64,000 bases of DNA. Origin: an uncultured Smithella sp. GTDB taxonomy: Bacteria; Desulfobacterota; Syntrophia; Syntrophales; Smithellaceae. How positions within the stretch are numbered: position 1 is the first letter of the stretch; the number at the start of each line of letters is the position of its first letter. Below the pieces are notes generated by a model, which was not told the DNA's origin, ran no database searches, and was given only the letters and a program-made list of their open reading frames with translations. Location of the stretch: contig CAYXZW010000002.1 in the NCBI GenBank assembly GCA_964469905.1, positions 34,230-98,229 on the forward strand, given 5' to 3'. This document shows positions 1 to 64,000 of the stretch, in pieces. The position numbers and the translations under genes are program-made.

Positions 1-524
<524 letters not shown>

Positions 525-573
525 CATTAACCAATAAATATCTATTAGCACTGCCCTGAATTTAGGAATTTCC

Positions 574-1857
574 ATGCCGTACGAATTTTTTATAAGCCGT
601 CGTTATTTAAGAGCAAAACGGAAACAAGTATTTGTTTCTATTATCACTTTTATATCTATTTTCGGGATCTTTCTGGGAGTGGCAGCTTTAATTATTGTAT
701 TAGCTGTCATGAATGGCTTTGAAGAAGATCTGCGAACAAAAATTCTGGGCATCAAATCGCACATTGAATTGACCACGGACATTGCCGGACCAATGAAAGA
801 TTATGAAAAGGTTCGCCAGCGGATTGCCGACACCCAGGGAGTTGTGGCCTCCACCCCTTTCATTTACAGCCAGGCGATGATTCGTAATGGCAATGGTGTC
901 ACCGGAGTAATTATCCGGGGATTGGATACTGCAAGTGCTTTTAAAGTTATCAATCTGGGAAAAATCAAAGAAGGAAACATTGAACACTTAAACAAATTAC
1001 CGGCGGATTTGGCAAATCGTTATAAAAAGGAAGATGCCCGGGCCAGCGGTATCGTCATCGGCAAAGAAATGGCTAAAAACCTGGGAATTTTTCTTTACGA
1101 TCCGATTACTATCATCTCGCCGGTGGGAGTCTCCACACCAATGGGGATGATGCCCTTGATGAAGAAATTTATTGTCGTAGGAATTTTTGAATCCGGTTTT
1201 TATGAATATGACTCCACTCTGGCCTATTTATCATTAAAGAGCTGTCAGGATTTTTTGCAACTGGGCGATGCTGTTACCGGAATTGGCATTAAGGTCGACA
1301 ATATTTATCAGGCCGATAAAATTGCGAGGAGTATTCAAAGCAAATTGGGATTCCCCTACTGGGCACACAACTGGATGCAGATGAATAAAAATCTTTTTTC
1401 CGCATTGAAACTGGAAAAACGGGTTATGTTTATCATTTTAAGCTTAATTGTGCTTGTTGCGGCCTTTAATATTATCAGCGCGTTAATTATGATTGTCATG
1501 GAAAAAAACAAAGATATCGCCATACTGAAATCAATGGGCGCAACTTCCCGCAGCATTATGAAAATTTTTGTCTACCAGGGCCTGATTGTCGGAATAATCG
1601 GTACAGCATTAGGCTGTGCCGCGGGATTGACCATAGCACTGAATCTACAAGAAATTTCTATATTTGTGGAAAAGATGTTCCATTTCAAATTTCTCCCCGG
1701 CGATGTTTATTATTTAAGTGAATTGCCTTCTAAGGTTAATTACGGTGACGTAGTTGTTATTGTTATCGGCACACTTTTTATTTGTTTAATCTCTACAATA
1801 TATCCTTCGTATCGGGCTTCCCGGCTGGATCCTGCTGAAGCCCTGAGATACGAATAA
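574..1857 (+). CDS. lolC: Lipoprotein-releasing system permease, LolC/LolE (FtsX/MacB-type) family
   Basis: 427 aa; N-terminal TM (VFVSIITFISIFGIFLGVAALIIVLAVM), ~230-aa periplasmic domain, C-terminal 3-TM bundle, C-terminus YPSYRASRLDPAEALRYE; lolD follows after 25 nt. Confidence 0.85.
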   Translation: MPYEFFISRRYLRAKRKQVFVSIITFISIFGIFLGVAALIIVLAVMNGFEEDLRTKILGIKSHIELTTDIAGPMKDYEKVRQRIADTQGVVASTPFIYSQAMIRNGNGVTGVIIRGLDTASAFKVINLGKIKEGNIEHLNKLPADLANRYKKEDARASGIVIGKEMAKNLGIFLYDPITIISPVGVSTPMGMMPLMKKFIVVGIFESGFYEYDSTLAYLSLKSCQDFLQLGDAVTGIGIKVDNIYQADKIARSIQSKLGFPYWAHNWMQMNKNLFSALKLEKRVMFIILSLIVLVAAFNIISALIMIVMEKNKDIAILKSMGATSRSIMKIFVYQGLIVGIIGTALGCAAGLTIALNLQEISIFVEKMFHFKFLPGDVYYLSELPSKVNYGDVVVIVIGTLFICLISTIYPSYRASRLDPAEALRYE

Positions 1858-1882
1858 AATTTGCTTAAGAAATACGGGAAAA

Positions 1883-2554
1883 ATGATTAAACTGGAAAAC
1901 CTATCAAAATCATTCATTAAGGACGGCAATAAAATAGAAGTATTGCGCGGTCTGAATTATGAGATAAAAAAAGGCCAGTCGCTGGCTGTTCTTGGTGTTT
2001 CCGGTTCCGGCAAAAGCACCCTGATTCATATTTTGGGCACTTTGGATCATCCCACCGGCGGCCATCTTTTTATCAATGGCGTCAATGTTTTTGATTGGGA
2101 AGAAAAGAAAATAGCCCTGTTTCGCAATTCGACTATTGGTTTTATTTTTCAATTCAACAACTTACTGCCGGAATTCGATGCCCTGGAAAACACCATGATG
2201 CCTGCTTTAATTGCCGGAATGAATAAAAAGGAAGCTCGCGGGAGGGCTCTCCAATTGCTCACCGAAGTTGGACTGGAACATAGAATAGGCCATAAACCGG
2301 GAGAGTTGTCCGGTGGAGAGCAGCAGCGGGTGGCCATCGCGAGGTCATTAGTGATGGAACCGGAAATATTGCTGGCCGATGAACCGACGGGAGACCTTGA
2401 CACGGAAACAGGAAAAAAGATAGAAGACATACTGATAAAATTAAATGAGACAAAAAAAATTACTCTGGTGGTTGTGACTCATAATACATTACTGGCAGAA
2501 AGGATGTCAGGCAGCATCGGACTGCGTGACGGAAAAATTTATGACTATAAATAG
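1883..2554 (+). CDS. lolD: Lipoprotein-releasing system ATP-binding protein LolD
   Basis: Walker A GVSGSGKST, ABC signature LSGGEQQRVAIARSL, Walker B ILLADEPTGDLD, H-loop VVTHN; adjacent to LolC/E permease. Confidence 0.9.
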   Translation: MIKLENLSKSFIKDGNKIEVLRGLNYEIKKGQSLAVLGVSGSGKSTLIHILGTLDHPTGGHLFINGVNVFDWEEKKIALFRNSTIGFIFQFNNLLPEFDALENTMMPALIAGMNKKEARGRALQLLTEVGLEHRIGHKPGELSGGEQQRVAIARSLVMEPEILLADEPTGDLDTETGKKIEDILIKLNETKKITLVVVTHNTLLAERMSGSIGLRDGKIYDYK

Positions 2555-5234
2555 AAAAATATACAGAACATGTCTGGCTTGTCTTTTACTGACAATTTTT
2601 TTAGTTACCCCTGTATCCGCACAGGAAATAAAAAAAATTGCATTAATGCCTTTTGAAATCTACAGCAAAAGCGACAACGCAACTATAAGAAAGGCCCTAT
2701 TTCAAAAATTAACCGAAGAACTTAAAAAAGAAAAACTGGTTCAAGTGCTGCCCACAGATGAACTGCTTGATGTTAACGAAAAATTAACTGAAAAAAAAGC
2801 AATCGCTACCGGAAAATCGCTCGGCGCCGATTTTATCATTATGGGAAGCATGACTCAATTCGGTGAAGCCATCAGTATTGATGCCAAAATAATAAATGTC
2901 CACACGGCAACCGTTTTACCATCTGCTTCCGTTCAAGAAAAAGGATTATCCGATATTGTACCAATAGCAACTAAACTAAAAACAGAAATTCTTACCCGCA
3001 CCGGGTTAATTTCCAAAATAGCCAAAATTGAAATCAAGGGAAATCGTAAAATCGAATCTACGGTAATCATCCCGCAAATCAAGAACCAAGCAGGCAAGCC
3101 TTTTGTTGAAGCTGACATTACTGCCGATATCAAAACAATTTTTAAAATGGGTTTTTTCCAGGATGTATCAGCGGAAGTAACAGAAATTCCTGAGGGAAAA
3201 GTCATTACCTTTATTGTGCTGGAAAAGGGATTGATATCGGAAATTAGGATTACCGGCAATAAAGCTCTGGATAAAGATGCGATTGACAACGCTTTAACCA
3301 TTAAGACTAGACAGACCCTGAATCAGGAAAAAATTAAAAAAGACCTGGAAAAAATTAAAGCTCTGTATGTCAGCAAGGGATACTATAATGCCGATATTAT
3401 CGACCGAGTGGAAAAAGACGGAGAAAAGGATTTCCGGATAATTATTACCATCAAAGAAAACGAGCGGCTTTATATTCGATCTATTAACTTTGAAGGCAAT
3501 GAAGCCTACACGGCCAAAGAACTTAAAAACATGATGAGCACTAATGAATATGGTCTCTTTCACTTTATCACTGATTCCGGATTACTCAAGCACGATCAGC
3601 TGAAACAAGATGTAAGCAAACTAAATACCTATTACTACAATAATGGTTTTATCAATGCCCAGATCGGCGAACCGGAAATAACCCATGATAAAAAAGGGAT
3701 CTATGTAAAGATCATAATTAAGGAAGGAAAGCGATATAAAATTGGAAAAGTGGATATCTCCGGTGATTTACCAGAAAAACCCCGCGCGGAAATACTGAAA
3801 TCATTAATTACTAAGGAAGGCAACAATTATGATCGTGAAGCGATTGTTAAGGACCTGGATACAATCGCTCAATTCTATACCAGTGAAGGGTATGCCGATA
3901 CCGATGTTAATCCTGCAATTAACACTCGAGAGAAAGAGCAATTGGCCGACGTGGATTTCACCGTCAACAAAGGTGGATTAGTCTATTTCAACCGCATCAG
4001 CATCACGGGAAATACAAACACCCGGGATAAAGTTATCCGCCGTCAACTGGAAATAATTGAAAGAGATATTTATTCGAGCAGCAAATTAAAAACAAGCTAT
4101 AGTAATTTGAACCGGTTGCGCTATTTTGAAGAGATAGATTTCAAGACCGAAAAGGGCCCGGATAAAAGCCAGATGGATGTCAATATCCGGGTAAAAGAAA
4201 AAAATACCGGTATGTTCATGATTGGCGCGGGTTATAGTGCTACTGATAAGGCTGTTGTCATGGCGCAGGTCACCCAGCAAAATTTTCTGGGCAGGGGCCA
4301 GATTTTAAGCCTGAAAGCATCTTTAGGTTCAACGACCAACATGTATGAATTATCATTTACCGAACCCTGGCTCTTTGATCTGCCCCTTTGGTTCAAAAAC
4401 GATGTATGGAAATATAAAAGAGATTATGATTCTTATACCTGGGACTCACGCGGAATAGGATTTACTCTCGCCTATCCGCTTTGGGAAAAAATCAGCGGTT
4501 CGATAGGTTACAGGATTTCTTTTGATGAAATTCAGGGAGTTAATTATGCCACCGCTCCCTGGTACATTAAAGGACAGACCGGTCCAAAAACAACTGATCC
4601 TATTGTAAATCCGCCGGGATCATCGACTGCCAGCTCTGTAACCCTGGGTTTAGGACGTGATACCACGGATGACAACATATTCCCTTCCAAGGGAACAAGA
4701 TCAAATATTTTTGTTCAACAAGCCGGAGGATATTTGGGCGGGGAAAGCAACTATACGAAATCGGGATTGAATTTAGCCACTTTTTACTCACTGCCCTTGA
4801 ATGTGGTCCTTGCCGCTAAAGGGCGAATTGCCTATATCGAAGGCCATAACAAAGATAAGCAGTTTCCCTATGATGTCCCCATTTTTGAAAGATACGTCCT
4901 GGGTGGATTAAATACCCTCCGCGGCTTGCAGTATCTGGGCATTGAAAGATCCGGAACCGGCGATGCCCTGGGTGGCAACAGCATGCTAGTCGCCAATCTG
5001 GAACTTGTCTTTCCTTTTATTACCAGCGCCGGCATGAAAGGGGTTGTTTTCTACGACACCGGAAACACATGGAATGGCGGATACCGCATCGATGATTTAA
5101 GGCAGACTGCGGGCGCCGGCATCCGCTGGTATTCACCTATCGGCCCACTGAGGCTGGAATACGGATACGTCCTTGACCGGAAGGAAGGCGAATCAGCCGG
5201 TCGCTGGGAATTTGCCATAGGAATGATGATGTAA
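2541..5234 (+). CDS. bamA: Outer membrane protein assembly factor BamA (Omp85 family) with an extra N-terminal module
   Basis: Signal peptide ending VTPVSA/QE. Repeated POTRA-like segments (IAKIEIKGNRKIESTVI, ISEIRITGNKALDKDAI, IRSINFEGNEAYTAKEL, FNRISITGNTNTRDKVIRRQL). C-terminal Omp85 barrel (GAGIRWYSPIGPLRLEYGY). ATG at 2541 preferred over the listed GTG at 2526. Canonical bamA-skp-lpxD order. Confidence 0.9.
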   Translation: MTINRKIYRTCLACLLLTIFLVTPVSAQEIKKIALMPFEIYSKSDNATIRKALFQKLTEELKKEKLVQVLPTDELLDVNEKLTEKKAIATGKSLGADFIIMGSMTQFGEAISIDAKIINVHTATVLPSASVQEKGLSDIVPIATKLKTEILTRTGLISKIAKIEIKGNRKIESTVIIPQIKNQAGKPFVEADITADIKTIFKMGFFQDVSAEVTEIPEGKVITFIVLEKGLISEIRITGNKALDKDAIDNALTIKTRQTLNQEKIKKDLEKIKALYVSKGYYNADIIDRVEKDGEKDFRIIITIKENERLYIRSINFEGNEAYTAKELKNMMSTNEYGLFHFITDSGLLKHDQLKQDVSKLNTYYYNNGFINAQIGEPEITHDKKGIYVKIIIKEGKRYKIGKVDISGDLPEKPRAEILKSLITKEGNNYDREAIVKDLDTIAQFYTSEGYADTDVNPAINTREKEQLADVDFTVNKGGLVYFNRISITGNTNTRDKVIRRQLEIIERDIYSSSKLKTSYSNLNRLRYFEEIDFKTEKGPDKSQMDVNIRVKEKNTGMFMIGAGYSATDKAVVMAQVTQQNFLGRGQILSLKASLGSTTNMYELSFTEPWLFDLPLWFKNDVWKYKRDYDSYTWDSRGIGFTLAYPLWEKISGSIGYRISFDEIQGVNYATAPWYIKGQTGPKTTDPIVNPPGSSTASSVTLGLGRDTTDDNIFPSKGTRSNIFVQQAGGYLGGESNYTKSGLNLATFYSLPLNVVLAAKGRIAYIEGHNKDKQFPYDVPIFERYVLGGLNTLRGLQYLGIERSGTGDALGGNSMLVANLELVFPFITSAGMKGVVFYDTGNTWNGGYRIDDLRQTAGAGIRWYSPIGPLRLEYGYVLDRKEGESAGRWEFAIGMMM

Positions 5235-5303
5235 AGATTGCAATTAGAATACAAGGATTAGCCTTGATCGATATTATAACAAACGAATGAAGGAGAATTT
5301 TAT

Positions 5304-5855
5304 ATGAATAACCTAAAAGTCACGCGAAAAAATGTTCATCTGATTGCAGGATTTGTCTTGATGTTTTTCATCTTCACAGGTTCTAATGTTTTTGCCGCCG
5401 AAAAAATTGGCTTTTTTAATTTGCGGGAAGTAATGCAGCATTCCAACAGCGGCAAAAAAGCCGGGGAAGAATTCAAGAAGCTCTATGATAAAAAAACTGA
5501 AGCTATCAAAGCAGCAGAAAACGAGCTCAAAAAGATGAAGGACGCCCTGGATAAGCAAGCCGCCCTGTTAACAAAAACCGCCAACAAGGAAAAAGAAACT
5601 GCCTTTCAAAAGAAAACGCGTGATTATCAAATATTAGTTGATGACACGAATAAAGAACTGAAAGCAAGAGATGAAGAAATCGCCACCAAGCTCATTCCCG
5701 AAATAATTAATATTGTTCGAACAATAGCAGAAAGGGAAAAATACACTCTGGTTATAGATACTGCCAGTATGCCTGTTGCCTACTTTGCCAAGGATCATGA
5801 CTTCAGCAAGAAAGTAATAGACGAATACAATAAGATGACCGCGAACAAAAAATAG
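5304..5855 (+). CDS. skp: Periplasmic chaperone Skp/OmpH
   Basis: 183 aa; N-terminal signal/anchor, K/E-rich coiled-coil body typical of OmpH; lies between bamA and lpxD; AGGAG 8 nt upstream of the ATG. Confidence 0.8.
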   Translation: MNNLKVTRKNVHLIAGFVLMFFIFTGSNVFAAEKIGFFNLREVMQHSNSGKKAGEEFKKLYDKKTEAIKAAENELKKMKDALDKQAALLTKTANKEKETAFQKKTRDYQILVDDTNKELKARDEEIATKLIPEIINIVRTIAEREKYTLVIDTASMPVAYFAKDHDFSKKVIDEYNKMTANKK

Positions 5856-5864
5856 GAGACCCCG

Positions 5865-6896
5865 GTGCAGATAACTCTCAAGGAAATCGCACTGTTTCTG
5901 GGTGGTAAAATTATTGGCAATGAAGATGTTATCGTTGAAAATATCCGCCCGATCGAAGAAGCCGGTGAGCACGATATAACCTTTATTGCCAATGTGAAGT
6001 ATTTAAAGCAATTAAAAACCACTGCAGCATCGGCAATCATCGCAGCTCCCGGGACAGCGGCCGAAGGAAAAAACCTGGTCATTGTGCCCGATCCTTATGC
6101 TGCTTTCGGACGTTTGCTGAGTATTTTTTACCCGGCAGAACATAGTTATCAAGGCGTAAGCCCGGACGCCTTTATCGAGGAAGGCGCCAGTGTTTCACCG
6201 GAAGCGACAGTGTTTCCCCACGCTTATATTAGCAAAGGAGCGCAAGTTGAAAACGGAGCCGTGATATATCCTGGTGTTTTCATCGGCAGCAATGCTTCGA
6301 TTGGCGAAAACTCTATCCTTTATGCCAATGTTACTGTTTATTGGGGATGTATAATCGGTAAACGGGTCATTTTACACTCGGGAGTGGTTGTGGGTAGCGA
6401 TGGCTTTGGCTTCGCCGCTCCGGGCAAAGGCAACAACAAAATTCCCCAGGTGGGTTTCGTACAGATTGATGACGACGTGGAGATTGGCGCCAATTCAACG
6501 ATAGACCGGGCTACACTGGGAAAAACCTGGATTGGGCGTAATGTGAAAATTGATAACCTTGTGCAAATCGCTCATAATGTTGTCATCGGCGAAAATTCAG
6601 TTATTACGGCGCAGGTTGGTATATCGGGGAGTACAAAACTGGGAAAAAGTGTGATTATCGGCGGCCAGTCGGGGATAGTCGGCCATATCAAAATTGGCGA
6701 TAACGTTATGATCGCGGCCGGATCCGGCATCCATAAGGAAATTGAATCCGGGCAAATCATTGCCGGCTCTCCGCAATTACCTTACCGCCAGTGGCTGAAG
6801 GTTGAAGCCTGCCGGGCAAAACTCCCGGAAATGAAGAAAACTATAGAAGAACTAAAAAGAAAAATAGAGATACTTCAAGAACAAATAAATAAGTAA
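5865..6896 (+). CDS. lpxD: UDP-3-O-acylglucosamine N-acyltransferase LpxD
   Basis: 343 aa; N-terminal uridine-binding region ([16 protein letters not shown]), long left-handed beta-helix hexapeptide repeats ([34 protein letters not shown]), C-terminal helix; GTG start. Confidence 0.9.
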
Positions 6897-6915
6897 ATAA
6901 ATAAAGGTTAAGAAA

Positions 6916-7689
6916 ATGAATATTCATCCCACAGCAATTATTTCTCCCGATGCCCAACTGGGAGAAGGCGTAAAAATTGGTGCTTACTCCATAATTGGCG
7001 CAGATGTGAAAATCGGTAACAACACAATTATTGGGCCGCATGTCGTAATCGATGATTTCACCCATATTGGCGAAGGCTGTCATATTTTCCAATTTGCTTC
7101 CATTGGTGCCGGACCTCAGGATCTAAAATTCAGCGGCGAAAAAACCCGTGTCGTGATCGGCAATTTCAACACCATTCGAGAATTTGTGACTATTCACCGC
7201 TCGACTACGGCAGATATCGGCGTAACCATTATTGGCGATCACAACCTGATCATGGCCTACTGCCATGTGGCCCACAACTGCAAGCTGGGAAATAATATTA
7301 TTATGTCCAACGGCGCAACATTGGGCGGTCATACACATATTGAAGACTATGCCATCATCGGCGGACTTACCGGTGTCCATCAATTTTCCCAGATTGGAGC
7401 TCACTGTATTGTGGGCGGAGCATCAGGAGTAAATAAAGATGTGCCCCCCTACACCACAGCTGCCGGCAACCATGCCAAACTGTTCGGCTTGAATTTAATC
7501 GGCCTGAAAAGACGGGGTTTTTCCGAAGAAACTATCAAAGCGCTGAAAAAAGCGTATCGGATAATATTCCGTTCTCGCCTTCTTTTGAATGATGCGATAA
7601 AGAAAGCGGAAACAGAAATAGAAGGTTTTCCGGAAGTAAAACATTTCATTAAATTCATTAAGGAATCGAAAAGAGGCGTTTGCCGCTGA
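6916..7689 (+). CDS. lpxA: Acyl-ACP--UDP-N-acetylglucosamine O-acyltransferase LpxA
   Basis: 257 aa; [22 protein letters not shown] hexapeptide start, catalytic-His region [25 protein letters not shown]-terminal helical domain ([13 protein letters not shown]). Confidence 0.9.
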
Positions 7690-7699
7690 CACTGGAATT

Positions 7700-8647
7700 A
7701 TGAATAGACAAAAAATAAAAATTGGCGTTGTGGGGATCGGTCATCTCGGCAATTATCATCTCCAGAAATATGCTAAACTGGAAAATTGTAAAATTGTCGC
7801 TGTTGCCGACACTATGATCGAACGATCCCAAAAAGTTGCGGATATTTATTCCTGTGCCGCTTTTGCCGACCATCGGGATATGATCGGCCTGGTAGATGCT
7901 GTAAGCATCGCCGTTCCGACGGGAGAACATCATCGTGTGGCCCGGGATTTTCTGGCCGCCGGAGTCGATGTCCTGATTGAAAAGCCCCTTTGCTCCACTC
8001 TGGAAGAGGCCGATGAATTATTGGCACTGGCGCAGGTAAAAAACCTGATTCTCCAAGTTGGATTTGTGGAAAGATTTAATCCGGCGATTATGGCACTGGA
8101 AAATGTCATAGAAAAGCCTATGTTCATTGAATCTCATCGCCTGCATCCCTTTTTTGAACGCGGCACCGATGTTGATGTCATTCTGGATCTGATGATTCAC
8201 GATCTCGACATCATTCTGAAATTTGTCGCCTCCCCTCTTACCTCTGTGGAAGCGGTCGGCATTCCCGTGCTGTCGAGTAAAATTGATATTGCCAATGTGC
8301 GTCTGTCTTTTGCTTCCGGCTGTGTGGCCAACATTACAGCCAGCCGGATCAGCGCGAAAACAATGCAGAAAATCCGCTTCTTCGGCCCTGAGGGATATCA
8401 CTCCGTTGATTGCCAGAAACGCGAAATACTGTCTCTGGGAAAAAGAAGAAATAATGCCGGTGGGGTGGAAATTTATCAAAACAATATCGAAATAGGCAGC
8501 CATGATCCCCTCGAGGAAGAAATTCGCTCATATCTTAATGTTGTGATTTCTCGCACTCGCCCCCTTGTCTCCGGTGATGATGCCCGCAAATCGTTGGATC
8601 TGGCCATTGATATAATTCGAAAAATGAAAACTGCAGAGGTAATTTAA
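7700..8647 (+). CDS. gnnA: Gfo/Idh/MocA NAD-dependent oxidoreductase; GnnA-like candidate UDP-GlcNAc 3-dehydrogenase
   Basis: 315 aa; Rossmann start IGVVGIGHLGNYH, EKP motif (VLIEKPL); 10 nt after lpxA and 1 nt before a DegT aminotransferase, upstream of lpxB. Function inferred from context. Confidence 0.6.
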   Translation: MNRQKIKIGVVGIGHLGNYHLQKYAKLENCKIVAVADTMIERSQKVADIYSCAAFADHRDMIGLVDAVSIAVPTGEHHRVARDFLAAGVDVLIEKPLCSTLEEADELLALAQVKNLILQVGFVERFNPAIMALENVIEKPMFIESHRLHPFFERGTDVDVILDLMIHDLDIILKFVASPLTSVEAVGIPVLSSKIDIANVRLSFASGCVANITASRISAKTMQKIRFFGPEGYHSVDCQKREILSLGKRRNNAGGVEIYQNNIEIGSHDPLEEEIRSYLNVVISRTRPLVSGDDARKSLDLAIDIIRKMKTAEVI

Positions 8648-8648
8648 C

Positions 8649-9773
8649 ATGACGATCCCGATGGTGGATTTAAAAAGGCAGTACCGTGCTCTAAAAGCAG
8701 AGATTGATGCGGCCGTTATGGATGTACTGGATCAGACCCAATTCATTCTCGGCCCGAATGTAAACCTTTTGGAGACGGAAGTCGCCGCCTATCACCGGTT
8801 ACCCCATGCCATCGGTGTCGCCAACGGCACGGATGCTTTGCTTTTAGCGCTCAGAGCCTGCGGTATCAAGAGAGGCGACGAGGTAATTACCACTCCCTTC
8901 ACTTTCATTGCCACAGCGGAAGTTATCGCGCAATTGGGCGCCACTCCCGTTTTTGTCGACATTTGCCCCAATACTTTCAACATTGATCCCGCCCTTATTG
9001 AAGAAAAGATAACCGCAAAAACAAAAGCAATTATTCCGGTCCATTTATTTGGTCATCCGGCTGATATGGACCCGATAATGCAAATAGCGGCAAAATATAA
9101 TCTCCGGGTAATTGAAGATTGCGCCCAGGCCTTCGGTTCTAAATATAAGGGAAAATCAGCCGGCACCATCGGCGATATTGGCTGTTTTAGTTTTTTCCCC
9201 AGCAAAAATTTAGGCGGCTACGGCGACGGCGGCATGGTCATCACCAAAAGCGAGGAAATGGCGCAACAAATAAAAATGCTGCGCAATCATGGCAGTTCCG
9301 TACGCTATCATCATTCGGAAATCGGCTACAACAGTCGTCTCGATGAAATTCAAGCCGCCATCATCCGTGTAAAATTAAGACATATCGATGAGTTCAATAA
9401 TGCCCGCCGTAAAAACGCCGCCGCCTATTGCGCTGTCCTGAACAAAAAAGATATTATTCTGCCAACAGTGACTGAAGACAGCGAACATGTTTTCCACCAG
9501 TTCACAATCCGTTCGTCCCAGCGCGATGTCATTGCCAATGCCCTGACAGGAAATAATATAGCTTCTGCCGTTTATTATCCGGTGCCTCTGCATCAGCAGG
9601 AAGTTTTTCTTAAATTATACAACAGTGCAATAAATTTGCCGGTCAGCGAACAGTGCGCAAAAGAGGTCCTTTCTCTACCAATGTTTCCGGAATTAACTGG
9701 TAGTGAAATACAGTTGATTGCCGATGTAATTAAGCCGTTGTTCAATAATAACTGTAACATTGTAATATCGTAA
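8649..9773 (+). CDS. gnnB: DegT/DnrJ/EryC1-family PLP aminotransferase; GnnB-like candidate UDP-3-oxo-GlcNAc transaminase
   Basis: 374 aa; motifs GVANGTDALLLAL, VITTPFTFIATA, VIEDCAQAFG, PLP-lysine region FSFFPSKNLGGYGDGG; coupled to the upstream oxidoreductase inside the lpx cluster. Confidence 0.6.
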   Translation: MTIPMVDLKRQYRALKAEIDAAVMDVLDQTQFILGPNVNLLETEVAAYHRLPHAIGVANGTDALLLALRACGIKRGDEVITTPFTFIATAEVIAQLGATPVFVDICPNTFNIDPALIEEKITAKTKAIIPVHLFGHPADMDPIMQIAAKYNLRVIEDCAQAFGSKYKGKSAGTIGDIGCFSFFPSKNLGGYGDGGMVITKSEEMAQQIKMLRNHGSSVRYHHSEIGYNSRLDEIQAAIIRVKLRHIDEFNNARRKNAAAYCAVLNKKDIILPTVTEDSEHVFHQFTIRSSQRDVIANALTGNNIASAVYYPVPLHQQEVFLKLYNSAINLPVSEQCAKEVLSLPMFPELTGSEIQLIADVIKPLFNNNCNIVIS

Positions 9774-9861
9774 CCGGCATAAGGGGCCGTAATGAAATGG
9801 TTAAAAAATGTAATGTTTATTTGGCAACGGCCCCTAACTCTACCTGTTAAAGAAAAATCCC

Positions 9862-10998
9862 ATGATAAACGCTAAAACTGTAATGATCATTGCCGGTGAA
9901 GCATCAGGTGATATGCATGGCGCCAGCCTTGTGCAGGAGATGTTAAAGATTGAGCCGACGCTTAATTTCTACGGCATTGGCGGCAACAGACTTCGCGAAT
10001 CCGGAGTGAGATTGGTGGCTAATGTTTCCGAAATGGCCGTCGTAGGATTGACCGAAGTAATTTCCAAATTAGGCAAGTTTATATCCGTAATGAATTCATT
10101 GAAGAAATCACTGGATGATGTTCAGCCGGATCTGGTGATTCTAATTGATTATGCCGGCTTTAATCTGCGCTTGGCCAAAGCAGTCCATAAAAGAGGAATT
10201 AAAGTTTTTTATTACATCAGTCCCCAGGTATGGGCATCGCGCAGGGGCCGCATCAGGAAAATAAAAAAATATGTAAATAAAATGGCCGTCATTCTCCCTT
10301 TTGAAGTTGAAACTTATCAGCAGGAAAATTTTCCTGTTGATTATGTCGGACATCCCTTGCTGGACTTGGTTCAAGCAAAATATTCGCGACAGGAAGCCAG
10401 AGCAAAATTCGGATTGCAAGAAGATATAACAGTTGTTGCCCTTCTTCCGGGCAGCCGATTTTCGGAAGTGATTAAGCTGCTGCCCGAAATGTTGCAGGCG
10501 GGAGAGATTTTAACTAAACAAATACCGGATATACAATTTTTGCTGCCTTTAGCCGACACGCTGGAAGAAAAAACAATTGCCGATATTCTTGCCGGACACA
10601 ACCTCAAAGTTCATATAATCAGCGGTCATACCTATGATGCAATTTCTTGCACGGATATGGCAATTGTCGCCTCCGGCACAGCAACGCTGGAAACAGCCCT
10701 TTTAGGTATTCCCATGATTATTATATACAAAATATCGGCACTTACTTATTTGATTGGTAAAATGATTATCAAGGTAAAAAATATCGGCATAGTTAATATC
10801 ATTGCCGGAAAGACTATAGTTCCGGAACTAATTCAACAGGAAGCAAATGGTCAGCGCATTGCCACTGAGGCCCTGGCAATATTAACAAATAGTGCAATAA
10901 AACAGAAGATGATCGGAGAATTAGCAGAAATTCGGGCAAAACTGGGAAACCCCGGGGCGGCAATAAGGGCTGCTAAACTTGCCTGTGATATGCTATAG
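9862..10998 (+). CDS. lpxB: Lipid-A-disaccharide synthase LpxB (GT19)
   Basis: 378 aa; IIAGEASGDMHGASL, DYAGFNLRLAK, LLPGSR, VASGTATLE motifs. Confidence 0.9.
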   Translation: MINAKTVMIIAGEASGDMHGASLVQEMLKIEPTLNFYGIGGNRLRESGVRLVANVSEMAVVGLTEVISKLGKFISVMNSLKKSLDDVQPDLVILIDYAGFNLRLAKAVHKRGIKVFYYISPQVWASRRGRIRKIKKYVNKMAVILPFEVETYQQENFPVDYVGHPLLDLVQAKYSRQEARAKFGLQEDITVVALLPGSRFSEVIKLLPEMLQAGEILTKQIPDIQFLLPLADTLEEKTIADILAGHNLKVHIISGHTYDAISCTDMAIVASGTATLETALLGIPMIIIYKISALTYLIGKMIIKVKNIGIVNIIAGKTIVPELIQQEANGQRIATEALAILTNSAIKQKMIGELAEIRAKLGNPGAAIRAAKLACDML

Positions 10999-11006
10999 AA
11001 AGAACC

Positions 11007-12770
11007 ATGGAAACATTTAAACGCCTCTTACGCTTAGCCAAACCTTATTATGTGCGCTTTACTCTGGCCATGATCTGCATGATTATCGCCGGTGCGCTGC
11101 AATCATCGCTGGCTGTTTTAGTCAAACCGGTACTGGACGACGTTTTCCTCAGTAAAAATCCGGCCACTCTGAAATGGGTTCCGCTGGCCGTCATCGGGAT
11201 TTTTCTCATCAAGGGTATGTGCAATTTCGGTCAGACAATTTTAATGAGTTATATAGGTTTGCGCATTGTCACCAACATGCGCAACAAGCTCTATGAGCAA
11301 ATTCAGAAGCAATCATTATCTTTTTTTACCAACAATCCGACCGGAATCCTCATGTCGCGAATTACCAATGATGTTGTTTCCATTCAATCGGCATCTTCTG
11401 AAGCTATAACTAGCCTGATCAAGGATACGGTCACTCTTATTGGACTGATTGGTGTTATTTTTTATACTGATTGGAAACTGGCCCTTATTGCCGTAATTGT
11501 TTTCCCGCTCACTATCTATCCTATTTCCTGGATTGGCAGAAAAATGCGCTATGTCGCCACATCGACACAAATTACCATGGGAACGCTCAGTTCGCTTCTC
11601 CAGGAGACTATTTCCGGAACCCGTATCGTCAAAGCCTTCGGCATGGAAAATTATGAAAACAAGCGCTTTGCCGCGGAAAATGAACGGCTCTTTGCCTTGA
11701 ACATGAAAGCAGTTTCCGTCAATGCCATTTCCCACCCCCTAATGGAATTTCTGGGCGGACTGGGAATCGCGGCCGTAATCTTTTACGGAGGCTATAATGT
11801 TGTTGCCGGCAATTCCACCCCCGGCACTTTTTTCTCGTTTCTCGCGGCACTTTTAATGCTTTATGAACCGGTAAAGAGATTGACCGGCGTCAACAACACC
11901 ATCCAGCAGGGCATTGCCGGCGCTGATCGGGTATTCAGCATCATTGACCGAGTACCCGATATCGTGGATAAAACAGGAGCTCCCCAACTTCTGCCGATCA
12001 CCCGGAGCATTGATATCGAAAATGTTACTTTTTGCTACGAAAAAACTGCTGTTTTAAAAAATATTACTCTTTCCATCAAAGCCGGCGAAGTTATCGCTTT
12101 TGTGGGAATGAGCGGCGGAGGAAAAACATCTCTTGTTAATCTGATTCCGCGATTTTACGATGTTACTTCCGGCCGTGTTCTCATTGATGGCCTTGATATC
12201 CGCGATGTCACGCTGCAATCGCTGCGCAGCCAGATTGCCATCGTCACTCAACAGACCATCCTCTTTAATGACACCGTAAGAAACAACATTGCTTACGGTG
12301 ATATCGACCGCACGGAAGCTGATGTAATTAACGCCGCCAAGGCCGCCAACGCTCACGACTTCATCATGCAACTGCCGAAACAGTATGATACCAACATCGG
12401 CGAACTGGGAACAAAACTCTCCGGAGGAGAAAAGCAAAGAATTTCTATTGCCCGGGCACTGCTGAAAAATGCTCCCATTTTAATTCTGGACGAGGCAACA
12501 TCATCGCTCGATACCGAAGCGGAAATCGAAGTACAAGAAGCATTGGACAATTTGATGAAAGGGCGGACAACTTTGGTTATTGCACACCGCCTCTCCACAA
12601 TTCGCAACGCCGATAGAATAATCGCTCTCGTTAACGGTGAAATTGTTGAAGAAGGAAATCATGAATCACTGCTGGCGAAGAAGGGCGAATATTTCCGGCT
12701 TTATAATTTGCAGTTCAAAGATGAAGGAAATAATGCAAAAAACGGACAATTGGCAAAGGATATGGAATGA
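11007..12770 (+). CDS. msbA: Lipid A export ATP-binding/permease protein MsbA
   Basis: 587 aa; six-TM exporter domain, then Walker A GMSGGGKTS, signature LSGGEKQRISIARAL, Walker B ILILDEATSSLD; immediately upstream of lpxK. Confidence 0.85.
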   Translation: METFKRLLRLAKPYYVRFTLAMICMIIAGALQSSLAVLVKPVLDDVFLSKNPATLKWVPLAVIGIFLIKGMCNFGQTILMSYIGLRIVTNMRNKLYEQIQKQSLSFFTNNPTGILMSRITNDVVSIQSASSEAITSLIKDTVTLIGLIGVIFYTDWKLALIAVIVFPLTIYPISWIGRKMRYVATSTQITMGTLSSLLQETISGTRIVKAFGMENYENKRFAAENERLFALNMKAVSVNAISHPLMEFLGGLGIAAVIFYGGYNVVAGNSTPGTFFSFLAALLMLYEPVKRLTGVNNTIQQGIAGADRVFSIIDRVPDIVDKTGAPQLLPITRSIDIENVTFCYEKTAVLKNITLSIKAGEVIAFVGMSGGGKTSLVNLIPRFYDVTSGRVLIDGLDIRDVTLQSLRSQIAIVTQQTILFNDTVRNNIAYGDIDRTEADVINAAKAANAHDFIMQLPKQYDTNIGELGTKLSGGEKQRISIARALLKNAPILILDEATSSLDTEAEIEVQEALDNLMKGRTTLVIAHRLSTIRNADRIIALVNGEIVEEGNHESLLAKKGEYFRLYNLQFKDEGNNAKNGQLAKDME

Positions 12771-13836
12771 TGACGGAGCGAACTACCGTTTCAGTCCCGC
12801 CAAAACATTATTACATGTTCTGTCTCTGCCTTACCGCCTGATCATCAATTTGCGCAACTGGCTTTATGATCATAAGCTTTTCCGGGAAGTTAAACTTCCC
12901 TGCCCGGTAATCAGTGTCGGCAACATCACGGTGGGCGGCACGGGGAAAACCCCCTGCGTTATCTGGCTTGGCCGGATGCTGCAGCAACAAGGTTTTAAGC
13001 CGGCGGTTTTAAGCCGGGGATATGGCAGCAAAAATTCCCGGCCGGTTACCATCGTTGCCGACGGCAATAATATACTGACATCCAGTGCCATTGCCGGAGA
13101 CGAACCTTATTTAATTGCCCGTTCACTGCCAGGAATTCCGGTAATCACCGGTCCCAAAAGAATATTCACGGGTAAGACAGCCATTGATAAATTCGGCGCC
13201 AATGTCCTCATTTGCGATGATGCCTTTCAGCACCGGCAGATATTCCGGGATATTAATATTGTCCTGCTGGATAGTCAGGCGCCACTTGGAAACGGCCACA
13301 TGCTGCCGCGGGGCAGCTTGCGAGAGCCCCTTGCTTCACTTAGCCGGGGAAATATCTTTATTCTGACACGAACTAATGAGGCAGTAAAGACAGATACATT
13401 TATCGCTAAATTTGCCGAAGACGCCAATATACCTGTTTTCGGATGCAGCCACAGGCCGGTCGATGTCGTCAAAGGAGATTACAGCGTACAATTACCGCTG
13501 GCAGAATTGAAAGGTAAAAAAGTTTATGCCTTCGCCGGTATTGCCAAACCGGATTCATTTAAAAAAGCGATAAACGCAACCGGGGCGCAATTGGTAGCGT
13601 TTGATATTTTCCCTGATCATCATCGTTTCAGCCCCAAAGAGCTGAAAACCGTTCGCCATAATTTCTTAAAAAGCAATGCAGACTTTCTCGTTACAACAGA
13701 AAAAGACGGCATGCGACTGCAAGAATTTACTGAATTTTTAAATGATATTTATTTATTGCGCATAGAACTGGCAATAGTTCCCGATGAAAATTCATTGAAG
13801 AATTTCATTTTGGGGAAATTGGGAAAGATAGGCTAA
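12733..13836 (+). CDS. lpxK: Tetraacyldisaccharide 4-prime-kinase LpxK
   Basis: P-loop VGNITVGGTGKTP, SRGYG motif. The listed ORF start (12637) lies deep in msbA; an internal ATG at 12721 or 12733 gives a normal N-terminus (start uncertain by ~12 nt). Confidence 0.85.
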   Translation: MQKTDNWQRIWNDDGANYRFSPAKTLLHVLSLPYRLIINLRNWLYDHKLFREVKLPCPVISVGNITVGGTGKTPCVIWLGRMLQQQGFKPAVLSRGYGSKNSRPVTIVADGNNILTSSAIAGDEPYLIARSLPGIPVITGPKRIFTGKTAIDKFGANVLICDDAFQHRQIFRDINIVLLDSQAPLGNGHMLPRGSLREPLASLSRGNIFILTRTNEAVKTDTFIAKFAEDANIPVFGCSHRPVDVVKGDYSVQLPLAELKGKKVYAFAGIAKPDSFKKAINATGAQLVAFDIFPDHHRFSPKELKTVRHNFLKSNADFLVTTEKDGMRLQEFTEFLNDIYLLRIELAIVPDENSLKNFILGKLGKIG

Positions 13837-13870
13837 AGACTGAAGACTGAGGGCTGAAGGTCAACGAGGA

Positions 13871-14752
13871 TTGAAAGTGCAGCAGACGATTGCTCTTAAA
13901 TTGGTAAGAATTATTCCTTTGCGACTGCGAAAGCTTTTGACTTGCGCCCTGGCCGGAGTTTTTTATCATCTATCCCTGAAACATCGTCTCATTGCTATTC
14001 ATAATTTGATGAGGGCATTTCCCGAAAAGTCTCTTCCGGAAATTACAATAATTGCCAAGCGTTCATATTTGAGCTTTGCTATAGTTGCTGCCGAATTTAT
14101 TGAGATTCCCTATATAAACAAAGACAATTTACATAAGTGGGTTGCAATCCAAGGGCTGGAAAATTATGCAATGGCCTGCTCTGAGGGAAAAGGAGTTCTT
14201 CTTTTTGGCGGACACTTCGGTAATTGGGAAATTGGGAATGCCGCACTGGCCATAGCAACACAGCCTTTTGTCTTCCTTTATCGGATACTCGACAGCCCTT
14301 TTCTGGAGAACAATATTACCCGGGTGCGGGCATCCTACGGCAATGTCTCTCTTTCCAAGGAAAACGCCATGCGACCGGTAATCCGGCTCTTAAAAAAAAG
14401 CGCCACAATAAATATGCTTATTGATCAAAACGTCGCCTGGTACGACGGAGCATTCGTAAATTTTTTCGGCCGCAGGGCTTGCACAACATCCGGATTGTCC
14501 CTCCTGGCATTGCATACGGCTGCGCCGGTCCTGCCTGCTTTTACAAGACGCCTGCCCGACGGCAAATACATTATGGAGATCGGCCCCCGAGTGGAAATTG
14601 TTCGCACCGGCGACCGCAGTAATGATGTCTTGATCAATACGCAAAACTTCACTAAGATCATTGAAGAAGAAATTCGCCTATCACCCGAACAATGGTTCTG
14701 GGTGCATCAGCGCTGGAAGACAAAACCCTGCCAGGCCAAGAGGACAACTTAA
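13871..14752 (+). CDS. Lipid A late (secondary) acyltransferase, LpxL/LpxM/LpxP family
   Basis: 293 aa; HFGNWE catalytic motif, C-terminal EQWFWVHQRWKTKP signature; TTG start preceded by GAGGA; follows lpxK. Confidence 0.75.
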   Translation: MKVQQTIALKLVRIIPLRLRKLLTCALAGVFYHLSLKHRLIAIHNLMRAFPEKSLPEITIIAKRSYLSFAIVAAEFIEIPYINKDNLHKWVAIQGLENYAMACSEGKGVLLFGGHFGNWEIGNAALAIATQPFVFLYRILDSPFLENNITRVRASYGNVSLSKENAMRPVIRLLKKSATINMLIDQNVAWYDGAFVNFFGRRACTTSGLSLLALHTAAPVLPAFTRRLPDGKYIMEIGPRVEIVRTGDRSNDVLINTQNFTKIIEEEIRLSPEQWFWVHQRWKTKPCQAKRTT

Positions 14753-15811
14753 GTGAAAATGAAAATTAACAGGAAATTGCCGCCGGAAGGAATCGATAAA
14801 ATCCTGATTCGCGCCACCAATTGGATTGGTGATGCAATTTTAACTATACCGGCCGTTGACTCTATCCGGGCGACATATCCGCAAGCACATATCGCGGTCC
14901 TGGCCAAACCCTGGGTAGCCGATATTTACAGGCTATTTACCAGTATTAATGAAGTTATTGTCTACGAAGATCAATATGATAATGCCTGGGGTGTCTTGCG
15001 TCTGGCACGTCGGCTGAGAAAAGACAATTTTGATCTGGCAGTTCTTCTACAAAATGCCATCGAAGCGGCAATAATGTCTTGCGTCGCGGGAATTCCCCGG
15101 CGCGCCGGTTATAATTCGGATGGACGGGGAATTCTGCTGACGCACCGCGTACAACTAAATTCCGAAATTAAAAAGCTTCATCAGATAGATTATTATCTGG
15201 AAATGGTTAAAGCACTGGACTGCATTGCCGTGAATAGGGAGCTGCACCTGGAAACAAAAATCAACCGGCATGATGCTCTAAGCGTCCTGCAAGAATATGT
15301 ACCAGGCCCCAAGAAAGATATTATCGGCATTTCCCCCGGAGCTACTTACGGGCCGGCTAAAAGATGGTTCCCGGAAAGATTTGCGGCTGTCGCCGACAAA
15401 ATTGCAGCTTCGTTTGACGGACGGATAATATTACTGGGCGGTAAGGCGGACTGGGATGCAGCAGAAGACGTACGCAAACTTGCCCAAACCGGTTTACTTA
15501 ACCTTGCAGGCAAAACTAATTTAAAAGAAGCAGTTTATTTAATCTCGCAATGCCGCCTGTTTATCAGCAATGACTCCGGCCTTATGCATATCGCCGGCGC
15601 TTTAAATATCCCGACAATTGCCATTTTCGGTTCGACTAACCCGCAGACTACATCACCGGTTGGAAATTCATCAATTGTCGTGCGTAAGGCCGTGTCTTGC
15701 AGCCCCTGTTTAAAAAAAATATGCCCTATAGATTTTCGTTGCATGGATTTGATTTCCGTGGAAGATGTTTTCGCAGTTGCCCAGAATATTTTAAGAAAGG
15801 ATAAAACATGA
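14753..15811 (+). CDS. waaF: ADP-heptose--LPS heptosyltransferase II-like (GT9)
   Basis: 352 aa; ILIRATNWIGDAILTIPAV N-terminal GT9 motif, PGATYGPAKRW, FISNDSGLMHIAGAL, FGSTNP motifs. Confidence 0.75.
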   Translation: MKMKINRKLPPEGIDKILIRATNWIGDAILTIPAVDSIRATYPQAHIAVLAKPWVADIYRLFTSINEVIVYEDQYDNAWGVLRLARRLRKDNFDLAVLLQNAIEAAIMSCVAGIPRRAGYNSDGRGILLTHRVQLNSEIKKLHQIDYYLEMVKALDCIAVNRELHLETKINRHDALSVLQEYVPGPKKDIIGISPGATYGPAKRWFPERFAAVADKIAASFDGRIILLGGKADWDAAEDVRKLAQTGLLNLAGKTNLKEAVYLISQCRLFISNDSGLMHIAGALNIPTIAIFGSTNPQTTSPVGNSSIVVRKAVSCSPCLKKICPIDFRCMDLISVEDVFAVAQNILRKDKT

Positions 15812-15847
15812 TGGTCTAGCCAAGAATCGGGAAAGCAATTCCCTTTT

Positions 15848-15940
15848 GTCATTGCGAAGAGCGCCTCGCGCTCTGTGGCAATCTTTATACTCTCAGTGAA
15901 ATACGAGATTACTTCGGTCGCTGCACTCCCTCGCAAAGAC
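15848..15940. repeat. Structured imperfect palindromic intergenic element (REP/MITE-like), copy 1
   Basis: Outer arms GTCATTGCGAAGAG (15848-15861) and CCCTCGCAAAGAC (15928-15940) are largely complementary. Inner arms are GGCAATCT / AGATTACT. A nested perfect hairpin AGAGCGC-ctc-GCGCTCT sits at 15859-15875. Confidence 0.6.
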
Positions 15941-16001
15941 ATCATAAATCAGTCTCTTTGTTGACATGACTATTTGCGACAAGACCATAAGATATAAACT
16001 C

Positions 16002-16598
16002 ATGAAAAAAAATGTAGCTGTTTTTCTGGACCGGGACGGAACAATTAATGAGGAAGTGGGTTATCTGGACAGTCTGGATAAACTCAAGATAATTTCCACA
16101 GCTTATGAAGCAATAAAATTAATAAACCTCAACGACATGAAAGCTGTCGTTATCAGCAATCAGGCCGGTGTAGCCAGAGGCTATTTTAGCGAAGATTTTG
16201 TTCGTATGATCAACAACCATCTCCAGGCGGATATGCTGGAAAAAGGTGCGGTAATTGACAGATTCTATTACTGCCCGCACCATCCAACTGAGGGCAATAA
16301 AGTATATCAGCAAATCTGTAACTGCCGCAAACCGGCTCCAGGAATGCTCTTGCAGGCCGCAGAGGACTTAAACATCTATCTGGCAAAATCCTATTTTGTA
16401 GGTGACAGATTTATCGATATGGAAACGGCGAAAAAGGTGGGAGCTAAGGGGATCTTAGTAAAGACGGGTTACGGTGATGATTTGTTGCAGGATGACGGAC
16501 CGGATACTGCAACACCGGAGAATAAACCTGATTTTGTTGCCGCAGATATTTTGGAAGCCGTGCAGTGGATTTTAAAGGACCGGAAGCAAATCGCATGA
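16002..16598 (+). CDS. gmhB: D-glycero-D-manno-heptose 1,7-bisphosphate phosphatase GmhB (HAD family)
   Basis: HAD motif I FLDRDGTINEE, zinc-binding loop YYCPHHP...CNCRKPAPGM, FVGDRFIDMETAKKVGA; ATG at 16002 preferred over the listed start at 15966. Confidence 0.85.
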   Translation: MKKNVAVFLDRDGTINEEVGYLDSLDKLKIISTAYEAIKLINLNDMKAVVISNQAGVARGYFSEDFVRMINNHLQADMLEKGAVIDRFYYCPHHPTEGNKVYQQICNCRKPAPGMLLQAAEDLNIYLAKSYFVGDRFIDMETAKKVGAKGILVKTGYGDDLLQDDGPDTATPENKPDFVAADILEAVQWILKDRKQIA

Positions 16599-17638
16599 AT
16601 ATATTAATAGTCAAACTCAGCGCCATTGGCGATGTCATTCACACGCTGCCGTCTCTGGCGGCGTTAAGAAAACTTTATCCGGACGCACATATCACCTGGG
16701 TAGTGGAAGAAGCGGCAGCAGGTATTATTAATAATCACTCTCTCCTGAGCACAGTGCTGATTTCGCGGCGGAAAAGCTGGCTTAAAGATTTTTCCAATGG
16801 TGAAATTAATCGCCCTTTGCGGGAAATGCGATCTTTTCTTCGTGAACTGCGGCAGCGGCCTTATGATCTGGTCATAGATTTTCACGGCCTGTTCAAGAGT
16901 GCGTTGATTGTTTTATTGAGCGGCGCGAAAAGAAAGCTGGGGTATGATTCACTACAGGAATTAAGCGGCTTGTTTTATACCGAAAAAATTCCGGAAGATA
17001 TGAATAAACATGCCGTCGATCGCTATCTCGATTTCCCGCGATATCTGGGTGCCAAAATCATCCGGCCGGAATTTCCCTTACCATCCGATAAAGCTGCCGA
17101 AGCTGGAGTTCAGTTCACTTTGGGAAAATATGGCCTGGAAAACAAAAAGTTTATTGCCGTCAATCCCGTTGCATACTGGGAAACAAAACTCTGGGACAAT
17201 GCAAAGTTTGCCCGTCTGGCCGATACGATCAAGACAAGGTTAAACATTGAAGTTGTTTTTACGGGAAGTGAGAAAGAATCTATTGAAAAAATAACCGCGC
17301 AAATGTCGACAAAGGCTGTAAACTTAGGCGGGGAAACAACGCTTTCTGAACTTGCATATCTCTACAAGAAATCGCAGTTAGTCTTGACCACCGACTCTGG
17401 CCCGATGCATCTGGCGGCAGCCGTAGGAACCGAGGTGGTTGCCATTTTCGGGCCAACCGATCCTAAAAGAACCGGCCCTTATGGCGAAGGCCATACAATA
17501 ATCGGAACTGACCTGCCGTGCAGCCCGTGTTTTTTGAAAAAATGCCCGACAAAAAAGTGCCTGCAGGATATTTCACCCGAACAGGTTATGGCAGTAATTG
17601 AAAAAAGATTAAAAGGAGAAAAAAATGGCAATCAATGA
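16595..17638 (+). CDS. waaC: ADP-heptose--LPS heptosyltransferase I-like (GT9)
   Basis: MNILIVKLSAIGDVIHTLPSLAAL N-terminus, TTDSGPMHLAAAVG, FGPTDPKRTGPYG; ATG at 16595 overlaps the gmhB stop (ATGA); the listed start at 16565 is upstream of this. Confidence 0.7.
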   Translation: MNILIVKLSAIGDVIHTLPSLAALRKLYPDAHITWVVEEAAAGIINNHSLLSTVLISRRKSWLKDFSNGEINRPLREMRSFLRELRQRPYDLVIDFHGLFKSALIVLLSGAKRKLGYDSLQELSGLFYTEKIPEDMNKHAVDRYLDFPRYLGAKIIRPEFPLPSDKAAEAGVQFTLGKYGLENKKFIAVNPVAYWETKLWDNAKFARLADTIKTRLNIEVVFTGSEKESIEKITAQMSTKAVNLGGETTLSELAYLYKKSQLVLTTDSGPMHLAAAVGTEVVAIFGPTDPKRTGPYGEGHTIIGTDLPCSPCFLKKCPTKKCLQDISPEQVMAVIEKRLKGEKNGNQ

Positions 17639-17792
17639 AAAACTTCTGGAAATTCTGGCGTGCCCGCAATGTCACGGCAAAATAAGGTGGGATGGAAAAT
17701 CAGGTGGGTTAATTTGTGATCAGTGTAAATTACTTTTTGAGGTAAAAAATGATATTCCGGTAATGCTTATTGAGGAGGCAAAAAAGCTTTGA
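17625..17792 (+). CDS. Trm112/YcaR (UPF0434) family small zinc-ribbon protein, 55 aa; not in the ORF track
   Basis: Hand translation: MAINEKLLEILACPQCHGKIRWDGKSGGLICDQCKLLFEVKNDIPVMLIEEAKKL. CPxC...CxxC plus the (D/N)(G/D)IPVML signature. GGAGAA 5 nt upstream. Overlaps the waaC end by 14 nt. Confidence 0.7.
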   Translation: MAINEKLLEILACPQCHGKIRWDGKSGGLICDQCKLLFEVKNDIPVMLIEEAKKL

Positions 17793-17797
17793 GACCT

Positions 17798-18871
17798 TTA
17801 AACAAATTCTTTGTCAAGAAGTTCCTCTACTACCTTCAGCACTTCAATAACATCTATCTGTTCCAGGCATAGACTGCGACCGTTGCCGTTACAGCCCTTT
17901 TTATAACAAGGAGAACAATCCATGTCAGGAAAAACTACTTTATTTTTCTGGCCCGGCGGCGCCCAATCGCGCCAATCGGACGGGCCATAGATTGTAACTG
18001 TCGGCGTACCAACCGCGGCAGCAATATGTGGTGCGGCACTATCCACACCAATGTGCAACCGGCTTAACTTTAAAAGCGCCGGCATTTCCCGTAGCGATAT
18101 CTTCCCGGCAAGGCTATAAACTGGCGATTGGAAATCGCTAACTAATTTCTCCGCCCGTTCTCTTTCTTCTGCCGACCCACATATCACAAGGGGCATCTCA
18201 TATTTCTGCCAAATTAAATGAGCTAGATATTGCCATTTAGCCATTCCCCATTCTTTGTAAGACCAGCGAGAAAAAGGATTAATACTGGCCCACCCATTTT
18301 TCGCGGCAATCTTTTCTGAGGCAATAATTTTGCGAACTTTTTGTTGTGCTTCTGCTGATACAATAATTTGCGGAACTGATGTTTCTTCTTTTATCCCCAG
18401 ACCGCGGACAATTTTCAACGATTGTTCCGCTGCACCTAACACTCTGTCTTTTGTGGGCTCGGGATTAACCAGATGCGTAAACATCCGATTGCGCCAGGTA
18501 AAACCGGGATAAAACAGCGCTACTCTCAGCGGAGCTCCCGTGAGAAAAGCAGTAATCGCACCCCGGTCATCGGCGCGCAAGTCAATAACCAGATCAAATT
18601 TCTCACGGCGCAGGCGGCAAATTAACTGAAGACTTTCCTGTATTCTTTGTTCCGGCCGAATTTGAAATACTCCGGCGATGCGGGGATCATCCAGCAGGAC
18701 CTCGGCATTAGGGTGTCTGGTCAAGACCATCAGATCAGCCTGGGGATGAGCATTTTTTGCTGCCCATAACGCCGGAATCATCCAGACAACATCACCGATA
18801 TCGCCCAATTGAATAACGAGAATTTTCTTTATCGGAATATTGATTTTATGTTGCGCGGCTATGATCATCAA
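17798..18871 (-). CDS. GT9-family glycosyltransferase (heptosyltransferase-like), last gene of the minus-strand locus
   Basis: 357 aa; ILVIQLGDIGDVVWMIPAL, GVDSAAPHIAAAVG, YGPSDWRDWAP motifs. Confidence 0.75.
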   Translation of the reverse strand: MMIIAAQHKINIPIKKILVIQLGDIGDVVWMIPALWAAKNAHPQADLMVLTRHPNAEVLLDDPRIAGVFQIRPEQRIQESLQLICRLRREKFDLVIDLRADDRGAITAFLTGAPLRVALFYPGFTWRNRMFTHLVNPEPTKDRVLGAAEQSLKIVRGLGIKEETSVPQIIVSAEAQQKVRKIIASEKIAAKNGWASINPFSRWSYKEWGMAKWQYLAHLIWQKYEMPLVICGSAEERERAEKLVSDFQSPVYSLAGKISLREMPALLKLSRLHIGVDSAAPHIAAAVGTPTVTIYGPSDWRDWAPPGQKNKVVFPDMDCSPCYKKGCNGNGRSLCLEQIDVIEVLKVVEELLDKEFV

Positions 18872-20772
18872 AGCACGGCTTCATTTTCCTGCGGTGTATA
18901 TTCGGGAACAATTTCTTTTAATTTTTTCTTAATCGTCTTTGTATCATGCCTGTGAGCATCTTTGGCCAGTTCATCAATCGCTTTATTCAGTTTTTCTCTT
19001 ATTGCGAGCAGCGACTTGGAATCATTGGAATGCTTATTGGAGCGCAATACCATAACCTTTTCGTGTCCTGTCGGCAGAATGTCCTCGCCTACAGTGATAA
19101 GCTCCTCATAAAGCTTTTCACCTTCCCGCAATCCGGTAAAAGCAATTTTAATATCAATTTCCGGTTCTTTACCGGAAAGGCGAATCAGGTCTCGCGCCAT
19201 ATCGGCAATTTTTACCGGTGTTCCCATTCTCAGGATGAAGACTTCTCCGCCTTCACCCATTGCGCCTGCCTGTAAGATCATTTGCGACGCTTCCGGAATG
19301 GTCATAAAATAACGGTTTACTTCAGGATGAGTAACGGTAACAGGGCCGCCCTGCTCAATTTGCCGCCGGAAAAGCGGGATCACCGAACCGGAAGAACCAA
19401 CAACATTGCCGAACCGCACAGCCATAAAACTGGTGCCGTTGCCTTGCAGCGACTGCATGATCAGCTCGGTTACCCTTTTGCTTGCGCCCATTACATTGGT
19501 CGGGCGGACAGCCTTATCTGTGGATACCAGCACAAATCTCTCCACATGATGTTTCAGAGACATTTCCATCGCCATGCGGCTTCCAATTATATTATTGAAA
19601 ACCGCTTCCCAGGGATTTTTTTCCAGCATTGGGACATGCTTGTAGGCAGCGGCATGAAATACCACCTGCGGTTTATATTTCTTCAATATATCGTTCATTA
19701 ACTGCTGATTTTGCACGTGCCCGAGAACTGCTTCGCAGTGGCGAAAGTACTTTTCGTTTTGCAGTTCCATCTGAATTTTAAACAAATTTTCTTCGCTGGC
19801 ATCCAGCAGGATAACCAAATTAGGCTGAAATTTAATCACCTGACGGCAAAGCTCCGAACCAATCGATCCGCCACAGCCCGTAATGAGCACGGTCTTTCCA
19901 TCGAGATAATTGCGGATGCCGATTATATCCAAATGTACCGGCTTGCGCCCCAAGAGATCTTCATAACTGATATCCCTCAGTGTTTTGACACTCACCCGGC
20001 CGTCAATGAGTTCGCCAATACCCGGAACAATTTTATAGGAAACTGCGCACTTTTGACAGGCCTCCACTATATGGCGGATTTGGTCACCGCTCGCCGACGG
20101 GATGGCAATAAGTATTTCCTGGATTTCCTCTTTCTCCAGAACGCAGGCCAAATTATCAACATTACCAATTACCTCAACTCCGTGAATTGATCGTCCCATT
20201 TTCCCCGGATCGTCATCAACAAAACCAATGACCTTATAGGGCAAATGATAGTTTTCCATGATCTCGCGCAATATTTTTTCACCGGCAGCCCCCGCGCCGA
20301 TAATCAGCACTTTCTTGTAATGAACATTCTTTGGTGAACCGGAATCTTTTCCGGAACTGCCGTTACCGGAAAAGTATAACCTTATAGACATCCGCAAACC
20401 GCCGATAAGTAAAAAAGTTAATACGCCATCAATAATAAAAACAGCCCGGGAATATCCTTCGAAGCGATTTAAGTAGATCATGATAAAAATTGTGAGCAAA
20501 GAAGATGTCACCGTAGCCTGCGCTATAAGCCAGAAATCGCGCACGCTGGTATAGCGCCACATACCCCGGTATAAACCGAAAGATAAAAAGACTATTAGCT
20601 TTAGTGGAATAAGCCAAAGGAGCACTGCCTGAATATGCTGAAGAGAAACCGGCGTAAGTATAAATTCAAAACGGAACAAATAAGCGGAAACATGAGCCAG
20701 CGCAAAGATTGCGGCATCGCTAAAAAGCACCAGATAAAATTTCGGATTTTTCAGTTGAGGATGCATATTCAA
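18868..20772 (-). CDS. Membrane-anchored UDP-N-acetylhexosamine 4,6-dehydratase, PglF/WbpM/CapD family
   Basis: 634 aa; four N-terminal TMs, first Rossmann IIGAGAAGEKI, catalytic SDR domain ITGCGGSIGSEL, STDKAVRPTNVMGASKR. Confidence 0.85.
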   Translation of the reverse strand: MNMHPQLKNPKFYLVLFSDAAIFALAHVSAYLFRFEFILTPVSLQHIQAVLLWLIPLKLIVFLSFGLYRGMWRYTSVRDFWLIAQATVTSSLLTIFIMIYLNRFEGYSRAVFIIDGVLTFLLIGGLRMSIRLYFSGNGSSGKDSGSPKNVHYKKVLIIGAGAAGEKILREIMENYHLPYKVIGFVDDDPGKMGRSIHGVEVIGNVDNLACVLEKEEIQEILIAIPSASGDQIRHIVEACQKCAVSYKIVPGIGELIDGRVSVKTLRDISYEDLLGRKPVHLDIIGIRNYLDGKTVLITGCGGSIGSELCRQVIKFQPNLVILLDASEENLFKIQMELQNEKYFRHCEAVLGHVQNQQLMNDILKKYKPQVVFHAAAYKHVPMLEKNPWEAVFNNIIGSRMAMEMSLKHHVERFVLVSTDKAVRPTNVMGASKRVTELIMQSLQGNGTSFMAVRFGNVVGSSGSVIPLFRRQIEQGGPVTVTHPEVNRYFMTIPEASQMILQAGAMGEGGEVFILRMGTPVKIADMARDLIRLSGKEPEIDIKIAFTGLREGEKLYEELITVGEDILPTGHEKVMVLRSNKHSNDSKSLLAIREKLNKAIDELAKDAHRHDTKTIKKKLKEIVPEYTPQENEAVL

Positions 20773-20773
20773 A

Positions 20774-21334
20774 TTAATGATTCACCCCTTCTTTTTTTAT
20801 TACTTTAAAGAGAGTCTTCCATAAAATTTTAATATCAAACAAAAAAGAGCGATGTCGCATATAGTATTCATCATATTGAACTTTGACTGGAATCGGCAGA
20901 TTATCCCTGCCGTTGATTTGCGCCCAGCCGGTAACACCTGGAGTCAATTGTGGAATTCCTTTTTCAGTTCTCAGTTTTATCAGATCCTCTTGATTAAAAA
21001 GCGCGGGGCGTGGCCCCACAAAACTCATATCGCCCTTTAATATGCTCCATAATTGCGGCAGTTCGTCAAGGCTTAATTTTCTCAGAAAAGGACCTATCGA
21101 CGTTAGATATGCATCAGGATTTTGCATTAAGTGGGTGGCAACCGCAGGCGTATCTATGCGCATTGTTCGATATTTGGGCATTTTGAATATAGAATTGTTC
21201 ATACCCACGCGATCGGACCAATATAATACCGAACCCCGGGAAGAAATTTTAATAATGAATGCAATAATAATCATAGGTACAGATAAAAAACCTATCAGAA
21301 AAATACTCATCAAAATATCAAATATGCGTTTCAT
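20774..21334 (-). CDS. Small monotopic phosphoglycosyl transferase (PglC/WreU/WbaP-C type; bacterial sugar transferase)
   Basis: 186 aa; N-terminal re-entrant helix, DELPQLWSILKGDMSFVGPRP signature, TPGVTGWAQINGR. Confidence 0.85.
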   Translation of the reverse strand: MKRIFDILMSIFLIGFLSVPMIIIAFIIKISSRGSVLYWSDRVGMNNSIFKMPKYRTMRIDTPAVATHLMQNPDAYLTSIGPFLRKLSLDELPQLWSILKGDMSFVGPRPALFNQEDLIKLRTEKGIPQLTPGVTGWAQINGRDNLPIPVKVQYDEYYMRHRSFLFDIKILWKTLFKVIKKEGVNH

Positions 21335-21345
21335 GATACCTGCAA

Positions 21346-22338
21346 CTATCCCAGATTCTGCATCTCTTTAAACGTTTCTTCCCAGCCGTCCTTTAAATTA
21401 TACTTTGGGACAAAACCCAATTCTTGTCGAATGAGGCTGCCGTCAACAGCAACATCTTCGGTGTACTTGTCAATCGACTCTCTAGTGACCGGGGATTTTA
21501 TACCAATGGTACCGGCCCCTTTTTCCATTAATCCAGCCACTATCCTCACCGGAACGACTGGCAATGACAACAGAGGTGGTTTGCGACCAAGAGAAGAGCA
21601 AATAGATTCAATAATTTCAGTTAATGTATGAAATTGCCCATCAGTAACATTGAATAACCTGCCTGCCGCAGAGGGATGAGAAATAGCCAGCACAGCCGCT
21701 TGAGCGACATCTTTATCGTAAACCAGCGTCCTTCGATTCAAACCACTTCCGATGGGGATAAAGCGATGACGCGCCAGGGCACGGCTCAGCCGTTCATAGT
21801 TGCCCTTGATGCGGGAACCATAAACAGCACCGAGGCGCAGCACAGTTCCAATCTGCTCGCCATCGGCACCTCTGGCCTCCAATACAATTTTTTCCGCCGC
21901 AAGTTTTGTCTGAGCATAAAACGTATCAGGGCATGGCGGTGTATCTTCTGTCAATATCCGGCCATTGGACAGCCCATAAACCGCAATCGTACTGAATAAG
22001 ACAACTCGTCCTACCCCTGCTTTAATTGCCTCCGCAACTACGGTCGAAGTCCCCCCCACGTTGATCCGTTCATATTTTTCCTGCAGAGCAGGTGGCGGGT
22101 TGACAATATGCAGCAGAGCTGCTAGATGAACAACTGCATCCACACCTCGTATGGCAGATTTAACCGCCACTTGATCAGTGACATCGCCAATCAAAACTTC
22201 TACGCTTTGCGGGAACATGCCAGTTGCAGGAGTATCGACCGAGAAGGCACGAACCTGGATGCCGGCCTGATCCAGAGCATGGACGACCCGCGGGCCAACC
22301 ACACCAGTTGCACCAGTGACAAGAACAGTTCGCGTCAT
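21346..22338 (-). CDS. NAD-dependent epimerase/dehydratase-family SDR (WbpV/WreQ-like candidate 4-ketoreductase)
   Basis: 330 aa; VTGATGVVG glycine motif, YAQTKLAAE catalytic YxxxK; sits between the GT4 and the PGT/dehydratase pair. Confidence 0.7.
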   Translation of the reverse strand: MTRTVLVTGATGVVGPRVVHALDQAGIQVRAFSVDTPATGMFPQSVEVLIGDVTDQVAVKSAIRGVDAVVHLAALLHIVNPPPALQEKYERINVGGTSTVVAEAIKAGVGRVVLFSTIAVYGLSNGRILTEDTPPCPDTFYAQTKLAAEKIVLEARGADGEQIGTVLRLGAVYGSRIKGNYERLSRALARHRFIPIGSGLNRRTLVYDKDVAQAAVLAISHPSAAGRLFNVTDGQFHTLTEIIESICSSLGRKPPLLSLPVVPVRIVAGLMEKGAGTIGIKSPVTRESIDKYTEDVAVDGSLIRQELGFVPKYNLKDGWEETFKEMQNLG

Positions 22339-22342
22339 CTCA

Positions 22343-23584
22343 TCACCCTGTAAGTTGATGAATCAGTGCATCATATTTGCGAGCGATCGCCTCTTTGGAA
22401 TAATCTTTTTCAACAAATTTACGCCCACGCTCGCCTTCAGCAGGCAGTAATTCACGTTCACGAAAAGCTAAATGAACCGCATCAGCAAATGCCTGCGGAT
22501 CTTCTGGAGGAACAACGCGACCGCATCCGACACGCCTTACAATCGCTGACATTTCAGCATTTTTATCTGCCGATACAATTACTGGCCTGGCGCTCGCAAG
22601 GTTTGTGTATATCTTTGATGGAAAGCCATCCTGAGCGCCAGCCCGTGTCATGGGAATTATCGCTATGTCACAACTGGCATTGATCTGCGGCATGAGGTCT
22701 TTTGATTGATAGCCAAGCAACTTGACATTTGGCAATCCGCGTTTAGCAACCTCATCAGTCAACCAAGACCAACGAGCCCCATCTCCCACAATTACAAATC
22801 GGATAGGCAATGAAGACAAGTTTTCCGCCGCAAAGAGCACGGAGTCCCAGTCTTGGACTATACCAACATTGCCGCCATACAAAACAATAAAATCTTCCAG
22901 CAATCCATATTGCTGCGCAAACGGATTATCTCTGGGCAACGGACGATACAAGTCCGTATCTACAAAGTCAGGAATTGTTAATAGTTTCTGATCTGTAACA
23001 CCGCGCCCACGAATAACATCACGGAACTGATCTGCAATTGGGACGATCACGGCGCTGCGTGAATAAACAAGCTGCTCCAGCCAGCGCATTATGCCAATCA
23101 TGATTTTACCCCGGATCACCCCCTGACGTATTGCAAGGTCAGGATAAACCTCAGCAACTTTATAAATTGAAGGGGCGTGCCAACGCACGCCCAGCAACCA
23201 AGAAATAACTCCTATTGTCAAGGGAGGGGATGTTGAGATAACGATATCTTGCTGCCCGATCGTATAAAGACTTGCTATCAAAGAAAGAATATGAAACCGC
23301 ACATAGTCCACAGCCCTCGCCCATACACGATTTCCCTTCATCGGAAGCTTGACATGCCAGACAGGAATCCCACCGCACTCACTGTAATATAGCAGGCCAG
23401 CCCAATATTTCTTAATGGGCTGGCCTGCCAATGCCTCTTCGTTAATATTATAGTGTGGTGTTGTCGTTAAAACAGTAACTGAATGTCCCAAACGCTTGAG
23501 CTCAAGGGCCAAATCTGTCATAATGTAAGCAGTCGAAACGCCATCGGGAGAGAACACTAACGAATGGATCAAAACCCGGCTCAA
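22343..23584 (-). CDS. GT4 glycosyltransferase, WbuB-like
   Basis: 413 aa; N-terminus SLVFSPDGVSTAYIMTDLALELKRLGHSVTVLT, C-terminal GT-B donor domain (GFPSKIYTNLASARPVIV). Confidence 0.75.
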   Translation of the reverse strand: MSRVLIHSLVFSPDGVSTAYIMTDLALELKRLGHSVTVLTTTPHYNINEEALAGQPIKKYWAGLLYYSECGGIPVWHVKLPMKGNRVWARAVDYVRFHILSLIASLYTIGQQDIVISTSPPLTIGVISWLLGVRWHAPSIYKVAEVYPDLAIRQGVIRGKIMIGIMRWLEQLVYSRSAVIVPIADQFRDVIRGRGVTDQKLLTIPDFVDTDLYRPLPRDNPFAQQYGLLEDFIVLYGGNVGIVQDWDSVLFAAENLSSLPIRFVIVGDGARWSWLTDEVAKRGLPNVKLLGYQSKDLMPQINASCDIAIIPMTRAGAQDGFPSKIYTNLASARPVIVSADKNAEMSAIVRRVGCGRVVPPEDPQAFADAVHLAFRERELLPAEGERGRKFVEKDYSKEAIARKYDALIHQLTG

Positions 23585-23612
23585 TTAGATACTCCTTTCA
23601 AAGAGGTGCCTT

Positions 23613-24656
23613 TCAACATTTTACCACTATTCCGCTTGTTGCCGCCGACATACCTGGAGGAAACTCAGCATCACGCTGGATTTCATCCCAATGTGCACGA
23701 AACCAATCAATCGTATTAACAAGTCCCTGGTCAAATTCCATTTGTGGTTCATAGCCTATGAGTTCTTTTGCCCGATCTACACAAGCCAACAAACGTTTCT
23801 TCGTATCCCATACGCGATGTTCTGCACGTACGATACCAGCCTTATTCCCAGTTAATTCGTTAATCCGCTCCGCCATCGCCAGTATCTTGACTTCACTTCC
23901 TGATGCAATGTTCATTTCTTGTCCAATCGCACGGTTATCATATCCCGCACGAAGTAGCGCATCCACAATGTCCATTACATAAGTAAAATCACGTGTTTCT
24001 TCACCGCTGCCTGTAAATGGAAGAGGTAAACCCAATAACGCCCAGAAAATAAAGTTTGGGATTACATTTCGATACTGCCCCGGTACCTCGCCTGGCCCGT
24101 AGGAATTAAAAAAGCGTGTCTTGACTATCGGCAATCCATAGTGATGATGGTAAAAGTTGCCATACAACTCGCCCAGCATCTTCGTAATTTGATACGGTGT
24201 TGTCAGATGCATCGACATGAATTCTTCTTTAAGTGGCAAAGGAGCCTGCGAACCGTAAATGGAACATCCGGACGAGGCATAGACAATACGCCCAGTACCG
24301 CACATCTGTGCATATTGATAAATCAGCAAAGTGCCCAAGCCATTTGTCATCAAATCACGCTGAGGATAATCTACAGAGTTCTGGTTCGCGAAGAAAGCGG
24401 CCAGATGGAAAACAATATCCGGTTTAAGCGCAAAAACGCGTTTGAGTGCAACTTCATCTGTAATTGATCCCTTCACAGAAAGCACATTGTTCAATGACGG
24501 AATGTTCCACTCGTAAGCAGCAGAGAAATCATCCAGAACAATTACTGTCCGAGCTTTTAGTTCTGCAATGGTACGTGTTAAATTAGTACCTATGGCCCCG
24601 GCACCACCTGTAATTAGAACGGTTTTACCTTCATAAATTGATTTATAATCTTCCAT
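23613..24656 (-). CDS. NAD-dependent nucleotide-sugar epimerase/dehydratase (extended SDR)
   Basis: 347 aa; ITGGAGAIGTNL, SSGCSIYG, YQITKMLGE. Confidence 0.75.
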   Translation of the reverse strand: MEDYKSIYEGKTVLITGGAGAIGTNLTRTIAELKARTVIVLDDFSAAYEWNIPSLNNVLSVKGSITDEVALKRVFALKPDIVFHLAAFFANQNSVDYPQRDLMTNGLGTLLIYQYAQMCGTGRIVYASSGCSIYGSQAPLPLKEEFMSMHLTTPYQITKMLGELYGNFYHHHYGLPIVKTRFFNSYGPGEVPGQYRNVIPNFIFWALLGLPLPFTGSGEETRDFTYVMDIVDALLRAGYDNRAIGQEMNIASGSEVKILAMAERINELTGNKAGIVRAEHRVWDTKKRLLACVDRAKELIGYEPQMEFDQGLVNTIDWFRAHWDEIQRDAEFPPGMSAATSGIVVKC

Positions 24657-24673
24657 TTACATCTCCTTGTCTT

Positions 24674-25594
24674 TCATATTTCATAAACCTTACGAGCCCA
24701 AGCCACATAGCGCCGAACGCCTTCACTAATGTCAATTTTGGGGTCGTGTTTTAAATCGTGGCGCGCCTTGCTAAAATCAACGATCTTTACCTTCGTCGTG
24801 AACCCTTCCTCACCTTTATAAACAGCCAAACTCGGACTTGCACCAGTTTCTTGCAGAACAATATCAGCAAGCTCTTCAATGCCGATATTCCATTCTTCCT
24901 TTCCACCGATATTGTACACTTCACCTGGAATAAAGTTATCCACAATATTGGCGAATGTCCGGCAAGTATCTTCGACATAATCAAAAATGCGCTTGTGACC
25001 ACGATAGACCGTGAACTCTTTGCCATGGAGTGAGTGATAAACAAAGATCGGAATCACACCGCGATATCGGCTATAGTATTCGTGTGGCCCATAACAACCA
25101 ACCGGTCTTACCCGAACAACATCAACGCCAAACATGGCGGCGTGATTCAAACACTGTAACTCACCTGCCCATTTTGTAATGGCATAGTCATTCATTTGTT
25201 TAAGCGGTATTCGTTCCATTACATCTTCCGACATTAAACCATCATAATCTCCATAAACCTCCGCGCTGGAGAAAAAAATCATTTTAAATCGGTGTTGCTC
25301 CTGTAGCCTGAGCATATTCTTGGTACCTATGGTATTAGTACGCCAGAGGTTTTCATAATGATCTTCACCATTCCAGCGCCCATACTCAGCCGCCAAATGA
25401 TAAACAAACTCAAACTTGTGCTGCCTAAAAATCGCATCCATTTGCTGATACACACCAGTATCAGCTTTGAGATGCTGTGGATCTTCACCCTGTATAATGT
25501 CGCACGTCCAGACATCATGTCCGCGCGAGCGAAGTTCATTTGTAAGATTGGTGCCGATAAATCCTCGGCCACCTGTCATTAGAATAGTTGCCAT
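24674..25594 (-). CDS. NAD-dependent nucleotide-sugar epimerase/dehydratase (extended SDR)
   Basis: 306 aa; MTGGRGFIGTNL, SSAEVYG, YAITKWAGE. Confidence 0.75.
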   Translation of the reverse strand: MATILMTGGRGFIGTNLTNELRSRGHDVWTCDIIQGEDPQHLKADTGVYQQMDAIFRQHKFEFVYHLAAEYGRWNGEDHYENLWRTNTIGTKNMLRLQEQHRFKMIFFSSAEVYGDYDGLMSEDVMERIPLKQMNDYAITKWAGELQCLNHAAMFGVDVVRVRPVGCYGPHEYYSRYRGVIPIFVYHSLHGKEFTVYRGHKRIFDYVEDTCRTFANIVDNFIPGEVYNIGGKEEWNIGIEELADIVLQETGASPSLAVYKGEEGFTTKVKIVDFSKARHDLKHDPKIDISEGVRRYVAWARKVYEI

Positions 25595-25663
25595 TTTTTA
25601 TTCCTCCAAATTATTCGTATACTTATGAAGACAATTAGTAGATTTTAATAGCTTTGTTCTAAA

Positions 25664-26809
25664 TCATCTTTGATTTTGCACTTCTGTCAATAATATCTCT
25701 ATAATTCTCTGAGCGGCCTGCCCATCACCATAAGGATTATTCACGGCCGCCATTATTGCGCATCTTTCGGGATCGCATAACAACTGCCTGATCCCTTCCA
25801 CAATACGTTCCCGCTGCACACCAACCAAAAGCGCGTTGCCAGCGGCAATACCTTCCGGACGTTCTGTTGTTTCGCGCATTACCAAAACTGGTTTGCCTAG
25901 TGATGGGGCTTCTTCCTGCACACCACCCGAGTCTGTCAGAACAATTGTAGCATGATCCATTAACCAGACAAAAGGTGCGTAGGACAATGGTTCAATCAGC
26001 TGAATGCGTGGATGCCCCCCCAAAATGCGATTAACTGGTTCGCGAACGTTCGGATTGAGATGCATAGGGTAAACAATTACGACATCCGTAAAACTATCCG
26101 CAATCTCGTGTATAGCATAGCAGATATTGTCAAACCCATCCCCAAAACTCTCTCTCCGGTGGCCCGTAACAAGGATAACCTTCTGTCCCGTAACTGCTTC
26201 ACATAATCCCTTGGGTAATTCAGGAGGAACGGTTTGCACACGTTCCTGCACCCACAACAGTGCATCAATTACAGTGTTACCTGTCACGAAAACGCTTTGG
26301 TCCGCAATGCCCTCCTTAAGTAATGTCTGCCTGGCCTGCTCGGTCGGTGCAAAGTGTAAATCGGCAATACGACCTACCATACATCTATTAATCTCTTCGG
26401 GGAAGGGGGCATACTTGTTGCCCGTGCGCAATCCTGCCTCTATATGACCGACTTTAATCTGATGATAATATCCAATCAATGCACCGCAAAATGCAGTGGT
26501 TGTATCACCCTGCACCAAAATTATATCGGGCTTTTCCTGAGAAACAACACTATCAAGTCCTTCCATCGCGCGCGCCGTCACTTGCGCCAGCGTTTGCCCG
26601 GGCGACATAATATTCAAGTCATAATCCGGCGAAATGCCAAAAAGAGAAAGCACCTGGTCAAGCATCTGACGGTGTTGGGCAGTAACACATACTGGAAAAT
26701 CAAACAGACTTTGTCGACGTTTCAGTTCCAGCACGATAGGTGCAAGCTTAATAGCTTCCGGACGAGTGCCGATGATGGTTAATACTTTAGTTTTTATTAT
26801 TTTCTTCAT
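25664..26809 (-). CDS. wecB: UDP-N-acetylglucosamine 2-epimerase (non-hydrolysing, WecB/MnaA type)
   Basis: 381 aa; IIGTRPEAIKLAP, ILVQGDTTTAF, HIEAGLRTGN, LTDSGGVQEEAPSLGKPVLV. Confidence 0.85.
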   Translation of the reverse strand: MKKIIKTKVLTIIGTRPEAIKLAPIVLELKRRQSLFDFPVCVTAQHRQMLDQVLSLFGISPDYDLNIMSPGQTLAQVTARAMEGLDSVVSQEKPDIILVQGDTTTAFCGALIGYYHQIKVGHIEAGLRTGNKYAPFPEEINRCMVGRIADLHFAPTEQARQTLLKEGIADQSVFVTGNTVIDALLWVQERVQTVPPELPKGLCEAVTGQKVILVTGHRRESFGDGFDNICYAIHEIADSFTDVVIVYPMHLNPNVREPVNRILGGHPRIQLIEPLSYAPFVWLMDHATIVLTDSGGVQEEAPSLGKPVLVMRETTERPEGIAAGNALLVGVQRERIVEGIRQLLCDPERCAIMAAVNNPYGDGQAAQRIIEILLTEVQNQR

Positions 26810-26852
26810 TGATCAATCTGTCTCATGCGAAATATATAAATTTAATGAAATT

Positions 26853-27836
26853 CTATGTTCGTTTTATTTCCCCTCTGTCACATAGCCATTGAATGGTCCG
26901 CTCGACGCCTTCTTGAAGCGTGTATGGCAAAGGGAAAGAAAGTTCCATAACCGGCTGCATATTAAAAACATATTCGGTCAAAATGTTGTTCAACCTAAAT
27001 GTTGTGAGCGGAACATCGTGCCAACCTATTGTTTTGCAACCATCGCCAACTTTTGCAGCCAATTTTGCTATCCAAAGAGGAACGTTAAAGATATCTCTGG
27101 CCCCCACTGTTTTCTGAATCATATGAGCCATGTCGTAAAGGTCTGCAGGCTGGTCATCCGCCACATATATGGTTCTTCTGTCCACTTTCCCCTGCGGCGC
27201 TAACAGTAGTTTATGTATTTGATGGACTGTGTTCCCCACATAACCTAGGGAGCGCTTGTAATGACCGGAACCTATATGGAAATACCAACCCTGTGCGATT
27301 GCCTTGAAAAAATTCTTGTATGGTTCCTCTCCCCATGGCCCCCATATTGATATAGGCCGAATGATAGTCCATGTGTAGGGCAAATTATTATGAGTCCTAA
27401 CAATTTTTTCTCCTTCAACCTTACTCTGACCATATAGGGTGGTTGGCTGATAATCCGTATCATGTTTCGGCACATATCCCATCTTGCATACAAGCAATGA
27501 AGATGTAAATATCACACGGTCTACAGAAAAGGAATTTTCAAGAGCAAACAACAAGTTTTCCACACCTTTTATGTTCGTCGCAAAAGCTTCCAATCGAGAT
27601 TCATTCAGTCCTGTCTTCGCAGCTAGATGAACGACATGGGTGGGGGAAAAATCTGCAATTATTTTTTTTAGCTTTGGGGCATCAAGCAAATCACAATCCC
27701 GCCAAAGATCTTTATGTGCAGTATTGCGCGGCACTCTAATGTCCAGATTAAGAACTTCTGCTTCACCTAACCTTAACAGAAGTTCAATGTAGTTTGTTCC
27801 TATAAATCCGGAACCACCGGTAACAAGTATTCTCAT
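26853..27836 (-). CDS. NAD-dependent nucleotide-sugar epimerase/dehydratase (extended SDR)
   Basis: 327 aa; VTGGSGFIGTNY, YGQSKVEGE. Confidence 0.7.
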   Translation of the reverse strand: MRILVTGGSGFIGTNYIELLLRLGEAEVLNLDIRVPRNTAHKDLWRDCDLLDAPKLKKIIADFSPTHVVHLAAKTGLNESRLEAFATNIKGVENLLFALENSFSVDRVIFTSSLLVCKMGYVPKHDTDYQPTTLYGQSKVEGEKIVRTHNNLPYTWTIIRPISIWGPWGEEPYKNFFKAIAQGWYFHIGSGHYKRSLGYVGNTVHQIHKLLLAPQGKVDRRTIYVADDQPADLYDMAHMIQKTVGARDIFNVPLWIAKLAAKVGDGCKTIGWHDVPLTTFRLNNILTEYVFNMQPVMELSFPLPYTLQEGVERTIQWLCDRGEIKRT

Positions 27837-27936
27837 CTATTGTTTTCCTCTTGAAAGTTTTTTACGGTTCTCGAATATCGTATGTTAGTTAAGCGTCATC
27901 AATTCGGATAAAAGCTCCAGATGATTTCCGGATCAT

Positions 27937-30108
27937 TTAAGCAGACGATATTTCTATTGCTAATTTTGTTGTTTCAAAAAGACTTTCTAACTCTATAGGG
28001 CAGTTATTATTTGCCTTATCAAGGAGAAATTTCGACATAATATCGAGCTCTTCAAAATGACCTTTCTTAGATGTTTTACTATTCATACTTTGAACTTGCG
28101 CGCCATAACCCACTATTGATTTATAATCATCTACGATTATACTTTTCTCGTCGAAATGTATTTCCAAACATTCCTTAGATAGGATTTTTGACCCTACTGC
28201 AAAATACTCCAAAGTTGCTATTGATCCATCTTCATATTCAAACAAAATGCTCCGGTTATCAGAGCTACTTATGCTTGTGGTTTTTGGTGAAATACTGGCG
28301 GCAGCAAAGGATTTTACTGGTGATCCGACCAGATAGGAAAATAGATCGATGATATGACATGCTTCACCGATAATTCGGCCGCCACCTTCTGCAGTATGAA
28401 CCCAATGTCCTAAAGGTACGTAACCTGCATTCATTCGATAATGAATAAACAGCGGATTTATTCTTTTTTGAGTATGTCTCTTCAATTCCTGAATGTACGG
28501 CGAAAAGCGCCGATTAAATCCAACCATAAGGAATGGTTTTTCGCCTGGCCTTAATGGGGCATGAAGAATATCATTATCACTATATATTTTTTTAATGCTG
28601 CTCAATTCTTCAAGAGTTGTGCAAAGTGGTTTTTCGACAAAAGTATTTTTACCAGCATGCAATGCGTCAAGAACCATTGAGCCATGTAAATTATGCCGCG
28701 TGCAAATCATTACCAGATCAACATCCGGATCTGAAAGTATATCTTGAAAATTTGATGTTGCATATGCCGCTTCGTAGCGTTTGGCTGCGGATTGTGCTTT
28801 TAATCCTGTTCGACTGCAGAGGGCGTGTATTTTATATTTATCACTTAAGCCAGCTAGGTTGGGAAGATGAACCTCTGTCGAGAAACCTCCTGCCCCCACG
28901 AGAGCTACCCGAATTTTTGGTGACTCATTCTTTTTAAAATTAAATACAGGTACCTTTCTTTCCGTTTCAACAATATTCGAAGATTCATCGATAGAGCCTG
29001 CATTATATTCTAAAAGAACTATCATAGGTTTTTCGGGTCCTTTTAGAACCTCAAAAGCCTTATCTACATGATCAATTGAATATACGGCATGAATAAGTGG
29101 TTCGATAATGACTTTCCCAGACTGAAGCAGGCGAAGGTACTCCTCCATGTTACGATTTTCCGTCCAACGTACATAGGCATAAGGATAGTCAACACCATTT
29201 TCTTCATAGGTTGGATCATAACGCCCTGGTCCATAGGATGAGGAAATAAGAAAATCTATTTCTTTTGAGTAAACATCTTCCCTCTTAAATGCATCCCCCC
29301 ATACGCCAACCATGATCATTCGGCCTTTCCGCCGAGTCATGGCGAAGGCATCGGATAAAGCCTGATTTTGATTTGTCGTTGCACAGAAAATAATTGCGTC
29401 CGCGCCGTAGCCGCCCGTGAAATGCATCACAGCTTTAATAGCATCTTCTTTCAGCGGGTTTAAAACTAAATCTGCTCCCAACCGCGCAGCCATGATCAGG
29501 CGTGTTTCGTCCACATCCACTACAACAACTCTGGCTCCAGAATTCTTCAGTATCTGTGAAACTATTTGGCCGATACCACCTGCTCCAAAAACCACAACAT
29601 ATTCGCCCAACTGCACAGAAGCTCTGCGGACACTTTGAATTGCAATGCCTCCCAAAGCAACTGTTGATGCCAGACGATAGCCTAACTGATCTGGCATGCG
29701 GATGACCAGATTACTCGACACAGAGGCAAATTCAGCATGATTCGCACCACCCCCTGCGGCCGCCACCATATCACCAGGCCGAACATTACTTACACCATCA
29801 CCCACGGTAATGACATCTCCTGCCAGTGAATATCCTAAGGGCATTTCGCTATTCAATCTATCAGTTACTTTTGCTAAAGTACGTGCAATCCCGTCATGAG
29901 AAGCCATTTCTAAAACCTGACGCACTTTTTCAGGCTTTTCCAGGGCTCTTTCCAGAATTGATTTATTGCTCCCGGCTAAACTCGTAAGCTCAGTTCCAGT
30001 GGAGATGCATGAGTTTCTGACTTTGATTAATACGGAACCTTTAGATATCGCAGGGCAAGGCACTTCTGTTGGAGAAACCAGTCCTTTTTTGATTAACACT
30101 TGCTTCAT
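27937..30108 (-). CDS. Bi-domain oxidoreductase: N-terminal MDR/zinc-ADH-like domain fused to a C-terminal Gfo/Idh/MocA domain
   Basis: 723 aa. ADH-like half with Rossmann VVVFGAGGIGQIV. Linker around NAGSIDESSNIVETERKV. Second half with IRVALVGAGGFS and FVEKPL (Gfo/Idh/MocA EKP motif). Confidence 0.8.
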   Translation of the reverse strand: MKQVLIKKGLVSPTEVPCPAISKGSVLIKVRNSCISTGTELTSLAGSNKSILERALEKPEKVRQVLEMASHDGIARTLAKVTDRLNSEMPLGYSLAGDVITVGDGVSNVRPGDMVAAAGGGANHAEFASVSSNLVIRMPDQLGYRLASTVALGGIAIQSVRRASVQLGEYVVVFGAGGIGQIVSQILKNSGARVVVVDVDETRLIMAARLGADLVLNPLKEDAIKAVMHFTGGYGADAIIFCATTNQNQALSDAFAMTRRKGRMIMVGVWGDAFKREDVYSKEIDFLISSSYGPGRYDPTYEENGVDYPYAYVRWTENRNMEEYLRLLQSGKVIIEPLIHAVYSIDHVDKAFEVLKGPEKPMIVLLEYNAGSIDESSNIVETERKVPVFNFKKNESPKIRVALVGAGGFSTEVHLPNLAGLSDKYKIHALCSRTGLKAQSAAKRYEAAYATSNFQDILSDPDVDLVMICTRHNLHGSMVLDALHAGKNTFVEKPLCTTLEELSSIKKIYSDNDILHAPLRPGEKPFLMVGFNRRFSPYIQELKRHTQKRINPLFIHYRMNAGYVPLGHWVHTAEGGGRIIGEACHIIDLFSYLVGSPVKSFAAASISPKTTSISSSDNRSILFEYEDGSIATLEYFAVGSKILSKECLEIHFDEKSIIVDDYKSIVGYGAQVQSMNSKTSKKGHFEELDIMSKFLLDKANNNCPIELESLFETTKLAIEISSA

Positions 30109-30150
30109 TTTGTGCTGACTCCTTTGATAGTTTCTCCAGCTTACGTCAGA

Positions 30151-31056
30151 TCATGGCAGCTTTCGCAACGTTGACACGAAAGCCCCTGTTTTTTTAAACA
30201 TCCTTTGGAACATACAAAAGGGAACAAAAGCCAATAGCAGATATTTATAGTACCATACGCGTCCATTCCGTCGGACACACTGAAACATCTTCTTCGTCTG
30301 CAAATAATTTTGGATAGACAGTGCCCAGTTATCTGTGCTCAGCAAGTAATTGGTTTTTATAACTTCAAAGCCGACTTTACTTGCCAAAATTTCAATCGCT
30401 GGAGGCGAAAATAAATAGAGATGCCTGGGAATGTGCAAACTTCCCCAATATTGCTGAAACAGGGAATGGTCCCAACTGTCAGTGTTGGGTGTTTCCAGCA
30501 ATATAAATCCACCAGGTTTGAGAATACGGTGGGCTTTTCTCAATTCTTCTATTGGATCAGTTACATGTTCAATCAAGTTATTCATAATTACAAGATCAAA
30601 GTATTCGACAACATCAATATCCTGCATAGTTCCTGTGATAATGTTACGCCCATTTTTTCTGCCTCTTTCCGCAATTTCATCATTAAATTCGACACCCGTC
30701 AATTCAAGATCGGGGTACTTCTTTTTAAGCAAATCAAAATAAGGCGCATCAGCGCAACCCACATCAATCATCTTCCCTCGTGTTCCGATCAAATTCTTAT
30801 ATTCGCTAAATCTGGATAAATAGACAAGGTGATAAAGAAGAGAAACGACACCTCGCTCGGAGGCATTATAACCATGATAATCTGGTGGATAGTATGTCAA
30901 TAATTCGTCGAGAGTGGGCATGGGGGAGAGCGCCATAATCCCGCACCTTTGACACCTTAAAAAAGAGAAATTGCCTTTGACATCATATTCCCTGTCAAAT
31001 AGATCCGTTAAGTCACATTCTAATTGCATCTCGTCACACAATATGCAGTTGGGCAT
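30151..31056 (-). CDS. Class I SAM-dependent methyltransferase with N-terminal zinc ribbon
   Basis: 301 aa; CILC...CQRCG ribbon, SAM motif I MIDVGCADAPY, VIMNNLIEHV, LKPGGFILLETPN; start overlaps the upstream stop (TAATG). Confidence 0.8.
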   Translation of the reverse strand: MPNCILCDEMQLECDLTDLFDREYDVKGNFSFLRCQRCGIMALSPMPTLDELLTYYPPDYHGYNASERGVVSLLYHLVYLSRFSEYKNLIGTRGKMIDVGCADAPYFDLLKKKYPDLELTGVEFNDEIAERGRKNGRNIITGTMQDIDVVEYFDLVIMNNLIEHVTDPIEELRKAHRILKPGGFILLETPNTDSWDHSLFQQYWGSLHIPRHLYLFSPPAIEILASKVGFEVIKTNYLLSTDNWALSIQNYLQTKKMFQCVRRNGRVWYYKYLLLAFVPFCMFQRMFKKTGAFVSTLRKLP

Positions 31057-32165
31057 TATTTCTTATCCATCAGGTATTCTCTAATAAAAGATTCAGACAT
31101 TGCTGGTAAACAATTTTGTATATTATTATTGCTGTAATAGGGATTTTTTAGCATTTCAGATTGAATTTTCTGTAAAGATTTTTCTCGAATATTACCATAA
31201 CTTATTTGAATAAGTGGACAGGAAACTATATCACCATATGGTTGTAATCCTATTTTCTCTCTTGCCGCGGGACACTTAATGACCGTCAGACTGGAATACA
31301 TATCAGTTCGGTTATTCCATGATTTTGAAAGCAACCAGAAAAAATACAGTTTCGCTTCTTCTGTTAACATCAAATCTATCCTATTTTTATTAGCTCCGGT
31401 TAAGCAGCAGGGGGTAATTTGAAGTAAACACCCCAATTTTTTTGCTAAATGAAAAGTATAGATGATGTCGTCTTTTTGTACTTTGGCATTGGTTAAAATT
31501 GTGTTTAAAGAAACGTGAATTTTATGTTTTTTACAATGATGAATATTTTCAAGGATTTTATTATAACCCCCTTTAACCCTATTTCTATCGTGTAAGTCTT
31601 CAAAAGCAGAGTCAAAGCCCATTTCAATTCCGTCCAAACCGCATTCTTTCAATTTTTCTATCTTGCTTTCTGTAAGCAATGTGCCGTTCGTACATAGCAT
31701 TACGAGGCGTCTGTGATACTTTTTGATATATTTCACCAACTCATATACGGTTTCTTCTTCCAGCATGGGTTCGCCGCCATTTAAAGAAAATTGAAAGGCT
31801 CCAAGTTCAACCGCCTGATCAACAGCATTCTTAAATTCATCAATAGTTAACTTCTCTTTCAATTCTTTATCTTTATTGAAAGCTAACCGGCAGGAGCACT
31901 GTTCACATGCCGAATTGCAGCGATAGGTGATGGCCAATTCCAAAGAGCGTAGGCATCCCCTTCCCTGAGTTGCCCTCAGAAAACCATTAATCACATAGCG
32001 CCATATAATCGGATATGACAGTATTATAATTATACTCTGAATTACTCGATTGAAAAAGATTCGATAAAAAATAAACCTCTGCAAGAATTTGCTTGATTTT
32101 ACACGTTCGAACTCTTCGTGAAATTTCTGTATCTTGACACTTGATATTATGTCATTCAGTTCCAT
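31056..32165 (-). CDS. Radical SAM protein with N-terminal TM helix and SPASM/twitch-like C-terminal Cys region
   Basis: 369 aa; CNSACEQC (CxxxCxxC) cluster motif, SLNGGEPML GGE motif, hydrophobic VIQSIIIILSYPIIWRYVINGF before the core, downstream Cys: ITPCC, IKCPAAREKIGLQPYGDIVSCP, NCLPAM. Confidence 0.8.
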   Translation of the reverse strand: MELNDIISSVKIQKFHEEFERVKSSKFLQRFIFYRIFFNRVIQSIIIILSYPIIWRYVINGFLRATQGRGCLRSLELAITYRCNSACEQCSCRLAFNKDKELKEKLTIDEFKNAVDQAVELGAFQFSLNGGEPMLEEETVYELVKYIKKYHRRLVMLCTNGTLLTESKIEKLKECGLDGIEMGFDSAFEDLHDRNRVKGGYNKILENIHHCKKHKIHVSLNTILTNAKVQKDDIIYTFHLAKKLGCLLQITPCCLTGANKNRIDLMLTEEAKLYFFWLLSKSWNNRTDMYSSLTVIKCPAAREKIGLQPYGDIVSCPLIQISYGNIREKSLQKIQSEMLKNPYYSNNNIQNCLPAMSESFIREYLMDKK

Positions 32166-32199
32166 AAAAACATCTCCGGTCAGATCAATGGCCGATTCA

Positions 32200-34101
32200 T
32201 TAATTTACGTTGGTGAGGAAAGTCTTCTTCCATATCATGAAGACAAGAAGTCCCCAGATTTCGAAACCAAACGATTCTTTCCTCTTATAATGAAGATCAA
32301 GCATTTTTCGGACATTTTTCGCATGAAATATCCCTGATTCTCGAAGGGATTTTTCAGATAAGTATTCTTCTATTAAGTTAACAAGTTGATTTCTTGTCCA
32401 TTGATGAACAGGAATGCTAAACCCTTGTTTGGGACGGTTTGCCATATGAACTGGAAATTTCCTTGCCATATAACGCTTCAGAATATGCTTACTGGAAGTA
32501 AGATCCTTCAATTTTAATTCTGCCGGTAGTTTTAATGCCCATTCTACAATGCGATGGTCAAGCCACGGAGAACGAACCTCGAGACCATGGGCCATACTCA
32601 TGCGATCGACCTTGGCAAGGATGTCATTGGGGAGATACTCGCAACTATCTGCAATTTGGAGCGAAATCAGATCAGGATTATAATAATCAACATTGTGTTT
32701 TGATGACATATAGTTAAATGTATCATAAGAATCCGCAAGATTAGATAAAAAATCGTCCGACAACAAATTACCTTTGTCTTCTGAACACCAAGTGCCGTTC
32801 CATGAAAAATGGGCACATCCTGGGGGCATAAGAAGCCCGCGTGAAAACCGTTTCAATTTGTACTCTAATGATACTTTACTATCCGATATCGGTATATGAC
32901 TGACCAATGAGTTTGTCAATCGCAACATACTTAATGGAATATATTTTCTTATCATTTTTGCTAATAAAGTCGCCTGATAGGTTAAATATCCGGCAAAGGT
33001 TTCATCTCCTCCATCTCCCCCAAGGACTACTTTAACGCTCTTGGATGTATCCCGACTTAATAGATATACGGGAAGGGCCGAAGAGTCAGCTAATGGTTCA
33101 TCCGCATGATAAATTAAAGATGGTAAATTTTTCCCGACATCCGGGGTTATTTCAAAAACTTTAATCTCCATGTCGAGTGATTTGGCGATCTCCCTTGCAT
33201 ATTTTTCTTCATTAAAACTTTTTTCGCCAAAGCTTGCGGTAAAGGCAGATACATCCGCTCCAAGTTCCCTGGTCTTCCAAGCAACTAAAGACGAGTCCAC
33301 TCCACCGGAGAGAAAAATTCCAACTGGAACGTCACTTCTCAACCTTATTCTAACTGAATCTGATAAAAGACTGTCCAACTCGTCAATGGCTTCATCTTCA
33401 TTTCGCGGTGAGTTGTTGACGTTGTGAAATTCGCTGAAGCTCCAATAAATATTTCTACGAATCTTTTCCTTTGAAAAAACCATGGTGCTGCCAGGCATGA
33501 TGCGCTTTATGTTTTTCAGCATAGTTCTCTCAGTTGGGATATAATTGAGTGAGAGATAGTCATATAGCGCTGAACAATCTAATTCCCTTGGAACCGCAGG
33601 ATGCAGAATAATAGACTTAATTTCTGATGCAAAAACTACCCAATCCTGATCATTATAATAAAATAACGGTTTTTCACCAAAACGATCCCTTGCAAGAATA
33701 AGCTGTCGCTCCCGCAAGTCGGCAATAGCAATGGCATACATCCCATTCAGATGGGAAAACATTTCAGTTCCCTTTTCTTCATACAGATGCACGATGACTT
33801 CCGTATCTGATTTAGAACGAAAATGATGATTCCTCGCAAGCAATTCATCCTTTAATTCTAAATAATTATATATTTCGCCATTAAAAATGACAATGACAGA
33901 ACCATCCTCATTTGTCATTGGTTGAGAACCACCATCAATATCTATAATTGAAAGCCGCCTGTGTCCGAAGCCGAATACGTTACTATTATAAAATCCTTCA
34001 CCATCGGGGCCTCGGTGTTTGAGCGATAAGGCCATTGCCTTAATTAATTCCCCCTCAATGGGTTTATCGTTTTTAGAAAATATTCCCGCAATGCCGCACA
34101 T
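32200..34101 (-). CDS. Asparagine synthase (glutamine-hydrolysing)-family amidotransferase, copy 1
   Basis: 633 aa; N-terminal nucleophile MCGIAG, HRGPDGEG, PP-loop FLSGGVDSS. Confidence 0.85.
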   Translation of the reverse strand: MCGIAGIFSKNDKPIEGELIKAMALSLKHRGPDGEGFYNSNVFGFGHRRLSIIDIDGGSQPMTNEDGSVIVIFNGEIYNYLELKDELLARNHHFRSKSDTEVIVHLYEEKGTEMFSHLNGMYAIAIADLRERQLILARDRFGEKPLFYYNDQDWVVFASEIKSIILHPAVPRELDCSALYDYLSLNYIPTERTMLKNIKRIMPGSTMVFSKEKIRRNIYWSFSEFHNVNNSPRNEDEAIDELDSLLSDSVRIRLRSDVPVGIFLSGGVDSSLVAWKTRELGADVSAFTASFGEKSFNEEKYAREIAKSLDMEIKVFEITPDVGKNLPSLIYHADEPLADSSALPVYLLSRDTSKSVKVVLGGDGGDETFAGYLTYQATLLAKMIRKYIPLSMLRLTNSLVSHIPISDSKVSLEYKLKRFSRGLLMPPGCAHFSWNGTWCSEDKGNLLSDDFLSNLADSYDTFNYMSSKHNVDYYNPDLISLQIADSCEYLPNDILAKVDRMSMAHGLEVRSPWLDHRIVEWALKLPAELKLKDLTSSKHILKRYMARKFPVHMANRPKQGFSIPVHQWTRNQLVNLIEEYLSEKSLRESGIFHAKNVRKMLDLHYKRKESFGFEIWGLLVFMIWKKTFLTNVN

Positions 34102-34160
34102 TCTGAATAACCTACCAAAGGATAAAGAAAAGATGTGAAGAGGGTATGTGTCTTACTTTA

Positions 34161-35849
34161 TTACTTTTTTTCGACTAAGAAACTACCAATTGCTAATGCA
34201 TCCAATTTTGTCTTTAAAAAACAATTAATTGCCTGAAGAGGTGTGTTTATTAAAGGTTCATCTTTAATGTTAAAGGATGTATTGAGTACCACCGGATGTC
34301 CAGTCTTTTCACCAATGCTTTTAATTAAATCATAATAGATTCCGTTTTCTTCACGGGAAACAGTATGAACTCTCGATGTTCTATCCTGATGGATAACGGC
34401 AGGAAGTAGGTCTATCACTCCAGGTTTCGCCAAGTAGGTATGCGTCATATAAGGAGATGGTGTTTCGTCATTATAGAAATATTTTCCAACTTCATTGAGC
34501 AGAACAGAAGGGGCTAATGGCCTGAATAGCTCTCTATATTTTACTTTTTCATTAACTATCTTTTTCATTTCAGCGATTGATGGATTTGCCAATATACTCC
34601 TTGCTCCCAAGGCTCTTTGTCCATACTCTGTCCCCCCTTGAAACCACCCGACAATCTTACCCCTGGCAATTAATTCAGCCGTTCTTTCGATAATGGCTTC
34701 TTTGCAGTCTGTATAATCAATGTTAGATTGATCAAGTATCTTTCTTATTTCTTCAGTGTTGAATGAATTGCCTAATAAAGCATTTTTCAGTGCTGTACGT
34801 TTATATGACCCGGAACGTATGCTGGAAAGATAGCATGCTGCACCCAATGCACAACCCGCATCACTGGAAGCTGGTCCCAAATAAACATTGTTGGAAATTC
34901 CAGTTTGCATTATCTTCCCTATGGCTAGGCAATTCATCGCTACGCCCCCGGCTATGCACACATTTCTTATGCCTGTTAGTTTTATTGCTCTACTTACATA
35001 TGCAAGGATGCAATCTTCTATCCTTTTCTGGAGACTGGCTGCAAGATTTTTATCGCGCTCTGAAGGATCTATAAATACCTTATTCGATTTGCCAAATAGC
35101 TTTTCACATTTTTTGCTGAATAATGTTTTACTTCCATGGGGGTAGGAAAAATAACTCGTATCGATTTCAAACCTGCCATCATCGGATATGTGCATTATTT
35201 CCTTGAATTGATCATAATATACAGGTGCCCCATAGGCCGAAAGCCCCATCACTTTATATTGATCAGTATAATAACTAAAGCCCAAAAATTGTGTAAATGC
35301 TGAATACACTAAGCCAAGTGAGTGCGGCCACAAAGTTGATTCTATATGTTTAATATCCTTTCCCTTTCCATAACCAATCCAAGATGTCTCCCACTCACCA
35401 GCGCCATCAATACTAACTATTGTGGCATCTTGATAAGGCGAAATCATGAATGCACTTGCAGCATGACACAAATGATGAGGAATCAGACTGATCGCACCTT
35501 CATATTGGAGCTTTTCTCGTATTATCGTTTTTATGAAGTTGAATTTTGCAAACTTGAAAGATTTTCTCAATAAATCTGGGGCATGACATATGTTTCTTAT
35601 TCCGAAGATCATCCGTTCTTTTTGGTAAAGCTGTGGACAAAAATAATAACCTACCTCATCAACATCCCTTATTGTTATTCCAGCTTTTGCTAAGCAGAAA
35701 TGAATACTGTTTATCGGAAAAGACGAGTCAAATTTTATTCTTGTATATCTTTCTTCTTCTGCAGCGGCTACAACTTCGCCATGCTCATTAACGATTGCCG
35801 CAGCCGCATTGTATTCACCAAGACCTGCAATACCCAAATAGAACTTCAT
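34161..35849 (-). CDS. Carbamoyltransferase, NodU/CmcH family
   Basis: 562 aa; ASKHA-like N-terminus LGIAGLGEYNAAAAIV, HHLCHAASAF, YrdC/Kae1-like C-terminal part with VLNTSFNIKDEPLINTP. Confidence 0.8.
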   Translation of the reverse strand: MKFYLGIAGLGEYNAAAAIVNEHGEVVAAAEEERYTRIKFDSSFPINSIHFCLAKAGITIRDVDEVGYYFCPQLYQKERMIFGIRNICHAPDLLRKSFKFAKFNFIKTIIREKLQYEGAISLIPHHLCHAASAFMISPYQDATIVSIDGAGEWETSWIGYGKGKDIKHIESTLWPHSLGLVYSAFTQFLGFSYYTDQYKVMGLSAYGAPVYYDQFKEIMHISDDGRFEIDTSYFSYPHGSKTLFSKKCEKLFGKSNKVFIDPSERDKNLAASLQKRIEDCILAYVSRAIKLTGIRNVCIAGGVAMNCLAIGKIMQTGISNNVYLGPASSDAGCALGAACYLSSIRSGSYKRTALKNALLGNSFNTEEIRKILDQSNIDYTDCKEAIIERTAELIARGKIVGWFQGGTEYGQRALGARSILANPSIAEMKKIVNEKVKYRELFRPLAPSVLLNEVGKYFYNDETPSPYMTHTYLAKPGVIDLLPAVIHQDRTSRVHTVSREENGIYYDLIKSIGEKTGHPVVLNTSFNIKDEPLINTPLQAINCFLKTKLDALAIGSFLVEKK

Positions 35850-35850
35850 A

Positions 35851-36840
35851 TCACTGCTGCCTCAAAGAATCAGACGACCAGACCCTTCTGATGTTATATA
35901 TTTTTTCTTTTTTGACTGTGTAATAAATTCGATTCTGTACCTCGGCTATCAGGCCATAACATAGAAAATTAACACCAAGTACAATGAGAAGGATCGAGAA
36001 TAAGAGCAGCGCAATATGATCTTTAACACTCTGAATAAATCCGAGGTAAGAAAAAATGGTTAGCATAGCTGCAATGAAAAAACCTGGCGAAAAGAGGAGC
36101 GCTGCCAAAATACCAAAAATTCGTAAGGGTTTACTTAAGTAATGCAAATAAAAAATCAAGAAAATTAAATCAAGACCTACACCGTACGTTCTAGAAATAC
36201 CATAATTTGATTTACCCGATACCCGGGGAACATTCTTAATGGGGATTTCAGCTATTCTACAGCCCGAACGCGATGCCAAAGCAGGTATGAATCTGTGCAT
36301 TTCTCCGAACAAATCTATATTTTTTAATATACCTCTTCTATATGCGCGAAAGGTTGTCCCAAAATCATGTATGTCAATTTTACTAATTTTATGTATCAGA
36401 TAATTAGCAGCCCTTGACGGCCATTTGCGAGAAACACCCTCTTGTCTGTCTTTTCTCCAGCCGCAGACAAGATCATAGCCTTCCTCAATCTTCTTTATAA
36501 AAAGTGGTATTTCCTCCGGAAAATGTTGAAGATCAGAGTCCAGTGTAATGATAATTTCACCTTTAGCCTCGTCAATACCCGCACACAAGGCGGGAGTCTG
36601 GCCAAAATTCCTCATCAGTTCAATGACCTGTATTCTTCCATTGCTTATAGCAATGTCTTTCATTATTTCCAGAGAATGATCCGTACTCCCGTCATCGATA
36701 AGGATTAATTCAAAATCATAATTTGTTAGTTCTGCCATAACACTTGAAATTCGAGATATGAATTGACCTATAACGGCCTCTTCATTATAAACGGGAGCAA
36801 CAATTGATATGGATGTGTTATTTGTAAAATTTCTATTCAC
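35851..36840 (-). CDS. GT2 polyprenyl-phosphate glycosyltransferase (GtrB/ArnC/DPM1-like) with two C-terminal TMs
   Basis: 329 aa; ISIVAPVYNEE, ILIDDGSTD, ITLDSDLQH (DxD), GWRKDRQ, C-terminal helices LRIFGILAALLFSPGFFIAAML and LLLFSILLIVLGVNFLCYGLIAE. Confidence 0.85.
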   Translation of the reverse strand: MNRNFTNNTSISIVAPVYNEEAVIGQFISRISSVMAELTNYDFELILIDDGSTDHSLEIMKDIAISNGRIQVIELMRNFGQTPALCAGIDEAKGEIIITLDSDLQHFPEEIPLFIKKIEEGYDLVCGWRKDRQEGVSRKWPSRAANYLIHKISKIDIHDFGTTFRAYRRGILKNIDLFGEMHRFIPALASRSGCRIAEIPIKNVPRVSGKSNYGISRTYGVGLDLIFLIFYLHYLSKPLRIFGILAALLFSPGFFIAAMLTIFSYLGFIQSVKDHIALLLFSILLIVLGVNFLCYGLIAEVQNRIYYTVKKEKIYNIRRVWSSDSLRQQ

Positions 36841-36857
36841 GGTTGACTATCCTCTTA

Positions 36858-37664
36858 CTATATTTTTTTTAATAAAGTTAAAGTTGCAAAGGAGAATTTT
36901 TCCCCAATAATGTTTCTAAAGAAAAGCTTATCAATATTAAATAGCAACTTGACGGTTTTTTCATTACCTATATTCAAGCATGGAAATGCTTCGGGATTAT
37001 AATATAGAACATACGAAAGCAGACCGGTAAAGAGTTGATCCACTATTTCGAAATTGCTTGACCTGTAAATTTCATTTAGAGTTTTTAACCTAAAGGCACT
37101 TTCGGTTTCAGCATCGAACATTCCGTTCTTATTATATATTGTACGTCTTATTATTTTGTAAATTTGATTATTTTCTGTTGGCTCAAAATTAATAAAATAA
37201 CCGTTATCCTTTAGCGAATTGTGGACCTTACTTACAAAATCTTTCGCATGGTCGGGAATGTGGTGCAACCCGCCTATTAATATTATTAAATCATATCTCT
37301 TCGAGGGAATATATCTTGTTGCATCGAGATGAAATACTTCAGTAGATGGATTACGCATGCGCACAGCCTCAATAATCGCAGAACAATAATCGAATCCTTC
37401 ATAATGAAAGTCAGTAGTTAAATGTTGCTCTATAATTTGTTTCCCCTCGGCAAAGCCACACATCGGCTCGAAGATGTGAATCCCGTTTTTCTTAAGGAAG
37501 GTATTTTGTTGAAAGAAATATTCCCAGAGCAGATTCTTATATAGAATATGATTTTTCGACTGCCTTGCAGTAAAATATTTTTGTGCAACTTTCTCATAAT
37601 GCTGTCTTTGGTTTTCAACCTTACTCATTGTAACAACTGAAGTCAATCCGGTAGTAAATATCAT
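36858..37664 (-). CDS. Class I SAM-dependent methyltransferase
   Basis: 268 aa; motif I-like IFEPMCGFAEG, ILIGGLHHIPD, LKDNGYFINFEP; the true start may be the internal ATG at 37628. Confidence 0.65.
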   Translation of the reverse strand: MIFTTGLTSVVTMSKVENQRQHYEKVAQKYFTARQSKNHILYKNLLWEYFFQQNTFLKKNGIHIFEPMCGFAEGKQIIEQHLTTDFHYEGFDYCSAIIEAVRMRNPSTEVFHLDATRYIPSKRYDLIILIGGLHHIPDHAKDFVSKVHNSLKDNGYFINFEPTENNQIYKIIRRTIYNKNGMFDAETESAFRLKTLNEIYRSSNFEIVDQLFTGLLSYVLYYNPEAFPCLNIGNEKTVKLLFNIDKLFFRNIIGEKFSFATLTLLKKI

Positions 37665-37711
37665 TTTTCATAACTCACCTGCTGGCATATTTACGTGAAG
37701 ACAGAAACAAC

Positions 37712-39352
37712 TTATTGCTTAATGATTTTTTTCATTACAGCATGAACTGACCACAAAATAAAATTGAATAAAACTTGATAAACCAGCAACCCGCAGAAAA
37801 GAACCAGAAACAACAAGCATGCACCGTAGGCAATATAGAACTGCGGATAAATTATCAGGGATTCGACCCAAAGCAATGCTCCTGCCATCGAAAGCGCCGT
37901 TAAACCAAAGGCAAAGGATTGGCCCATATTAAACTTCCGAAGAAGTCCTAAAATACCTACGGTGGCTGTAATAAAGAAGAATAACAACGTCGCATATCCG
38001 TGCGGTAGAATTTTCATCGGGAAAATAGCTGTTAAAAGAACTTTGTCGCTCATTGTGCCATCCAATGTGTTTCGATTAACATAGTTAATCACTTGATATC
38101 CAGTATATCTGAATTTAGAGATATATATATCTATCATTTCAGATGGATAAAATAGCCATAACTTTAAATAATAAAGAAACAGAGTTTTTTCATAAACAGG
38201 ATTATTCCTGATATCAACTTGGGGATCAAACCTCTTGGCAATTTCATGCCCTTTTTCATCTGACCAACTGATCCCCTCCCTTTCCGAGAGGGAATTTTCG
38301 GGAACAGATAATCCTAACACGATTGGATGCGCCCAAGAGTGATAACTAATGCCAACATAATTAGTCGCGGAATAATCAAGGTCATATATCGGTTTGAGAA
38401 ATATGCCTTTAAATAGTCCAACACCAACAATGAAGAATATCACGGCAGAAACGATCAAGACCGATTTATGCAAGCGAGAAATGTTGAGACGCTGACGCAA
38501 ATCATAAAAAACAAATAATAAATATAGTATGAAAACCGCAACAACTATAAAAAAATAATCGCTCCTGAGATTCCAGAAAAAAATGCCAAGAACTCCCATG
38601 AAAAGCATAAATAGAAAATTTGTCCAAATTTTGAGATAAGTCCTTATGCTGATGCTAATTCCCATCAGAGAAATAAACAACACGGTAAAAGGAACAAGAA
38701 AAGAATAGGCTGAATAGTGCTGCGAATATAATAGTTCAAAAAATCTCAGACCAATAAGGAATGCAATGCAGCCAAAAACCGGGCTCAAACCGACTCGAAA
38801 AAGAAAAAAAACAAAGACAGTCAGGCATGCTATTTTAATCCACGCGACGATAATACTCATTTGAGCAAGCGTAACGGTTGGATACAATCGAATTATTGTT
38901 TCAAAGAGCAGTGTAAGAGAATTTTCATTGTTCAGACAAGGTCGATTATTATGTGCACAATAGTTTGCAGTTGATCCGGCTATTATTTTTGGCAGATCAA
39001 GAATGCGATTTGATAAAATTGTGGTATTGTGTTTGAGAATGTTCGACAGGTTGTACTCTTCTCGATCAGGCAGATGGCTAATTCGATCGCAGGAAACACG
39101 ATTTATCGCCATTTGAAAACACCTAAAAGTATGGCCGAGTCCATCTAATGGAGCTACTTCTGCGGGCCGATAAAGACTTAGAACTGTTATGGAGCATATT
39201 AAAGTTAGAAAAAATGCATGACTCCATGACCTCTGCTCATTAACGCCAATTTTTGCTACGAATAAATAATCTAACAGAAATAAAATATAGGAAGGAAGAT
39301 TCGATAAGCTAGTGTGCTTTGAAAAAATATTTCTGGTTCCCCCAAATTTCAT
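37712..39352 (-). CDS. Polytopic integral membrane protein of unknown function (candidate GT-C-like glycosyltransferase or polymerase)
   Basis: About 546 aa from the ATG at 39352 (the listed TTG start is at 39376). At least 10 hydrophobic helices and two predicted extracytoplasmic segments (~residues 70-160 and ~340-430). No family motif recognised. ~30% G+C. Confidence 0.5.
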   Translation of the reverse strand: MKFGGTRNIFSKHTSLSNLPSYILFLLDYLFVAKIGVNEQRSWSHAFFLTLICSITVLSLYRPAEVAPLDGLGHTFRCFQMAINRVSCDRISHLPDREEYNLSNILKHNTTILSNRILDLPKIIAGSTANYCAHNNRPCLNNENSLTLLFETIIRLYPTVTLAQMSIIVAWIKIACLTVFVFFLFRVGLSPVFGCIAFLIGLRFFELLYSQHYSAYSFLVPFTVLFISLMGISISIRTYLKIWTNFLFMLFMGVLGIFFWNLRSDYFFIVVAVFILYLLFVFYDLRQRLNISRLHKSVLIVSAVIFFIVGVGLFKGIFLKPIYDLDYSATNYVGISYHSWAHPIVLGLSVPENSLSEREGISWSDEKGHEIAKRFDPQVDIRNNPVYEKTLFLYYLKLWLFYPSEMIDIYISKFRYTGYQVINYVNRNTLDGTMSDKVLLTAIFPMKILPHGYATLLFFFITATVGILGLLRKFNMGQSFAFGLTALSMAGALLWVESLIIYPQFYIAYGACLLFLVLFCGLLVYQVLFNFILWSVHAVMKKIIKQ

Positions 39353-39400
39353 ATCTGATCTTCTACCTCTAATCAAAACAACACTTGCTGTGCCTTATTC

Positions 39401-39600
39401 TTACGAATGACTTGTTTTATCGTCAGCATACATTGGCCCAAATATCATCAACAGAATGGTGGTAGTGAATCAGGCTATTGTTTCAAAAACAACTGAACAC
39501 CGGCAATAATATAAAGGTTATAATAATCGCTTGGATACTTTCCGCTATATAATGCTTAAATTTGGCCGGTAATTACTTTGCAGAAAAAAATAAAAATTTA
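39401..39600 (-). pseudogene. Decayed 3-prime relic of a second O-antigen polymerase/ligase (Wzy_C)-family gene
   Basis: The minus strand reads KFKHYIAESIQAIIITFILLPVFSCF*NNSLI, then after a frameshift MYADDKTSHS*. The C-terminus of the intact gene at 40701-42173 reads GFKHYMARSVQPIVIALVVFSLFDGFWNNNLI...MYANEKTVAS. By hand, 68/93 nt are identical between 39468-39560 and 40786-40878. Confidence 0.75.
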
Positions 39601-39604
39601 TTTT

Positions 39605-40543
39605 TTAAATATTCAACTCACGTCTATACCAATCGATCGTTATGCGTAATCCTTCATCAAAATCAACTAGTGGCTTATAACCAAGATATCGTCCGGCAGC
39701 TTCGATTGTGGCATAAGAATGTTTGATATCTCCAGCCATTGGATTTGTGTATTCAGGCAAAATACTTTTACCCAAAATATCATTAATCTTTTGCACAAGA
39801 TAATTGATCGTAATTTGTCCATGACATGCACAATTCACAGCAATACCCTCTACTCCCGGCATGGTTGCCGCAAGAATGTTGGCATTAACTACATTAGAAA
39901 CAAAAGTAAAATCCCTGCTTTGCTCACCATCACCGTAAATTAATGGTTTGCGGTCGTGCAAGATTGCTGTAATGAATTTTGGTATAACTGCTGAATATTG
40001 CGATGTCGGGTCTTGGCCTGGGCCAAACACATTGAAATAACGTAAAGCGACAGTTTCGAGCCCATAAGTTTTAGTAAAAACAGAGCAATATTTCTCTGCA
40101 GCAAGTTTTGAAACAGCGTATGGCGATAAAGGTGCAAGCATCATCCCTTCATGTTTAGGTAGTTCAGGTGTTTCTCCATAAATGGATGAAGAAGAGGCAA
40201 AGACAACGCGCCGAACTTTTGCATCTTTTGCCGCATGAAGAATATTGAGCGTGCCAACAACATTCACTTCATTTGATGTGATGGGATCTCGTATGGAACG
40301 GGGTACCGATGGAAGTGCCGCTTCGTGCAAAATAAAATCCATACCTTCTGCCGCTTCCCGAACTATGTGGTAACTGCGAACGTCACCTTCGATTAATTCA
40401 ATCTCGTCAAGAAATGGTTCAATGTTATGTCGTTTTCCAGTCGAAAAATTGTCAAGAACGCTAACTTTTTCTCCGCGCTCAACTAGTTCTTTAACGATAT
40501 TTACTCCGATAAATCCGGCGCCCCCGGTAACAAGATATTTCAT
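39605..40543 (-). CDS. NAD-dependent UDP-sugar 4-epimerase (WbpP/TviC-like extended SDR)
   Basis: 312 aa; VTGGAGFIGVNI, LDNFSTGKRHNI, SSSSIYG, YAVSKLAAE. Confidence 0.8.
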   Translation of the reverse strand: MKYLVTGGAGFIGVNIVKELVERGEKVSVLDNFSTGKRHNIEPFLDEIELIEGDVRSYHIVREAAEGMDFILHEAALPSVPRSIRDPITSNEVNVVGTLNILHAAKDAKVRRVVFASSSSIYGETPELPKHEGMMLAPLSPYAVSKLAAEKYCSVFTKTYGLETVALRYFNVFGPGQDPTSQYSAVIPKFITAILHDRKPLIYGDGEQSRDFTFVSNVVNANILAATMPGVEGIAVNCACHGQITINYLVQKINDILGKSILPEYTNPMAGDIKHSYATIEAAGRYLGYKPLVDFDEGLRITIDWYRRELNI

Positions 40544-40574
40544 AATTTTATTTCCTGATAATAGCTTTAAATTT

Positions 40575-40642
40575 TTATTGCGAAGCTTTTAAAATTCCTC
40601 AAAACAAATACTACTTATAAGAATGCTTCGCCGCGCAATGAC
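40575..40642. repeat. Palindromic intergenic element, copy 2 (shorter relative of the 15848-15940 element)
   Basis: On the minus strand: GTCATTGCGCGGCGAAGC ... 38-nt loop ... GCTTCGCAATAA. Shares the GTCATTGCG terminus and the CGCAA(T/A) inverted end with copy 1. Confidence 0.45.
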
Positions 40643-40700
40643 CGAATGAGGGTTGTGAAAGGGGCCAAGATCAAGGCTCTTAAATCGCCAAACAAAATTC

Positions 40701-42173
40701 TTAACCAGAATCACTGCAATCATCGGAAGCAACAGTTTTTTCATTAGCATACATTGAGCCGAATAATATCATAAGCATGGGAGGGATAAGGTTGTTATTC
40801 CAAAAACCGTCGAACAGCGAAAATACTACAAGGGCTATAACAATGGGCTGGACACTTCGCGCCATATAATGCTTAAATCCAAAACAAGATGTCTTCACAA
40901 TCTGGTTTGCCTTTCTAAAAACAATAACAAAAAAAGAAATTATAAGAATTAACCCCAAAAGCCCCGTTTGGATGGTTAATTCTATGTATTCATTGTGTGA
41001 CCCGTAGAATCCTCTAACCGTTTCCTCGCTGCCAAGCCTCTTTGCCTCAACTGCGGAGGTATTACCAATTCCCCATCCAAAAATCGGAGAAATCATCACT
41101 TTCTTTAGCCCCATTTTCCAAAGCTCAATCCGGTTCTCAAAATCGGAAATTTTCCTCTCGGTTCCCCCAAAATGTTTCCCATCTGTTCCCCCAGGTACTT
41201 TCTCCCTAATTTTATAGGAACCTTCTTCTTGCACATTAAATGTATTTGCCACGCGGTAACCCCTCAAGGAAGTTTGGTGAAGATTCAATAAGTTTTTTCC
41301 GGGTAATGTGTAAATTGAAAAATATAAGAGGGTAGCAAGGATAATTGAAAACACCATCCCGAAAATTTTCTTTTTTTCACCGAAACAAGCAACGCCCAAA
41401 AAAAACATAAGAGAAATAAAAAATGCTAATAGCCCAGCCCTGGCAAATGTCAGGAGCAATACGAAAACAGACAATATAAGGAGTAAATGGAGGAGTACCT
41501 TGTTTACCTTTTCCCTGATGGGAATATAAAGAATCCAACCGGCTAAAAGGAAAGCAATAATCACCATGATAATTGAAAAGCTCGTTGGGCTGGACAAGGT
41601 ACCGACGATTCTCCCGATTGTCCCCTGGCCAAGAAACACTACTTCATACCCTGATGATTTCATCATACCATCCGGCATATATAGTGGCAAGATATTGTGA
41701 AATCCCCACGGATACAACTGGCTTATGGCGAGCAGATTCAAACATAGAATACACAGAGCCATTATTATCAGAAAACTATTCCAAGCCCTTTGGCAGTCAA
41801 GAAAAGTTCCTAATCTGAAATAACAGACAAATAACATGATATTAAAGACTTGATAAAAATCAATCCATCCCAGAGGAACACCCAAGACAAAATATCCAAA
41901 AAAGTTTGATACTATAAGCGACATCCCAATTGCAAGAATAAGAATTTCAATTTTCATGAAAACGAATTTTTTGTTCTTTATGAGGTAGGATGCCAATCCA
42001 GCAATCACTATGATGACCAGAAGAATTTCATTCAGTCGCGTGTATTTCTTTAGCGGCAAACCAGTCGGAATCAAGGGAGAAATCAGTAATAGGCCAAAAA
42101 CGACAGCCGGTAAGTAAGGTTTTATCCTCGATATTAAATCATTCACAATGACACTTATCCATTTCTCTGCCAT
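40701..42173 (-). CDS. O-antigen polymerase/ligase family membrane protein (Wzy_C domain)
   Basis: 490 aa; at least 10 TMs, large periplasmic loop, Wzy_C signature region FARAGLLAFFISLMFFLG and HNEYIELTIQTGLLGLILI. Confidence 0.8.
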   Translation of the reverse strand: MAEKWISVIVNDLISRIKPYLPAVVFGLLLISPLIPTGLPLKKYTRLNEILLVIIVIAGLASYLIKNKKFVFMKIEILILAIGMSLIVSNFFGYFVLGVPLGWIDFYQVFNIMLFVCYFRLGTFLDCQRAWNSFLIIMALCILCLNLLAISQLYPWGFHNILPLYMPDGMMKSSGYEVVFLGQGTIGRIVGTLSSPTSFSIIMVIIAFLLAGWILYIPIREKVNKVLLHLLLILSVFVLLLTFARAGLLAFFISLMFFLGVACFGEKKKIFGMVFSIILATLLYFSIYTLPGKNLLNLHQTSLRGYRVANTFNVQEEGSYKIREKVPGGTDGKHFGGTERKISDFENRIELWKMGLKKVMISPIFGWGIGNTSAVEAKRLGSEETVRGFYGSHNEYIELTIQTGLLGLILIISFFVIVFRKANQIVKTSCFGFKHYMARSVQPIVIALVVFSLFDGFWNNNLIPPMLMILFGSMYANEKTVASDDCSDSG

Positions 42174-42247
42174 CGATTAATCTGAGTCACAAAGACCGAT
42201 TTTAGCGGACACCGGTTTCACTGTTTATAAACTTTATTTTGAAGGGG

Positions 42248-43129
42248 TTAATGTTTCTTTTGAGCAACAACTATCATTTCTCCAACATAGAATGGCAATA
42301 GACTTCTTGTAACAAAGAGGGGAAGCAAATTGTAAAGCGGTCCGAAAAGGCGATGAAATTCAGGACCGAAGTTTTGGAACATGTTATAAACATACGAAAT
42401 CGGCAATCTTTTCCAGTGCGGCATAAACTCAATGTTAATGTATCCAAGTTCTTTGAGTAAATTTTCTATACTCTTCCGGCTAAATAGATGAATATGCTCC
42501 ACCGGTGCATAAGGCGGCCAGAACTTCCCCGTGATTCTGGCAAAGAGGGAAGAACTGTCCGGAGTCTGAAGTAGGAGAATTCCACCCTCTTTGAGCAGGG
42601 CAGTGGAACGCTGAAGCAGTTTGACGGGATCAGTGACATGTTCAATAACACCCATCAGAGTTACAATATCGCATGGTATCTGAGGAAAATCGTTGCTGAA
42701 TACGTCGGCTTTAAAAATTCGTCCGGGCAGTTTCCTGCCGGCAATATCGACGGCCTCACTCTGCAACTCCAGTCCATAAACATCCGCGCCTCTTTGTTGA
42801 AGGAGTTCCAGAAATTCACCGGTGAAACAGCCAATGTCCAGTATCTTTTTATCCTGCAGGGCTTGCCCTCGGGATTGTAGTTCGGCAGTCAGGATATTGA
42901 CGAATCCTTCATAGACCATTTTATATTGTTCCGAATATGCCTGAAGCAATTGGTAATTGCCATCCCTGAACTTCTTCGCATAATGAGAGTCCAACGTGGC
43001 AGGATCTGGTAGTGGATAGGTCGAAACCAAACCGCAATCACAGCACCGATAATACCGGTAATCCCGGTATGAGAAAATCATCTTCTGATCCGATCCGCAA
43101 ATTGTGCAGCTCTGTTCTTTTTCGCTCAT
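42248..43129 (-). CDS. Class I SAM-dependent methyltransferase with N-terminal zinc ribbon
   Basis: 293 aa; CTICGS...CCDCG ribbon, motif I ILDIGCFTGEF, VTLMGVIEHV, LKEGGILLLQTPD. Confidence 0.8.
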   Translation of the reverse strand: MSEKEQSCTICGSDQKMIFSYRDYRYYRCCDCGLVSTYPLPDPATLDSHYAKKFRDGNYQLLQAYSEQYKMVYEGFVNILTAELQSRGQALQDKKILDIGCFTGEFLELLQQRGADVYGLELQSEAVDIAGRKLPGRIFKADVFSNDFPQIPCDIVTLMGVIEHVTDPVKLLQRSTALLKEGGILLLQTPDSSSLFARITGKFWPPYAPVEHIHLFSRKSIENLLKELGYINIEFMPHWKRLPISYVYNMFQNFGPEFHRLFGPLYNLLPLFVTRSLLPFYVGEMIVVAQKKH

Positions 43130-43132
43130 TGA

Positions 43133-44704
43133 TTACCTTTGGAGTTGAAAAATTTCAATCCGATACTCGGCAAAATCCTTCCGAAAATATTTCTGTTTTG
43201 TCTCATAATTCTGGTCACGAAAAAATCGTTTCACATTTTTTATTTTGTATCCATGCCCTGTCTGAAGCTCTCTTCTTATCTCTTCAGCAAGACGTGTGCT
43301 GGCGGGATTATTTACTACAAACCAGAGATTGTCCGGCAGGCTATACACGGGCGTTTTGAGTTGAGAAGGGTCTGCAATAATTCGATCCTTCAAGCCGCGT
43401 CCCGGAAGGTAATATGAATCCAGTGAATAACTGGTTTTAATCAAGATCCGGTCATTGCCGGCTACTGTCTTTTGCAGGGAATCCGATACTTCGCGCCAGG
43501 GATCGACATGAGCCATGATATGAAAATCCCTGCCGAGAAAGTAATTCGCATCCGCTTTGCCCCAACTTATCAAAAGGAGAGCTGTTATAACGATGGTTAA
43601 ATACCTGGGTTTGATTGCCGTAATGCCATATCCCAGAACGATACAGATAAGCGGGGCGAAAAAGAGGTAATAGCGGGGCATGTCATGGGAAATGAGGGGC
43701 CCCACAATAAAGACAACCAAGGCATAAGAACTTATGACGGATAACAGAACATAGTTAGAGCGCTGTTGCCAGATGCTGACCCCGGCTATGATTACGAAGG
43801 CAAGCCCGCCCAGAAGCGCAATGATATCCCATGGCATGATGGTCTGCCCGAGGGCCAGTGCGTAAGCAAGATATCCTCTGGAGATCAGGAATGATCCAGC
43901 TCCGGACCGCCACATGGTCGAAGTTGTCCCCATCGCCTGAAAAAGTGCCGGAAGAAAAGGTAAGAACATAAGCAAGGCCGCTGCGGATGACAGGAAGAAA
44001 TTACGCAGCAAAGGAAAACGATTTTGAGTCTTCCTAAGGTACAAAAGGAAAAATATTCCCTGTGCCAGCAAAATAAGAAATCCATGATAATGGGTGATCA
44101 GAGTGATAAAAGTTGCCACAGAAAAGAGAACCCAGTACTTTATCTTATTGTAGTCAAGCGCCCTCAACAGCAAGAGGAGTGATACGCAAGACAAAGTGGT
44201 CAGCAGCGAATACATTCTTACTTCACGAAAATAAATCAGTAGGACCGGCATTATTATGTAAAGGGCGGAACTGACCAGGCCGGTCAGTGGATTAACGAGG
44301 CGTTTCCCGAGAAAATAAACAAGCACAATTGACGGCATCGCCAGCAATACCGAAAGAAGCCTGATCCATCCTTCGCTATTCCCTAAAAGCAACCATGGCC
44401 GCAGGATGAAAAAATAGACGGGCGGATGAGCATTACCAGCTTGCATGGAAAAAAGGGAAGAGATATTTTTCAATAATTCAGCGTGACGGATACTCAGAAT
44501 TTCATCATCCCAAAAGCTTTTTACACCAAGCTGAAATGACCAGAAAACGAAACTCAAGACAACGAAACTCAGAAGTATGTAGGGAATTGCGGCATCTATA
44601 TCAAATGCCGCCGTCTTGATTTCCCGGTTGCAGGTTGTCTTTTTTGCCCCCAAGAGAGTCCTTTGTGTATCAGGCATTAATTCTGTAAAGTGTGCCGGCA
44701 GCAA
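43133..44704 (-). CDS. GT-C fold membrane glycosyltransferase, ArnT/PMT (GT39/GT83)-like
   Basis: 523 aa; after TM1 an acidic first-loop motif FWDDEILSIRHAE, then HPPVYFFILRPWLLL and ~10 further TMs, C-terminal soluble domain; listed TTG start, alternative ATG at 44677. Confidence 0.7.
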   Translation of the reverse strand: MLPAHFTELMPDTQRTLLGAKKTTCNREIKTAAFDIDAAIPYILLSFVVLSFVFWSFQLGVKSFWDDEILSIRHAELLKNISSLFSMQAGNAHPPVYFFILRPWLLLGNSEGWIRLLSVLLAMPSIVLVYFLGKRLVNPLTGLVSSALYIIMPVLLIYFREVRMYSLLTTLSCVSLLLLLRALDYNKIKYWVLFSVATFITLITHYHGFLILLAQGIFFLLYLRKTQNRFPLLRNFFLSSAAALLMFLPFLPALFQAMGTTSTMWRSGAGSFLISRGYLAYALALGQTIMPWDIIALLGGLAFVIIAGVSIWQQRSNYVLLSVISSYALVVFIVGPLISHDMPRYYLFFAPLICIVLGYGITAIKPRYLTIVITALLLISWGKADANYFLGRDFHIMAHVDPWREVSDSLQKTVAGNDRILIKTSYSLDSYYLPGRGLKDRIIADPSQLKTPVYSLPDNLWFVVNNPASTRLAEEIRRELQTGHGYKIKNVKRFFRDQNYETKQKYFRKDFAEYRIEIFQLQR

Positions 44705-44712
44705 ACTAACGA

Positions 44713-45795
44713 TTAAAAGTAATTTGTAATCCGGCTTCTGAGAATATTGATCACGACAGATGACGGACTGGGCATCTCACTAAAATCATAATCCGCATGC
44801 CATTTCATTCGTACGGCCGTTTCCACCGATTCAGCAATATCAACTGCTTCAAGCCCGGCAACAATATGTCCTCCCGCCTCTACCGTTTCAGGGCGTTCGG
44901 TGCTCTTCCTCAGACTGACACAAGGCACTTTGTAAAAAAGACCTTCTTCAGGCGTTGTGCCTGAATCGCCCAGAAGACAGAAGGCGTTCATGCTCAGGTT
45001 GTTAAAATCAAAAAAACCGAGAGGTTCGATAATTCTTATTCCTTTCGGAATCGAGAAACCGGCGGCTTTGTTCTTTGTCCGGGGATGCATTGGGTATATT
45101 ATTTCTTTTTTAAATTTTTTATAAACCAGACCGAGCCCCTTCAAAATCTGAGCAAAAGACTCCGGATCATCCACGTTTTCTTTTCTGTGGGCCGTTACCG
45201 TCATGTATTCTTTGGAAGATAATTTCAGTTTTTTTAGAATATTGCTGGCTTTAATTTCTTGTTGAAATACCCGCATGACCTCAAACGTGGGATTACCGGT
45301 GACGAATATTTTAGACGGATGGATATTTTCCCTGATCAGATTCTCTCGATGATATTGCTGGAATGGAAGCAGATAGTCAGAAATATGATCGATCAGAATC
45401 CGGTTTCGCTGTTCCGGCATTCTTTTGTCCCATGCCCTCAATCCCGCTTCCATATGGAAAATTTTGATGCCCCGATTGGAAGCAGGCAATACGGCCAGTC
45501 CGCTGTGTGTATCACCCAATACGATCAACGCATCGGGTTTTACCTTTTCAAACAATTCATCGCTTTTCCTTATAATATCGGCAATCTCATTTCCATATGA
45601 ACTCAGGTCGATTTTCAGATCATAATCAGGCTGCCTCAATTCCAGATCGCGAAAAAAGAAATCTTTAAGCTCTTTTGTGTAATTCTGACTGGTATGGACC
45701 ATAATGTGCTCGAAATTAAGTTCATCCAGCTTCTTCAGAACAGACCACATTTTAATCATCTCGGGCCGGGTGCCCATGATTGTCATAACTTTCAT
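44713..45795 (-). CDS. UDP-N-acetylglucosamine 2-epimerase family protein, copy 2
   Basis: 360 aa; IMGTRPEMIKM, IVLGDTHSGL, HMEAGLRAWD, LGDSGTTPEEG. Confidence 0.8.
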   Translation of the reverse strand: MKVMTIMGTRPEMIKMWSVLKKLDELNFEHIMVHTSQNYTKELKDFFFRDLELRQPDYDLKIDLSSYGNEIADIIRKSDELFEKVKPDALIVLGDTHSGLAVLPASNRGIKIFHMEAGLRAWDKRMPEQRNRILIDHISDYLLPFQQYHRENLIRENIHPSKIFVTGNPTFEVMRVFQQEIKASNILKKLKLSSKEYMTVTAHRKENVDDPESFAQILKGLGLVYKKFKKEIIYPMHPRTKNKAAGFSIPKGIRIIEPLGFFDFNNLSMNAFCLLGDSGTTPEEGLFYKVPCVSLRKSTERPETVEAGGHIVAGLEAVDIAESVETAVRMKWHADYDFSEMPSPSSVVINILRSRITNYF

Positions 45796-46670
45796 TATTC
45801 AACTCCTTGCGGGTATTTTTCAAAATAATTTTTCATTTTGGACACTGCTTCGGAGAAATCCGCCTCTCGCTCAGGATAAAACATACTGAATCTAGAATGC
45901 ATGATTCTCTGTAGATCGGCGTCTGTCCGGATGGCCTCTATCCGGATATTCTTTTCATAAGTATCTTTAAATACCTTCAGCATTTCGTATTTGCTTAAAG
46001 GTAAATTTGGCGAAAAATGAATGACTCCTGTCCTTTGGAGAATATCATCAAAAAGATCAACAGACAAAATATGATAGATGAATTCAGACAGCTGTAATGT
46101 GGTTACACCATTCCAGATGTGATTGGTGTATCCCTGAACCATGCCGCCGTCCTTTTGGGACAGAAACCATCCCAGAAGATTTCTGGCCCGGCCGTCTTCC
46201 GGACCGACAATGGAACACCTGATATTGAGAACATTGGGAGCCTTGACTTCTCCAAGTATTTTGGATAACGCATAATCCCCCGATCCATCGCAGTTATGGT
46301 CTTCATAATAGGGATTAGTGCCTCCCTGGAACACGGCATCCGTTGAGACATGGATGATCTTGATGGAATGATCAATACAAAACCTCTGGAGATATGCAGG
46401 GAATATGGCATTGACATAAAAACCCAGACGGAATTCATCAAAGGATTTTCGATCCAACCTAGTTGCCCCAATACAATTTACAATATAATCTACGCCCATC
46501 CCGAAGGAATCTAAAGAACCGACACCAAGATACCCTTCATCAATAGGGAGATAATAAGGAAGCTTGTTATTATCCCTCTGCGTGCCTGATACTTCCATGC
46601 CTTTACTTTGCAGAAAACTGAAAAGCATAGAACCTAGCATTCCTTTTTTACCCAGGACAAGGACACGCAT
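45795..46670 (-). CDS. RmlD-like NAD(P)-dependent sugar nucleotide reductase (dTDP-4-dehydrorhamnose reductase family)
   Basis: 291 aa; VLVLGKKGMLGSML, HVSTDAVFQG, YALSKILGE; 1-nt overlap with the downstream 2-epimerase. Confidence 0.65.
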   Translation of the reverse strand: MRVLVLGKKGMLGSMLFSFLQSKGMEVSGTQRDNNKLPYYLPIDEGYLGVGSLDSFGMGVDYIVNCIGATRLDRKSFDEFRLGFYVNAIFPAYLQRFCIDHSIKIIHVSTDAVFQGGTNPYYEDHNCDGSGDYALSKILGEVKAPNVLNIRCSIVGPEDGRARNLLGWFLSQKDGGMVQGYTNHIWNGVTTLQLSEFIYHILSVDLFDDILQRTGVIHFSPNLPLSKYEMLKVFKDTYEKNIRIEAIRTDADLQRIMHSRFSMFYPEREADFSEAVSKMKNYFEKYPQGVE

Positions 46671-46672
46671 AA

Positions 46673-47953
46673 TCAGTCTGAAAATTCCTCCGTCATGTAT
46701 CCTTCTTTCTGGGAAATGATTTTTACCTGGGGGAGCGGAATAATAAACTTGCCGCCATTATTATAATAATCCTTCGTTTTTCCGAGAATCTCTGCAATAA
46801 AACTCCAAGCAAAGACAAGGATGTAATCGGGCACTTTATGGGACAACAAATCCCGAGAAACAATTGGAAAATGGGAACCGGGTGTATAGAAACCGTGTTT
46901 CGCGGGAGCATCGTCGATGATACAATCCAGATGGCTGTTATCGATATTGCAGTATTGAATAATTGTATTAGCCCTTCCGGAGGCACCGTATCCCCATATC
47001 GTTTTTCGATCCTTCTTCAGTTGAGCCAACAGCCTAAGCAAGGTTATTTTTGTTTCTTCAACTTTATGTGCATAATCCAGGTAGGTTTCAACCCGGTTAT
47101 ATTTTTTATTCAATTCATCCTGTCTTAAATCAAGGACAGCCTCAGAAACTGCCTCCTTCTTCAAGGTACCCCGCTTCCGGACATAATAACGCATGGATCC
47201 GGCATGGATCGGGATTTTTTTAACATCAAATACTTCCATGTCAAACTGCTTGAAAAAATTATCGAGAGCAAGCAGCGAATAGTAATAAAGGTGTTCGTGA
47301 TAGATCATGTCATATTGCAATGCTTCGATGATGTTGCCAAGATAGTGCACTTCGAAAACGAATACACCATCAGCGGCCAACAATTTGTGGATCCCCCTTG
47401 TCACATCGTGCATATTTTCTATGTGGGCAAAGACGTTATTGGCAACGATTAAATCAGCGTGCCCATGTTCACTTACTATTTTATGAGCCGTTTTTTCTGA
47501 AAAGAAGTCATTAATGACAATAATATGCGGATTGTTGATAGCCCTGATAATGTTACTTGCGGGATCGATGCCAATCACCTTTTTGATTCCCTGATCATAA
47601 AGGGGATTAAGAAGGACTCCGTCATTACAGCCAAACTCGACAACCATTGATTTTTTCGGATCTAAAAAACGGGTAGTGACTTCGCCCGCATATTCCTTGA
47701 AGTGTTCTCTTAGCGTGGCAATTGCCGAGGAGTAATAGAAGTAATTTCGGAAAAGAACATCAGGTGAAACACTGTTGACAATCTGTAGAAGATAACAATT
47801 ATTACAGAAGCAAATCTGCAAAGGATACTTTGTTTCCTCAGCAAATTGTTCCGGTTTCAGGAATGCACCGGCAAGGGCTACTTCTCCAAAGTCAATAATG
47901 AGAGTTAAATCATCGCTGTTGCAGAATCTGCAAAACCATTCCTTTTTATTCAC
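46673..47953 (-). CDS. NDP-hexose C-methyltransferase family protein (TylCIII-like: zinc-binding N-domain + class I MTase + C-methyltransferase C-domain)
   Basis: 426 aa; CRFCNS...CNNC zinc motif, YPLQICFCNNCYLLQ, VEFGCNDG, YDMIYHEHLYYYS, WGYGASGRANT, DDAPAKHGFYTPGSHFPI. Confidence 0.75.
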   Translation of the reverse strand: MNKKEWFCRFCNSDDLTLIIDFGEVALAGAFLKPEQFAEETKYPLQICFCNNCYLLQIVNSVSPDVLFRNYFYYSSAIATLREHFKEYAGEVTTRFLDPKKSMVVEFGCNDGVLLNPLYDQGIKKVIGIDPASNIIRAINNPHIIVINDFFSEKTAHKIVSEHGHADLIVANNVFAHIENMHDVTRGIHKLLAADGVFVFEVHYLGNIIEALQYDMIYHEHLYYYSLLALDNFFKQFDMEVFDVKKIPIHAGSMRYYVRKRGTLKKEAVSEAVLDLRQDELNKKYNRVETYLDYAHKVEETKITLLRLLAQLKKDRKTIWGYGASGRANTIIQYCNIDNSHLDCIIDDAPAKHGFYTPGSHFPIVSRDLLSHKVPDYILVFAWSFIAEILGKTKDYYNNGGKFIIPLPQVKIISQKEGYMTEEFSD

Positions 47954-47962
47954 CAGTTTTCC

Positions 47963-48673
47963 TCACTTTGTCTTTAGGAGATATTTTAAATAAGTCCAAT
48001 ACACCCTGGGTGAATACTGGAATTTTGATTTTGATCCATTGTCCGCCCGGATACTCAGAATGTAAGGCACTTCAGCATAACTTTTTGCAAATTTAGAAGC
48101 TTCGCAGATTTCCTCAATCAAGTAAGCAAATCCTGTTTCGGAACAATGAATGCGGGATAGAATATCAGTTTTAACCGCTCTGAAGCCGTTCGTATAATCC
48201 GTCAAGGGCAATCGCAGAAATAATCTTGCAAGTATATTCCCCATCCATGAAACAACCCATCTCTTAAATGGCACCCCTTCCACACCACCACTAGCGGCAT
48301 AACGGGTGGCTTTGATGTAATCTACGTTATTTTTCATGTGATCAATAAACGGATGAATATAATCTACATTCTGGGTTAGGTCGGCATCCATAAACAGCGC
48401 ATACTCAAACCCGTTTTGGAAAGCCTTTTTACTTCCGGTGCTATTCGCCGCCCCGTATCCTTTGTTGATTTCATGCGTTTCAACAATTAAACGGTGCAGT
48501 TTAACAGACAGCTCATCTAGTAACCTACCTGTCTCGTCCGTACTGCCATCATTGACGACAATAATGGATGCAGTGACATTCAGTCTATTCAAAAATTCAT
48601 CGATTGTTTTCAGACACCGCTCAGCATTGTCCGCCTCATTGTACATGGGGATAATAATACAAAAGTTACGCAT
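47963..48673 (-). CDS. GT2 glycosyltransferase, soluble DPM1/Ppm1-like (polyprenyl-phosphate sugar synthase type)
   Basis: 236 aa; IIIPMYNE, IVVNDGSTDET, FMDADLTQ (DxD), no TM segment. Confidence 0.7.
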   Translation of the reverse strand: MRNFCIIIPMYNEADNAERCLKTIDEFLNRLNVTASIIVVNDGSTDETGRLLDELSVKLHRLIVETHEINKGYGAANSTGSKKAFQNGFEYALFMDADLTQNVDYIHPFIDHMKNNVDYIKATRYAASGGVEGVPFKRWVVSWMGNILARLFLRLPLTDYTNGFRAVKTDILSRIHCSETGFAYLIEEICEASKFAKSYAEVPYILSIRADNGSKSKFQYSPRVYWTYLKYLLKTK

Positions 48674-48678
48674 GTCCG

Positions 48679-49917
48679 TTAATTTCCATTTATCAGAGCA
48701 TTGATTTTATTCTGGACCTCGGCACCGGCACAGACGTCCCCGTACAAAGTCAGAATTTTCAGCATTTCCTTATCGAAGGTATAATTCATGGAAAGATTCC
48801 TGTTCATGGATTCCGTTTTTGTCCTTAATGCATTGTCACTGAGCATATTGCCTATGACACGCAGTATGTCATCGGATTCTGCTGATCTGTATAACCCCGG
48901 ATTATCGGTACCGAGTATTTCGGTAAATCCCGGGAAATCAGGGCATACGACAACCTTACCGTATGTGAGATACTCGAATAATTTTGTCGGCGTAGCAACA
49001 CGCGTCAGGATGGTATCAAGATAGGGAATAATACAGAGTCTGGCCTTTTTTAAGTAGCCGGGAATTGCTTCCGGGGACACATATCCCAGAAGCTTTATAT
49101 ACGCTGAAGCATTTGAAGACTCAACGGCACGAGTTAATTTCTCCATGAGAGGGCCGTCACCTATAACAAAAAGCTTTGTACCGTATTTTTCCCATATCTG
49201 CCGATAGGAATATATGAGTAACTCCAATCCAAGAAATTCAGACGATAAGGTTCCGACATATAGAATGTAATTGTCCACCTCAAGGGAAGGGTTCACGGTG
49301 CTCTCGTCCGGCAGATCAGCAATGTTGTAATAAGTTATGAACGGTTTCGAGGAAATATTTTTCCTTGTGGCGATAATTTTCTTTCGTAGCACATCATTTA
49401 CTGTAGTGAAACCTGCCGCATGGCCTATGACGATTTTCTCCATAATCTTTGCAGACATCAGCAAAATTTCTTTCTTGGGTGATTTCAGACCGATTATTGA
49501 AAGAATGCTTTCCGGCCCCGGATCATTCATTTGAAAAACAAACGGGATACCGGCAAAACGATTGATCAGGGAGACCACCATGGGAATGATGTCCGTTGGA
49601 TTATGCACGTGAATAATATCAGGCTTCTCTTTCATGATGGCTGCGGCAATAAATGGCCCTGAAAATGTGAGCGTCCTAAAATGGCCGAGATAATTCCGGC
49701 TTGTTCTGGCGGGAAGCCAATCCATAATTTTAATATGGCCAGAATTCAGGTTAGACAAGCTCTCTTTATCCCGTATCTTCGGCGAAAGAATGGAAACGCT
49801 GAATCCGATCCTGTCCAAGGCCAGCGCCTGACGAAAACAGGTAAAACTTGCAGCTTTTAATGGCAGCACGGGTACAGGCAATACAAATAATATTTTTATC
49901 TTTTTTTGAGTTATCAT
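48679..49917 (-). CDS. GT4 glycosyltransferase
   Basis: 412 aa; GT-B layout, C-terminal donor-domain region VATPTKLFEYLTYGKVVVCPD. Confidence 0.7.
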   Translation of the reverse strand: MITQKKIKILFVLPVPVLPLKAASFTCFRQALALDRIGFSVSILSPKIRDKESLSNLNSGHIKIMDWLPARTSRNYLGHFRTLTFSGPFIAAAIMKEKPDIIHVHNPTDIIPMVVSLINRFAGIPFVFQMNDPGPESILSIIGLKSPKKEILLMSAKIMEKIVIGHAAGFTTVNDVLRKKIIATRKNISSKPFITYYNIADLPDESTVNPSLEVDNYILYVGTLSSEFLGLELLIYSYRQIWEKYGTKLFVIGDGPLMEKLTRAVESSNASAYIKLLGYVSPEAIPGYLKKARLCIIPYLDTILTRVATPTKLFEYLTYGKVVVCPDFPGFTEILGTDNPGLYRSAESDDILRVIGNMLSDNALRTKTESMNRNLSMNYTFDKEMLKILTLYGDVCAGAEVQNKINALINGN

Positions 49918-49963
49918 GGACTCGTTTCCCGTTCCGATGGTTATCGCGACTGGATGAAAGAAT

Positions 49964-51871
49964 TTAATTTTTCAGCAGACCTTTAAAACGGTGGTCTTGA
50001 TCATGGAATTCCCGCTGCCATAATTCCAGGGAAAGCAGTCCCCATATCTTTCGTCCGAATTGTTGTTCTCCGTCGATTCCATCCAGAACGGCCCGGTTGT
50101 TGATCAGATCCCTGCTCAGGGCCTTTTGCGATGAAAAGATATCACGGATAAAATCACGGGACTCTCCCTTCATCCACTCCGTCAAGGGAACGGGAAACCC
50201 CATTTTGTCCTGTCTTTCCGTGATTACGGGCGGCAACAGTGATTGCATGGCCGTTTTCAAAACATGCTTCATCCTGCCGTTACTAAATTTAATATTCGCA
50301 GGAATCGTGGCGACAAGTTCCACAAGCGGGTGATCGAGAAAGGGAACCCTCGATTCCAAACCGTGAGCCATGCTAACGCGGTCCTCCACGTGGAGGAGAG
50401 CGGGCAGAAGGGTTTTGAAATCGAAATGCGTCATACTGTCGAAATAGGATTCCTTCTTTACATTGTCCGAATGGAAAATACTCGTAAACGTCTCGTATGG
50501 AGAATAGTCATTTAGATATTCCTGATGAATTTCTTTGCCATACATCGTTCCTCGGTTAATCAGACGGAAATACCGTCTGTCCATGTCTTCGAATAAACCT
50601 TCTCTCCAGAATTCCCGAAGCAGCGGCTTGTAATTTCTGAGAGCCGTCAGATTGGGAATGATCGATTCATACGTAACGATGTAGGACGCGCTGTGCATGG
50701 TTCCCTCAATCGCCCCTTTTATGCACTGCTCAAAATAAGCAATCAGGTAACGCACATAGCCACCGAAGATTTCGTCTCCACCTTGTCCTCCGAGGACTAC
50801 CTTGCGATACTTGCCGGCAAGCTTTGAAACCATGTACTGGGGGAATGAGCCGGGACCGGCTACAGGGTAATCGAGATGGTAGATGACCTTCGAGATATTC
50901 TCGATGAAATCCGTTGCCGAAATATCCAGTTCGTGCAGATGAAAACCGCACTTCTGAGCAATTTCCCGAGCGTAGCGGCTTTCGTCATACTCCTCGCTGA
51001 GCGAAAATTTCCCGGTGAATCCCATGTAGTCATCCGGCAAATCTGCAGAGGCAAGGGCGGCTATAATACTTGAATCCAGTCCACCGCTGATGTAGGCGCC
51101 TACGGGGACATCGCTCCTCATATGCAGGCGCACAGATTCGGCAAGCAGGGATCGGATGTCCTCTTCGAAGTCAGCAGCCGTTTTATCAAGATTCAGATTA
51201 TAATAGACCTGCCAGTACCGCTGGATGCGAATATGACCATTCCTGATTTCCAGGAAATGGCCAGGCGGGATTTCCCGGATGCCCCTGAACAGGGTCTTTC
51301 CATCCAGGCAAAATTGAAATGTAAGATAATCTTTGAAGGCTTCAATATCTGTGTCTATTCCTTCAACAAAAGGAAGTAGAGCTTTGACTTCCGATGAAAA
51401 GTAGAACGTATTGCCGACAATTGTGTAGTAGAAAGGCTTGATACCGAAACGATCGCGGGCACAGAAGAGCGTCCCGCCTGCTTCATCCCAGAGAGCAAAC
51501 GCGAACATGCCCCGGAAATGATCCAGGCAATTTACGCCCCACTTCCGGTAGGCGTGAAGAAGAACCTCAGTATCCGAGCGGGTCTTAAACGTTTCTATTC
51601 CGAGTTCATCGCGCAGTTCGATAAAATTATAAATTTCTCCGTTATAAGTAACCCAGTTGCGAGCCCCATCGCTCATCGGCTGTGCGCCTGTGTCTAGATC
51701 GATGATGCTCAACCGCCGGTGGGCGAAGCCGACGTGCCCGCGGGGATGAACCCAAATGCCCTCACCGTCCGGCCCACGATGTTTCTGCAACTCATTCATG
51801 ACGGCCAAGCGCCTGTTTAAATCGACGATTTTTTCGAGCGAAAGATTGAACGCGCCTGCGATTCCACACAT
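49964..51871 (-). CDS. Asparagine synthase (glutamine-hydrolysing)-family amidotransferase, copy 2
   Basis: 635 aa; MCGIAG nucleophile, HRGPDGEG, PP-loop YISGGLDSS. Confidence 0.85.
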   Translation of the reverse strand: MCGIAGAFNLSLEKIVDLNRRLAVMNELQKHRGPDGEGIWVHPRGHVGFAHRRLSIIDLDTGAQPMSDGARNWVTYNGEIYNFIELRDELGIETFKTRSDTEVLLHAYRKWGVNCLDHFRGMFAFALWDEAGGTLFCARDRFGIKPFYYTIVGNTFYFSSEVKALLPFVEGIDTDIEAFKDYLTFQFCLDGKTLFRGIREIPPGHFLEIRNGHIRIQRYWQVYYNLNLDKTAADFEEDIRSLLAESVRLHMRSDVPVGAYISGGLDSSIIAALASADLPDDYMGFTGKFSLSEEYDESRYAREIAQKCGFHLHELDISATDFIENISKVIYHLDYPVAGPGSFPQYMVSKLAGKYRKVVLGGQGGDEIFGGYVRYLIAYFEQCIKGAIEGTMHSASYIVTYESIIPNLTALRNYKPLLREFWREGLFEDMDRRYFRLINRGTMYGKEIHQEYLNDYSPYETFTSIFHSDNVKKESYFDSMTHFDFKTLLPALLHVEDRVSMAHGLESRVPFLDHPLVELVATIPANIKFSNGRMKHVLKTAMQSLLPPVITERQDKMGFPVPLTEWMKGESRDFIRDIFSSQKALSRDLINNRAVLDGIDGEQQFGRKIWGLLSLELWQREFHDQDHRFKGLLKN

Positions 51872-51906
51872 AATTCGATTTCCTTATGCTCAAGCCTGAA
51901 GTAGCA

Positions 51907-52737
51907 TTATTTCCTGAGATGGATGACGCCCCATCTTCCAAATCGTGAAAAAAATGGATATCTATCCAGCAAAAAACGGTCTAAAGCATTGATCCATGCG
52001 ATCAGACGATAATTGCGCCTCACGGGATAGCCCCCGATCAGTCTGTCCAGCCTCGAAAACAGCTGAAACGGCTTATATTCGACGACACTGAAATATGGTC
52101 TGAAATCATTAAGGTCATTCGGATATAATTGTCTTTCATCCTCAGTAATCACCAGATCCTTCCCTTTGTTGGGCACCATCCACCTGACCATAGATGAATG
52201 CCTGATCCTTCTCAAAAGTGGGCTGAATGCTATCGGTTCAATGAATACCGCCTCACCTTTTTCTTTCATGACCCTCGATATTTCGGCGGCGGCAATTTTA
52301 ATGTTCACGTGATGGAGAATCCCAACGCCGAAAACAAGGTTAAAACATCCGGACTCATAGTTCATTTTTTCGGCCGTCATTAGCTCAACCTTGACCTGTC
52401 CGCCAACCCCGTTGAGTTCGGCTCGTAAAATTGCTACTTTTATACTCTCCGGTGAAATGTCGAAAGCACGGACGGATGCCCCTTTTTTCGCTAGGATAAC
52501 ACAACTCTTGCCGCTTCCACATCCCATATCCAGGACACTTTTCCCATGCAGATCGCCGAGAATGCTATAGGCATAACGGTAATGATCCGGATAATTTCGC
52601 AGTGCTGAATCAACATCCACGTATAGCTTTTTCCCCTGCTCATTCTTCGTCTGAGAGAGAATTTCCAGTGCCATTTCGTCAAAGAAAGCGGCTTCCCTTT
52701 GATGAATAGCAGCCAATGCGTCTTTATTTTCTGTCAT
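51907..52737 (-). CDS. Class I SAM-dependent methyltransferase
   Basis: Motif I VLDMGCGSGKS, FGVGILHHV, MKEKGEAVFIEP; the internal ATG at 52737 (MTENKD) is preferred over the listed start at 52800, which lies inside the upstream GT4. Confidence 0.75.
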   Translation of the reverse strand: MTENKDALAAIHQREAAFFDEMALEILSQTKNEQGKKLYVDVDSALRNYPDHYRYAYSILGDLHGKSVLDMGCGSGKSCVILAKKGASVRAFDISPESIKVAILRAELNGVGGQVKVELMTAEKMNYESGCFNLVFGVGILHHVNIKIAAAEISRVMKEKGEAVFIEPIAFSPLLRRIRHSSMVRWMVPNKGKDLVITEDERQLYPNDLNDFRPYFSVVEYKPFQLFSRLDRLIGGYPVRRNYRLIAWINALDRFLLDRYPFFSRFGRWGVIHLRK

Positions 52738-53917
52738 CGCCCTCCGTCCTGCCCCTTTCCAGTAGTTCGTCATAAATATTTGAGAGCTTTTTCGCTTCAA
52801 CCGGCCAGTTAAAGTTCTCCCGCACCTTGGCTGTGTTTTGCTTCATTATTGCGAATTCTGTTTCCGACTCAAAAATCCCATCGATTGCTCCCGCAATGGA
52901 AACGGGATCATCAGGATCAAAAAGCTTGCCGATGCCGTATTCTTTTACAAAAAATTCCAGTTCGGGGAAGTGGCAGGCAACTATGGGCAGACCAACGGCA
53001 ACGTATTCAAAAAGCTTGTTCGGCGCACAATAATAATTATTCAGGCAAGTATTACGGTAAGTGATCAGACCTACATCGGCGGATGCCGTATAATCGAGAA
53101 GATCACCATAAGGAACATAATCGTGGAAAAATACTTTTTTCTCCAGACCTCGCCCGTGTACCTGACGCACCAACTCTTCCTTCAGAGGCCCTTGCCCGAG
53201 CAGAACCAGAATGATATGGTCCTGAAAATATTCAGCGGCTCCAACAATATTTTCAATTCCCCGACCGGGAGAAAGGCCGCCCTGATAGAGCACGATTTTT
53301 TGCTTTCCGGTTGTTTCGGCATCCGCGAATTCGATCAGTTTACGCGGTGTACGTAAATGCATGTTTTCTTCCCGGGGAGGACAGTTCATGATAACATCAG
53401 GAATGGAAATACCCGGGTACATTTGCGCCATGATCAGGGCACGCGAGCGATTCGCAGCCAGCACCCTGTCCGTTTTCCGAATCAAGAAACCCTCTAGCCG
53501 TTTTGCAAATTTTTGCGTAAGGCCTGATAGATTTCCCTGTTCAGTCCATAGTTCGTGCGAATCATAGATAATTTTTGCGCGATTCCATTTCCCTGCAATC
53601 AATGCGGGCAGAAGGGTCGGGAGATCGTGTGCATGATACACGTCGCATTTCTTCCCGATGCCCCGCACAGATGCCCTTATCAGGAATTCCATATACTTCA
53701 GTGCTTTGAATAACAGGGAAGAAGGAAGGAAACTGGATTTTAATTCAATCCTCTCTATTTGGATATCGCCCTTTTGTTCTTTCTCACAAGAATGGTCGCC
53801 TAACACATCAATGATATGAACTCTGTGATATTCCGAAAGACTCTCGGCTTCGCGCAGAACACGGGAATCGAAAATAACATTGGTGTATTCCAAACGAAAC
53901 ATGCATATAATCGCCAC
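52724..53917 (-). CDS. GT4 glycosyltransferase
   Basis: 397 aa; GT-B; donor-domain region APNKLFEYVAVGLPIVACHFPE; GTG start overlapping the upstream stop by 1 nt. Confidence 0.7.
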   Translation of the reverse strand: MAIICMFRLEYTNVIFDSRVLREAESLSEYHRVHIIDVLGDHSCEKEQKGDIQIERIELKSSFLPSSLLFKALKYMEFLIRASVRGIGKKCDVYHAHDLPTLLPALIAGKWNRAKIIYDSHELWTEQGNLSGLTQKFAKRLEGFLIRKTDRVLAANRSRALIMAQMYPGISIPDVIMNCPPREENMHLRTPRKLIEFADAETTGKQKIVLYQGGLSPGRGIENIVGAAEYFQDHIILVLLGQGPLKEELVRQVHGRGLEKKVFFHDYVPYGDLLDYTASADVGLITYRNTCLNNYYCAPNKLFEYVAVGLPIVACHFPELEFFVKEYGIGKLFDPDDPVSIAGAIDGIFESETEFAIMKQNTAKVRENFNWPVEAKKLSNIYDELLERGRTEGDDRK

Positions 53918-55125
53918 TAGTTTACCTTATCCGCAACTTCAGAAAGCGCCAACAGCATCCATGCCTGAGACCATCTCAAATAGGGCGTTTTAATGGTCAA
54001 ATTCTTTTTTTTCATGTAATAGAAGTAGCCTTCTGCATCCTGCATTTCGTCAATCGTCCAAATAAGAAGATTATCCAGAATCTTTCCCGCCCGCGAATCT
54101 AATTCTTTCAGCTCGTTCAGACAGAGGATGCCTTCCGAGCAGGCATGAATGTCCACCGGATAGGTCTGCTCATTTGAAAACTTCGGAATGGTTTCCTCGT
54201 GAAAAAGATGATTCAAATAATACGCAAAGCCTTTCCTTATGGCCTGCATAACTTCCGGGTCTCCGGTATGCCCATAGATGGCATGGAGCATCCGGAGAAC
54301 AAAGCCCGTATGGTAATGGTCCACAATGTTCGGATAGGTATCGGGCTCTCCGAAGTAGGGCCAGGCGCCATCTTGATGCTGACCATCAAGACTGTAGCGG
54401 AGGGAAGCCATGCCCGTTTGCTGAAAGTCAGATCTGTTTAATTCCTTCCCCACCCGTATCAGGAATTCCGCAGTAAAGAGGTTTGCATTATGCACATGCA
54501 TTCTGTCTAGTGGCGTATAGCTAAAGCAGAGACTGTTTTCCGATATCCTGTCCTGATTCAGATCATTTAAAAAAAAATGACAGATTGATTCGCAGATGTC
54601 CAAATATTTTTTATCGCCAAGCACACGATAAGCCCGCCAGAATGCATCCCCGACCGTGAACGAAACGACGGATGATGGTGTTCCCTTCGGGAAGAATACG
54701 TGCGACTGCCAGTCGAAAGGGTATCCCCAGCAGAGTCCGGAGTATCCCGGTGAATAATTATGTTCAAGCCATTCCAGGCACTCTCTCGATTTTTCGAGGC
54801 ACTCCCGTTTCCCTGTTTTTTCGAACAGATTGAGGTAAGCCTTCGCAAAAAGCCCCATCCCTTTTGCATTCACCTGCGGGCGACAGTTCAGCAGTTTGAT
54901 CCAGAAACCAGGCACAAGTCCCATACTTGCAAAAAAGGGATAACGAAAAATCCTGAACGGGAGGATCTTCGGCAACCTTTGTAGTTGCAGGAAAAGTGGT
55001 TTTTCCAGAACGGAAAAGGGATCATATCCGGCCCATCCGTTTCTGGTGATCCACCCGTCCAAGCATGATATTGAATGTGTGACCTTCATGCTTGCCGCGT
55101 CCCCCAACACAATTCGGTTTCCCAA
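53917..55125 (-). CDS. Hypothetical protein, probable alpha/alpha-toroid fold; function unknown
   Basis: 402 aa (listed TTG start; alternative ATG at 55089). Repeated helix-pair pattern with QW-like motifs (LDGQHQDGAWPYFGE, MQDAEGYFYY) and WGYPFDWQS. No signal peptide or TM. Confidence 0.4.
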   Translation of the reverse strand: MGNRIVLGDAASMKVTHSISCLDGWITRNGWAGYDPFSVLEKPLFLQLQRLPKILPFRIFRYPFFASMGLVPGFWIKLLNCRPQVNAKGMGLFAKAYLNLFEKTGKRECLEKSRECLEWLEHNYSPGYSGLCWGYPFDWQSHVFFPKGTPSSVVSFTVGDAFWRAYRVLGDKKYLDICESICHFFLNDLNQDRISENSLCFSYTPLDRMHVHNANLFTAEFLIRVGKELNRSDFQQTGMASLRYSLDGQHQDGAWPYFGEPDTYPNIVDHYHTGFVLRMLHAIYGHTGDPEVMQAIRKGFAYYLNHLFHEETIPKFSNEQTYPVDIHACSEGILCLNELKELDSRAGKILDNLLIWTIDEMQDAEGYFYYMKKKNLTIKTPYLRWSQAWMLLALSEVADKVN

Positions 55126-55183
55126 ACGTCAGGGAATGGATCGGCTGTGAAGGGGAAGCCTTCGAAAATGCGGTTTGACAGCC

Positions 55184-56395
55184 TCAATTGTTTCGCCGAT
55201 GTGAAACCTGCAACAGATTCCGAAATACTTTGATGGTTTCCTCGGCAGACTTCACAGCATTGAATTTTCCAGAAGCCGTCATGGAGGCCTTAGCTCCCAT
55301 CTTCCTTCTCAGTGACGAATCACGGATTAAGGTTTCCAGTGCAATCTTGAGGTCTTCCGGCGCCCCCGGTCGGAAAAGCAGACCGTTCTGCATGTGAGAA
55401 ATGACTTCCGGCCCACCGCCGATATCGGCAACAACAGCCGGACGGGAACAAGCCATGGCCTCTTTGATGCTCTGTCCCATGCACTCCGTCATCGTCTGAG
55501 GGGAGGCAACCAGAATATCCGTTGCGGCATAGAAACTGGGGAGATCTGATTCCGGGACAAAGCCCATCAGCCTGATATTTTCATTCCCCATGGTGCGTAC
55601 CTGATTCTGAAGATGTTCGTAGTCGTCGCCGATTCCTCCAATCAGAAAGCAGACATCCTGCCGATTACCGAGAAGTCGCACAGCATCGAGAAATACATCT
55701 ATCTTCTGGCGGAGCGCAAGTCCCAGAATAGAGACCACGACAGATTGCAGTGGAATGCCATTCTTCTCCCGGTATGAGATTCCATCGAGATCGGGTCGGA
55801 ATTTATCCAGATCGATACCCGCATAAACAACACTATAATGGTCGGGATCAGCACCCAATTGCATGCCACCCCTCTTGCAGTGTTCGCTGGTTGATATCAC
55901 CCAGGATGCATTCTTCAGAACGAACTGTGCCATTCTCTTGAAGCGCCGGTCTGTTTTGGTGACAAGCCATGTCTGTCCATAGGAGACGATGACGCAGGGA
56001 ATGCCGTGAATGCGCGACTGCAAGATAGCCGAAAGGCCAGTAATATCGGTGTGGTGAGCATAGAGCAGATCGAGTTGATAATCCTGAATGACTTTTGCTA
56101 GTACGCAATTATATTTATAAAATTGAATAAAAGCACTCGGCCTGGATAGAGGAAATTTCACAAAAAAGGTGAGGAACTTATAAATCGGCAATGGCATGCT
56201 TCCAGAACAGTTCCTGTAATCAATAAACGTAGTTCCCATGGGAGGATTGGGATTCTCAGGCAATCTGATCGGTATCAGGAAAGATTCAATATCATCATGA
56301 TTCCAGTTCCGCAGATGATTTTCAATCAATCTGGTAACTCCGCCGTGAGGCGGCGGGCATGGACCGATAATTCCTATTTTGATTTTGTGTTTCAT
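55184..56395 (-). CDS. GT4 glycosyltransferase
   Basis: 403 aa; N-terminus IGIIGPCPPPHGGVTR, donor domain ECMGQSIKEAMACSRPAVVADIGGGPEVI (E-x7-E region). Confidence 0.75.
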   Translation of the reverse strand: MKHKIKIGIIGPCPPPHGGVTRLIENHLRNWNHDDIESFLIPIRLPENPNPPMGTTFIDYRNCSGSMPLPIYKFLTFFVKFPLSRPSAFIQFYKYNCVLAKVIQDYQLDLLYAHHTDITGLSAILQSRIHGIPCVIVSYGQTWLVTKTDRRFKRMAQFVLKNASWVISTSEHCKRGGMQLGADPDHYSVVYAGIDLDKFRPDLDGISYREKNGIPLQSVVVSILGLALRQKIDVFLDAVRLLGNRQDVCFLIGGIGDDYEHLQNQVRTMGNENIRLMGFVPESDLPSFYAATDILVASPQTMTECMGQSIKEAMACSRPAVVADIGGGPEVISHMQNGLLFRPGAPEDLKIALETLIRDSSLRRKMGAKASMTASGKFNAVKSAEETIKVFRNLLQVSHRRNN

Positions 56396-56447
56396 TTTAA
56401 GTGACTTATTAAAAGAATTATTTGATTATATTTTGTTAAATTATAGA

Positions 56448-58025
56448 TTACCATGTGTCAAAAGTCATATGAATCCATCTTAAAATCTTCATCTCCGCAG
56501 TATAACGGAAATCCCTTTCAACCCACTTACGATAGGCCCGATGACCAGCCACACTTCTTACAAACTCCGGCATTTTAAGGAGAAGCAGACGAAAGAAAGT
56601 TTTCAGATTGTGATTTCGAAAGCCCCTGTTAACGCGACCAACAACATTCAATTGCCTATTCTCGCGGCCATATTTAGAACACAAACTGGCGGCTGCCATA
56701 TATTTCGCATCGGGGTGCCAGAGTGTGTGCGAAAGATCACCGATTCTGAAATCGCCCCAGGCTTTCAATGTAAGGGGAGGTTGGAATCCCGCCTTAACCA
56801 CTTCGTAATGCATGGGGGTCGCGGGGCAAGGTGCATAGAGGAAAATCCGGCCGATAAGCATTTTTTCCTGGTATTTTTCATTCAGGTAATCAATGAGGTC
56901 TATTGTCTTTTGCAGATCCTCTCTCGTTTCGCCGGGGAAACCCGTCATGAAATTTGTCCAGAATAATAGTCCGGCCCCGCAAATCTGTTCCGCTGCGTTA
57001 TGGATATCTTCAAGTGTGCAATCCTTCTTTATATAATCAAGAACTTCTTGCGATCCTGATTCTGCCCCCACATAAACTTCCGTCAGTCCCGCTTTTTTTG
57101 CCTTTTCCCAGAAGGCCTGGTCCGTCCTTCGGACATACTGGGCACGACAGGATGTGTGCCACTTGAGATCGAGATTCATTTCGATCAGCCCGTCCATGAT
57201 CGCCTGCGCCCGCTTGAGATCCGCGAAAAAGCAGTCATCAACAAAATGGATTTTATTCGGGTTGAACTTTTCTTTGAGAAATTTCATGTCTTTTAGTACT
57301 TGCTCAACACTTTTCTTGCGGAATTTTCTTCTGTGGACAATCAAAACATCACAGAAAGCGCAGCGATGTGGACAGCCTCGTTCCGATTGGTAGAGCAAAG
57401 TGTTTTTGATGTCGTAGTAATCCGTAGATATCAGATCATATGCAATAGGCAACTGTTCATCAAAATTCATGAAAGGACGATCGGGGTTATTAAGGATTTG
57501 TCCGTTCTTTTTCCAGGATATCCCTTGAATAGTTGACAGATCGGAGTTATCAGCCAGGGCATGTGCCAACTCAACACATGTTAGCTCTCCTTCGCCGCGA
57601 ACAATTATATCAACATACTCCGATGTCCGAAGTGATTGTTCCGGGGTCAGCGTCACGTGCACGCCACCCCACACAATAGGGAGATCAGGTCTGGTCTTCC
57701 GAACGATCTCCGCACAGTATAAACCGAATCGGATCATGCTGCCGGTCAGTGCCGTAATGCCTGCAAACACAGTGCGATCGTCGATTTCTTCGCGAATCCT
57801 TGTGCGGGCATCCTCAACTCGGCCATCGATGATCACCACTTCGAATCCCTCGCGGCGCAAGTAGGGGGCAATCGCAAGCAGGGAAAGAGGAAGTGTCATT
57901 CCCCTGCCAAACAGGTGGCCCAGGAAGTTTTGAACAAAATCAGCTTGTGCGAGGAAATCCGGGATCGATCCCCTTAGGTAGAAACCAATTTCACCGGGCA
58001 TAATTAGAACAATTTTATTTTTCAT
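56448..58025 (-). CDS. Class B (cobalamin-binding domain) radical SAM enzyme
   Basis: N-terminal B12-binding-like Rossmann (VVIIDGR...FAGITALTG...PIVWGGVHVT), cluster motif CPHRCAFC, GAESGSQEVL. ATG at 58025 is preferred over the listed TTG at 58049. Confidence 0.8.
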   Translation of the reverse strand: MKNKIVLIMPGEIGFYLRGSIPDFLAQADFVQNFLGHLFGRGMTLPLSLLAIAPYLRREGFEVVIIDGRVEDARTRIREEIDDRTVFAGITALTGSMIRFGLYCAEIVRKTRPDLPIVWGGVHVTLTPEQSLRTSEYVDIIVRGEGELTCVELAHALADNSDLSTIQGISWKKNGQILNNPDRPFMNFDEQLPIAYDLISTDYYDIKNTLLYQSERGCPHRCAFCDVLIVHRRKFRKKSVEQVLKDMKFLKEKFNPNKIHFVDDCFFADLKRAQAIMDGLIEMNLDLKWHTSCRAQYVRRTDQAFWEKAKKAGLTEVYVGAESGSQEVLDYIKKDCTLEDIHNAAEQICGAGLLFWTNFMTGFPGETREDLQKTIDLIDYLNEKYQEKMLIGRIFLYAPCPATPMHYEVVKAGFQPPLTLKAWGDFRIGDLSHTLWHPDAKYMAAASLCSKYGRENRQLNVVGRVNRGFRNHNLKTFFRLLLLKMPEFVRSVAGHRAYRKWVERDFRYTAEMKILRWIHMTFDTW

Positions 58026-58032
58026 CCTCACC

Positions 58033-59193
58033 TTAGCTGGCTCGATCAAATATTTCTTTTATTGATGCGATAATATATTCAACGGCTTCCTCCGCCAGAG
58101 AGGGATACAGGGGAAGGTTAATCCCCGATAAACCGAAACGGACGCAGTTTTCCAAATTCCCTACCTTTCGGACCTGCTGATAGGGGGGCATTAAATGAAC
58201 GGGGTAAAAAGTTGGCCTGACCTCGATGTTGTATTCCTTCAATTTAGAAATTAGGGCATCTCTATTCAAGAAGGAATCATTTTGTAGAAATGCGCAAAAA
58301 AGCCAGTCAATTTTCTTTCCATACGGACTTATTGAATAAGTTCGTAACCCATTAATACTATCAATTCCTTCATGATATAATTCGGCAAGTTCAGCACGGC
58401 GACTAAGGAATTCATTAATTTTCTCTAATTGTGCTACGCCTATTGCCGCATTAAGATTCGTAAGCCTGAAGTTAAAACCGATTTCATCATGCCAGTAGCG
58501 CCTTGCTTTGCTCATGCCGTGATCGCGGAGCTTTCTCATTCTTTTATCCAGCGTGCTGTCATTCGTGACGCAGAGACCTCCCTCGCCGGTTGTCATGACC
58601 TTGTTCCCGTAGAAGCTAAAACAGCCGATGTGCCCTATGGATCCGACCATTTTCCCCGCACATTCCGCGCCGTGGGCTTCGGCTGCATCTTCTATAACGA
58701 AGATATTGTGCTTCTCCGCAAGCCCCATGATGGATTTCATGTCGCACGGATGTCCATAAAGGTGAACCGGCATGATGGCTTTTGTTCTTGGAGTAATGGC
58801 CTTTTCGATTTCAGCCGGATCCATGTTCCAGTGATCAGGCAAGCAATCAACCAAGACGGGAGAGGCGCCTGCATGAAATATTGCATTCACTGACGCCGCA
58901 AATGTCAGAGACGGAACCACCACTTCATCACCCGGTCCTACATCAAGAGCTTTGAGCGCAAGTAGAAGTGCACATGTTCCATTGGATACACTCACTGCAT
59001 GCCGTATTACGAGATAGGATGCAAAATTCTCTTCAAACTGATTGATGTATTTACCGAGCGAGGATATCCACGTCGATCGAACAGCATCCAGAACATATTT
59101 CTCCTCATTGCCCTCAAAAACAATATTGGATATAGGGATCAGAGACATCCGTTTTTTTACCTGCGACCTTTTTTCTTTTGTAACAACATCCAT
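58033..59193 (-). CDS. DegT/DnrJ/EryC1/StrS-family PLP-dependent sugar aminotransferase
   Basis: 386 aa; VSNGTCALLLAL, VVPSLTFAASV, VIEDAAEAHG, PLP-lysine region FSFYGNKVMTTGEGG; the start could be the internal ATG at 59148. Confidence 0.85.
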   Translation of the reverse strand: MDVVTKEKRSQVKKRMSLIPISNIVFEGNEEKYVLDAVRSTWISSLGKYINQFEENFASYLVIRHAVSVSNGTCALLLALKALDVGPGDEVVVPSLTFAASVNAIFHAGASPVLVDCLPDHWNMDPAEIEKAITPRTKAIMPVHLYGHPCDMKSIMGLAEKHNIFVIEDAAEAHGAECAGKMVGSIGHIGCFSFYGNKVMTTGEGGLCVTNDSTLDKRMRKLRDHGMSKARRYWHDEIGFNFRLTNLNAAIGVAQLEKINEFLSRRAELAELYHEGIDSINGLRTYSISPYGKKIDWLFCAFLQNDSFLNRDALISKLKEYNIEVRPTFYPVHLMPPYQQVRKVGNLENCVRFGLSGINLPLYPSLAEEAVEYIIASIKEIFDRAS

Positions 59194-59195
59194 AG

Positions 59196-60587
59196 TTAAG
59201 CACCGAACATTTTTTCTTTTATAATGACAAAATTCTGAAGAACACCTGTTTTAATCCGCGCCAACTGGTTTATGATGAATACTTTAACAGTCAGAACGTC
59301 TTCTCCTTGAATCATCAAATCACCTTTAAGGGTACAATTCGAAATATGAAGAAAGACGGCAATCTGTATAAGGGCAAGACAAAACATAGCAACAAGAAAA
59401 GAAACGGCCGCACCTGCAATGCCAAAAGGAGGAATCATGAGCATTGCGACAACAACTTGAACGAGGAATGGTATAATTGGAATTTTAACCGACAGATCAA
59501 CCCGTCCTACACCTGCAAAATACTGGCTCAGGACACTTGCAGCGCTGGAGATGATTAATCCCGGCAGAAGTAACCAGAAGGGAACGACCATCGGAAGGTA
59601 ATCACGGCCATACAGGATGTAGACGATAGGTTTGATCGCTACGAATGCCAACGCACCGAGTAATAAGAGTATCAATAATGCCACCCGAAAGGCACGGGCA
59701 ATAAGTTTGGCTGAGACCCCATCATTATCTGTTTTTGAAACTCTTGGAAAAAGAATGGTGTTCATGGCGTCAGGGATCTTATTCATCAGGACTCCTTTGT
59801 TAAGCGCCATGTTAAAAAATGCAACTTTTGCAGGGACAAGATAAAAGACAACAATAAGATTTGTTACATAAGAATTCAGAGAACTTATTAAGGTAGCGGC
59901 ATATATTTTGGAACCATAAGAAAATAAGTCTTTGACGAGAGGAAGATTGAATAAAGGTCCATTCCTCTTGACCCGTCCGAACGTTATGACACCATAAAGA
60001 AGACCCAGCAGCATCGATAAAAGAGAAGGGATAATAACGGCCAGCAGCCCCCATCTGAAAATAACAAGGAGCACAATGCTCAGCCCTGATGACACGAGGG
60101 CTTTGATGACAACCATTCTGTTATAATTCTTTACGTCTTCACGATAAAGGAGAAGATAGCTGTAATTCAGATACAGAAATTGAAGGGGAATCTGCAACAG
60201 CATGAAATATATAAACAGATGTACGTCCGCAGAGCTATTGCCAAAAAGAAGTCGATAACACCAGTCCAGATTAGCAAGGAAAAGACCGATGATCACGCCG
60301 CTTGTCAGGATAGCGATAAAGTTCAAGGTGAAAACGACATCACCGACATGATACTTTTTTTTCCCAAGAAAATAGACAGCCGCAATATCGAACTTTACTC
60401 TTCCAAAACCCTCTGCATACGCCGGTATCATCTGGAGGATGATCCACAAACCCAATACTGCCGGGCCCATCATACGGGCAATGATGACACCGGTTACAAG
60501 GTTTGTAAAAAAGAGAAATATGTCTCTTTTAAACAATGAAAAAGATTTCTCGGATAAGCTTTGCTGCTGTATTATTTCTTCTGTCAT
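59196..60587 (-). CDS. wzx: Wzx-type oligosaccharide flippase (MOP superfamily)
   Basis: 463 aa; ~12 TMs; N-terminal pattern KRDIFLFFTNLVTGVIIARMMGPAVLG typical of polysaccharide biosynthesis/flippase proteins. Confidence 0.75.
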   Translation of the reverse strand: MTEEIIQQQSLSEKSFSLFKRDIFLFFTNLVTGVIIARMMGPAVLGLWIILQMIPAYAEGFGRVKFDIAAVYFLGKKKYHVGDVVFTLNFIAILTSGVIIGLFLANLDWCYRLLFGNSSADVHLFIYFMLLQIPLQFLYLNYSYLLLYREDVKNYNRMVVIKALVSSGLSIVLLVIFRWGLLAVIIPSLLSMLLGLLYGVITFGRVKRNGPLFNLPLVKDLFSYGSKIYAATLISSLNSYVTNLIVVFYLVPAKVAFFNMALNKGVLMNKIPDAMNTILFPRVSKTDNDGVSAKLIARAFRVALLILLLLGALAFVAIKPIVYILYGRDYLPMVVPFWLLLPGLIISSAASVLSQYFAGVGRVDLSVKIPIIPFLVQVVVAMLMIPPFGIAGAAVSFLVAMFCLALIQIAVFLHISNCTLKGDLMIQGEDVLTVKVFIINQLARIKTGVLQNFVIIKEKMFGA

Positions 60588-60599
60588 TGGAAGGAGCGT

Positions 60600-62252
60600 C
60601 TACCAACCTTCGATAACTGTATTTTCAGGATTTAAAATACAATTACAGACATGATCCAGATATTTATTTTTACCCGGAGCGAGATCATCCAGTGAATTAA
60701 AGGAGAATCCATCGAACCGGCTATCATCATAAGCCTGCTTGGTCAAATTCCAGGGGATTGAAGTCTTCAAAAAATAAAAATACGCAAACAGTTCGATCAT
60801 CTCTTTATCAGCGTTCATGGGTTCGGCTTCACCCAGCAGAATTTTCCTGTATTCCATGATCGTTTGAGGCTCATAAGCGAGTCCCATGCCGCTGTATGGA
60901 GGCTGTGCCGCAACCAGAACGGGAATGCCCTGCAAAAGCATCTCCAAGCCGAGTGTGCCATAAAAAACCACGCCCAAATCTATATATTGAAAAAGATCGT
61001 AGGGCTTTATTTTTAACTCCGGCCTTATGATGGTTACATTTTCAGGCATCTTCGGATATTTCTCGCGGATAATGTCTTCTATCCCTTTCAAAGAAGAAAA
61101 CGAATCGTACTTTTCTCCCGGATGAGGTTTAATGTATAAGTGAATATTATCCTTATCCTTTATCATTTCAATAGTCTCAATTACCCATTCCGCAATGCCG
61201 GGAAATAAAACACCCAGTTCACCGATATCCCACAAAACGTTTGAAAACAGGAAGATATTCCTCTTATTCTCGTCAATGCTAATGATATCTCTGATATTCT
61301 CATTTCTCCCGAAATACCCAAATCCCTTAAACATGTCCGTTTCACCCTTGAATCTTGCATCGACAAGTTCTTTCAAGGTTTTTCGTTCTTTGTCATCAAG
61401 CTTATTATTGCCGCGGAACTGCACGTAACGAGAAAATCTGGATTGATCTTCATAAAGATCCATCATGTTGACCATGATACCGTAATAATCAACGGGCGTG
61501 ATGGAGATAGTTGTCAGCTGGACGCCATTTTTTTTAAAGAACCTGTAATACGGCTCAGCCACACTGTAGACATACATACTGTTCATTACGATATCAGGTT
61601 GATAAGTTTCATACAGTCGCTCAGCGATTTCTATGCCCATCATGGAGGTTGTCAAATGATTCTTTCTCACCTCCGCGAGGAGTGCTTCATCTGAAGTCAC
61701 AGATCCAAAAAAGAAGCGCTCAACAGAGGCATTCGTCATCGGAATTATATCGATGTCCTTGTATCTGTGTTGTGAGGGGTAGTTTTGAGAGATCGAAGCG
61801 GCTTTTCCTCTCAGTTCTTCCCTTTCGTCTGGCGATATAAAATCAGCCGGCTCGACGAGATTAAGACCAAATGACGGCAATACATGCTTAAGGTTAAAGC
61901 GGCAATTAAGACAAGGATCTTTCATCTTATAACTTCGTACATTCTTTGTTTCGCATCCATCCAGGTAAGAGTTGCATACGATAATCTTGATTTCGCCTCC
62001 CCTCATCTCCAGGGCTTTACACAGAACAAACATTTGATACATCTGGTAATGCTGCGTTTCATTTTGAATTAACAAGATTTTTTTTAATTTCGCCGTTGCT
62101 TTCCCGTTGGATTGAGGGCTGGCAAACTGGAGTTGTTTCTGTAATTTTCCTTTTAATTTAAAGTTATATTTCAACCATAACCTAAGCCACATGAGGGAAG
62201 GAAAGCGTAATAATATCGAAATCAAGAAAGTTTTAACAGATTTAATCATCAA
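60600..62252 (-). CDS. Hypothetical GT-B-like protein with a Cys4 motif; weak resemblance to capsule-synthesis (KpsS/KpsC-type) transferases
   Basis: 550 aa. N-terminal amphipathic/hydrophobic segment. Rossmann-like KILLIQ...IKIIVC followed by CNSYLDGC...CLNC. C-terminal half has IFLFSNVLWD, HLYIKPHPGE, VVFYGTLGLEMLLQGIPVLV. Confidence 0.35.
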   Translation of the reverse strand: MMIKSVKTFLISILLRFPSLMWLRLWLKYNFKLKGKLQKQLQFASPQSNGKATAKLKKILLIQNETQHYQMYQMFVLCKALEMRGGEIKIIVCNSYLDGCETKNVRSYKMKDPCLNCRFNLKHVLPSFGLNLVEPADFISPDEREELRGKAASISQNYPSQHRYKDIDIIPMTNASVERFFFGSVTSDEALLAEVRKNHLTTSMMGIEIAERLYETYQPDIVMNSMYVYSVAEPYYRFFKKNGVQLTTISITPVDYYGIMVNMMDLYEDQSRFSRYVQFRGNNKLDDKERKTLKELVDARFKGETDMFKGFGYFGRNENIRDIISIDENKRNIFLFSNVLWDIGELGVLFPGIAEWVIETIEMIKDKDNIHLYIKPHPGEKYDSFSSLKGIEDIIREKYPKMPENVTIIRPELKIKPYDLFQYIDLGVVFYGTLGLEMLLQGIPVLVAAQPPYSGMGLAYEPQTIMEYRKILLGEAEPMNADKEMIELFAYFYFLKTSIPWNLTKQAYDDSRFDGFSFNSLDDLAPGKNKYLDHVCNCILNPENTVIEGW

Positions 62253-62263
62253 TTTTTGTCCTA

Positions 62264-63664
62264 CTAATTATCGGCAGGGTTTTTTGACATACGATAGGTA
62301 GTTGTTTTAATCACATCACTATCATTTAAAGGGATATGGAGATCGTTTTTCAATCTGATCAGTTCTGCCGTAACAGTATCGATCAGTTCTTGATCGGACA
62401 TTTGCGTAAGGTTTACATGCAAATCCTGACGATCCCCAATCCGGAGCAGATATTCTTCTTCATCTCGGATCAACCCTTTTTCTTGTGCCATACGGTAAAT
62501 GGGTGTCCCCGGAAGAGGAAGAACAAACCCGGCGGAAGGATAAACGCCTGCCTGCCTGCAGATATCAAAGGTCATTCGAATGGTTTCTTTAGTTTCCTGA
62601 GGATAGCCGAATACAACTGATGTCAACGGTGATAGACCGGCCCTTTGAGCCGTATTCATCTGCTCAACAAATTCTTCGGGCTTCATGTGCTTGTTCATAG
62701 CGGCAAGTATTTCCTGTGATCCAGACTCCAGTGCGCCGCCTATAGTAAGAGCCCCCAGATCTTTACAACGTCTGAGTAAATCCAAATCTTTTTTTTGAAA
62801 GAGATTGCCTCTGGGATTAACTGACCAAAAAAAAGATATACCTTCCTTTTCGATAGCATTACAAAGTTCTACCGCTCTCTTTTTCGTGTTCAGGGTTAGT
62901 TCATCCCAAAAGGCCAGATAATTGGCTTTGCATTCTTTCTGAAGACAATTCATTCTATTGATGACTGCCTGAAAAGGATAATACCGGTATTTATCTCCCT
63001 TGAAGGCATGGGTGCAGAAGGTGCAGTCAAAAGGGCATCCCCTTGCCGTATTCAACGGAACGACTCTCATCTCGGCTTTCGGCAACGGAAAAGGTTCCGC
63101 AACCAGCATATACGAAACATCGAGATACTTATCAAAATCAAACATGGAATAATCCGGGAACGGGACATCTTCGATATTTGGAATGGCCTTACGTTTTCCG
63201 GTCACTATCACATTTCCTTTATAACGAAATGCAATTCCGGGAAGATCAGCCAGGGACTTTCCGGTTCTCAGGCAATCCGCAATATCGACAATCGTCCGGT
63301 CACCTTCGCCGATAACTGCTATATCAACCTCCGGAACACATGAAAGGAGGATGTTCGGCACTGCCGCAACCGTATTCCCAACGACTAGAACTGATTCCGG
63401 CAATACGCGCTTTACCTGTTGACAGAGTCTTTTAGTAATTTTATACGAGGAAACTATGTTGCCCAGGCCAATGATGTCATATTTATTTTTTGACAGAATC
63501 TTATCTATTTCATCGTCTGTATAACGATAAAGGTCTATATCCAGAATGTCCGGTTTATATCCTGCTTTGTCTAAAGCAGTGGCTATGCAGGCGAGACCGA
63601 CAGGGATAATCTTCACCGGACTCTCGGGACGGAGACATGGATTTATCAATAATATTCTTGTCAT
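62264..63664 (-). CDS. Class B (cobalamin-binding domain) radical SAM enzyme
   Basis: 466 aa; B12-binding-like N-domain (ILLINP...IIGLGNIVSS...VVGNTVAA), cluster motif CPFDCTFC, GALESGSQEIL. Confidence 0.8.
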   Translation of the reverse strand: MTRILLINPCLRPESPVKIIPVGLACIATALDKAGYKPDILDIDLYRYTDDEIDKILSKNKYDIIGLGNIVSSYKITKRLCQQVKRVLPESVLVVGNTVAAVPNILLSCVPEVDIAVIGEGDRTIVDIADCLRTGKSLADLPGIAFRYKGNVIVTGKRKAIPNIEDVPFPDYSMFDFDKYLDVSYMLVAEPFPLPKAEMRVVPLNTARGCPFDCTFCTHAFKGDKYRYYPFQAVINRMNCLQKECKANYLAFWDELTLNTKKRAVELCNAIEKEGISFFWSVNPRGNLFQKKDLDLLRRCKDLGALTIGGALESGSQEILAAMNKHMKPEEFVEQMNTAQRAGLSPLTSVVFGYPQETKETIRMTFDICRQAGVYPSAGFVLPLPGTPIYRMAQEKGLIRDEEEYLLRIGDRQDLHVNLTQMSDQELIDTVTAELIRLKNDLHIPLNDSDVIKTTTYRMSKNPADN

Positions 63665-64000
63665 TGATTAATACCTGCTGATTTGGATTTACGCCAGTTC
63701 CATTCCGGTTCAGAATCAATTACTGGGAATAGTTGATTGAACCTTCTCAAATAATCGTCAGATTCTGCCTGAGAAAACCATGGAACCCTTTTGGGGCTTC
63801 TGTTTGTGTCAATAAAAAATGGATCTTCGGCGTATTCTTCAAAACTTTTTGGCGCTTTGTAACCCTTCTCAATAGCCATCTGACAGAGCTTGGATCCCGG
63901 ATACGGGGTATAAAAACAGACTTGAAATTTTACTTTGGGGGTGATCTTTAAACACTCGTTCAGGAATTGTCTATTTTCTTCCAGATCTGTCAAGGGACCT
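63661..64000 (-). CDS. C-terminal part of a further radical SAM enzyme (class B-like C-terminal region); gene starts beyond the window
   Basis: The frame is open to the window edge (the listed start is an internal TTG). FQVCFYTPYPGSKLCQMAIEKGY parallels the F(V/M)xGxPG...Y segment of the neighbouring class B enzymes. The stop overlaps the next start (ATGA). Confidence 0.55.
   Translation of the reverse strand, partial: GPLTDLEENRQFLNECLKITPKVKFQVCFYTPYPGSKLCQMAIEKGYKAPKSFEEYAEDPFFIDTNRSPKRVPWFSQAESDDYLRRFNQLFPVIDSEPEWNWRKSKSAGINQ

What the first reader, a model, noticed from the sequence alone, without database searches (positions are those of the whole stretch)
56448..59193. Class B (B12-type) radical SAM enzyme coupled to a DegT aminotransferase inside a surface-glycan locus
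**Seen.**
- The ~525-aa protein has an N-terminal cobalamin-binding-type Rossmann domain.
- It also has a radical SAM core (CPHRCAFC, GAESGSQEVL).
- It starts 7 nt after the stop of a DegT-family sugar aminotransferase.

**Established.** Class B radical SAM enzymes typically methylate unactivated carbon or phosphorus centres. GenK and GenD1 act on aminosugars in gentamicin biosynthesis, and Fom3 acts in fosfomycin biosynthesis. Others catalyse ring contraction or other rearrangements.

**Inference.**
- The pair may aminate and then radical-methylate, or otherwise rearrange, a nucleotide sugar.
- I am not aware of a characterised O-antigen or capsule pathway that uses a class B radical SAM enzyme, so this is a candidate for new glycan chemistry.
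- It also implies that surface-glycan synthesis depends on cobalamin.
Basis: partly seen in the sequence, partly recalled or inferred. Interest (0 to 1): 0.55.

Follow-up and report, generated by a model that had tools for sequence, protein, structure and literature searches.

The report
B12-type radical SAM enzyme in O-antigen locus
A gene in the surface-sugar (O-antigen) cluster of an uncultured anaerobe encodes a vitamin-B12-type radical enzyme from a small uncharacterised group found only in such clusters, so it probably adds an unusual modification, most likely a C-methyl group, to the cell-surface glycan.

Summary
On the minus strand, a 525-aa ORF (56448-58025) has a B12-binding Rossmann domain and a radical SAM core (C218-x3-C222-x2-C225; GAESGSQEVL at 320-329). 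It starts 7 nt after a DegT aminotransferase (58033-59193).

- **Cofactor features.** The cobalamin fingerprint is present: S/T91-x-L93, then G120-G121 26 residues later. There is no His ligand, and a hydrophobic Leu aligns with the lower-axial residue of TsrM and OxsB. The AF2 model (pLDDT 90.8) best matches TsrM, OxsB, AprD4, MgmA, CysS and TokK.
- **Setting.** The gene lies in an LPS/O-antigen-type locus of at least 55 kb in a Smithella-like anaerobe. It is one of three mutually divergent (~24% identity) B12-type radical SAM genes there, downstream of an acyl-carrier module.
- **Relatives.** Close orthologues (47-87% identity) are rare. All ten loci with readable context, the window included, are polysaccharide loci.
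- **Link to DegT.** A DegT orthologue is adjacent in 5 of the 10 loci, so the link is real but not obligate. The DegT is 46% identical to GDP-perosamine synthase.
- **Family placement.** No curated family claims the enzyme (best hit HpnJ, 154 vs 578 bits). I found no paper describing a class B radical SAM enzyme in surface-glycan synthesis.

The substrate, the chemistry and actual B12 use remain inferred. It is a new member of a known enzyme class in an unexplored role.

The parts
56448..58025 (-). rSAM1: 525-aa class B (B12-binding domain plus radical SAM) enzyme, the subject of the finding
   Evidence: ORF. Pfam domains. AF2 model pLDDT 90.8. Foldseek top hits are TsrM, OxsB, AprD4, MgmA, CysS and TokK. 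No NCBIfam family cutoff is reached.
57567..57893 (-). Cobalamin-type Rossmann domain (residues 45-153). It carries P46-L47 in place of DxHxxG, T91-A-L93 (the SxL motif) and W119-G120-G121-V-H123 (the GG motif).
   Evidence: PF02310 at 63.7 bits. Column conservation. OxsB N186 and TsrM R69 (lower-axial residues) both align to L93 (read against PMC12931638).
56892..57380 (-). Radical SAM core (residues 216-378). It includes CX3CX2C at 57351-57374 (C218, C222, C225) and GAESGS at residues 320-325.
   Evidence: PF04055 at 75.2 bits. These residues are invariant in 40 homologues.
56451..56708 (-). Basic helical C-terminal extension (residues 440-525; 18 K/R vs 6 D/E, net +12). It is specific to the orthogroup and may be a membrane- or phosphate-binding surface.
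   Evidence: AF2 helices. Charge and hydrophobic moment. Distant homologues cover only about 73-90% of the query.
58026..58032 (-). 7-nt spacer GGTGAGG (Shine-Dalgarno-like) between the DegT stop and the rSAM1 ATG
   Evidence: Sequence. The median gap in the locus is 12 nt.
58033..59193 (-). DegT-family PLP aminotransferase, GDP-sugar C4-aminotransferase type (perosamine synthase / LegC-like). The catalytic Lys motif FSFYGNK is conserved.
   Evidence: PF01041 at 422 bits. LegC family 354 bits (cutoff 420) and PseC 300 bits. The closest solved structure is Caulobacter GDP-perosamine synthase at 360 bits and 46% identity over 358 residues, against PglE at 160 and PseC at 153.
59196..60587 (-). 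Wzx-type flippase
   Evidence: PF13440 and PF01943. Orthologues lie near rSAM1 orthologues in L089, L006, L001, L007 and L008.
60600..62252 (-). 550-aa GT-B-like protein of unknown family, co-conserved with rSAM1 orthologues. It is a candidate ulosonic-acid-type glycosyltransferase.
   Evidence: Only weak Pfam hits (Capsule_synth, GT52). AF2 pLDDT 90.8. Best TM-scores are to the beta-Kdo transferases WbbB and KpsC, about 0.5. Homologues occur in L005 (directly upstream of the radical SAM gene), L006 and L008. By matching contig lengths, homologues also lie on the contigs of P0003 and P0014.
62264..63664 (-). rSAM2: second B12-domain radical SAM enzyme (466 aa), 24% identical to rSAM1
63661..64000 (-). 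C-terminal part of rSAM3, a third B12-domain radical SAM enzyme (455 aa in full), cut by the window end
   Evidence: Translation. The full gene is in L097, which is identical to the window over 8617 shared bases.
55184..56395 (-). GT1-family (GT-B) glycosyltransferase immediately downstream of rSAM1
   Evidence: PF00534 and PF13692. The L089 copy is 73% identical, but the GT1 genes that follow other orthologues are only 23-27% identical.
53917..55125 (-). C5-epimerase-like / (alpha/alpha)6-toroid-like protein, syntenic in L089
   Evidence: PF06662 at 31.9 bits. 79% identical in L089. Heparinase II/III-like genes sit at the corresponding place in L001 and L003.

Best explanation
rSAM1 is a genuine class B radical SAM enzyme: an N-terminal cobalamin-type Rossmann domain, a [4Fe-4S]/SAM TIM-barrel core, and a basic helical C-terminal extension. 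It is co-transcribed inside the O-antigen-type locus of a Smithella-like (Syntrophales) anaerobe.

It belongs to a small, uncharacterised orthogroup that is dedicated to surface-polysaccharide loci.

**Most likely mechanism (inferred).** The enzyme cleaves SAM reductively to give the 5'-deoxyadenosyl radical. That radical abstracts a hydrogen from an unactivated sp3 carbon of a sugar residue. A methyl group is then delivered from methylcobalamin, which a second SAM regenerates. This is the GenK/TokK-type mechanism.

**Most likely substrate (inferred).** A 4-amino-4,6-dideoxyhexose-derived residue made by the neighbouring GDP-sugar C4-aminotransferase. The reaction would occur on the cytoplasmic side, on the nucleotide sugar or, equally plausibly, on the undecaprenyl-PP-linked repeat unit, before Wzx flips it.

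**What is shown.** The architecture, the cofactor motifs, the fold, the operon position, and the glycan-locus context of every orthologue locus that could be read.

**What is inferred.** Cobalamin use, methyl transfer, the identity of the substrate, and the stage at which the enzyme acts.
For: **Architecture and motifs**
- Pfam B12-binding plus Radical_SAM domains.
- CX3CX2C and GxESGS are invariant.
- S/T91-x-L93 followed by G120-G121 at the canonical spacing. S/T is present in 40 of 40 homologues, and the L93 position is hydrophobic in 37 of 40.
- OxsB N186 and TsrM R69, the lower-axial residues, both align to L93. The 2026 review associates a hydrophobic lower-axial residue with radical methylases.
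- V227 lies where TokK has W215 and QCMT has V.

**Fold**
- AF2 pLDDT 90.8.
- Foldseek top hits are exclusively proteins with the N-terminal-B12-domain architecture.
- The cobalamin-free AprD4 does not align over its N-terminal domain (-1.8 bits).

**Genomic context**
- All ten loci holding a 47-87% orthologue are polysaccharide loci: window/L097, L089, L001, L003-L008 and L099. They carry GT1/GT2, Wzx, Wzy_C, NeuB or GDP-heptose genes.
- A DegT orthologue (48-74% identity) is adjacent in 5 of the 10 loci, in inverted order in L005.
- In L089, rSAM1 is the best-conserved gene of the block: 86% against 66-79% for its neighbours.

**Closest curated families**
- Most of the nearest NCBIfam families are C- or P-methyltransferases: PhpK, QCMT, HpnR, KedN5 and the RiPP C-methyltransferase subfamily. 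ApyD, which I recall as a C-methylase, also scores high.
- Precedents acting on sugars are GenK/GenD1, and MoeK5 in moenomycin biosynthesis (PMC9204698).

**Host**
- LpxB is 71-73% identical to Smithella MAG proteins, which points to a strict anaerobe and fits an oxygen-sensitive enzyme.
Against: - No biochemical or genetic data exist for any member of the orthogroup.
- No curated family threshold is reached. The best hit is HpnJ at 154 bits against a cutoff of 577.6, and HpnJ is a proposed non-methylase.
- DegT is not adjacent in half of the orthologue loci (L001, L003, L007, L008, L099). The substrate therefore need not be the aminotransferase product.
- The locus already carries five class I methyltransferases and a TylC3-type sugar C-methyltransferase (46673-47953), so a methyl group on the glycan would not by itself implicate rSAM1.
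- An ACP-based acyl module lies just upstream and offers a non-sugar substrate.
- The lower-axial assignment rests on sequence alignment alone. TokK W76 lies just outside the stretch of TokK that aligned.
- B12-type domains exist that do not bind cobalamin, AprD4 being one example.
Confidence: 0.5

Rival explanations
1. The enzyme is a radical rearrangement or elimination enzyme rather than a methylase. It would use the 5'-deoxyadenosyl radical, with cobalamin as an electron sink or not at all. Possible reactions are ring contraction of an aminosugar (HpnJ/OxsB-like), dehydration or deoxygenation of a diol or amino-alcohol (AprD4-like; compare the DesI/DesII logic of aminating and then removing by a radical step), or epimerisation of a sugar in the repeat unit.
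For: - The best NCBIfam hit is HpnJ (154 bits).
- HpnJ is proposed to contract the pyranose ring of a lipid-linked glucosamine. At stringent threshold it clusters with Fom3 and MoeK5 (PMC9204698).
- OxsB gives the best profile hit among solved structures (124 bits).
- AprD4 is among the top structural matches.
- An aminotransferase sits immediately upstream, as in the DesI/DesII pair (that pairing is from my own knowledge).
Against: - The HpnJ score is far below its cutoff, and ApyD, BchE and PhpK score almost the same.
- Leu at the aligned lower-axial position and the conserved GGxH motif shared with TokK resemble methylases. The non-methylases OxsB and TsrM have polar residues at the lower-axial position.
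- The N-terminal domain of AprD4 does not align.
Confidence: 0.2
2. The substrate is not the sugar ring but an acyl group destined for the amino sugar. An acid is loaded by the AMP-ligase onto the 87-aa carrier protein. The B12-type radical SAM enzymes elaborate it by C-methylation of the pantetheine-bound substrate, as CysS and TokK do. The AAC(3)-like N-acyltransferase then transfers it to the 4-amino group made by DegT. The O1 antigen of Vibrio cholerae, in which perosamine is N-acylated through an rfbKLMNO ACP/ligase module, is a comparable case (from my own knowledge).
For: - L097 is identical to the window over 8617 bases and extends it upstream.
- Its gene order is HMGL-like, AMP-binding ligase, methyltransferase, PF04199 cyclase, a PP-binding carrier (23.5 bits, cutoff 20.8), methyltransferase, AAC(3)-like plus DUF4910 fusion, rSAM3, rSAM2, the 550-aa GT-B-like protein, Wzx, DegT and rSAM1.
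- The same module accompanies the 65% orthologue in L001.
- No N-acetyltransferase for the DegT product is visible in the window part of the locus.
- The solved CysS and TokK structures contain pantetheinylated substrates (entry titles).
Against: - rSAM1 orthologues occur without any AMP-ligase or carrier gene within 10 kb in L003-L008 and L099.
- rSAM2 and rSAM3, not rSAM1, adjoin the acyl module.
- The three enzymes are only about 24% identical to one another.
Confidence: 0.15
3. DegT and rSAM1 are operon neighbours with no shared substrate. DegT simply supplies GDP-perosamine or a LegC-type intermediate. rSAM1 modifies a different residue of the repeat unit, for example the one added by the downstream glycosyltransferase or by the 550-aa GT-B-like protein.
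For: - DegT is not adjacent in 5 of 10 orthologue loci.
- The 7-nt spacing is typical of the locus, where the median is 12 nt.
- A glycosyltransferase lies within two genes downstream in the window, L089, L001, L003, L006 and L007.
- Homologues of the 550-aa protein accompany rSAM1 orthologues at least as often as DegT does.
Against: - Among the five loci whose orthologue is at least 61% identical, four keep a DegT that is 67-74% identical next to the gene.
- This holds even where the gene order is inverted (L005) or a PglD-like gene is inserted nearby (L006).
- That pattern is what selection for co-inheritance would give.
Confidence: 0.35

Closest known systems
Cobalamin-dependent radical SAM C-methyltransferases acting on sugars: GenK and GenD1 (gentamicin), Fms7 (fortimicin), MoeK5 (moenomycin)
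   Same: - Same domain order: an N-terminal B12-type Rossmann domain followed by a CX3CX2C radical SAM barrel.
- The substrates are (amino)sugar carbons that classical SAM methyltransferases cannot activate.
- To my knowledge MoeK5 acts on a lipid-linked saccharide, which parallels an undecaprenyl-PP-linked repeat unit. The review I read says only that MoeK5 methylates a carbon centre in moenomycin A biosynthesis (PMC9204698).
   Different: - Those enzymes belong to antibiotic pathways of actinomycetes. This one sits in an LPS O-antigen-type locus of an anaerobe.
- No sequence-level membership could be tested because no models or sequences were available.
- Here the chemistry is only inferred.
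HpnJ (TIGR03471), hopanoid-associated B12-type radical SAM enzyme
   Same: - It is the best-scoring curated family (154 bits).
- Its proposed substrate is an aminosugar (glucosamine) on a lipid.
   Different: - The score is far below the 577.6-bit cutoff, and the match covers residues 102-413 only.
- No hopanoid genes lie nearby.
- HpnJ is a proposed ring-contracting non-methylase.
Structurally characterised class I B12-dependent radical SAM enzymes: TokK, CysS, QCMT/MgmA, TsrM, OxsB
   Same: - Same fold. Foldseek probability is 1.0, with TM-score 0.58-0.65 normalised to the query.
- The GG motif is shared. The conserved GGxH is shared with TokK, and V after the cluster motif is shared with QCMT.
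- There is no His ligand to cobalt, which matches the base-off binding seen in all solved members.
   Different: - Sequence identity in the structural alignments is only 14-19%.
- The C-terminal domain differs: here it is a basic helical extension (residues 440-525).
- The known substrates are carbapenams, aromatic carrier-bound acids, a protein glutamine, tryptophan or a nucleotide. None is a glycan.
GDP-perosamine synthase (PerA/RfbE) and LegC, for the neighbouring DegT
   Same: - 46% identity over 358 residues to Caulobacter GDP-perosamine synthase.
- LegC is the best NCBIfam family.
- The catalytic Lys motif is conserved.
   Different: - The gene scores below the LegC (354 vs 420) and PseC (300 vs 423.5) cutoffs.
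- No GDP-mannose 4,6-dehydratase, NeuB or CMP-sugar synthetase is visible in the roughly 55 kb of locus that could be read. Both L005 and L006 carry NeuB, and L005 also carries a CMP-sugar synthetase-type gene.

Membership tests
Class B (cobalamin-dependent) radical SAM enzymes, class I architecture | CX3CX2C motif binding the radical SAM [4Fe-4S] cluster, within a TIM-barrel-type core | tested here: met
   C218, C222 and C225 are invariant in 40 homologues. PF04055 scores 75.2 bits against a cutoff of 29.5. The AF2 core matches radical SAM barrels.
Class B (cobalamin-dependent) radical SAM enzymes, class I architecture | Rossmann-type B12-binding domain N-terminal to the radical SAM domain | tested here: met
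   PF02310 scores 63.7 bits against a cutoff of 32.1, over residues 45-153. The AF2 model alternates strands and helices across residues 4-142. Whole-chain Foldseek matches are TsrM, OxsB, MgmA, CysS and TokK.
Class B (cobalamin-dependent) radical SAM enzymes, class I architecture | Cobalamin-binding fingerprint (SxL ... GG) without the DxHxxG histidine (base-off, His-off binding) | tested here: met
   T91-A-L93 is present, with S or T in 40 of 40 homologues. G120-G121 are invariant and lie 26 residues after L93. P46-L47 replace the His loop. The canonical spacing of 26-28 residues is from my own knowledge. The base-off mode is described in PMC12931638.
Class B (cobalamin-dependent) radical SAM enzymes, class I architecture | Hydrophobic residue at the lower axial face of cobalt, as in radical methylases (polar in TsrM and OxsB) | tested here: inconclusive
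   OxsB N186 and TsrM R69 both align to L93, which is L, M, I or V in 37 of 40 homologues. This rests on alignment only, and TokK W76 lies just outside the stretch of TokK that aligned.
Class B (cobalamin-dependent) radical SAM enzymes, class I architecture | Actual binding of cobalamin and cobalamin-dependent turnover | not testable with these tools
   This needs purified, reconstituted protein. AprD4 shows that a B12-like domain can lack the cofactor.
HpnJ (TIGR03471) | Score at or above the curated equivalog cutoff (577.6 bits), and a hopanoid gene context | tested here: not met
   The score is 154.4 bits. The neighbours are glycan genes, not hpn genes.
PhpK / Sden_1168 P-methyltransferases (TIGR04479, NF038361) | Score at or above the curated cutoff (600 and 575 bits), and a phosphonate or phosphinate context | tested here: not met
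   The scores are 133.5 and 100.5 bits. No PEP mutase gene is in the window. Phosphonate-type genes do appear near the orthologues in L003 and L007.
AprD4 family radical SAM diol-dehydratase (NF033070) | Score at or above the cutoff (500 bits) | tested here: not met
   The score is 40.3 bits. The N-terminal domain of AprD4 does not align to the family profile.
GenK / GenD1 / Fom3 / MoeK5 subgroups | Placement in the same sequence-similarity cluster or clade | not tested
   No models or sequences for these families were available in the tools. RadicalSAM.org and SFLD could not be queried.
DegT/DnrJ/EryC1 sugar aminotransferases (the neighbouring gene) | PF01041 above the gathering score, and a conserved PLP lysine | tested here: met
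   The score is 422 bits. FSFYGNK aligns with FSFFGNK of GDP-perosamine synthase.
LegC (TIGR04181) / PseC (TIGR03588) equivalogs (the neighbouring gene) | Score at or above the curated cutoff (420 and 423.5 bits) | tested here: not met
   The scores are 354.3 and 299.9 bits. The closest solved structure is GDP-perosamine synthase.

The most novel reading that the evidence does not exclude
rSAM1 would be the founding member of a family of cobalamin-dependent radical SAM enzymes that modify unactivated carbons of cell-surface glycans. The modification would be a C-methyl, or possibly a rearranged carbon skeleton. It would be made on a GDP-linked or undecaprenyl-PP-linked 4-amino-4,6-dideoxyhexose or ulosonic-acid-type residue. 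O-antigens of uncultured anaerobes would then carry C-branched or chain-extended sugars made by radical chemistry and dependent on cobamide supply. With three divergent paralogues plus a carrier-protein module in one locus, several such modifications could be made on one glycan.
Probability: 0.4. Interest if true: 0.65.

Novelty: new member of a known kind. Interest (0 to 1): 0.45.

Why it matters
**Why the chemistry would matter.** Class B radical SAM enzymes are known from antibiotic, cofactor, lipid and protein-modification pathways. Neither of the two reviews I read, nor any paper I could find, places one in O-antigen, capsule or other surface-polysaccharide synthesis.

If this orthogroup really modifies glycans, three things would follow:
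- Radical C-H functionalisation would join the repertoire of bacterial glycan tailoring.
- Sugars should exist that current glycan databases lack.
- Cell-surface structure in anaerobic consortia would be tied to cobamide availability.

**What the survey adds for follow-up.**
- The enzyme is co-inherited with a GDP-sugar C4-aminotransferase and a Kdo-transferase-like GT-B protein.
- Loci of this type usually carry two or three divergent B12-type radical SAM genes, often with a further radical SAM gene (SPASM-type in four of them).

**Limits.**
- All members come from uncultured organisms.
- The superfamily is huge: 52,372 cluster representatives at E <= 0.001.
- The architecture is entirely canonical.

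This is therefore an attractive uncharacterised subfamily rather than a new kind of system.

Tried and rejected
1. **A gene fusion as evidence.** P0112 (772 aa) appeared to fuse a methyltransferase, a GT1 domain and a B12-type radical SAM enzyme. Pfam shows only fragments of the first two domains (profile positions 48-94 of 95 and 2-92 of 172). It is probably a mis-call or decayed genes, so I did not use it as fusion evidence, although its context is again glycan.
2. **GTDB species genomes.** The best relative is only 34% identical, so no named genome carries an orthologue. Contexts of these distant relatives are mixed. About a third show glycosyltransferases by a crude phmmer screen, and many are arrays of paralogues in Bathyarchaeota. 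The glycan link is therefore claimed only for the 47-87% orthogroup.
3. **Metagenome scan with the single protein.** It added only two close loci, L089 and L090, and L090 appears to be the same contig as L001.
4. **Exact-sequence look-ups.** Those for rSAM2 and for the 100%-identical LpxB (P0122) found nothing. The locus was extended instead through P0241, giving L097. About 7 kb further upstream on that contig could not be read, so whether NeuB or Gmd lie there is unknown.
6. **The downstream GT1 as obligate partner.** I rejected this. The GT1 genes that follow other orthologues are only 23-27% identical.
7. **Tight spacing as evidence of special coupling.** I rejected this because the spacing is typical of the locus.
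8. **Literature.** Nine searches combined radical SAM, cobalamin or B12 with O-antigen, polysaccharide, capsular, glycan or legionaminic acid. None returned a relevant characterised case. The library excludes most subscription journals, so this is absence of evidence only.

Full report

Yes. Both genes lie on the minus strand.

The radical SAM ORF ends at 56448. Pfam finds a B12-binding domain at residues 45-153 (63.7 bits, cutoff 32.1). It also finds a Radical_SAM domain at residues 216-378 (75.2 bits, cutoff 29.5). CPHRCAFC is C218-x3-C222-x2-C225, and GAESGSQEVL is residues 320-329. The three cysteines and the G-x-E-S-x-S residues are invariant in an alignment of 40 homologues.

The DegT gene (58033-59193) scores 422 bits on PF01041. 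Its TAA stop is followed by GGTGAGG, which resembles a Shine-Dalgarno site, and then the ATG. The 7-nt gap is correct but unremarkable. The 36 genes of this minus-strand cluster have a median spacing of 12 nt.

**2. The surroundings**

The left part of the window encodes LolC/D-type proteins, BamA, Skp, LpxD, LpxA, a GnnA/GnnB-like pair, LpxB, an MsbA-like transporter, a lipid A acyltransferase and heptosyltransferases.

From 17.8 kb to the window end, one minus-strand cluster encodes the following:
- A PglF-like dehydratase and a PglC-like initiating transferase.
- Many SDR epimerases and dehydratases, and two WecB-type 2-epimerases.
- About eight glycosyltransferases, a Wzy_C protein and a Wzx-like flippase.
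- Two AsnB-type amidotransferases and a carbamoyltransferase.
- Five class I methyltransferases and a TylC3-type sugar C-methyltransferase.
- A radical SAM enzyme without a B12 domain, and the B12-type radical SAM genes.

This is an LPS core and O-antigen-type region of a diderm bacterium. LpxB is 100% identical to a protein on a 156-kb NCBI contig and 71-73% identical to proteins of Smithella MAGs. The host is therefore a Syntrophales-like strict anaerobe.

rSAM1 is not alone. rSAM2 lies at 62264-63664 (466 aa), and the tail of rSAM3 lies at 63661-64000. Both are also B12-type radical SAM genes, and the three are only about 24% identical to one another.

A Logan contig, L097, is identical to the window over 8617 shared bases and continues the locus upstream. 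Its gene order is:
- an HMGL-like enzyme;
- an AMP-binding ligase;
- a methyltransferase;
- a PF04199 cyclase;
- an 87-aa PP-binding carrier protein;
- a second methyltransferase;
- an AAC(3)-like N-acyltransferase fused to DUF4910;
- rSAM3, rSAM2, the 550-aa protein, Wzx, DegT and rSAM1.

**3. The protein itself**

*Cofactor motifs.* The N-terminal domain carries the cobalamin fingerprint. S/T91-x-L93 has S or T in 40 of 40 homologues. The invariant G120-G121 follows 26 residues later. There is no DxHxxG histidine; P46-L47 occupy that loop. All solved class B enzymes bind cobalamin base-off (PMC12931638).

*Lower-axial residue.* Two independent alignments place OxsB N186 and TsrM R69, the residues beneath the cobalt, opposite L93. 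That position is hydrophobic in 37 of 40 homologues. The same review associates a hydrophobic residue there with radical methylases and a polar one with the non-radical or non-methylating enzymes. This is a hint, not proof.

*Fold.* An AlphaFold2 model built on the 40-sequence alignment is confident (pLDDT 90.8, pTM 0.88). Its best PDB matches are TsrM, OxsB, AprD4, MgmA/QCMT, CysS and TokK. MiaB and RimO come next. The family profile does not align to the N-terminal domain of AprD4, which lacks cobalamin.

*C-terminal extension.* Residues 440-525 form a helical extension with net charge +12, while the rest of the protein is net negative. This would suit a membrane surface or a (pyro)phosphate-bearing substrate, but that is speculation.

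*Curated families.* None is reached. HpnJ scores 154 bits (cutoff 578), ApyD 150, BchE 135 and PhpK 133.

**4. Relatives and their contexts**

*Size of the group.* In a search of 5.8 billion clustered proteins, the full-length relatives with 47-87% identity number only about 18 clusters. All come from metagenomes or MAGs, including Thermodesulfobacteriota, Nealsonbacteria and Margulisbacteria. Identity then drops to 44% or less. Against 1.84 billion cluster representatives there are 52,372 hits at E <= 0.001 and 4,369 at E <= 1e-30, but only about two representatives fall at orthologue level. No GTDB species genome has a relative above 34% identity.

*Glycan context.* I could read the neighbourhood of ten distinct orthologue loci, and all ten are polysaccharide loci:
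- window/L097 and L089 (86% identity, syntenic Wzx-DegT-rSAM-GT1-epimerase-like);
- L001 (65%);
- L005 and L006 (61-62%, both with NeuB, L005 also with other nonulosonic-acid genes);
- L003, L004, L007 and L008 (53-55%);
- L099 (47%, next to GDP-heptose genes).

*Neighbours.*
- A DegT orthologue (48-74% identical to the window's) is adjacent in five loci. In L005 the order is inverted.
- Homologues of the 550-aa protein accompany the gene in the window, L005, L006 and L008. By matching contig lengths, they also lie on the contigs of P0003 and P0014.
- That 550-aa protein has no family assignment. Its model (pLDDT 90.8) is GT-B-like and superposes best on the beta-Kdo transferases WbbB and KpsC, with TM-scores around 0.5.
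- Most of these loci hold one or two further divergent B12-type radical SAM genes. Four (L003, L004, L006, L008) also hold a SPASM-type radical SAM gene.

**5. The aminotransferase**

It is 46% identical over 358 residues to Caulobacter GDP-perosamine synthase (360 bits). PglE scores 160 bits and PseC 153. LegC is the best NCBIfam family but falls below its cutoff. The PLP lysine motif is conserved.

The gene therefore most likely makes a GDP-linked 4-amino-4,6-dideoxyhexose, which is an ordinary role. No Gmd, NeuB or CMP-sugar synthetase is visible in the roughly 55 kb I could read.

**6. Mechanism**

My best reading, at about 0.5 confidence, is a GenK/TokK-type cobalamin-dependent radical C-methylation. 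The target would be a sugar carbon in a residue related to the DegT product. The reaction would occur on the cytoplasmic face, on the nucleotide sugar or on the undecaprenyl-PP-linked unit.

Three alternatives remain open:
- **A non-methylating rearrangement or elimination.** The best family hit, HpnJ, is proposed to contract the ring of a lipid-linked glucosamine (PMC9204698).
- **Action on the carrier-bound acyl group.** The upstream ligase and carrier module would build this group and attach it to the amino sugar. This reading suits rSAM2 and rSAM3 better than rSAM1, whose orthologues occur without that module.
- **Mere neighbourhood with DegT.** The two genes may share no substrate.

**7. 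Novelty**

Two reviews of the class (PMC9204698, 2022; PMC12931638, 2026) never use the word polysaccharide. The 2026 review also never uses glycan, sugar or lipopolysaccharide. Targeted full-text searches returned nothing relevant.

Class B enzymes that methylate sugars in antibiotic pathways are known: GenK, GenD1, Fms7 and MoeK5. From memory, NCBIfam TIGR04295 ('B12_rSAM_oligo') already flags a different B12-type radical SAM family in an oligosaccharide cassette. rSAM1 scores only 48 bits against it, where the cutoff is 400.

The enzyme is thus a canonical member of a known class, from an uncharacterised orthogroup, in a setting that has not been explored biochemically.

**8. Verdict**

- Interest is moderate (0.45).
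- The finding is a good candidate for new glycan chemistry, but the evidence is contextual, the organisms are uncultured, and the link to DegT is facultative.

Noticed in passing
L097 1-8249 (continuation of the locus beyond window position 64000): An acyl-building module lies directly upstream of rSAM3 and rSAM2. It comprises an HMGL-like enzyme, an AMP-binding ligase, two methyltransferases, a PF04199 cyclase, an 87-aa PP-binding carrier protein and an AAC(3)-like N-acyltransferase fused to DUF4910/DUF2172. The same module is present in L001. It suggests that an unusual N-acyl group is assembled on a carrier protein and put on an amino sugar.
   Followed up: partly
window 62264-63664 and 63661-64000 (minus strand): Two further B12-domain radical SAM genes (rSAM2, and rSAM3 cut by the window end) sit in the same operon. 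Each is only about 24% identical to rSAM1 and to the other. Related glycan loci (L003, L004, L007, L008) also hold two or three divergent copies.
   Followed up: partly
window 60600-62252 (minus strand): A 550-aa protein has no family assignment. Its confident model is GT-B-like and lies closest to the CMP-Kdo-dependent transferases WbbB and KpsC. It has four invariant cysteines (C93, C100, C114, C117) that could bind a metal. It is co-conserved with rSAM1 orthologues.
   Followed up: partly
window 7700-9773 (plus strand): A GFO-type oxidoreductase and a second DegT aminotransferase sit between lpxA and lpxB. This is a GnnA/GnnB-like pair and suggests a lipid A built on 2,3-diamino-2,3-dideoxyglucose.
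   Followed up: no
window 31056-32165 (minus strand): A fourth radical SAM gene (369 aa, no B12 domain) lies between a methyltransferase and an AsnB-type amidotransferase. Its best hits are weak ones to AhbD-, PqqE- and NirJ-type enzymes. SPASM-type radical SAM genes also recur in L003, L004, L006 and L008.
   Followed up: no
L062, L068, L044, L048, L063, L073 (distant relatives, mostly Bathyarchaeota): Arrays of 5 to 8 ORFs matching B12-domain radical SAM enzymes occur within about 20 kb, mostly without recognisable glycan genes. The representative search also found giant proteins with 3-5 tandem matched stretches (P0364 at 2331 aa, P0399 at 2096 aa, P0407 at 2279 aa, P0400 at 1497 aa).
   Followed up: no
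window 30000-42000: G+C content falls to 0.36-0.40 around the Wzy_C gene and its neighbours, against 0.41-0.49 in the rest of the locus. This is typical of horizontally exchanged O-antigen cores.
   Followed up: no
window 51907-52800 and 52724-53917 (minus strand): The two longest-ORF calls overlap by 77 nt, so the start of the methyltransferase (51907-52800) is probably downstream of the TTG listed.
   Followed up: no
L099 4397-5546: An IS3-type transposase sits immediately next to the 47% orthologue in a GDP-heptose-type glycan locus. This fits mobility of these locus segments.
   Followed up: no

Follow-up and report, generated by a model that had tools for sequence, protein, structure and literature searches.

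The two overlapping genes at the end of the 64,000-nt stretch analyzed here (the window) probably encode two different class B-type radical SAM tailoring enzymes, FamA and FamB, of a pseudaminic/legionaminic-type (Pse/Leg) module, and this module probably forms the 5' end of a set of LPS O-antigen operons spanning roughly 46 kb. Because famA and famB are found inside clusters for sialic-acid-like nine-carbon sugars, both here and in distant microbes, the most likely role of their products is to modify a sugar of this kind for the O-antigen, through a reaction that has yet to be described. Judged from conserved neighborhoods, the substrate class is likely a nonulosonic acid of the Pse/Leg type or its N-acyl substituent. 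The features at this end of the window are as follows.

63661 to 64000, minus strand: 3' end of famA, 112 sense codons plus stop; the rest lies beyond the window edge
63661 to 63664, minus strand: ATGA start/stop overlap of famA and famB (translational coupling), read directly from the sequence
62264 to 63664, minus strand: famB, complete 466-aa B12-domain radical SAM enzyme with Cys210/214/217 in CPFDCTFC
60600 to 62252, minus strand: 550-aa KpsS/KpsC-like glycosyltransferase, a candidate CMP-ulosonic-acid (nonulosonic acid) transferase
59196 to 60587, minus strand: Wzx-type flippase (PF13440, PF01943)
58033 to 59193, minus strand: DegT-family aminotransferase (PF01041, 2.5e-126)
56448 to 58049, minus strand: third B12-domain radical SAM enzyme, CPHRCAFC; overlaps or abuts the aminotransferase gene

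The initial annotation described a complete 466-aa class B-type gene whose ATG overlaps the TGA of an upstream gene, and both features hold. The minus-strand ORF at 62264–63664 encodes 466 aa containing ...ARGCPFDCTFCTH..., with Pfam matches above cut-off to the B12-binding domain (PF02310, 49.5 bits vs. 32.1) and to Radical_SAM (PF04055, 61 bits vs. 29.5). The protein is a 100% match to database protein P0001 and has >1000 homologues. In the minus-strand sequence ...taatcaATGAcaag..., the famB ATG occupies 63664–63662 and the famA TGA 63663–63661, so the 4-nt ATGA overlap is real.

The visible famA fragment, which includes FQVCFYTPYPGSKLCQMAIEKGY, is not diagnostic alone: it had no match in Pfam, NCBIfam, or a search of 5.8 billion proteins, and it gave a weak, correctly placed match to residues 361–397 of the 466-aa protein. 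Its identity is settled by full-length relatives. Protein P0124 (455 aa, PF02310 and PF04055, motif CPGNCTFC) has a C-terminus made up of exactly the window's famA residues, and the fragment scores 156 bits with the FamA profile A2. An equivalent overlapping pair is carried by contig L001, an 88–91% relative, in which the genes at 360–1727 (455 aa, B12/radical SAM) and 1724–3118 likewise share 4 nt; the former is 95% identical to the visible part of famA, and the famB orthologue is 88% identical. The partial ORF, initially taken for a radical SAM enzyme on its resemblance to that class, is thus the 3' end of a 455-aa B12-domain radical SAM gene. Operon spacing identifies famA and famB as co-transcribed and, as had been proposed, translationally coupled. 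A scan of 55–64 kb for promoters and terminators returned counts equal to the shuffled expectation, without an internal terminator signal.

All three B12-domain radical SAM genes fall within 7.6 kb, which bears out the earlier statement that 8 kb contain three class B-type genes. The third gene encodes 533 aa from a TTG (58049), or 525 aa from the ATG at 58025 chosen in the initial annotation. The 533-aa protein exceeds the cut-offs for PF02310 (63.7 bits vs. 32.1) and PF04055 (75.1 bits vs. 29.5), has MgmA, TokK, OxsB, and CysS as its closest solved structures, and falls below all NCBIfam equivalog cut-offs; no orthologue of it was present among the fetched comparison loci. FamA, FamB, and this protein each have a predicted N-terminal Rossmann-type B12 domain and a radical SAM core whose PF04055 region holds the CxxxCxxC motif characteristic of the superfamily, with Cys residues that are invariant in alignments A1 and A2. 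Their proximity had suggested tandem paralogues performing iterative methylation. When the three proteins were aligned, pairwise identity was about 24% in all three comparisons, and HMM scores were 60–190 bits across families vs. 750–820 bits for self matches. Given this divergence and the separate distributions of the families, the paralogue model does not follow; by sequence, the three enzymes fall into separate families and did not arise as recent tandem paralogues or iterative duplicates.

After the pair, the gene order is operon-like, running from the KpsS/KpsC-like transferase through Wzx and a LegC/PseC-like aminotransferase to the third B12 radical SAM gene, and the predicted functions of the first three of these fit a nonulosonic-acid module. 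The gene for the 550-aa transferase begins 11 nt past the famB stop, and homologues lie directly 3' of famB in L001, L017, and L107. Its matches to PF05159 and GT52 are weak, with PF05159 just under the Pfam cut-off (18 vs. 20 bits); 46 of the 60 members of its family match PF05159 (best 1e-10), and the family profile matches the KpsC structure 6mgb at 3.7e-7. The KpsS homologue KpsS1 (GT118) is a proven Pse transferase, which shows that a KpsS-like fold is able to transfer Pse (PMC12887879). Through PF05159 and the KpsC profile match, the window protein is also related to the beta-Kdo transferases KpsC/KpsS (GT107), and it differs from all of these in a conserved Cys-rich N-terminal part (C92, C99, C113, C116). 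The DegT aminotransferase appears closest to LegC/PseC of nonulosonic-acid pathways, at scores below both NCBIfam cut-offs (LegC family, 354 vs. 420 bits; PseC, 300 vs. 423.5 bits). Elsewhere the window contains LPS genes (lpxD/A/B, msbA, heptosyltransferases, Wzy_C, Bac_transf) as well as hexose-modifying genes (SDR dehydratases/epimerases, a TylC3-type C-methyltransferase, and DegT aminotransferases).

Accessory genes expected of a nonulosonic-acid cluster are therefore represented by the KpsS/KpsC-like gene and the LegC/PseC-like gene (below cut-off), together with a Cj1295-like C-terminus encoded upstream of the pair in L001. Genes for NeuB and a CMP-sugar synthetase are absent from the 64-kb window, so in this genome the nonulosonic link hinges on what lies past nt 64000. 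That the locus extends there, as first suggested, is almost certain, since the next upstream gene in L001 ends like a Cj1295-type protein.

Gene neighborhoods in other genomes tie both families strongly and specifically to putative Pse/Leg-type nonulosonic-acid clusters across bacteria and archaea. As markers we counted NeuB, CMP-sugar synthetase, PseG/PseH, and Cj1295-like genes within 10 kb. A marker was present at 19 of 25 famB-orthologue loci, compared to 5 of 41 whose B12 radical SAM gene is a distant one (Fisher p = 2.2e-7); the other six famB-orthologue loci had none within that distance. A NeuB-type synthase together with a CMP-sugar synthetase (CTP_transf_3) occurs at 15 of the 25, and the same combination is found near famA in L004, L005/L006, L088, L090, L091, L093, L095, L097, L106, and L108. 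In all of these, NeuB or Cj1295-like genes adjoin famA. L004 holds both families in one Pse-type cluster, in the order CTP_transf_3, GNAT, famA, NeuB, ATP-grasp, RraA, rSAM/SPASM, famB, Amidohydro_2, PseG-like, PIG-L, and L107 has a full PseB/C/F/G/H/I set followed by famB. Among the loci examined, only the window and its close relative L001 show the tandem; the others carry the two families at separate positions or just one of them. We considered a conserved module of famB with an rSAM/SPASM gene and rejected it, as the SPASM enzymes next to famB in L002 and L004 share only 26% identity and so do not represent an orthologous partner.

Genes of the Cj1295 family (DUF4910/DUF2172/HTH_47) flank famA or famB in L001, L003, L005, L010, L011, L031, L093, L095, and L106. 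In L001 the evidence is a gene fragment 5' of famA matching the C-terminus of Cj1295-like proteins, and in L106 a Cj1295-like gene likewise precedes famA. The neighborhoods also frequently include an acyl-carrier N-acylation cassette (AMP-ligase, ACP, phosphopantetheinyl transferase, AAC(3)-like N-acyltransferase), with the ACP often encoded beside famA. Cj1295 is needed for the N5-(di-O-methylglyceroyl) form of Pse, and its family co-occurs with sialic acid synthases (PMC3068675). The loci thus resemble the N-acyl remodelling genes for Campylobacter jejuni flagellin in their Cj1295-family member. The C. jejuni module differs in supplying a sugar for flagellin, where the sugar of the window would be destined for O-antigen, and in the literature searched it is not described as including a B12 radical SAM gene. 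C. jejuni Cj1300 was considered as a radical SAM parallel and rejected, since published work classes it as a UbiG-type methyltransferase.

AlphaFold models of FamA and FamB are confident (pLDDT about 90; 90.6 for FamB). The top Foldseek matches of FamB are TsrM, MgmA, OxsB, AprD4, CysS, and TokK, and the FamA model likewise matches TsrM, OxsB, TokK, CysS, and MgmA. This confirms a class B fold; neither sequence nor fold separates methylase from dehydratase. With the class B C-methyltransferases TokK (7kdx), CysS (9n1b), MgmA (9ccb), and TsrM (6wte), the pair shares the Rossmann B12-type domain and CxxxCxxC core at Foldseek TM 0.64–0.72, and profile alignments of FamB to TokK and TsrM span both domains. 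Identity to these enzymes is only 14–18%, however, and the pair is shorter (455–466 vs. 575–680 aa), lacks their large C-terminal domains, and differs from them in its context of nonulosonic-acid clusters. Substrates of TokK and CysS are pantetheine-tethered, a feature that can be likened to the frequent ACP neighbor of famA.

The main rival to C-methylation keeps the nonulosonic-acid context and has one or both enzymes carry out a non-methylating reaction, such as AprD4-like 1,2-diol dehydration (deoxygenation), epimerization, or rearrangement of the sugar or its side chain, with an N-terminal domain that does not use cobalamin. We consider this unlikely, yet it draws on several lines of evidence. 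By sequence, no solved structure matches either family better than AprD4 (6fd2), the apramycin radical SAM 1,2-diol dehydratase (profile E-values 2e-21 and 2e-17). It acts on an amino sugar, at 457 aa is close to the pair in size, has a similar overall fold (TM about 0.7), and reaches the same architecture without using cobalamin, so that architecture alone is no proof of cobalamin binding. The B12-domain radical SAM enzymes BchE, OxsB, and HpnJ, moreover, are not simple methylases. Against dehydration, the likeness to AprD4 does not extend beyond the radical SAM core (about residues 195–400), and FamB scores 71 bits with the NCBIfam AprD4 model NF033070 (cut-off 500), over residues 195–406 only. 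At profile level, FamB can be aligned over its N-terminal domain to true cobalamin-binding domains, those of OxsB, TokK, and TsrM; for FamA the alignments, to TokK and OxsB, were only partial. AprD4 also works with a partner reductase, and no such AprD3-like partner was seen beside the pair in the window.

An ordinary hexose, a 6-deoxy-amino sugar nucleotide, or a lipid carrier as the target of C-methylation or alkylation, possibly iterative and with no nonulosonic link, was the original proposal. The hexose-modifying genes of the window and its lack of NeuB fit this proposal, and GenK is a class B enzyme that methylates aminoglycoside sugars. We now find it quite improbable, given the divergence of the three enzymes, the ulosonic-acid-type transferase candidate immediately downstream, and the ties of both families to NeuB, CMP-synthetase, PseG/H, and Cj1295-like genes across phyla and domains. 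The conserved neighborhoods instead favor Pse/Leg or its N-acyl substituent. Already disfavored, and in our estimate very remote, is an unrelated pathway that merely adjoins the glycan locus, such as hopanoid (HpnJ), ladderane-type lipid, BchE-like tetrapyrrole, or RiPP maturation. The highest NCBIfam matches of FamB do point to such pathways, namely HpnJ (136 bits), rSAM_ladder_B12 (131), and BchE (130), but they lie far under the equivalog cut-offs of 577.6, 360, and 481 bits. FamB likewise falls short of the models for MgmA (TIGR04014, 77 bits vs. 360), PhpK, HpnR, and BzaD, and the names HpnJ, BchE, ladderane-type lipid, PhpK, MgmA, and AprD4 were all rejected for it. The tight operon with a glycosyltransferase, a flippase, and an aminotransferase agrees with the initial placement of the genes in a glycan locus, as do their sugar-gene neighbors elsewhere; no hopanoid, tetrapyrrole, or precursor-peptide genes were seen in the famA/famB neighborhoods examined.

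For a pair acting on a Pse/Leg-type sugar, C-methylation is the most likely predicted chemistry. Each enzyme would reductively cleave SAM to a 5'-deoxyadenosyl radical, which would abstract H from an unactivated carbon of the nine-carbon sugar, or of an acyl or aminoacyl group bound for the N5/N7 amine; a methyl group would then most likely be passed from methylcobalamin. The outcome would be two distinct C-methylations rather than an iterative series. A Cj1295-like protein, predicted to be encoded just upstream, would remove the default N-acetyl group and so make re-acylation possible, after which the KpsS-like transferase would add the modified CMP-sugar to the O-unit and Wzx would flip it.

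Nonulosonic acids, the pseudaminic and legionaminic types among them, shape immune recognition, phage attachment, and motility, and to our knowledge their known diversity consists of N- and O-substituents added by conventional enzymes. We found no paper linking radical SAM enzymes to nonulosonic acids in the open-access literature searched. Two radical SAM families that track NeuB clusters point to an unexplored carbon-level tailoring of these sugars. Two orphan class B families thereby gain a defined candidate substrate class for enzymologists, and annotation can offer a context-based role in place of misleading names such as "anaerobic Mg-protoporphyrin cyclase" and "YgiQ." We further propose, tentatively and as something short of probable, that FamA and FamB represent dedicated, previously uncharacterized cobalamin-dependent families that install C-methyl or alkyl groups on a Pse/Leg-type sugar or its N-acyl/aminoacyl substituent, on the O-antigens and surface glycans of anaerobes. 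If true, this would imply a chemically undescribed class of nonulosonic acids, carried on the O-antigens and surface glycans of strict anaerobes that include syntrophs, sulfate reducers, Dehalococcoidia, candidate-phyla bacteria, and methanogenic archaea.

Three radical SAM genes whose products carry a B12-binding domain span 7.6 kb at the end of the window. The truncated gene and the complete gene that follows it are referred to here by family, as famA and famB.

63661-64000, minus strand: 3' end of famA, encoding a 455-aa B12-domain radical SAM protein
ATG 63664-63662 and upstream TGA 63663-63661, minus strand: famA/famB junction, read in ...taatcaATGAcaag...
62264-63664, minus strand: famB, 466 aa, containing ARGCPFDCTFCTH
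60600-62252, minus strand: 550-aa KpsS/KpsC-like protein, directly downstream of famB
58033-59193, minus strand: DegT aminotransferase, LegC/PseC-like, overlapping or abutting the start of the next gene
56448-58049, minus strand: 533-aa B12 radical SAM protein, with a TTG start and an alternative ATG at 58025, the start chosen in the initial annotation

The famB protein matches the Pfam B12-binding domain PF02310 (49.5 bits, cut-off 32.1) and the Radical_SAM core PF04055 (61 bits), and the 533-aa enzyme has the same architecture (63.7 and 75.1 bits). The initial annotation was factually correct in describing a 466-aa gene with the motif CPFDCTFC, an ATGA overlap, and three class B-type genes close together. 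Spacing around the pair is operon-like: a 4-nt overlap between famA and famB, 11 nt from famB to the 550-aa gene, 12 nt from there to Wzx, 2 nt between Wzx and DegT, and an overlap or 7 nt between DegT and the 533-aa gene. A promoter and terminator scan gave no signal exceeding shuffled expectation.

The 112 visible famA residues alone matched nothing in Pfam, NCBIfam, or a large protein database, and gave a weak but rightly placed match to residues 361-397 of the famB protein. Database relatives of the latter include P0001 (100% identity) and P0002 (88%). On the 3.9-kb contig encoding P0002 (L001), the gene directly upstream, with the same 4-nt overlap, encodes 455 aa with both a B12-binding and a Radical_SAM domain and the motif CPGNCTFC; its C-terminus shares 95% identity with the window fragment. 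Using this protein as query retrieved P0124 (455 aa), whose last 112 residues equal the partial ORF exactly and whose longest contig, like that of P0001, measures 156,285 bp. P0124 therefore represents the complete protein encoded by the truncated gene, whose earlier assignment to the same enzyme class is borne out. The overlap, found in both the window and L001, is an arrangement typical of translational coupling, as had been proposed.

Each pair among famA, famB, and the 533-aa enzyme shares 24% identity, and HMM cross-scores between families are 60–190 bits vs. 750–820 bits for self. Judged by these comparisons, the three are remote members of one superfamily rather than recent tandem duplicates, so the proposal of tandem paralogues performing iterative methylation does not hold. 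The famB family is large (>1000 database matches), whereas the famA family is small, with some two dozen members at ≥36% identity among 5.8 billion clusters. None of the enzymes reached an NCBIfam equivalog cut-off; scores for HpnJ, BchE, a ladderane-type lipid enzyme, PhpK, MgmA, and AprD4 were far too low for those identities.

The neighborhoods of both families elsewhere point to nonulosonic acids. One locus (L004) contains both, in the order CTP_transf_3, GNAT (PseH-like), famA, NeuB, ATP-grasp, RraA-like, rSAM/SPASM, famB, Amidohydro_2, Glyco_tran_28_C (PseG-like), and PIG-L. FamA follows CTP_transf_3/Aminotran_3, GNAT, GT2, NeuB, SDR, TylF, carbamoyltransferase, and Cj1295-like genes in L005/L006; in L108 it follows CTP_transf_3, aminotransferase, NeuB, and ATP-grasp; and in L106 the order is ACPS, RraA, NicX, AMP-binding, PP-binding, Antibiotic_NAT, aminotransferase, Cj1295-like, famA, NeuB. 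L107 has a complete PseB/PseC ... PseF, PseG, PseH, NeuB set followed by formyltransferase, PIG-L, famB, and a homolog of the window's 550-aa protein.

An alignment-based scan of species-representative genomes yielded 80 loci. Taxa with famB orthologs include Methanoregula, Syntrophaceae, Desulfovibrio, Dehalococcoidales, Omnitrophota, Paceibacterota, and Nitrospirota, and almost all of the genomes are MAGs. All ORFs of all loci were scored with famA and famB profiles and with marker proteins (NeuB, CTP_transf_3, PseG, PseH, Cj1295-like). Among famB ortholog loci with at least 5 kb of flank (n = 25), 19 have a marker within 10 kb and 15 have NeuB or CTP_transf_3, vs. five and five of the 41 distant B12 radical SAM loci from the same scan (Fisher: any marker, p = 2.2e-7; core pair, p = 7e-5). 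The same holds for famA in six of eight metagenome loci having some flank, as well as in L004, L005/L006, L106, and L108. This association speaks against the generic sugar or lipid carrier first suggested as substrate. In two loci with adjoining NeuB/CTP_transf_3 genes, famB is split across frames (L078:9944-11537, an Alphaproteobacteria MAG; L036:9992-11381, a Nitrospirae MAG), either as a pseudogene or through an assembly frameshift.

In many nonulosonic-acid clusters with famA or famB, B12 radical SAM genes come in twos or threes, all different, and in several, small ACPs lie beside AMP-ligases and AAC(3)-like N-acyltransferases. Loci centered on famB often have two or three such genes that are mutually distant (L008, L016, L017, L020, L021, L023, L027, L028, L034, L037, L107), and most of these eleven loci have nonulosonic-acid markers. 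Multi-radical-SAM tailoring seems to be a recurrent theme, not particular to the window. In Methanoregula MAGs (L002/L007, L003/L008), famB neighbors ACPs, an AAC(3)-like N-acyltransferase, an AMP-ligase, an HMGL-like enzyme, a phosphopantetheinyl transferase, and Cj1295-like genes. These archaeal orthologs are 63–66% identical; such a level, with a methanogen on one side and a probable Smithellaceae bacterium on the other, suggests gene transfer across domains.

A fragment directly upstream of famA in L001 matches Cj1295-like proteins over their C-terminal (HTH_47) part, and L106 has the same order, so a Cj1295-like gene is expected just past nt 64000; the locus almost certainly runs on there, as anticipated. 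Cj1295 is needed to make pseudaminic acid in its N5-(2,3-di-O-methylglyceroyl) form. Removal of the N5-acetyl group was the function that its authors proposed, and they noted that its family co-occurs with sialic acid synthases (PMC3068675).

Genes downstream of famB also point to ulosonic acids. The 550-aa protein has ~3700 homologs among cluster representatives; 46 of 60 aligned members match PF05159 (Capsule_synth), and the family profile matches the beta-Kdo transferase KpsC (6mgb, E = 3.7e-7). Homologs lie directly 3' of famB in L001, L017 (Paceibacterota), and L107. KpsC/KpsS-type enzymes take CMP-activated ulosonic acids as substrates, and the KpsS homolog KpsS1 is a proven pseudaminyltransferase, GT118 (PMC12887879). 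Four conserved N-terminal cysteines of the family (C92, C99, C113, C116; three invariant, one nearly) might constitute a metal-binding site, one for which KpsC/KpsS have no described counterpart. The best NCBIfam scores of the DegT protein, LegC at 354 bits (cut-off 420) and PseC at 300 bits (cut-off 423.5), stay below the cut-offs; similar pairs of a B12 radical SAM gene next to a DegT gene were seen in loci of Dehalococcoidia and Planctomycetes (L066, L067, L072). Evidence to the contrary is that the 64-kb window contains no NeuB or CMP-synthetase gene; its two Epimerase_2 genes are both of the non-hydrolysing WecB type. The core nonulosonic-acid genes of the source genome would have to lie upstream of famA, beyond nt 64000, or elsewhere.

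The region is an LPS O-antigen region, in keeping with the glycan role originally proposed for these genes:

1-17.6 kb, plus strand: LolC/E-like, LolD-like, BamA, Skp, LpxD, LpxA, LpxB, MsbA-like transporter, heptosyltransferases
7700-9773, plus strand: GnnA/GnnB-like pair (GFO/IDH/MocA oxidoreductase and DegT aminotransferase) between lpxA and lpxB
17.8-64 kb, minus strand: one long glycan cluster with PglF/PseB-like dehydratase, Bac_transf, many GT1/GT2 genes, Wzy_C, Wzx, TylC3-type C-methyltransferase, and several SAM methyltransferases
49964-51871, 32200-34101, 34161-35849, minus strand: two AsnB-like glutamine amidotransferases and a carbamoyltransferase, in the glycan cluster
31056-32165, minus strand: fourth radical SAM gene, 369 aa, PF04055 and Fer4_12, without B12 domain

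LpxA and its neighbors group in 90%-identity clusters with proteins from Smithellaceae and 'Deltaproteobacteria' MAGs, and the source organism is probably a Smithellaceae syntroph. The GnnA/GnnB-like pair suggests a lipid A based on 2,3-diamino-2,3-dideoxyglucose, and the AsnB-like and carbamoyltransferase genes suggest that O-unit sugars are amidated and carbamoylated. The fourth radical SAM gene, flanked by an AsnB-like amidotransferase and a SAM methyltransferase, encodes a protein with weak similarity (48 bits) to the rSAM/SPASM enzymes of nonulosonic-acid loci. A 554-aa ORF in mid-cluster (37712-39376, minus strand) matches neither Pfam nor NCBIfam.

With the domain architecture, coupling, orthology, and context of famA and famB established, we infer their substrate, cofactor use, and product. 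AlphaFold models built from family alignments are confident (pLDDT 90.6 and 90.5) and fit the class B fold of TsrM, MgmA, OxsB, AprD4, CysS, and TokK (TM 0.6–0.72). The best solved relative of both by sequence is AprD4, making an AprD4-like dehydration, or another radical rearrangement, the main alternative; however, this likeness is limited to the radical SAM core, and the famB N-terminal domain aligns with domains of OxsB, TokK, and TsrM that genuinely bind cobalamin. We therefore favor two distinct cobalamin-dependent C-methylations, which would act at two positions or on two intermediates, the target being either a nonulosonic acid itself or the N-acyl/aminoacyl substituent it carries. The substituent is attractive because of the recurrent ACP, AMP-ligase, and N-acyltransferase cassettes; TokK and CysS use pantetheine-tethered substrates.

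Sugar-tailoring enzymes of radical SAM class B have precedents in aminoglycoside pathways (GenK and relatives, AprD4), so the kind of enzyme is not new. In the open-access library that we searched, no paper joined radical SAM enzymes to nonulosonic acids, papers matching pseudaminic or legionaminic acid were irrelevant, and those on NeuB, flagellin glycosylation, and B12 likewise gave no such link. That nonulosonic acids are a new substrate class for these enzymes is plausible but unproven. Two orphan radical SAM families now have a specific and testable candidate role, the tailoring of nonulosonic acids in anaerobes.
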